Shown: in pieces, positions 1-25,950 of the stretch | Numbering within the stretch: position 1 is the stretch's first letter | Layout of the letters: each line of letters opens with the position of its first letter | Assembly: GCA_044356215.1 (NCBI GenBank) | Contig: JBIKWQ010000051.1 | Location: 1 to 25,950 of the forward strand | DNA length: 25,950 bases | Origin: Bdellovibrionota bacterium | GTDB taxonomy: Bacteria; Bdellovibrionota_C; UBA2361; OMII01 | Reading direction: 5' to 3' | Position numbers and translations under genes: made by a program | Notes under the pieces: model-generated | The model's input: the letters and a program-made list of their open reading frames with translations, nothing else | Databases searched by the model: none | What the model was told of the DNA's origin: nothing

Positions 1-110
1 TTTCCGTGCTTCTTTGCGGTCATTTGTGTCTTCCATTTACAAGCATATGACACACTCCGAAGTATTTAGATACAGAAAAACACTGTGATCGTAGGTAGAA
101 CAACCGCTAG

Positions 111-1037
111 ATGTGGGTAATAGTCAGTCCAAAGGAGAGGTCGCCAGAGATGTCTGGCAATTCATCAAGCCCTTTTTTCGAGTCTCCGGTTAATAAGGAG
201 GCGAGTCACGCCCGACGTTCCAAGATGGCGGAACTTGAGCAAAGCCTTACTACGGAGCGATTATCTACCTGGACAACTATCTACAAGTACCAACTCCCGC
301 TTCCTGCTCAGCACCGCAAGCTCAATGGTATGAAAGTACTCCACTTATCTGACGTGCATCTGCTGAAAGATAATCATCGACCCACCGAACAGCTCGAGCA
401 GATAGATTCGTACCTAGCACGGAACGATCCACGACTAGACCTGATTTTATTCTCAGGGGATCTGATCACACGATCTCCTGATGACTTGAGCGACCGTGCG
501 TTTAAAGTCTTACAAAAGTTGTCGCAGAGGGCTCAACACTCATTTTTCACACTTGGCAATCATGATTATCATGGGCATACCCCACTCGCCGTCGGTGATT
601 GGATCACTAGAGCCGGCTTTCACGAGATCACAAATAAAAGCGTTCGTCTTAGCAGATCAGGGTCAAAGATCTCTTTGTCTGGAGTTGACGATTCCACGTA
701 CGGGAGTCCTCGGGCGCCGAGCCAGGATTCTGTAGGGCCAGATTCTTTCAACATCGGAGTAACTCACAATCTCAATTCTTTGCGCGCAAATTTCCCAAAG
801 AACTTTCATTACTGGTTCGCAGGCCATACTCATGGTGGAGAGGCGTGGCTGAGGACTTTGGCCGACTTGATGAAGAAATGTAACTGTCTCGATGACTTAA
901 ATCAGAATATCCGCGGTTGGAGCATGCTAACCGATACCTGCGCCTCTTTTGTTCATCCAGGGATGGCTAGGTACTACGTCAGGCATCCTGGGCTCTGGCT
1001 ACCGCCGGGCGCTGTGGTGCATACGTTTCGGGCGTAA
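111..1037 (+). CDS. Calcineurin-like metallophosphoesterase (YkuE/YaeI-like); true start may be ATG 150 or 226
   Basis: All five metallophosphoesterase motifs in order: HLSDVH, SGDL, LGNHD, THN, GHTHGG. Confidence 0.9.
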   Translation: MWVIVSPKERSPEMSGNSSSPFFESPVNKEASHARRSKMAELEQSLTTERLSTWTTIYKYQLPLPAQHRKLNGMKVLHLSDVHLLKDNHRPTEQLEQIDSYLARNDPRLDLILFSGDLITRSPDDLSDRAFKVLQKLSQRAQHSFFTLGNHDYHGHTPLAVGDWITRAGFHEITNKSVRLSRSGSKISLSGVDDSTYGSPRAPSQDSVGPDSFNIGVTHNLNSLRANFPKNFHYWFAGHTHGGEAWLRTLADLMKKCNCLDDLNQNIRGWSMLTDTCASFVHPGMARYYVRHPGLWLPPGAVVHTFRA

Positions 1038-1152
1038 GGAAGGGCGACAAAGGATCGCGTAATAGCTTTTTCCATTTGAAGGGAATCTACAGGACTGCAG
1101 CCGTAAACTTTTAGATTATTTTTGTGGGCGAGTCAGGTGAAGTGGTTTATTG

Positions 1153-1203
1153 TTGCTCAACGTTCATAACGTTGATATACTCAACGTTATGAACGTTGAG
1201 CAA
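1153..1203. promoter_or_regulatory. Perfect 23-bp inverted repeat overlapping the ATPase start; candidate operator or hairpin
   Basis: TTGCTCAACGTTCATAACGTTGA (1153-1175), TATAC, TCAACGTTATGAACGTTGAGCAA (1181-1203); four AACGTT hexamers; the right arm contains ATG 1189. The regulatory role is inferred. Confidence 0.6.
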
Positions 1204-2508
1204 GCTAACTATCTATTATTACAGAACAACATAGGACTTCGAGAGGTTTTTCCTAAGCTGCAAAAATTTCAAACTAGCACCCTTCAGTTTCATTGCGACT
1301 TTGGGTTGGAGCGGCTGCCAGAGGAGCCTGGAATTATTCTTATCAGAGGAGCGCGGCAATTTGGTAAGAGCACATGGCTTGAACAGCAAATAGAAAAGAC
1401 TTACAGCGAATATGGCCCTGGCTCCACCCTTTACCTGAATGGAGATGAGATCGCTCTTGCAGGAGATTTAGTGGAGGTCGTTGAGAAAGTCATTCCGCTA
1501 TTCTCATCAAAGGCAACTGTAAGGAGGTTGTTTATCGATGAGATTACAGCGATTGATAAATGGGAACGTGGGATTAAGCTTCTCTCAGATCGAGGCCGTC
1601 TTGCCGATATTTTAGTAGTTACAACTGGCTCGAGCGCCAGTGATATCAGACGTGGTGCGGAGCGACTGCCTGGTAGAAAGGGACGACTGAGCAGAACGAA
1701 TTATATCTTTACCCCGTGTTCATATCGGGAGTTCCGGCGTGTAGCGGCTAATACTTTTGGCGATGATACGCTCATCGCCTATATTCTTTCAGGAGGATCG
1801 CCTCTCGCAGCGAATGAGCTAGCCGAGAATCAACAACTTCCAGACTACATTATTACGCTAACACGGGACTGGCTAATTGGTGAGGTCGTAAGATCAGGTC
1901 GGCAGCGTTCCATGTTGATAAGGGTATTTGAATTTCTGCATAAGAACGGGGCAAATCCTGTGAGTTATAGTAAATTGGCGAGAGATGCTGATTTTGCCAA
2001 TAACACCGTGGCCTCCGGATACGTTGAGCATCTGCAGGATTTACTCTGTGTTGCTCCGACTATTCAATGTGATCCTAGGACAGGAAAAAGGTTTTATCGT
2101 AAATCAATGAAACTAGAACTGTGTAATCTGCTCATGGCAGTAGCAACATCGCCGTATCAGCCGCGATCTGTCGCTGATTTTATGGCGCTACCAGCTACCG
2201 AGCAGGGCAAGTTTTATGAATGGTTAGTGGCTCAGGAGTTGTGGCGTCGAAACAGTTTAAGGGAGCTCGAGTATCAAGGTGAGCTAAGTTACTATCGAGA
2301 TGGTGAAAATGAACTTGATTTCATCCTCAACAAAAATTCGGCGATAGAAGTTAAGCGTGGACAAGCAAGCCCGCATGAATTCCAATGGCTGCATGCCGAA
2401 CATCCAAATCTGGCGGTAAAAGTAATCTGCACCAACACAATTGATATGCGGCGTGTTAGCTCGGTTTCCATGGAAGAGTTTCTATTGTCAGAGGCCGAGG
2501 TGGTCTAG
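1189..2508 (+). CDS. AAA_14 / DUF4143-type ATP-binding protein with C-terminal PD-(D/E)xK-like nuclease motif
   Basis: Walker A GARQFGKS, Walker B LFIDEI, TGSS, GR motif, GGSP, C-terminal ELDFIL...AIEVKRG. The ORF track starts at TTG 1150; ATG 1189 is more plausible. The stop TAG is part of a MITE-type TIR (CTAG 2505-2508). Confidence 0.85.
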   Translation: MNVEQANYLLLQNNIGLREVFPKLQKFQTSTLQFHCDFGLERLPEEPGIILIRGARQFGKSTWLEQQIEKTYSEYGPGSTLYLNGDEIALAGDLVEVVEKVIPLFSSKATVRRLFIDEITAIDKWERGIKLLSDRGRLADILVVTTGSSASDIRRGAERLPGRKGRLSRTNYIFTPCSYREFRRVAANTFGDDTLIAYILSGGSPLAANELAENQQLPDYIITLTRDWLIGEVVRSGRQRSMLIRVFEFLHKNGANPVSYSKLARDADFANNTVASGYVEHLQDLLCVAPTIQCDPRTGKRFYRKSMKLELCNLLMAVATSPYQPRSVADFMALPATEQGKFYEWLVAQELWRRNSLRELEYQGELSYYRDGENELDFILNKNSAIEVKRGQASPHEFQWLHAEHPNLAVKVICTNTIDMRRVSSVSMEEFLLSEAEVV

Positions 2509-2525
2509 GGAAGGCCGGCAAAACC
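2505..2525 (+). repeat. Solitary left terminal inverted repeat of the MITE family seen at 10430 and 25836
   Basis: CTAGGGAAGGCCGGCAAAACC identical to 10430-10450 and 25836-25856; the following sequence (TCGCTTAC) differs from the MITE body. Confidence 0.85.
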
Positions 2526-2560
2526 TCGCTTACTCGATGTTTTGTTAGAAACGGCAGTAG

Positions 2561-2828
2561 TGACTTGAGCGACCGTGCGTTTAACGTCTTACAAAAGTTG
2601 TCGCAGAAGGCTCAACACTCATTTTTCACACTTGGCAATCATGACTATCACGGGCACACTCCACTCGCCGTCGGTGATTGGATCACTAGAGCCGGCTTTC
2701 ACGAGATCACAAGGGATGGCGAGGTACTACGTCAGGCATCCTGGGCTCTGGCTACCGCCGGGCGCTGTGGTGCATACGTTTCGGGCTTAAGGAAGGGCGA
2801 CAAAGGATCGCGTAATAGCTTTTTCCAT
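2561..2828 (+). pseudogene. Partial duplicate of the metallophosphoesterase gene with a 326-bp internal deletion (frameshifted)
   Basis: 2561-2712 matches 482-633; 2713-2828 matches 960-1075; 634-959 is missing; 8 substitutions counted by eye. Confidence 0.92.
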
Positions 2829-2848
2829 CACCTGTGTAATTTGAGTCG

Positions 2849-3967
2849 CTAAGCCCTAAGCTCTTTGCATCGCCTAATGTAATCCTGAACTATGCCCCTT
2901 GTTTCATCAGGGTACACCTTCTCCATATCGCCCTGACATATTCTTGCAAGCTGATCGCTGCTATCAGCTAGAAAGGAATCTACGATCTTCATAGTTCTCT
3001 GGTTTAGACGTCGAAGGATCGGAACTCCTAGCTCCTTTAGTGCTTGAGCATTATAGCTTTGCTCTGGCTGTGCTCGTTGCGGGACTCCTATGAAAAACTT
3101 CTTGAGGTACAATAGCTCGGCAGGGAGCTGAAATCCTGTTGTGACAACTGCCGCGTAACATCTGCCTAGATCAGCAAGATACTCGTCTCGATATCCGGCC
3201 GGTTTAAATATGACGTGAGATAGTGGCTGATAATTCTCTTTCAGTCCCTGATGATAAATAATCCAAGGGCGACCATTATGTGGCTTCAACAGGTCTGTTA
3301 GAACATTAATTTCATAACCTGGTAGATAACCCAAAACGTGCTCTCCTTTTTCAACCTCGTGGCGAGACACCAATTCTCTTATTCCGCGCTGAATTATCGG
3401 CGTATTAATTCTCAGGTCGTTACGACCGGTACGATATTGCTTAAAATGAAAACCCTCGTAAAAGTCAGCTTTGCAAAAGTTACGAAGAAACCAATCGGTG
3501 GGGACATTCGTGATGTTCCAGGGAGGTCGAGGAACAAACGGCGACAGGAAAGCCGAATGGTGGTCAACGCGCTGGGCAAAAATCGGTCGCTCTTTTGATT
3601 TTATGTTTTCTCGATACTTCTGCAGGCCGCCACATGCTACAAACTCAAAGTCTGCCCAGATGCCATCGGGTTGCACCTGTCGCAACAATTCGGCAAATTC
3701 GAAACGCTCGCTTCTTAAAGTAGGAAGTTTCAGTAACTGCAATGCTGCATGAGTTAGGTCGACACCGCTTTTGCCGTATTTCCAGGAAATTCCACTGTAT
3801 TCATGATCGGGCTGCTGGTCGGGGGGTAATAACTTGCCCTCTGGTCGCCCACTTCCCACAGTAATTACCTCTGCTTCTTGGCGAAGACTTTCTATAAATG
3901 CCCTAACCCTTTGTTCGTGCCCTTTTCCGGTTAGGTTGCTGGCTAAAATAATTTTAAGTTCCGGCAT
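2849..3967 (-). CDS. GT-B fold glycosyltransferase (Glyco_trans_1_3 / MJ1255-like)
   Basis: N-terminal GKGH..R, PD..WADFE, DHH, TPII, LGYLP, TTGFQLPAELLYLKK, PQRAQPEQSYNA..L. ATG 3967 preferred over TTG 4054. Confidence 0.8.
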   Translation of the reverse strand: MPELKIILASNLTGKGHEQRVRAFIESLRQEAEVITVGSGRPEGKLLPPDQQPDHEYSGISWKYGKSGVDLTHAALQLLKLPTLRSERFEFAELLRQVQPDGIWADFEFVACGGLQKYRENIKSKERPIFAQRVDHHSAFLSPFVPRPPWNITNVPTDWFLRNFCKADFYEGFHFKQYRTGRNDLRINTPIIQRGIRELVSRHEVEKGEHVLGYLPGYEINVLTDLLKPHNGRPWIIYHQGLKENYQPLSHVIFKPAGYRDEYLADLGRCYAAVVTTGFQLPAELLYLKKFFIGVPQRAQPEQSYNAQALKELGVPILRRLNQRTMKIVDSFLADSSDQLARICQGDMEKVYPDETRGIVQDYIRRCKELRA

Positions 3968-4164
3968 AGTTGAGTCTCCGGGTCTCCGTATCTCATATCC
4001 AACGATCTGAAAAAACAGGAATTTGGTTAAAAATTCACTAGGAAAGCGGGGCAAGAGCCCGATGAGGCGAGGTATTATATCGCCTCTAACGATATTAATT
4101 TTGTCTTAGGCGGATGAAAGAAGTTATAATATCAAGAGAAGCTAATCTCACGGGGTCCAACTAA

Positions 4165-6303
4165 ATGTCTCAGCCTAAGCGTAAACGCTCCAGAAGGGTG
4201 ATTAAACCTGATCACAGATCTTTTGAGGTTATCTCAGGGTCATCTAACGAGCATCTCTTTGTAAACAGAGAACTTAGTTGGCTTCAGTTCAACTCACGTG
4301 TGCTCGCTCAGGCGGCTGACCCCTTTATGCCCTTACTTGAAAGGGTCCGATTTCTGGGGATCTTCGACTCTAATCTAGATGAATTCTTCATGAAACGTGT
4401 CGGTGGCCTTAAACGACAGGTGCTCGCCGGGGTCGCGAGTGTAAGCGCTGATGGACTAAGCGCTAAGCAGCAACTGGAATCTATTCGATATGCACTGGAG
4501 CCGCTCCTAGTCGAGCAACAGCGGATATTTTTAGAAGAGATCCTACCAGGTCTTAGGCGGGAGAAGATCGAGTTAATAGAGTGGCACAACCTTAATGATG
4601 AGGAGCGGGCCTTTGCCCGACACTTCTACGAGTCTCAGGTGTTTCCTCTTCTAACGCCTCTATCGGTTGATTCAGGGCATCCCTTCCCTTTCATCTCAAA
4701 CCTCTCTCTCTCCCTTGGGTTCTCTCTGCAACATCCTGATTACGAGGATCCCCTATTCGCTCGTGTAAAGGTCGATTCGCATCTGCCGCAGTGGATACGG
4801 ATCCCCTCTCGGAGCGAGGATAGCACTATCAGATTCCTGAGCATGGGAGGTCTGATTATGAGTCAAGCCGAAACGCTTTTTCCAGGGATGAAGATACTGG
4901 GATGTATGCCATTTCGGGTCACACGTAACATCGACCTGCATATCGATGATGAGGATGCCGAAGACCTAATGGAGGCGATTGAGGAGGGACTAAGAGCCAG
5001 GCGCGCCGGAAGAGTCGTTAGGCTTGAGCACGGGCCTAATCCTGAGCCGTGGATATTACAATTTATAATTGATGAACTAGACCTTGAAGCAGACGCGGTT
5101 TTTGAGTCGCGTGGTCTATTAGATTATTCCGGGCTCTCTCCACTTATTGAGCTTGATATCCCCCGACTGAAATTTCCGCATTGGTCGCCATCCGTTCCGA
5201 TAAGTATCCCTGAAGATGTAAATATATTTCAGGCGATCCGATCACACGACATATTGGTGCATCATCCCTACGAAAGCTTTACAGCGAGCGTTGAACGTTT
5301 TTTGCGCGATGCCGCTCACGATCCAAAGGTAGTCGCCATCAAGATGACCATCTACCGTGTCGGACAGGTAACTCCTCTTATGCCATACTTGATGCGCGCC
5401 GCGGAGGCCGGCAAAGAGGTTGTTTGCCTGGTTGAACTCAAGGCTCGCTTTGACGAGAAGCACAACATCTATTGGGCGCAAGAGCTGGAGAAAGCCGGCG
5501 TTCATGTCGTATATGGTATCCCCGGATTAAAGACTCACGCAAAGACGATACTTGTTGTTCGAAATGAGCCTGAGGGATTAAAGGCTTACGCTCATTGTGG
5601 AACAGGTAACTATCACACGAGAACATCTAATCTCTACACCGATTTTGGTTTGTTTACCTCGAGACCTGAACTGACACGGGAATTCATGGATTTCTTTAAT
5701 TATCTTAGTGGTCGATCTTTAAAGAACGACTACAAGAAACTATTGGTCGCACCTCTAACGATGGAAGGTAAGTTAATCGAATTGATCGAGAGAGAGATAG
5801 ACCATCATAGAAATGGATGGCCTGGAAGGATCATTCTCAAGATGAACGCGCTAGAGGACCGGCATTTAATCGAGAAGCTATACGAAGCCTCAAAAGCCGG
5901 GGTGTCTGTTGATCTAATTGTTCGAGGGGCATGTTGTCTCCGTCCTGGAGTCAGTGGACTGAGTGATAATATCAGAGTCATTTCAATAATCGGACGATTA
6001 CTCGAGCACTCACGAGCTTTTTATTTCGGTAATGGTCAAACGAATCCCCTAGACGGAATTTTCTATATCTCTAGCGCTGATTGGATGGGCCGCAATATGC
6101 ATAGGAGAGTTGAGGTAGCGATACCGATCGAGGAGCTATCTCTTAAAGATAAGATCTGGGCCGTCCTATCGGTTATGCTTGATGATCATCGGCTAGCCTG
6201 GGAGATGCAGAACGATGGATTTTATATTCGTCGAAACTTAGTACCTGGCAAAAGCAACCTTGGCACTCATGACGCCTTGATGGGAAACAAGTCCCCTGAC
6301 TAG
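4165..6303 (+). CDS. ppk1: Polyphosphate kinase 1
   Basis: NRELSWLQFNSRVL, NLDEFFMKRV, HPFPFISN, HHPYESF, ELKARFDE, KTHAK, GTGNY, LEHSR, SADWM.RN. Confidence 0.97.
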   Translation: MSQPKRKRSRRVIKPDHRSFEVISGSSNEHLFVNRELSWLQFNSRVLAQAADPFMPLLERVRFLGIFDSNLDEFFMKRVGGLKRQVLAGVASVSADGLSAKQQLESIRYALEPLLVEQQRIFLEEILPGLRREKIELIEWHNLNDEERAFARHFYESQVFPLLTPLSVDSGHPFPFISNLSLSLGFSLQHPDYEDPLFARVKVDSHLPQWIRIPSRSEDSTIRFLSMGGLIMSQAETLFPGMKILGCMPFRVTRNIDLHIDDEDAEDLMEAIEEGLRARRAGRVVRLEHGPNPEPWILQFIIDELDLEADAVFESRGLLDYSGLSPLIELDIPRLKFPHWSPSVPISIPEDVNIFQAIRSHDILVHHPYESFTASVERFLRDAAHDPKVVAIKMTIYRVGQVTPLMPYLMRAAEAGKEVVCLVELKARFDEKHNIYWAQELEKAGVHVVYGIPGLKTHAKTILVVRNEPEGLKAYAHCGTGNYHTRTSNLYTDFGLFTSRPELTREFMDFFNYLSGRSLKNDYKKLLVAPLTMEGKLIELIEREIDHHRNGWPGRIILKMNALEDRHLIEKLYEASKAGVSVDLIVRGACCLRPGVSGLSDNIRVISIIGRLLEHSRAFYFGNGQTNPLDGIFYISSADWMGRNMHRRVEVAIPIEELSLKDKIWAVLSVMLDDHRLAWEMQNDGFYIRRNLVPGKSNLGTHDALMGNKSPD

Positions 6304-6359
6304 AGAGGGAAGCCCCCTGTACAAGAAGGTCTGTTTACTGTAATCAAATCTAAACAATC

Positions 6360-7889
6360 ATGCTCAAATTTGCCGCTATTGATATAGGCTCAAACGCTAT
6401 TAGACTTGTCGTCGCCGAGGTTTCTCAGGCGGGTCGAATTAAAGTGCTTTCAAAACAAAGATCCGCGATCCGACTAGGAGCCGATGTTTTCTCTCGTGGT
6501 CGCATATCTAAGAAGCTAATGATGGAGTGCGCTACGTCCATTAAGAGTTTTAAGGCAGTTTGCGATCGGCACCGTGTCTCTCAGATCCGCGCGGTGGCAA
6601 CAAGCGCACTTCGCGAAGCTCGAAATAGTGACGAATTTAAAAGGGTGATTAAGGCTCGCACCGGCGTATCAATCGACGTGATTGCAGGAATTGAGGAGGC
6701 TCAGTTAATCAACCTAGCCATAGCTAGAACAGTTGATATCTCCGATTCACTCGCTGTAACGATCGATATGGGTGGGGGTAGTACCGAGGTTAATCTGGTC
6801 CAAAATGGGGCGGTGATAATGTCTGAAACGCATCCCATCGGCGCCGTAAGACTACTCCATCTTCTCCGGGCTGAGAAATCCACAGCAACACAATTCGCCC
6901 GAATGGTTAGAGATTATACCAGAAGCCTTCAGGGCCAACTGCGGAGCCATCTAGGGAAGCGTAAGGTTGATATATGCGTCGGCACAGGCGGTAATTTCGA
7001 GGCGCTGAGCGATCTTCGCGTTACGCTACTTAAGCTACCCAGAGGAAATCGTCTATCTTTAGTCGAGCTACGCCGAATTATAAAAACTCTTAGATCGGTC
7101 CCGGTGTCTGAAAGAATCAGTAAACTTGGACTTCGCCCCGATCGAGCCGATGTAATAGCGCCAGCAGCGGAGGTATTAGCCGAGATTATGATCTCGGCTA
7201 ATGTAAAAGAGATCCTGATTCCGCGAGTGGGATTGCGAGAGGGGGTCCTTTATCACATGGTAGCGCGGATACGCCCTGTTGCTGATCGAGAAAAGCGCCA
7301 ACAGTGCTACTCATTCGCTCAAGAACTTATAAGGATATATCAGAGTGATAGACGCCACTGCGAGTCTGTTAAAAACCACGCGTTATACCTATTTGATCGG
7401 CTAAAAAGGATTCACCGCTTGGATTCGGAGGCGCGCCTCTTAATAGAATTATCCGCCTTACTCCACGACATAGGGCGATTCGTTAACACTGAGGACCATC
7501 ACAAGCACTCGATGTACCTCATTCGTGCGGCTTCTTTTATCGGATTGGATCGAGAAAAACAGGATATCATCGCGTGCATAGCGCGATATCATCGTGGGGC
7601 TCTGCCAAAGAAGAATCATGAGGTTTACCGAGATCTTTCACCAGGTAATCAACGTAAAGTTCGTCTGCTCGCCGCCCTTTTGCGAATTGCCGATGCCGCA
7701 GATCGAGGGAAAGGGCGCGCGAGTAAGATTTCGATCCAAATAAAGAAACGCAGCCCCTACGCGCTTCTGCTACATGGTAGAGGAGATCTTTCTCTAGAGC
7801 GTTGGTCGATCGACAAAAAATCAGATCTCTTTTCAAAGGAGTACCACCGCAAGCTAATCGTCGGTGTGAGGGATGGGATTGGGCGATGA
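6360..7889 (+). CDS. ppx: Ppx/GppA exopolyphosphatase with C-terminal HD domain
   Basis: AIDIGSNAIRL, ATSALREA.N, G.EEA, DMGGGSTE, GLREG, LLHDIG, HHKHS; directly downstream of ppk1. Confidence 0.93.
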   Translation: MLKFAAIDIGSNAIRLVVAEVSQAGRIKVLSKQRSAIRLGADVFSRGRISKKLMMECATSIKSFKAVCDRHRVSQIRAVATSALREARNSDEFKRVIKARTGVSIDVIAGIEEAQLINLAIARTVDISDSLAVTIDMGGGSTEVNLVQNGAVIMSETHPIGAVRLLHLLRAEKSTATQFARMVRDYTRSLQGQLRSHLGKRKVDICVGTGGNFEALSDLRVTLLKLPRGNRLSLVELRRIIKTLRSVPVSERISKLGLRPDRADVIAPAAEVLAEIMISANVKEILIPRVGLREGVLYHMVARIRPVADREKRQQCYSFAQELIRIYQSDRRHCESVKNHALYLFDRLKRIHRLDSEARLLIELSALLHDIGRFVNTEDHHKHSMYLIRAASFIGLDREKQDIIACIARYHRGALPKKNHEVYRDLSPGNQRKVRLLAALLRIADAADRGKGRASKISIQIKKRSPYALLLHGRGDLSLERWSIDKKSDLFSKEYHRKLIVGVRDGIGR

Positions 7890-7971
7890 GATTAGGGGGT
7901 GCCTTTTTCTTGTGAAACTGTTTAGTCACGCAGGCCGATCGTTACTTGGCTAATCTGGTGTGAGATTGACC

Positions 7972-9051
7972 TCACCTCGCCGGCCGGATCCCCCCATCAG
8001 CCACAACCATGAGTGTCGCTTCCGCTCTGTTGCCGGCGCGCGAGCCTCTAAAATCAACTAATCCGGTCGCTCCGGTATAATTAAGCTTCGAGACGTCGCT
8101 CTGTAGATCCTTTGGGTTATTTTTAAAAGCCCGGGCTAATACCATCACAGCCTCATAGCTGTTTTGCGGGGCCATAATTGGCTCTGTTTTAAATTTAGCC
8201 CTAAAACGCTCGTTAAAACTCTCTGTAGCTAGCCAGTCCACAAAATAAACTCCTCTGGCTTCGCTAGCTGGTAGCCCCCTACTCTTAATCGCCTCATCGA
8301 GGTCGCTAGTTGTTAGAACCCTGGGGTTAAATTGCAGCTCTCGCATTCTTTTTAGCGCGTGGTCGATTCCAAACGCTACGATCACTCCGTCTGGCTTCTT
8401 CGACTTGGCTCGCAAGATCTCAGCTCGCATATCTGAGGTGTAATCGGCGATACAATTCTCATCGACTATACTAACTCCACGCGCGGCGGCCACGGATCGC
8501 CAGACGTCAAGATATGTTCTTCCCCATGTGTTATCAGCGCAGATTATCGCCACACTCTTTATATCTTTATTGATCTCAAAGAAGCTGTCTACTGGTGCTG
8601 CTATACTTTCTTTTCTAGGACACGTTGTAAAAAAATACTCCGAGTTACTTGGCATATCGGTATCGAAAATAGATGGTGTCACTAAAACGACCCTACTTTT
8701 TTGGGCTAGCGGCACCATTGGGAGTGTTACAAATGAGAAGATATCGCCGATTAAAGCGTCGACGTGATCGATCCTGACTAATTTGTTAAACGCGGCGACG
8801 CCGCCCTTTGGGGTTGTGGCGCTATCTTCAAAGAGGATCTCTAGCGGTCGTCCGTTTATGCCACCTGTCGCGTTTACCTCATCACGAGCAAGCTCAATTC
8901 CTCGCCTCGCTTGGGCGCTCCATATATTCGCGGCTCCGGTGAATCCATATATCGCTCCGATGCGAAAAGGTTGGAGCTTTGGGGTTTCCGCCGCGGCTGT
9001 GCAAATAGAAAAGAAGAATAAGATGGCCAGAATTAATCTCATGAGGAGCAA
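7972..9051 (-). CDS. Periplasmic ABC-type substrate-binding protein, branched-chain amino acid (LivJ/LivK-like, type 1 PBP) family
   Basis: Signal peptide; IGAIYGFTG, GIELARDEVNATGGINGRPLEILFEDS, YEAV..LA.A, YTGATGLVDF; no adjacent permease. Confidence 0.85.
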   Translation of the reverse strand: MLLMRLILAILFFFSICTAAAETPKLQPFRIGAIYGFTGAANIWSAQARRGIELARDEVNATGGINGRPLEILFEDSATTPKGGVAAFNKLVRIDHVDALIGDIFSFVTLPMVPLAQKSRVVLVTPSIFDTDMPSNSEYFFTTCPRKESIAAPVDSFFEINKDIKSVAIICADNTWGRTYLDVWRSVAAARGVSIVDENCIADYTSDMRAEILRAKSKKPDGVIVAFGIDHALKRMRELQFNPRVLTTSDLDEAIKSRGLPASEARGVYFVDWLATESFNERFRAKFKTEPIMAPQNSYEAVMVLARAFKNNPKDLQSDVSKLNYTGATGLVDFRGSRAGNRAEATLMVVADGGIRPAR

Positions 9052-9130
9052 GATGCCATGAAAGAATATGCGAGGGTAGAGAGGAGCTCATCGCCCTCGT
9101 CAGGTATTCGCTTCGTCGTTGGGCCCTATC

Positions 9131-10390
9131 TTACTCCAGCACCCGTCTCACTGCCCTCGCCTCTGTGTGGCCGGTGGTTGAAAAGAGCACTCTTAAGACA
9201 ATCACAAAGCCAAGCAACAGCAGTGGGCCGGAGATCGACCACGGTTCCATACGATGATTAATCGCAGCGTCACCGAATAAGAGCGAAAGGCGTAGATCCT
9301 GAAGCAATCCCCAGACTGTCGCTATGCTGATACACGCTAGACAGATAGTCCTCTCTGTGGCGGTGGCGCCGCGCATGATAGTAGGCCATAGAAACGCCAG
9401 CGCTAGACCAACACAGGGAAGGTCGTAATCGTACTGGTAGGGACTTATTAGGGTAGTCGCGAAGATCGCAACCCCTATGTGCTGCCGCGGAGTAGCGCGT
9501 CTCGCGGTAAATACAACGGCACCTAGGGCTATTACTACTGAGAGCGCCTGCGCTAAAAGCGAAACGCTCGCGCTAAATCCGAGAGACCTCACACTCGCGT
9601 ACACCGATACCATACGAAAAAGAGGTAGTCGTCCCTCTAATAAAATAAGCTTTGTCTCGGCCATCGTGCGCGCGAAATCTCCCCATATTGAGAGTCCAAA
9701 AACGACAACGCTTGTAGCAACTAAGAAGACGCAACAGAACGCGGCCGCTCGCAGATCGCGCCATCTATTTAAGACCAAAAGACTCACCGCAGCGGCCGGC
9801 AACATCTGTGGTTTTAATGCGAGAAGGCCCAAATGTATCCCCACTCGGTGATAATTATGTGTCACCCCCAGACCCAGTAGGCCAAGTATGGCCGCAAAGA
9901 GCATGCCATTCTGCCCTGACGCCAGGGAAACCACGATCGCGGGAGTCGCTACCATCAAGCTAACCGAGAAGCTCTCGCGATCGATTGCAAGCAAAACGTA
10001 TAGATAAGCTACCGTGATAGCTCCCATGAAGATGGCATACGCCATCCATTCAGAGATAAGCCCAAATGGCGCCAGTATAATCGCGAGAGGGGGTGGGTAG
10101 GTCCAGCGGAGTCCGATGTGCAGATCCCCGCTAGCCGCGCGCAGGAGCGACCGATAAGCATCCGAAACCTCTCCCCTCCAGAAAGCCTGGCCAACTAGGT
10201 AAAAAACGTCGAAATCAGAGGAACCATCCGCACCTCCTCTAAAGATATGGATAACTTGGCTTGTGTATACCAAGGCGATTAGCACTAGAAGCAGCGCGGT
10301 AACGCGCCGTTTATCCAGTGGAGTTATATGGTTTGATGAACTGCTACTAGTCATTGCGATAGCCACCAAAGATACTAACAGGCCCTGCAT
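9131..10390 (-). CDS. Membrane glycosyltransferase, GT87 / DUF2029-like (start may be ATG 10354)
   Basis: DFDVFY, WTYPPP, GQNG, ALKPQ, SPYQYDYD motifs; many hydrophobic segments. Confidence 0.82.
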   Translation of the reverse strand: MQGLLVSLVAIAMTSSSSSNHITPLDKRRVTALLLVLIALVYTSQVIHIFRGGADGSSDFDVFYLVGQAFWRGEVSDAYRSLLRAASGDLHIGLRWTYPPPLAIILAPFGLISEWMAYAIFMGAITVAYLYVLLAIDRESFSVSLMVATPAIVVSLASGQNGMLFAAILGLLGLGVTHNYHRVGIHLGLLALKPQMLPAAAVSLLVLNRWRDLRAAAFCCVFLVATSVVVFGLSIWGDFARTMAETKLILLEGRLPLFRMVSVYASVRSLGFSASVSLLAQALSVVIALGAVVFTARRATPRQHIGVAIFATTLISPYQYDYDLPCVGLALAFLWPTIMRGATATERTICLACISIATVWGLLQDLRLSLLFGDAAINHRMEPWSISGPLLLLGFVIVLRVLFSTTGHTEARAVRRVLE

Positions 10391-10400
10391 CTCGGCAAGG

Positions 10401-10429
10401 TAGGAAGGCGGGGCAAACCCTCGCTTACG
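10401..10429 (+). repeat. Degenerate TIR remnant immediately before the intact MITE
   Basis: TAGGAAGGCGGGGCAAACCCTCGCTTAC resembles 2506-2533 TAGGGAAGGCCGGCAAAACCTCGCTTAC. Confidence 0.6.
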
Positions 10430-10688
10430 CTAGGGAAGGCCGGCAAAACCCCTCCCTACTGCGAAAGCGGATCTTGAGGTGCTCTTCGAGTTTTCGAGAT
10501 GGGAAAAAATCCTCAATGTATCACCGGGGATACACTTCCGACCTTCGCTAAAGCTACGGCCGGCGAGATAATATAGGACCGGACGTAGCCTTGGCGGAGT
10601 CTGGTGCGGTTTTTTCCCATCTCAAAAATCGAATATCAACTCAACCTCCACTTTCTCGTTACGGGTAGGTTTTGCCGGCCTTCCCTAG
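10430..10688. mobile_element. Non-autonomous MITE, 259 bp, perfect 21-bp TIRs including terminal CTAG
   Basis: CTAGGGAAGGCCGGCAAAACC (10430-10450) ... GGTTTTGCCGGCCTTCCCTAG (10668-10688); internal inverted repeat GAGATGGGAAAAAA / TTTTTTCCCATCTC; near-identical second copy at 25836-25950; no transposase. Confidence 0.9.
10538..10605. repeat. 68-bp REP-like hairpin doublet nested in the MITE
   Basis: CCGACCTTCGCTAAAGCTACGGCCGG-spacer-CCGGACGTAGCCTTGGCGGAGTCTGG imperfect inverted repeat; absent from the 25836 copy, which reads GATACACTTGCGGTTT. Confidence 0.8.
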
Positions 10689-10783
10689 TTCTCTACAGGG
10701 TACTACTATCTAGGCAACTCATATGCTAGAGATCGCAGTTAAAGCAGTAACCGACCTTAAACCCTTTAAAAGGAGTAAATACT

Positions 10784-11083
10784 ATGGATCTTACAAACCT
10801 CTTAGTTCAACTTGTCGCTGGCGCGGTTGGCGGAAATGTCGCTGGTTCAAAGATGAAGAGCTCAGACCTTGGAACTCTCGGCAACTCACTCGCTGGAATC
10901 CTTGGTGGTGGCCTAGGTGGACAGATACTCTCTAGCCTAGGCGCTTCTGGCCTCGCTTCAAGCGCTGGAACAGGAATGAGCATAGAATCAATCGTCTCTG
11001 ACCTAGCTGGTGGTGGAGTTGGTGGAGCGGTTTTAATCGCTGTTATCGGCGCGATTAAGAAGGCTATGGCCGCTAAGGCTTAA
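10784..11083 (+). CDS. Small Gly-rich hydrophobic (membrane) hypothetical protein
   Basis: AGGAG RBS upstream; glycine-zipper-like segments GAVGGNVAG, GILGGGLGG, GGGVGGAV. Confidence 0.8.
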   Translation: MDLTNLLVQLVAGAVGGNVAGSKMKSSDLGTLGNSLAGILGGGLGGQILSSLGASGLASSAGTGMSIESIVSDLAGGGVGGAVLIAVIGAIKKAMAAKA

Positions 11084-11090
11084 GTGCCGA

Positions 11091-11777
11091 ATGTCAGTTT
11101 TTTTAATCCATCAAGAAGCCGCCTACACAGTGTTGCTCGCTGACTCTCTTGGTCAGAAGCCACATCTGGGTGGCGGCGCCACTTATCAAGTTACAGCCCC
11201 CAAACTTGTCAGAGTGGCCCCTGGGATCTACGCGGCCCACGCTGGGACACTGCAACCAGCGATAGATATGCTTAGTGAATTAAGCGCGGTTCTCGATCTC
11301 TCGCCTGACTGGGATTCGATGACAGCCAAGATGCGCGCGATCGGACACAACGTGCGCGATCGCTACCGCGAGATATTTAAGACAGATTCTTTTGATACAC
11401 GTGTCGCGCTCGTTATCACCGGAGCGAGAAGGCATCCAAACGATATCTCAAGTGATACCTCAGCATCATTACTAATCTGGGAATTGGCCCGAGATTTTGA
11501 ACCTCTGTACGTTGCTAGAGATCTCCATTTCGCCGGAAGTATTCCGATGACCGAGCTTGCAACCAGTTTTATGGCGCTACCGTTAGTCGCGGGAATGCTG
11601 AAACAGGGGCCACTCGCCGCCGCGCACGCGCTCATCGCCACTCACGCGGCGCTTGCTAAGTTAAGCTCAACGATCTCACCAGACGCCAACGTAGTAGTAA
11701 TAGGTGACGACGACGAGCACACAGTTTTACACGGCACACTGCTTGAGCTTGGTCAGGCGGAGTTGATTAAGGGGTAA
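11091..11777 (+). CDS. Putative proteasome beta-subunit/HslV-like Ntn hydrolase with N-terminal Ser
   Basis: After Met removal: Ser1, A-D17-S, K37...G51 (same 14-residue spacing as K33...G47 of beta subunits), later FAGS and ISPDANVVVI. Confidence 0.55.
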   Translation: MSVFLIHQEAAYTVLLADSLGQKPHLGGGATYQVTAPKLVRVAPGIYAAHAGTLQPAIDMLSELSAVLDLSPDWDSMTAKMRAIGHNVRDRYREIFKTDSFDTRVALVITGARRHPNDISSDTSASLLIWELARDFEPLYVARDLHFAGSIPMTELATSFMALPLVAGMLKQGPLAAAHALIATHAALAKLSSTISPDANVVVIGDDDEHTVLHGTLLELGQAELIKG

Positions 11778-12997
11778 CCACTCCCCCCCTCTTTGCTCTC
11801 CCCTACCCCAACCGCCACTGACACAGTCATATCACTTAAAACATTTGTCACCGAGCGGAGCCGCGCGACGATCCAATCCACTGTGAGTAACAGCGGCAAA
11901 ACATCAAGTGGCAATCCAAGAGCGGTTAGCACCAACGATAACGAAACAACTCCAGCCTCCGGCACCCCCGCCACACCAACTGACGCGATAAGAGCTATCA
12001 ACGCGGCGAATACCTGCTCTCCCAACGAAAGATCTACACCTAATGCCTGCGCCACAAATAGCGCGGCCATCGCTTCATATAGAAGTATTCCATCATTGTT
12101 TAGATTAGTACCGATACAGGTCGCTAATCGTGACGCTGATTTAGGCACTCCTAATTGATCAAGAGCGTGTAAAGTTACTGGAACTGTCGCCAAACTAGAG
12201 TTCGTCCCGAATGCGTAAGTCACCGGTTTAGCCGCCGCCAAGAAGAAACGCTTTAACGATATGCCACCAACTCGTTTAATCCACCACGGATAAACAAGAG
12301 AGATCTGAAGCGCTAGACCGAGAATCGCCGCAGCGAGATATTTTAGTAATCCTTTAAATGGCGCAAATCCAGAAACTCCCACTGTCTTAGCGATCACACA
12401 GAATATAGCCACCGGTACCAACGCGACTAACCAGAGAAGTGTCTGATTGATAACCACGCTGAAAACTCGCGAGATCCTCGCAGCGTCACTAAGGGATACC
12501 TCTGCGCTTGATGAGGCGCAGTAAACTCTTAATGCCGCTCCGATTAGTAACGCTAGCAACGCCACACCGATCACATTGTTCTCAACAAAGGGCGCGATAA
12601 TACTCTCTGGAACCAAGTTAGCTAAGAAATTTTGCAGCGAGAAATTCTTTGATAACGGAGCGACCTCGCTGTTAGCTCTGACCTGACCTAAAACAAATCC
12701 ATCTCCTGGACGCAATACATTTGAAACAGCAAGGCCCAGCGCCAAGGCGCAGAGCGCATTTATCGCGACAACTCCTAGCCAACGAGTAGCCGTTTTAATC
12801 GATAGCGTAGTAGTTAAAAGAGCTTCAATTATACTTATAAAAACAAGCGGAACAGCGATCGCCTTGATCACCTGAATATACAGCGCGCCAAAAACCCCAA
12901 GCGGTTCCGCGGCTGGCCCAATTAGGACACCAAACAACGCGCCTAGAACCGTTGCTAAGATGATGTACTTGGTGATTGAGCTAACGTGTGCTGACAT
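11753..12997 (-). CDS. Dicarboxylate/amino acid:cation symporter (DAACS/SDF, GltP/DctA-like)
   Basis: VPLVF.SI, AFGTNSSLATVP, GTNLNNDG, GVAGVP, D...R.RSVTNVLSD. Confidence 0.92.
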   Translation of the reverse strand: MSAHVSSITKYIILATVLGALFGVLIGPAAEPLGVFGALYIQVIKAIAVPLVFISIIEALLTTTLSIKTATRWLGVVAINALCALALGLAVSNVLRPGDGFVLGQVRANSEVAPLSKNFSLQNFLANLVPESIIAPFVENNVIGVALLALLIGAALRVYCASSSAEVSLSDAARISRVFSVVINQTLLWLVALVPVAIFCVIAKTVGVSGFAPFKGLLKYLAAAILGLALQISLVYPWWIKRVGGISLKRFFLAAAKPVTYAFGTNSSLATVPVTLHALDQLGVPKSASRLATCIGTNLNNDGILLYEAMAALFVAQALGVDLSLGEQVFAALIALIASVGVAGVPEAGVVSLSLVLTALGLPLDVLPLLLTVDWIVARLRSVTNVLSDMTVSVAVGVGESKEGGSGYPLINSA

Positions 12998-13821
12998 ATC
13001 TTCGTCTCGGGCAATATCAATTTCAAAACATCTCCCGTTACCCCAGCTAGTAATCGTGAATCCAATTTAGCTGCGTCCTTTACGATACTCTCTCTCTGTC
13101 TATCTATCTCACCGCGATCAGATTCAGGCCTATCACCATCATCAAGGTCATCAAAGGCTTGAAAGCACTCCCCTACCCTGGATCCCCACCCGATAAAATC
13201 TCCCAAGACCGCCTCGCGGATCCCAGCGCATATGGCTCCGCACCCTACCGACGCCCCAAAGAGCGCGCCGGTCTTTAACTCTATCATCTCATCTCGCTTG
13301 GCAGCCGAGGTGTTATTTTTAAGATCAATATCGAGCTGCTGCCCTAAGCAGAGATCCCACCAAGCCATAGAAAGCGTCCTGGCCACCCGCGCCTGGTTAT
13401 CGCTTGATAACTCGCTATCGGTTGTTACTAACATAAGCGCTGCACCCACTAGGGCGTCACCGGTTAAGATAGCCGTTGCCTCGCTAAACGCACGGTGGCA
13501 CGACGGACGTCCTCGGCGCTCGTCATCGTTATCAAGTGCTGGCAGATCATCGTGTACCAATGAAGCAGCGTGAAGGAGCTCAAGAGCGACAGCCGGACTT
13601 AGGGCTGTCTTTGTTATACTCTCGGAATCTTTTGAAAGGTCGTGAGCCACACTAAGAGCTAATAAAGCTCGGAGCCGCTTCCCTCCTGACCCAGAAACAT
13701 AATCACACGCCTCGTGAAGGACCGACCTGCCCTGATTTCGACCGCTCCAATCGTAAACAGATGCCAATCTGGAATTAACTTCAGCAATCCAACGATCTAT
13801 CAACACGCTGTTTGTTAGCAT
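12955..13821 (-). CDS. ispA: Polyprenyl (farnesyl/geranylgeranyl) diphosphate synthase
   Basis: GGKRLR, ELLHAASLVHDDLPALDNDDERRGRPSCH, AILTGDAL, GQQLD, KTGALF, FQAFDD. Confidence 0.88.
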   Translation of the reverse strand: MLTNSVLIDRWIAEVNSRLASVYDWSGRNQGRSVLHEACDYVSGSGGKRLRALLALSVAHDLSKDSESITKTALSPAVALELLHAASLVHDDLPALDNDDERRGRPSCHRAFSEATAILTGDALVGAALMLVTTDSELSSDNQARVARTLSMAWWDLCLGQQLDIDLKNNTSAAKRDEMIELKTGALFGASVGCGAICAGIREAVLGDFIGWGSRVGECFQAFDDLDDGDRPESDRGEIDRQRESIVKDAAKLDSRLLAGVTGDVLKLILPETKICQHTLAQSPSTSS

Positions 13822-15170
13822 AGAACACCAGTCCCCTCTCTCCTTCGCCAGATCGGACGCTCAGGCACCGACAGCATCTCTCGAATCCTTCCTACCATGT
13901 ACATCGAGCCTGTTATATAAGGGCTTGGCCCAGCCTCGCCAGACATTAAGTCGCGCAGGCACCCTTCGTAGTCATCCCCGTAAACCTCAATACGCAGATC
14001 CTCCTTATTTCTTGTCCCGGAACTCGATACCGCTAACTCCTGCTTTAGGAGCTCTAGTGGCAAGGCTCGCTCCGATTCAGGTCTAAGAAGTCGCCAAGTC
14101 TTTACATAAGGTCTTAACCTTCTAACCATCTCCTGCCAACTCTTTGTGTCTAGCACTCCAAAGGTCAGATCAATCTCCTTGGCTCCTGATGTATCGAGAA
14201 ATGAGATAAAAGAATCGATACCTGCAGGGTTATGGGCGCAATCTAGTACGAGATTTAAGCTACTTACGCTTATTTTCTCGAGCCTTCCGGGCCAGAAGAC
14301 CCCTTCTATGCCTGCTTTTACCGTCTCCTTGTTCATTCCAAGTGCCAATCCGATAGAGGCAGCTACAGATAGATTGTGAGCCTGATGAGTACCTAACAAG
14401 CCAGGCTTAAAATTAAATCCTATGTTCTTAGCCCCAAGGAATTCCTTACCCCAGTACTCGATACATTTACCCCCTGCTCGGTCATCGACAATCCTGGCAT
14501 CAAAATCACGTCCGAATTTAAAATGAGGTACATCGGAGGCCAGCTTCGACACAACAGCATCAGCTTCCTTGCCTAAAATCCCCGTAATTAGCGGAGATCC
14601 ACTCTTAATTATACCTGCTTTCTCAGCGGCTATCTTACCTAGTGTGTCACCAAGTATAGCTTGATGGTCAAAAGATATCGTTACAATCGCTGTGGCGGCG
14701 GGTCGTGCAATGACATTAGAAGCGTCAAGCCTCCCCCCTAAACCCACCTCTATTACAGACCACTCGACTCCATATTCGAATAAACCTAGGAATGCGATCG
14801 CTGTTATGGCTTCATGGAAGCTAAGCTCCACTAACTCCCGGGCCGCAGCCTGCTTAACTGCATAGGCAAACTCGCCTAAAAACTCATCAGAGCATGAAAA
14901 ACCATCAATAACGATCCTCTCATTTATCTTCTGAAGATGCGGGGATATGTTTAATCCTACCTTATACCCGCCTGAGCCAAGTATACTGGCAACCGCAGCA
15001 GAAACAGACCCCTTTCCATTCGTCCCGGCAATATGAACCGCTGGAACCCTATCCTGCGGATTACCAAGCCTACGCAGCACTGAGATAAGCTCACTAAGCG
15101 AGAAACCTCCGCGCCCATTCCAGGGCCGCAACCCATTAAGATACGCCAGCCCTGATTGAACTCTATTCAC
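13815..15170 (-). CDS. folC: Folylpolyglutamate synthase/dihydrofolate synthase
   Basis: HIAGTNGKGS, SPHL...NERI, EVGLGGRLDASNV, DH..ILGDTL.KIA.EKAGIIK, WPGRLE, LDCAHNP, TGSMYMVG. GTG at 15170 (MNRVQSGLAYL) is preferred; the ORF track extends to 15230 and ATG 15203 is possible. Confidence 0.93.
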   Translation of the reverse strand: MNRVQSGLAYLNGLRPWNGRGGFSLSELISVLRRLGNPQDRVPAVHIAGTNGKGSVSAAVASILGSGGYKVGLNISPHLQKINERIVIDGFSCSDEFLGEFAYAVKQAAARELVELSFHEAITAIAFLGLFEYGVEWSVIEVGLGGRLDASNVIARPAATAIVTISFDHQAILGDTLGKIAAEKAGIIKSGSPLITGILGKEADAVVSKLASDVPHFKFGRDFDARIVDDRAGGKCIEYWGKEFLGAKNIGFNFKPGLLGTHQAHNLSVAASIGLALGMNKETVKAGIEGVFWPGRLEKISVSSLNLVLDCAHNPAGIDSFISFLDTSGAKEIDLTFGVLDTKSWQEMVRRLRPYVKTWRLLRPESERALPLELLKQELAVSSSGTRNKEDLRIEVYGDDYEGCLRDLMSGEAGPSPYITGSMYMVGRIREMLSVPERPIWRRREGTGVLC

Positions 15171-15187
15171 TGTCCCACCGTGGGACA
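15171..15187. promoter_or_regulatory. Candidate parS-like centromere palindrome, copy 1
   Basis: TGTCCCAC-C-GTGGGACA, perfect 8-bp arms, just downstream of parB; function inferred from position. Confidence 0.65.
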
Positions 15188-15222
15188 CCACATAGGCGCC
15201 CATTTTTTTGCATTTTTCTTCC

Positions 15223-15239
15223 TGTCCCACCGTGGGACA
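15223..15239. promoter_or_regulatory. Candidate parS-like centromere palindrome, copy 2
   Basis: Identical TGTCCCACCGTGGGACA (extends to 19 bp, 15222-15240), 52 bp from copy 1 and about 21 bp past the parB stop. Confidence 0.65.
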
Positions 15240-15260
15240 GCCAAATTAGGATAGCGCCCA

Positions 15261-16130
15261 CTACTCGGCTACAAGCTTTCTGAAGACGATTTGAAGGTCA
15301 GAGTCGCTGTAGAAGTCGATTGCTAACCGACCAGAATCGGCACCAGAGCCAGACCTAGATAGCTTAACCTTCATACCAAGAGCTCTCTGGATCTCATCTG
15401 CTATTCGCATATCCTCAGCGCTCATCGTTCTTACTGGGGCTTCATCTGTGTTTGCAGTATCCCTAGGTGCCTTAAGATTCCTCTCTAGCTCGTTTCGTGT
15501 AAGAACGTCGAGATCCTTAAGGTACGTAGCCCTTATCGATGGGTCATCAATCTTCGCCAACAAAAGAACCTTTGACTCCGCTGCTCCTTCCTTTAAAGCG
15601 TTTAGAAGGTCATCTGGGAGCTGCAATATCTCTAAGCTCCTTTGAACTGCGCTTTTCGAGATGCTCAGCTTCTCTGCGATATCTCGAATGCTGAGATTAT
15701 GCGCGTCTCTAAGAGCCCCTATAGCTTGAGCTCGCTCTAGAGGGGTTAGATCATCTCTCTGCAAGTTCTCTACAAGCTGCAGAGCTAAGGTACGATCATC
15801 AGCCTCATCTGCCTGGCTAACTATAGCTGGAATCGATGACAATCCCGCCAAATTAGACGCCCTGTATCTACGCTCACCTGAAATAACTGTGAAACGCCCC
15901 GGAAGCTTCGCCGCTCGCACCAGAATCGGGCTTATTACGCCGTAAAGCTTTATGGAATCTGCCAGCTCCTGCAACTTCTCCTGATCAAAGGTGCGTCTTG
16001 GTTGGTTTGGATCAGGTTCAATCGCAGATAGCGGGATCTCGCGGTAGGGGACACCTCCTTTGGCGCGCTCCTGAAGAGCTGGACCCTGCATTAACGGATT
16101 GTTTGCAAACGAAAAGCCTTTCTTAGTCAT
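15261..16130 (-). CDS. parB: ParB/Spo0J family partition protein
   Basis: PNQPRRTF, LADSI..YGVISPILVR, GERRYRA (CTPase arginine patch), LVENLQRDDL, HTH, Spo0J-like C-terminal dimerisation domain. Confidence 0.95.
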   Translation of the reverse strand: MTKKGFSFANNPLMQGPALQERAKGGVPYREIPLSAIEPDPNQPRRTFDQEKLQELADSIKLYGVISPILVRAAKLPGRFTVISGERRYRASNLAGLSSIPAIVSQADEADDRTLALQLVENLQRDDLTPLERAQAIGALRDAHNLSIRDIAEKLSISKSAVQRSLEILQLPDDLLNALKEGAAESKVLLLAKIDDPSIRATYLKDLDVLTRNELERNLKAPRDTANTDEAPVRTMSAEDMRIADEIQRALGMKVKLSRSGSGADSGRLAIDFYSDSDLQIVFRKLVAE

Positions 16131-16956
16131 TTAATACCTCATTAGCGAGCGCTGTATAATCTTCAGATCCCGGAGACTTCGGCAGATACTCAAAGATAGT
16201 CTGCCCCTTTGCTGGTGCCTCTGCTAGGGCAACATTCTCTCGAATTACTGTATCGAAAACTAGGTCCCCGAAATAGGCCCGAATTGTATCGGCAACTGCA
16301 CGCGCTAGCCGCTTGCGACTATCGTGTAAGCAGATAAGAACTCCGCCGACTATCAGGTTCTGGTTGTATACGCTCCGAACTTGATCAATAGTATCAAGCA
16401 GTTGGCGTACTCCGTGAAGAGCTAGGTACTCGCTCTGAACCGGAACTATTACTTGGTCAACCGCAGCCAAGGCGTTTAAGGATAGGAGTCCGAGGGTAGG
16501 GGGGCAGTCGATCAATATAACGTCATACTGGTCTCTGACCTTATCTATAGCCCGTTTGAGGAGGAGCTCACGCCCTACGACACCTCCTAACTCTAGGTCA
16601 GCCGCACTGAGGAGCAAACTAGAGGGAACGACGTGCAGATTATCGGACCTTTTGATCGTAACATCCTGAATTCTCTTATTTCCCTTCAGCACATCGTAGA
16701 CCGTCCACTCTGGACCCTTCTGGGACTCATTTACCTCAGAGAGATCATCGGTCGCACCGAGGCCCAAGTGGGTTGTGAGGTTGCTCTGCGCATCGATATC
16801 TATAAGCAGAACCCGCTTTCCGCTCTCTGCTATTGCGGCCCCGAGATTCACTGTCGTAGTCGTCTTACCGACTCCACCTTTTTGATTAACTACGCTAATC
16901 GCTATGGCGCGCCTTGGGGGGTTATCCCGGTTACCGTTTACCTGTTCGCTTGTCAC
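16123..16956 (-). CDS. parA: ParA/Soj family ATPase
   Basis: NQKGGVGKTTT, LLIDIDAQSNLT, IDCPPTLG, PVQSEYLAL, IRENVALAEAP; overlaps the parB start. Confidence 0.95.
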   Translation of the reverse strand: MTSEQVNGNRDNPPRRAIAISVVNQKGGVGKTTTTVNLGAAIAESGKRVLLIDIDAQSNLTTHLGLGATDDLSEVNESQKGPEWTVYDVLKGNKRIQDVTIKRSDNLHVVPSSLLLSAADLELGGVVGRELLLKRAIDKVRDQYDVILIDCPPTLGLLSLNALAAVDQVIVPVQSEYLALHGVRQLLDTIDQVRSVYNQNLIVGGVLICLHDSRKRLARAVADTIRAYFGDLVFDTVIRENVALAEAPAKGQTIFEYLPKSPGSEDYTALANEVLND

Positions 16957-17475
16957 ACATCACCCGCACTAAAATACTCGTGATTCGAAATAAGGAATCT
17001 CGCAAAGATCGCCAATAAAATCTACCCTTAAGTCAGATCACGATAAGAAATACTTTATATTTGACCGATTTTTCTCCCACCTTCGAGTAAATTAACGTTT
17101 CGTGTATCGAGATAAGAAAACAGGGGTTCTAATAGGACACTTTTCGATCTCAAAACACGATACATATTTACCCAGAGACACGATATAGGGACGCTAGATC
17201 CCGATTCATCGTGTTTTGGACTAAGCGTTATCGTGCTTTGAAATTCACATTATCGTGAATTGCCTCATAGCGTATCGTGCATTCTGATAAGACTGATTCG
17301 TGATTGAGTCACAAAAGACTCGTGCATGGAAATAAATATTAACATCCAAATACCTGATTTAAATAGCTTTTCTTTCCGCTCAATAGATAACATGTAAGAC
17401 AAGAAAAGATTGTTTAACTAACTAAAAGTAAGCTAAGGTGTCGTTGATTTTTAAGGTCTATTTTTCTTTGTTTTT
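16957..17475. other. Putative iteron-type replication origin between divergent parA and rep genes
   Basis: Six TCGTG cores at 17209, 17231, 17253, 17275, 17298, 17320 (spacing 22,22,22,23,22); inverted CACGA cores at 17039, 17156, 17179; further TCGTG at 16978 and 17100; AT-rich tract about 17330-17475. Confidence 0.7.
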
Positions 17476-19071
17476 ATGCGAGACGAATCTTCAACCACGT
17501 CGCTGTATCAAGACCTGAGCCAATTCCAAGTTGATCAAGCCCCGGTTTGTTTCAATCCGAATTCGTCCAGTTCTACTACGTCGTTGAAGTTATCGCGAGA
17601 TGAGATGAATCTCGCTGAGTTTCCTTTAACTGTTCTCTCCAAGCGATCTGATCCGTCGGTTAAAACCTTAGAGTTCTCTGATCATGTTAAAGGAAAAAAT
17701 GGAGATCTGATTAATCGGAAGTGGATCATTACAGGAGCTGATAAATTTGGATTGCCAACTTCTTCAGATGATGAAGTTTTGCTGGGCCTGTTGAAGCTCA
17801 CCGCGGATGATGGACTTAGATCAAGAAAGATTCATTTCACTCGCTATGAGCTCTTGCGAATTCTTCGCTGGACAACAGAGGGACGGAGTTACACGCGTCT
17901 TCAGAACGCGCTGGATAGACTGAGCGGAGTTCGTATAAAGGCCTCAAACGCCTTTTATGATAATGAGAGCAAGCTTCACAGCACTCGCAATTTCGGAATA
18001 ATAGACGCTTACGAGATCAATGATGGGCGAGACACGAGACCTAGCTTCTTTACTTGGAGCGAGGTGCTCTTTAAGTCGTTTCAAGTTGGCTTTATTAAAA
18101 AACTCGATCTAGATTTTTATCTGGATCTAGAGAGCGCGGTATCGAAACGGCTGTACAGATATCTCGACAAGCACTTTTGGTATCGTTCGCGAATACAGGT
18201 GAATCTGTTCACTTTAGCTCATGAGAAGATTGGAGTGTCCCGCAACTACGTTTACGCTAGCTCTCTTAGACAGCAAATAGAGCCAGCCCTTGAAGAGTTG
18301 AGGAATCGAGGGATTTTAAGTGAATATGATTTTACCGGTAAGGGAAAATCAACTGATGTCATAATGGTCGCGGCGCACGCGCCGAAAAAGAGTGTGCCTT
18401 CTCAGGTAGTGGATGTTGATAGATCGGCAGCAGAGGATAAGCGGGAGGATCTATCAGCAGAGGCTTTAGCGGAGCGAGTGAGGAGGGCGTTAGTTGAGCG
18501 TGGGCTCGCGGATAAGCAGAGCCTAAAGCTAACGGCAGGGCAGGGGACCGCTACTTTAGAGAGGATGCTTTTGATAGTGACGCGCTTTGATGAACTGATT
18601 AACTCGCGGAGTTCCTTAGTCAGCAGGAGTCCGACAGGATTTTTATATCGAGCCGTTGAGAGGCCCTTTGAGTTTGTCCTGCCAGGTGAAAAGAAGCCGA
18701 AGCAGGGAGAGTTGAATTTAGAATCTGAGAATCGACAAGGTAATAAGAGTGGCCCAGCGCAAGCAGGGGTAGGAGCGACAGCCGCGGAGAAAAGTAGCCT
18801 AAACGACCCGTCCCTAAAGAGATCGATGAAATTAAACTTAGAGGTTCAGTATCTGACAGAGCGTAAGGAGACATTGGACCAGGTTTTAGCGCGTAGCTCA
18901 ATGAAGGAGAGGGAGCAGGTGCGCCAGGAAGTTGAAAAGGCACTGGCTAAATTGCGCGCTCATATCTCGCCGCAGCGTTTCTCAGAGGCAGTTCAACACG
19001 GAATGGAGCAGAGGTTGTTGGATTCGTATGGATTCCCAGAGTTCGATGTCTGGGCTCAGAAGAGAATGTAA
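17476..19071 (+). CDS. repA: Plasmid-type replication initiator protein A (RPA/RepA-like, winged helix)
   Basis: RDEMNLAEFPL, GLPT..D.EVLLGL, FTRYELLRIL.W...GRSY.RL..AL.RL, KRLYRYLDKHF match replication initiator protein A homologues as I recall them; context of parAB and phased repeats agrees. Confidence 0.8.
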   Translation: MRDESSTTSLYQDLSQFQVDQAPVCFNPNSSSSTTSLKLSRDEMNLAEFPLTVLSKRSDPSVKTLEFSDHVKGKNGDLINRKWIITGADKFGLPTSSDDEVLLGLLKLTADDGLRSRKIHFTRYELLRILRWTTEGRSYTRLQNALDRLSGVRIKASNAFYDNESKLHSTRNFGIIDAYEINDGRDTRPSFFTWSEVLFKSFQVGFIKKLDLDFYLDLESAVSKRLYRYLDKHFWYRSRIQVNLFTLAHEKIGVSRNYVYASSLRQQIEPALEELRNRGILSEYDFTGKGKSTDVIMVAAHAPKKSVPSQVVDVDRSAAEDKREDLSAEALAERVRRALVERGLADKQSLKLTAGQGTATLERMLLIVTRFDELINSRSSLVSRSPTGFLYRAVERPFEFVLPGEKKPKQGELNLESENRQGNKSGPAQAGVGATAAEKSSLNDPSLKRSMKLNLEVQYLTERKETLDQVLARSSMKEREQVRQEVEKALAKLRAHISPQRFSEAVQHGMEQRLLDSYGFPEFDVWAQKRM

Positions 19072-19453
19072 TATACCCCGACTGAATAGACTGTTCCCCC
19101 AGGCGGCCAGCTTATCTCGTTGGTCGTTATACTCGCATTTACCCGTAGCTAGGATGCGGTTACCACCATCCCCGATTCAAAGCTACCACTGTTATTACAA
19201 GATTCGACTAAGTTTCTATACTTTTTCCCCCTAGAACTGGCGACTCTGATCTAGAAAAACTTCAGGCTACTACAAGCACCAAACTAGCATCTTAAACCCT
19301 TGGATAAGTCTTTGTACTTACCCAGGAAGTTGGGGGTCTGTAGAGAACAATAGAAGTGATCAAGCAATCAAGATCAGATCTGAAGCAGTAGTAGTAAACG
19401 AGAGCGACTCTAGAAAGCGCTTTAAACATTTACACACGGAGCCGATTGTAGAA

Positions 19454-22400
19454 GTGAGGATGTGCTACTTACGCGATCAGAAAACTAGCGAGTACTTGTG
19501 TGGGATCTCTTCTCGCATAGGACGGAGCGCAAGCGCGCTTATGCTGGTCGTGTATCTAGTCGCTGCGCTGCTCTCTCTGGTTACCTTTAGCGCTTACGCC
19601 CAAGTCTCAGTTGTTGGCTCGTCAACATCAACAGATTCTACAACTGCTTCAGCACGAAAAACATTCTTCGATTCAGGTTCAAGTAACCACTGGGCATTCT
19701 GGTATACCGGCTCTCAGATCGATTACGCGTCGTCGTCTGACGCGATTACTTGGACCACTCGCGGAAATCTCGCTTACAACACGCCGAATTTCTCAGTAGC
19801 GTTTAAAGTTATCGCGGGTACTTCGTATGTCTTCCTAGTCAGTGAGGCTAACACCTATGACATCGTGATTAGGCGGGGAAGTATATCTGGGACTACGATC
19901 ACCTTCGATGCCGCCGTAACTGTTCTAGACGGCACCTCGGCGAGTGATAACTACATTCTGCCTCATGTGATGCTCGATAGTAACGATAAGGTCTGGACCG
20001 CCGCGTTTAAGGACCTAGGAGATGTAGGTGACAGATACCACGCGACGGCGCGCAGGACGACTAACGCAGGGTCATCAGCACTGACATTCGACGCGGCTAG
20101 TTCATTTGGTAAGCCAGCCGGAGAGATCGCGGCGGTCGCCCTCGCGCCGTTATCGTCAGGTAATATGTTGGCGACCGTATCAGGCGAGAGCGGGAGCAAT
20201 ATAATCGCATATCTGTACAACGGCACGTCGTGGTCTCTGGCGAATGGCGGAGGAGACATGGGCGGACTGCAGTTCGCGCAGTCGGGAGCCAATGAGGAGG
20301 TGAGGGCGCTACTGAGGGACTCTGGTACAAATATATATGCGGCGGGTAGCTTCACCTCGATAGGTGGCGCCATGGCGTCACGTGTAGCGCAGTTTAATGG
20401 AACATCGTGGAGGGGCTTAGGAGCTGGGGTTTCCGGAACCGCATACGCGTTAGCTCTGGACTCGACCGGGAATCTCTACGTTGGAGGAGATTTCACGACC
20501 GCCGCGAGCGTCACCGTAAACAATATAGCACGCTGGAACGGGGCTTCATGGACAAGTCTTGGTGGCGGGGTGAATGGTATTGTGTATGCTTTGGCGATCG
20601 ACTCAAGTGGGAAGGTATACGCTGGAGGTGCCTTCACTAGCGCTGCGGGAACGACGGTCAATTACATTGCCCAATGGAACGGCTCTTCTTGGTCCAGCCT
20701 CGGCACTGGCATGAATGCCCAGGTTAATTCACTCGCTGTTGACTCAACGAACAAGCTATACGTCGGAGGTTCATTTGGTACCGCATCTGGAACCACTGTC
20801 AACAACATCGCTCAATGGAACGGTAGTTCCTGGGCTGGTCTAAGCTCGGGAATGGACGGTGTAGTTAACGCACTGATAGTTGACTCAAGCGACCGACTTT
20901 ATGCAGGTGGAACATTTCTTACGGCAGGAGGCAGCTCCATAAATCGAATCGCTCAGTGGAACGGATCAACTTGGAGCGGTCTGGGAGCAGGTGCCGATTC
21001 CACAGTTCGAAGTTTAGCACTTGACTCAACCGGTAGAGTTTATGTTGGAGGTAACTTTACCAGTCCGGCGACTCGAATAGCCAGGTGGAACGGAACGTCC
21101 TGGTCCGGTTTTAGTACCGGTATTAATTCGTGGGTCTACGCGATTGCAGTTGATACATCCTCAAATGTTTACGCAGGAGGCGCCTTTTCCTCTGCGGCAG
21201 GAACCTTATTCGAAAATATTGCAAGATGGAACGGAACCTCGTGGTCTGCCGGAGTTACAAAGGGAATAAACGGTTTGATAAATGCTGCTGCCTTTGACTC
21301 TAGCAATAATCTCTATGTGGGGGGTGATTTCACTACAATTGGTGGAATTACCGCCAATCGAATCGCCAAATGGAACGGCACCTCATGGTCGGCTCTAGGC
21401 ACAGGGACGAGCAACAGCGTTAACGCGATCGTCTATGAACCAATTAGTGGGAATCTTTATGTAGGTGGTGGATTCGGCGCAGCCGGCGGCGTCACTGTAA
21501 ACCGCATAGCCCGGTGGAATGGCACTGCCTGGTCGGCGATGGGAACAGGAACCGGAGGATCGTCTAGTGGGCTCACGGATTTAGAGGTTGACTCACTTGG
21601 AAACCTCTACGCTGTAGGTGCCTTTACAACTATGGATGGCATAACGGCTAATCGTGTCGCGAAATGGAATGGTTCAGCGTGGTCCGCCTTGGGAACAGGC
21701 GCGAGTGATTACGTAAACGCCTGTGCTGTTGATTCCTCTGATAACTTCTACATAGTTGGGGCGTTCGCATCTGTGAATGGCGTTACAGCCAACCGAGTGG
21801 CCAAGTGGAACGGCAGTGCTTGGTCAGCGATGGGCACCCTTTCAAGTCCGAGGTCTATCACGATAGACTCAACCGATGCTGTATACGTTGGAAGTAATGC
21901 ATCAACCAATAGGGTTCAAAAATGGAATGGAAGTAGTTGGGCCAGTGTAGGTAGTTGGAGCACTGGCAGCACAGAAGCAGTCGACTGCATGGTCACTGAC
22001 AGTAATAACAATCTTTATGTAGTCGGCGATTTTACCAACGCGGGAACGATATCAGCTAGCTATATCGCTAAATGGAACGGCACCTCTTGGTCAACAGTTG
22101 GCTCGGGACTCACCTCTGCAGCGCTTGCTATCACGGTTGACTCGAGTGATAACTTATACGCCGGAGGAGGCGACCTCACACACTTTATTCCTCTCGGGGC
22201 CAACAACCAGAATCTAGGCACCGTCTCATCACTAGTCGCAGGGGCGAGTGGAGCGGCGCATCTGTTCTATATCGATAGCTCCTCAGATGTTAAGGTAAGG
22301 AGCTATTCCGGCTCTCCAGCCTCATGGGGTAGTGTGACAAATGTCCATACCGGAACGGTATCGTCGCTATCAGCGGCGTACAATTCATCTACCAGTAAAC

Positions 22401-24745
22401 TAATCACCTGGTTTATCGATGTAGCTGATGTGCTCTACCGAGACGCAAGCAGTCCATTTACAACTTGGTCAGCAACTACCTCAGTCAGCGCCGCGGGGGT
22501 GCCGAAATCAGTGTCGTCTGATGTTGAGGCTAACAGTTCAGGTTTGGTTCTCTCAACCTGGAACCGCGCTGGCAGCTCGGCTGGCGAAGTCGTGGCGTCG
22601 TTAGGAACTCCAGGGCCAACTAATACGCCGACTGTCACACCGACCAGTACGCCTACGTTTACCGCCACCATAACACCGACTATTACACCGACATTTACCG
22701 CCAGTAATACACCGACGATCACGCCGACTGATACTCCAACGAATACACCTACTGATTCGCCAACCGTTACACCTACTTTTACCGCGAGCAACACGCCAAC
22801 AGTGACACCTACGTTGACGCCAACTAATACGGCAACTAACACGCCGACATCAACTCCGACAAACACGGCGACCAACACGCCAACAGTGACGCCAACTAGC
22901 ACACCCACCAGAACTCCGACCAACACCCCGACTCAGACGCCAACACAAACTCCGACTAATACTCCGACAGTTACACCTACGGCGACGCCGACACCGGTTT
23001 CCTATCTTGGCGAAGACGGCGAGTACCATGCTCTTGGGCCAACAGCGACTGCAACCCCTACAAGAACTCCTACCAATACACCAACAATCACACCTACAGG
23101 CACACCCACAAATACGCCTACAAACACCCCATCGATCACACCGACTAGAACTCCTACCTCGACTCCTACTAATACCCCGACAAACACACCGACCAATACA
23201 CCGACTGATACCTCAACCAACACTCCAACAATCACCCCAACCAATACACCCACCAACACCCCAACAGCAACCCCAACATCAACCCCATCAGCCACCCCAA
23301 CCCGCGGCGGGTCGCAGAGTGTGACACTTACTAAGGACCCAACAGCGGCATTAACTGATGTTGACTTAGGCGCCGGCACAATGGTGATAAAATTCAGCAT
23401 CGCCTGGAATTATTCCTGGCGCAAAGCTACTGCGCCTAACAACTGGGATGCCATGTGGTTCTTTGTGAAGTTCCGTAAAAATCTAGGCCAGTGGCAGACG
23501 ATGACATTTACTGATACCGGCCACACAATTCCATCAGGAGCAGCAATCGATATCGGTTTGCGTGACCCAAACAGTAGTTACAACAGTACAACAAATAGAG
23601 GGGTAGGGGCGTTTATCTATAAAGACTCTGCAGGTTTTGGCACAAATACCTTTAACGATATTAAGCTTAAATGGCCGTATGCTCTGGACGGTGTTCAACA
23701 AGGCGACCGAATCGACTTGCAATTTAACGCTATTCATATGGTGTATGTCCCTACAGAGAGCTTCTATGCAGGGGATGATAACACTTCAAGTAGCTCGTTT
23801 AAGCAGTCTGGATCTAATAGCGCTGTGCAGATAACTGGTGAGGGCGAAACGACCGTGTATGTTGGAGCGACTGGATACACTGTGCCTGCTGGATTTCCTA
23901 AGGGCTACAAAGGATTCTATGTAATGCGTCACGAACTTGCTCAGGAGCAGTATCGAAATTTCTTTAACACGTTACCAACAACGGGAAGTGCTAGAGCAAA
24001 TAGAGATGTCACAGATAGCACAGGTAAAAACTCTGATAACTTAGTGAGCCGAAACAATATCAGTTGGGACTCAAGCAATCTCGCTAACGATATGAGTGTA
24101 CCTGATAGAGACTCGCCAAATTCTAGAACCTACTGCTCGGTGGCGATGAGTTACTTAAGTTGGGATGACTTAACAGCTTATCTTGATTGGGCGGGATTAA
24201 GACCGATGAGTGAGCTAGAGTATGAGAAAGCAGCGAGGGGTCCAACATCACCTGTTGCTGGAGAGTACGCATGGGGAAGCACCAATTATCAGAACGCCAG
24301 TGGTGTATCTAGTCCTGGAAGGATTAACGAGGTGCCTACCACAGTAGGGGATAATATAAATTTTGGTGGAGGTCTTGGTGGTCCAGTCAGGGTTGGATCA
24401 TTTGCGGCATTAAATTACGGAAGAGCTTCGAGAGAGAATGCTGGTGGTGGTTACTACGGGGCTTTAGAACTAAGCGGGAATGTCTATGAACGGGTTGTTA
24501 CTGTAGCTAACAGTGATGGCAGGAATTATACGGGTGTTCATGGAGATGGGGCGCTTGATTCAAATGGGAGGGCTAACGAGAGTAATTGGCCGTCACCAAC
24601 TAGTGCTTCTGGCTCTGGATTCCGTGGGGGAAGCTGGAATGTGGCTTCGTCGTATTGCCGGGTGTCTGACCGGTCGACCGCTGGGACGGCTGATACAAGT
24701 CGTGGGTCTGATTACGGAGGGCGAGGGGTGAGGACGGCGCCGTAG
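19454..24745 (+). CDS. Large secreted/surface protein: signal peptide, beta-propeller repeats, Thr-Pro linker, C-terminal FGE-sulfatase (SUMF1, CLec-fold) domain
   Basis: Signal ending SAYA-Q; 14 [WFY]NGxxW repeats of about 47 aa; TPT repeats; [48 protein letters not shown]...GGRGVR. Start uncertain (19454, 19460 or 19541). Confidence 0.85.
22606..23305 (+). repeat. Low-complexity Thr-Pro (TPTx)n coding repeat, a linker or stalk
   Basis: Degenerate 12-bp-period repeats encoding [12 protein letters not shown], interrupted by [15 protein letters not shown]. Confidence 0.9.
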
Positions 24746-24755
24746 TATAATAAAC

Positions 24756-24963
24756 CGACATGCGACATGCGTCTCACGTTTTGCGAAAGACGTGTACGTG
24801 TTACGTACCACGCCGGTCGTTGTCGCTAGGAGTTCTTCGTGTTTCACCCTCGGTAGTAAAAAAATATTCAGCTACAGAAACAATCAACGTCACAACTACG
24901 TATCACGTCTAACGTAAAACGTAATACTCATAACGTCCTACGCGATACGCATGTCACATGTCG
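24756..24963. repeat. Inverted pair of 7-bp-period arrays with 24-bp imperfect terminal inverted repeats
   Basis: CGACATG CGACATG CGTCTCA CGTTTTG CGAAAGA... versus ...TACGTAT CACGTCT AACGTAA AACGTAA TACTCAT AACGTCC TACGCGA TACGCAT GTCACAT GTCG; 24756-24779 and 24940-24963 are 21/24 complementary. Confidence 0.75.
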
Positions 24964-25019
24964 AACTAAAAACTCGCTATTACCAATATTTTAATCACTT
25001 GGTATGAGGTTCGCGGCCC

Positions 25020-25160
25020 ACTCGGACCGCGCGCCTCTGGCGCGCTTTGCTACGGCGTCCGGTATCCGTTACATGCGACGCTAACTCGGACCGCGCGCCT
25101 CTGGCGCGCTTTGCTACGGCGTCCGGTATCCGTTACAAGCGGCGCGGGAGCGCCGCGGTC
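25020..25160. repeat. REP/BIME-like cluster: two 54-bp direct repeats plus an inverted hairpin unit
   Basis: 25020-25073 equals 25084-25137, each with GGACC-GCGCGCC-TCT-GGCGCGC; then GCGGCGC-GGGA-GCGCCGC-GGTC (25139-25160). Confidence 0.8.
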
Positions 25161-25835
25161 GTGCGCCCATGAGGCGTACAAACCCTGATTGGTGGAAGAC
25201 CAATCCGTAGATGCCCTAGTCTACGAAACCGAGAGTAACTGCGTGTCCGTGAGGACAGGTGGGAAGCAACAGGAGGTGAGTAATCGGTCCGTAATAAAAA
25301 GTGTAAATCCACTGAGTGTGAACGTGATTCAGCTCTGTAGTGAGGCGAGCTTGTGACCGAATGGCGAAGCCGATCTCTTGGGGATAAGTAGGAGCACTCC
25401 CAGGATCGCTATGGGGTGGTTGACGACGGAACGATAACAAAGGGTTGTACGAGTAAGTGGGGATACCTGTGGAGGAAGGAGACCCCCACAGGAGTGAGAG
25501 CTGTCATAGTAGCCGTGAAGCTGGGTAACTCCAGTGGAGCCAAGGGCAGTAGGGAGATGGATGAATGAGGGATAAAGATGCCTGAGGAAAATAAGCCGTC
25601 AGAGGCAGTGGCGGAAACGCCTAAACGCGCTGAAGAAATCGCATGGATGGAAGCAAGCGTCTGGACCCCTCGCATGGTGGAGGCACTGAAAAACGGTGTC
25701 AAAGGAGGAAAATGGTATAGCATCAACGACAAGGTATACAAACGAGATAACCTGAAAGCGTCCTATGAACGGACCAAACGGAACAAAGGGACACAGGGGG
25801 TCGACAACATCAGCATCAAGTTCTTCGGAAAGTAC
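25161..25835 (+). mobile_element. Group II intron 5' part (likely class IIC), interrupted by a MITE
   Basis: 5' GTGCGCCC boundary 4 nt after a GC hairpin; GGTGGAAGACC D1 motif; D3-like GGAGTGAGAGCTGTCATAGTAGCCGTGAAGCTGGGTAACTCCAGTGGAGCCAAGGGC; about 420 nt before the RT ORF. Confidence 0.8.
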
Positions 25836-25883
25836 CTAGGGAAGGCCGGCAAAACCTCTCCCTACTGCGAAAGCGGATCTTGA
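25578..25883 (+). pseudogene. ltrA: N-terminus of group II intron reverse transcriptase/maturase, disrupted at 25836 by MITE
   Basis: SVWTPRM..AL.NGVKGGKWYSINDKVY..DNL..SY.R...NKG.QGVD (RT0-like region); the frame runs into MITE sequence and stops at 25883. Confidence 0.82.
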
Positions 25884-25950
25884 GCTGCTCTTCGAGTTTT
25901 CGAGATGGGAAAAAATCCTCAATGTATCACAGGGGATACACTTGCGGTTT
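25836..25950. mobile_element. Second MITE copy (truncated by the window end)
   Basis: Near-identical to 10430-10537 plus 10606 onward, lacking the 68-bp nested insert. Confidence 0.9.

Follow-up and report, generated by a model that had tools for sequence, protein, structure and literature searches.

The segment at positions 15171-19071 very probably represents the origin of replication (ori2), together with the partition locus, of a large second chromosome or chromid driven by RepA, which an uncultured Bdellovibrio-related lineage has inherited vertically beside a DnaA/oriC chromosome. On this view the second chromosome is ancient, and the locus neither a recent insertion nor the main origin. 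It lies on a 26-kb contig (C15; "the window" hereafter denotes this whole stretch of analysed DNA) of a 3.24-Mb MAG in 131 contigs. A preceding sequence-only reading of the window had left two interpretations side by side, namely the origin of a chromid or secondary chromosome carrying core genes, and a main chromosome with a domesticated Rep-driven origin. The former is supported, as dnaA is located elsewhere, and in the two relatives with long contigs dnaA and RepA occupy different megabase contigs that both show a skew turn of their own. The latter finds no support, given that an intact dnaA-dnaN-recF-gyrB cluster resides on contig C94, and a canonical parAB pair (parAB1) with five canonical parS sites on C31. 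With dnaA-dnaN on C94 and not adjoining the spacer, the locus does not classify as a DnaA/oriC origin.

The gene arrangement described in that reading was recovered in full: repA and parA-parB diverge across a spacer of exactly 519 bp, parB is followed on the same strand by folC, ispA and a DAACS/SDF transporter, and ppk1 and ppx lie nearby. The features are as follows:

4165-7889: ppk1 and ppx
11753-12997, same strand as parB: DAACS/SDF transporter
12955-13821, minus strand: ispA, housekeeping gene in conserved synteny with parB2
13815-15230, minus strand: folC, housekeeping gene in conserved synteny with parB2
15171-15187, no strand: parS2 copy 1, TGTCCCAC-C-GTGGGACA, lying within folC at its 5' end
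15223-15239, no strand: parS2 copy 2, which overlaps both the start of folC and the gap between parB and folC
15261-16130, minus strand: parB2 (PF02195 and PF17762), chromosomal type with a GERR motif
16123-16956, minus strand: parA2 (PF13614 at 1.2e-58), a Soj-type Walker ATPase without an N-terminal HTH
16957-17475, no strand: ori2 region, the 519-bp divergent spacer
16978-17183, no strand: five scattered or inverted cores (TCGTG at 16978 and 17100; CACGA at 17039, 17156 and 17179)
17209-17341, plus strand: direct iteron array of six repeats, starting at 17209, 17231, 17253, 17275, 17298 and 17320 (period 21-23 bp)
17325-17475, no strand: AT-rich tract with 72.8% A+T, a candidate for the unwinding element and for the repA promoter region
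17476-19071, plus strand: repA, encoding an RPA-family (PF10134) initiator

Rfam and tRNA scans of the window were empty.

RepA clearly matches the initiator profile PF10134 against which it had been proposed for checking, with 67.4 bits over a cut-off of 27 (1.8e-18, residues 41-266) and 70.4 bits in a six-frame search, which removes the objection that it might belong to no initiator family. Weak matches to TrfA and Rep3_N were the only others in the Pfam scan, from which the RctB family was absent, and NCBIfam assigned the protein no name. Foldseek comparison of the AlphaFold model (pLDDT 80, core 64-299) returned RctB domains 2-3 (E 1.5e-8) and RepE (8e-4) as the top PDB folds, so that the model displays the predicted tandem winged-helix (WH1-WH2) fold of iteron-binding Reps. 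Both winged-helix domains are followed by a helical C-terminal part of about 200 residues without recognisable family, and residues 320-531 found only unnamed clusters in the ESM Atlas, with scores of at most 0.90. As for related proteins, 74 of the 190 PLSDB records matching RepA are Deinococcus and Thermus plasmids, and among 14 control genomes PF10134 had matches only in Thermus and Deinococcus.

The spacer contains the phased repeats that the sequence-only reading had noticed, with 11 TCGTG/CACGA cores, of which six keep a phase of about 22 bp, over a background of about 2 per kb in the window. It is the densest core cluster genome-wide (10-11 per 400 bp versus a maximum of 7 elsewhere) and holds the only phased TCGTG array of at least three in the 3.24 Mb. 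All 17 genus relatives carry arrays with the 22-bp phase (consensus TCGTGAwttGAnatAA, from 94 sites), and the scattered and inverted cores keep equivalent positions in the spacers of the closest relatives. The conservation of these phased repeats indirectly suggests that RepA may bind the iterons and open the origin. The AT-rich tract also stood up to scrutiny, its composition comparing with 50.7% A+T in the window; equally A+T-rich 150-bp windows make up 0.002% of the genome, and as a single strand the tract folds less than its shuffles. In relatives, the last 150 bp before the predicted repA ORF starts range from 43 to 70% A+T and are not uniformly AT-rich. A promoter scan of the spacer gave no more than its shuffles. 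Many iteron origins carry a DnaA box; the spacer departs from these, as the consensus TTATCCACA is absent from it at up to one mismatch, in agreement with the earlier reading. A second RepA-binding cluster resembling crtS was also sought, but the dense TCGTG spots on C94, C45, C42, C122 and C119 proved unphased, and the rest of the genome yielded no phased site of this kind.

The partition genes encode the proteins of a chromosomal-type ParABS system, a Walker-type ParA and a ParB with an N-terminal CTP-binding (GERR) domain and an HTH. Their suggested resemblance to Soj and Spo0J agrees with the nearest solved structures, which are ParA/Soj for ParA2 (3e-53) and Spo0J, Noc and ParB for ParB2; the latter also scores 157.6 bits against TIGR00180 (cut-off 58.45). 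ParA2 is 83-90% identical among genus relatives, and ParB2 is 30% identical to ParB1 from C31. The novel parS that had been postulated corresponds to a 17-bp palindrome, TGTCCCACCGTGGGACA, which occurs twice just past parB and nowhere else in the 3.24 Mb at up to two mismatches. It was recognised by reading positions 15140-15320; a search for even-length palindromes, perfect or near-perfect and shared among loci, did not recover it because its centre is odd. Among relatives, parS2 lies beside the parB stop in 66 of 67 loci, most commonly in two copies (54/67), and amounts to 134 sites in 50 kb beside parB versus 7 in 1,109 kb elsewhere. Its arms covary (C4/G14 to A4/T14), and on the sampled megabase contigs it appears only beside parB2. 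The canonical 16-bp parS has no match in the window at up to three mismatches; in the sole sampled stretch covering parB1 (G037:C2), five canonical parS sites lie beside that gene.

Conservation was assessed across the lineage, taken as the GTDB phylum (124 species, 36 families). RepA is present in 117 of the 124 genomes and dnaA in 109, the figures for high-quality genomes being 73/73 and 72/73, respectively. The synteny that was to be checked is conserved, as regards the ispA-(folC)-parB-parA<>repA order, the iteron phasing and the palindrome alike. Among 80 loci examined, the parB-parA<>repA order is kept in every one with sufficient upstream sequence, while RepA identity drops with rank (62-74% within the genus, 52-63% within the order, 43-50% within the class). 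It could be argued that the locus is what remains of an integrated plasmid, or that it belongs to an accessory plasmid of moderate size on which folC and ispA happen to lie in this genome. The layout is indeed plasmid-like, the nearest deposited plasmid Reps come from Planctomycete plasmids (30-39% identity to RepA), and contig C33 of the same genome bears a paralogous RPA+ParA element. Nevertheless, we consider this explanation very unlikely. No integrase, relaxase or phage family was found among the 16 ORFs scanned, and no transfer gene, as already noted from the sequence; nor were att-like flanks found. The contig has a GC content of 49.3%, within the range of nearly all contigs of the assembly. 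The same flanks (ispA and mostly folC) persist lineage-wide, down to 43% RepA identity, and the contigs that bear the relatives' loci measure from 100 kb to 1.87 Mb, with skew turns at the locus. The scenario by which relatives would lack the module and att sites would flank it is thus at odds with a module found in the same place in all loci reaching far enough. Exceptions exist in G095, of the same order, which has dnaB and folC without RepA or ParB2, and in G031, whose RepA locus is full of stop codons; in these, the module has apparently been lost, or the replicon was not binned.

GC skew, sampled in 20-kb windows over 12-56% of each contig, bears on whether the RepA locus and dnaA occupy separate replicons. 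The expectation that skew would turn at the locus holds in relatives, which answers the objection that no inflection might exist there; in the window itself, the minimum at about 17 kb is confounded by the switch in gene orientation. In G056, an assembly of three contigs, dnaA and RepA lie on different megabase contigs. On G056:C2 (1,866,914 bp), skew is negative in 7/7 windows at 98-587 kb and positive in 7/7 at 587-1,147 kb, with the cumulative minimum at 581-594 kb, RepA at 587 kb and the opposite turn at 1.42-1.57 Mb. On G056:C1 (3,256,849 bp), one turn coincides with dnaA (2.067 Mb) and another lies at 0.34-0.51 Mb, so that at this sampling G056 has an ori/ter skew pair on each of these two contigs. 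G037, of the same order as our genome, has an ori/ter pair on C3, where skew is negative in 18/18 windows at 37-686 kb and turns at 691-693 kb, at ParB2 and RepA; an origin-type turn around dnaA falls within the 520-750 kb interval of its C2.

These data weigh against a single dual-origin chromosome, in which RepA and ParAB2 would sit, fused or co-integrated, on the dnaA/oriC molecule, with the second origin firing or not. Our assembly places RepA on C15 and dnaA on C94, different contigs. In favour of the dual-origin view, the fragmentation of this assembly leaves room for both on one molecule, and the order includes a dnaA-driven circle carrying dnaB and folC (G095, one 2.28-Mb contig with a single ori, where skew changes sign exactly at dnaA, and a single ter). 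However, G095 has neither RepA nor ParB2 and therefore is not a dual-origin state, while G056 and G037 have the two initiators on different megabase contigs, each with an origin-type turn, and a terminus-type turn is also present on both G056 contigs and on G037:C3. Moreover, iterons, parS2 and RepA are intact in all 73 high-quality genomes. We thus regard a dual-origin chromosome as improbable, albeit the least improbable of the alternatives. Least probable of all is that RepA drives the main and only functional origin, with DnaA demoted to a regulator. RepA occurs in marginally more of the high-quality genomes than dnaA, and in G037 its replicon may be the larger of the two, but the dnaA cluster is intact and sampled skew changes sign at dnaA (G056, G095) or within its interval (G037). 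Returning to the second-chromosome interpretation, the relatives indicate that our own contig, from a fragmented MAG, would likewise be part of a separate megabase replicon.

The gene content of this replicon agrees with that of a chromid. As to whether folC is single, no second copy was found in the assembly; a second ppk1 or ppx was not found there either, and the known copies lie on the ori2 contig. The sole dnaB lies on the RepA contig in both G056 and G037, and AsnS, AccD, FtsE and ThiL scored above cut-off in the G056:C2 sample. The chromid criteria, reportedly those of Harrison et al. 2010, were applied to the replicon. RepA, the iterons and ParAB2 constitute a plasmid-type replication and partition system; folC, ppk1 and ppx, together with the relatives' dnaB, AsnS, AccD and FtsE, are core genes which other species carry on the chromosome; and base composition is near that of the chromosome (window GC of 55-58% on G056:C1 and 54-58% on C2).

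The model that would interconnect these elements is that RepA, as a two-winged-helix RPA initiator, binds the TCGTG iterons that recur with a 22-bp phase between parA and repA, unwinds the AT-rich tract next to them and loads the helicase of the host to launch bidirectional replication. ParB2 would load at the two parS2 palindromes just downstream of parB and, with the Soj-type ParA2, segregate the RepA replicon, while chromosome 1 would use ParAB1 and the canonical 16-bp parS. Since each system would have its own site, the two presumably do not cross-react. Both the specificity of ParB2 for parS2 and the site of unwinding are predictions drawn from sequence.

Among known systems, Vibrio cholerae chromosome 2 is similar in several respects: there, as proposed here, an iteron initiator of plasmid type drives a replicon of megabase size that holds essential genes and coexists with a DnaA chromosome, with its own ParAB, a non-canonical parS and taxon-wide conservation, and RctB domains 2-3 are the best fold match of RepA. 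Unlike in Vibrio, RepA is a Pfam RPA (PF10134) protein resembling RctB in fold only; the iterons have TCGTG cores at a 22-bp period, whereas those of Vibrio ori2 are 11/12-mers and 39-mers; the spacer has no DnaA box, and no crtS-like phased site was detected in the genome; and conservation spans a GTDB phylum of 124 species instead of a single family. RPA-family initiators, and secondary replicons with their own ParAB, are shared with Deinococcus (chromosome II and megaplasmids) and with the Thermus megaplasmid pTT27, but identity is about 22% in the two Deinococcus plasmid matches listed, parS2 is a one-base-expanded canonical parS, and conservation depth and replicon size differ. Like RepE (F), Pi and TrfA, RepA would combine a two-winged-helix fold with direct repeats about two helical turns apart beside an AT-rich tract, and with inverted cores that could serve autoregulation; it differs in its additional C-terminal half, helical and about 200 residues long, and in the chromosome-sized replicon. 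Finally, compared with chromosomal ParABS (Soj/Spo0J with the 16-bp parS TGTTNCACGTGAAACA), ParB2 keeps GERR and the parS2 arms resemble parS arms, yet parS2 has 17 bp with an unpaired central C/G, arm position 4 is C/G versus T/A, and the canonical site serves the other ParAB, on C31.

In our literature search, no report of a multipartite genome in the lineage, or of the locus, was found. The available part of a 2026 survey of large extrachromosomal replicons states that MAGs were excluded, and contains no multipartite genome in this lineage (PMC13342612).

The RepA replicon of G037 appears as large as the DnaA chromosome or larger (about 1.37 versus 1.25 Mb), and may carry an rRNA operon. 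There is perhaps an even chance that the lineage has had an obligate two-chromosome genome from its root, with the RepA chromosome as a co-primary one bearing the only replicative helicase gene. Second chromosomes derived from plasmids occur in Vibrionaceae, Burkholderia, rhizobia, Deinococcus and a small number of other groups, in most cases at the depth of a genus or family. In the present case, such an arrangement appears to have become fixed throughout a deep uncultured lineage, in which the initiator is of another family and genes essential for replication reside on the Rep replicon. MAG binning and completeness estimates must accordingly allow for two replicons, and growth rates estimated from coverage on the assumption of a single origin per genome would be wrong for these bacteria. 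As parS2 is set apart from canonical parS by a single symmetric substitution and one base inserted at the centre, the two offer a clean natural test of cross-talk between ParB paralogues and, if the interpretation is true, a natural parS/parS+1 pair for ParB specificity. If true, no multipartite bacterial genome known so far would be rooted as deeply or divided as evenly.

The window carries a plasmid-type replication and partition module, with repA divergent from the parA-parB pair. It spans all 25,950 bp of C15, a contig of a MAG of 3.24 Mb in 131 contigs that is 96% complete, and was annotated by listing its ORFs and scanning 16 of them against Pfam. The features are as follows; transporter, ispA, folC, parB and parA are each named from ORF listing plus Pfam.

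4165-7889: ppk1 and ppx
11753-12997, minus strand: DAACS/SDF transporter
12955-13821, minus strand: ispA
13815-15230, minus strand: folC
15171-15187 and 15223-15239: the two copies of the parS2 palindrome, TGTCCCACCGTGGGACA, just downstream of parB
15261-16130, minus strand: parB
16123-16956, minus strand: parA
16957-17475: parA-repA spacer, 519 bp
16978, 17039 and 17100: three further TCGTG/CACGA cores
17156 and 17179: two inverted cores, directly upstream of the forward array
17209, 17231, 17253, 17275, 17298 and 17320 (starts), plus strand: six forward TCGTG iterons with a period of 21-23 bp
17476-19071, plus strand: repA, an ORF of 531 residues (PF10134)

The sequence-only reading had taken the spacer for an iteron-bearing origin with an adjoining AT-rich tract, and both elements proved to be real. 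With 11 TCGTG/CACGA cores, the spacer reaches a density of about 21 per kb, compared with 2.1 per kb across the window, and represents the densest TCGTG cluster of the genome (10-11 per 400 bp, with a maximum of 7 elsewhere). Its array is also the only one in 3.24 Mb with at least three same-strand cores spaced by 20-24 bp. A similar array, spaced by 22 bp or a multiple of it, occupies the parA-repA spacer of all 17 genus-level relatives (17/17), and the 94 phased sites pooled give the iteron consensus TCGTGAwttGAnatAA. Adjoining the array, positions 17325-17475 are 72.8% A+T, a value equalled by 0.002% of the 150-bp windows of the genome; the tract is more variable in relatives, at 43-70% A+T over the 150 bp directly before the predicted repA ORF starts. 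On the basis of homology and conservation, RepA would bind these iterons and the origin would be unwound in this region.

The assignment of the RepA-like protein to the initiators, for which an HMM search had been proposed, is borne out by a match to PF10134, "Replication initiator protein A", of 67.4 bits over a cut-off of 27; the Pfam matches to TrfA and Rep3_N are weak. The structure predicted from an alignment of 52 sequences (mean pLDDT 80) contains two winged-helix domains (residues 64-299) followed by a helical C-terminal part (residues 328-530), and its top fold match in the PDB is RctB domains 2-3 (E 1.5e-8, TM 0.57 on target), followed by RepE. Searches with the C-terminal half (residues 320-531) returned no recognisable relative, family or fold lead. 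This helical half is conserved, with P386, G388, F389, L390, Y391, R392 and A393 nearly invariant. The 52 aligned sequences comprise the window's protein, 50 of 63 complete orthologues and one paralogue from contig C33 of the same genome; of the orthologues left out, eight were near-duplicates, four had outlying lengths and one contained a stop codon.

The partition genes had been described as chromosomal in look and their centromere as novel. The first description is upheld because ParB2 retains the GERR motif and scores above the TIGR00180 cut-off, and because the nearest solved structures are Soj for ParA2 and Spo0J/Noc/ParB for ParB2. As for the second, the two parS2 copies beside parB are the sole matches to TGTCCCACCGTGGGACA in the whole assembly at up to two mismatches, and canonical parS was not found in the window. 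parS2 is similar to canonical parS, from which it differs by one symmetric base change and one additional central base. Among 67 loci of relatives that cover the ParB C-terminus together with 300 bp or more past it, 66 have at least one copy within -500 to +250 bp of the parB stop, exactly two in 54 of them. Near parB, 50 kb contain 134 sites, compared with 7 in 1,109 kb elsewhere, an enrichment of about 400-fold; both search consensuses were picked after an earlier result had been seen, which makes this a non-blind count. In more distant members, positions 4 and 14 are A and T, with both changes in 12 sites and only one in another 12. Homology and conservation suggest that ParB2 would be specific for parS2.

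The genome also holds two further replication or partition loci, besides an ordinary origin, dnaA-dnaN-recF-gyrB, on contig C94:

C31:1165-3572 (locus L156): parA1-parB1 followed by a bactofilin gene, the canonical partition locus
C31, around parA1-parB1: canonical parS, five identical TGTTCCACGTGGAACA sites within 1.3 kb
C33:499-17658 (locus L157): third replication module, with ParA, two unknown ORFs, an RPA paralogue, an XPB-like helicase, a SNF2 helicase, DUF4143 ATPases and a tyrosine integrase

The check for dnaA and for a second parAB thus found both. The C31 proteins are 40% (ParA) and 30% (ParB) identical to those of the window. The RPA paralogue on C33 shares 36% identity with RepA, and the element that carries it is probably a plasmid; several relatives carry similar paralogues. 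An ATPase gene with AAA_14 and DUF4143 domains lies at 1150-2508 of the window, and its family is present again on C33.

In agreement with the sequence-only reading, no integrase, relaxase, transfer or phage family was matched among the 16 window ORFs in the Pfam scan. As regards the copy number of the neighbouring genes, a search of the assembly returned no further copy of folC, ppk1 or ppx, and the only paralogue of ispA is 28% identical. Two neighbouring plus-strand ORFs at 10784-11777 (99 and 228 residues) have no Pfam family. Positions 19454-24745 encode a protein of 1763 residues that combines beta-propeller repeats (Rax2/DUF5122) with an FGE-sulfatase domain at its C-terminus. C-terminal parts 95-100% identical to it end contigs C22, C100, C93, C118 and C10, so this repeated family probably breaks the assembly.

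RepA orthologues occur in 40 of 41 relatives, representing all 17 sampled families of the order. In the phylum sample RepA is present in 117 of 124 genomes (73/73 high-quality ones) and dnaA in 109 (72/73). The synteny is kept: among 80 loci from public genomes, the order (ispA)-(folC)-parB-parA<>repA recurs in each one that extends far enough upstream, down to 43% RepA identity, with folC absent from its place beside parB in the most distant ones. These loci come from MAGs titled Bdellovibrionota, Oligoflexia, Deltaproteobacteria or Proteobacteria, mostly freshwater. The locus appears to be vertically inherited, as its identity drops with taxonomic distance in the expected manner. The closest deposited plasmid Reps belong to Planctomycete plasmids (30-39% identity), then to Rubrobacter, Deinococcus and Thermus.

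There are exceptions. In one relative with a 1.9-Mb genome (G031), the RepA locus at C17:350198-351447 contains 11 stop codons (2 TGA, 2 TAG, 7 TAA) and a congener's RepA is intact, which may reflect initiator decay in a reduced genome. RepA has no match at E 1e-20 in two small genomes of family f22, both of which carry a ParB2-like gene (48-49% identity). In G095, of the same order and 82% complete, RepA and ParB2 were not found, while dnaB, folC and a ParB1-type gene were. It is assembled as one contig of 2.28 Mb (C1), which shows one skew origin, located at dnaA (865 kb), and one terminus, at about 1.9-2.0 Mb; G095 is either a monopartite (or fused) derivative or a bin without a smaller second replicon.

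Functionally, the window locus is of the same kind as Vibrio chromosome 2, whose initiator family differs, and as the RPA-driven secondary replicons of Deinococcus/Thermus; this lineage stands apart from both in its parS variant and in how deeply the locus is conserved. A literature search found nothing on the lineage, nor did the consulted passages of a 2026 survey (PMC13342612), in which MAGs were excluded.

On the evidence gathered here, the reading of the module as the origin of a second chromosome is favoured. The size and separateness of the replicon in the window's own MAG rest on relatives. dnaA and RepA lie on different contigs in all 11 assemblies compared, which is informative only in the long-contig genomes G056 and G037, since the others are fragmented. 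GC skew, read from sampled 20-kb windows, shows in both the inflection that had been predicted at the module. G056 (same class; record JAXLVP01) consists of three contigs of 3,256,849, 1,866,914 and 21,428 bp; C1 carries dnaA, ParB1 and the single 16S gene of the genome, and C2 carries RepA and ParB2. Along C2 the skew is negative in 7/7 windows at 98-587 kb, positive in 7/7 at 587-1,147 kb and negative again from 1.57 Mb, and its cumulative minimum, located at 581-594 kb within a contiguous 567-607 kb stretch, coincides with the RepA start at 587 kb. On C1 it is negative in all nine windows between 513 kb and 1.90 Mb, turns positive at the dnaA position (2.067 Mb) and turns back at 342-513 kb, diametrically opposite. 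As C1 and C2 each show both turns, G056 shows two complete origin/terminus pairs on two contigs.

The RepA contig also bears core genes. The sole dnaB match (TIGR00665) lies on it in both relatives, at 1.435 Mb of G056:C2 and 286 kb of G037:C3. A 400-kb sample of G056:C2 contains 225 ORFs of 200 residues or more; in an NCBIfam scan of 137 of them, drawn at random, the above-cut-off matches include AsnS, AccD, FtsE, ThiL, DnaB, heme o synthase, class II fructose-bisphosphate aldolase, GalU, Pgm, TrmFO and SelA.

G037 (same order) has five contigs, among them C3 (708,979 bp), C2 (1,252,138 bp) and C1 (543,884 bp). C3 has positive skew at 1-20 kb and negative skew in 18/18 windows at 37-686 kb; the sign changes at 691-693 kb, the position of ParB2 and RepA. 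On C2 the change falls in the 520-750 kb interval around dnaA, and both ends are positive. In this sampling, C3 shows a complete origin/terminus pair, and C2 an origin-type turn around dnaA. The skew of C1, positive in 9/10 windows, matches that expected of the RepA replicon's missing replichore, and this replicon may then amount to about 1.37 Mb (C3, C1 and C5) compared with 1.25 Mb for the DnaA replicon. G037 has two 16S rRNA genes, one of them on this uniformly positive 544-kb contig (C1:433165-434685). If C1 does belong to the RepA replicon, the Rep-driven chromosome would carry an rRNA operon.
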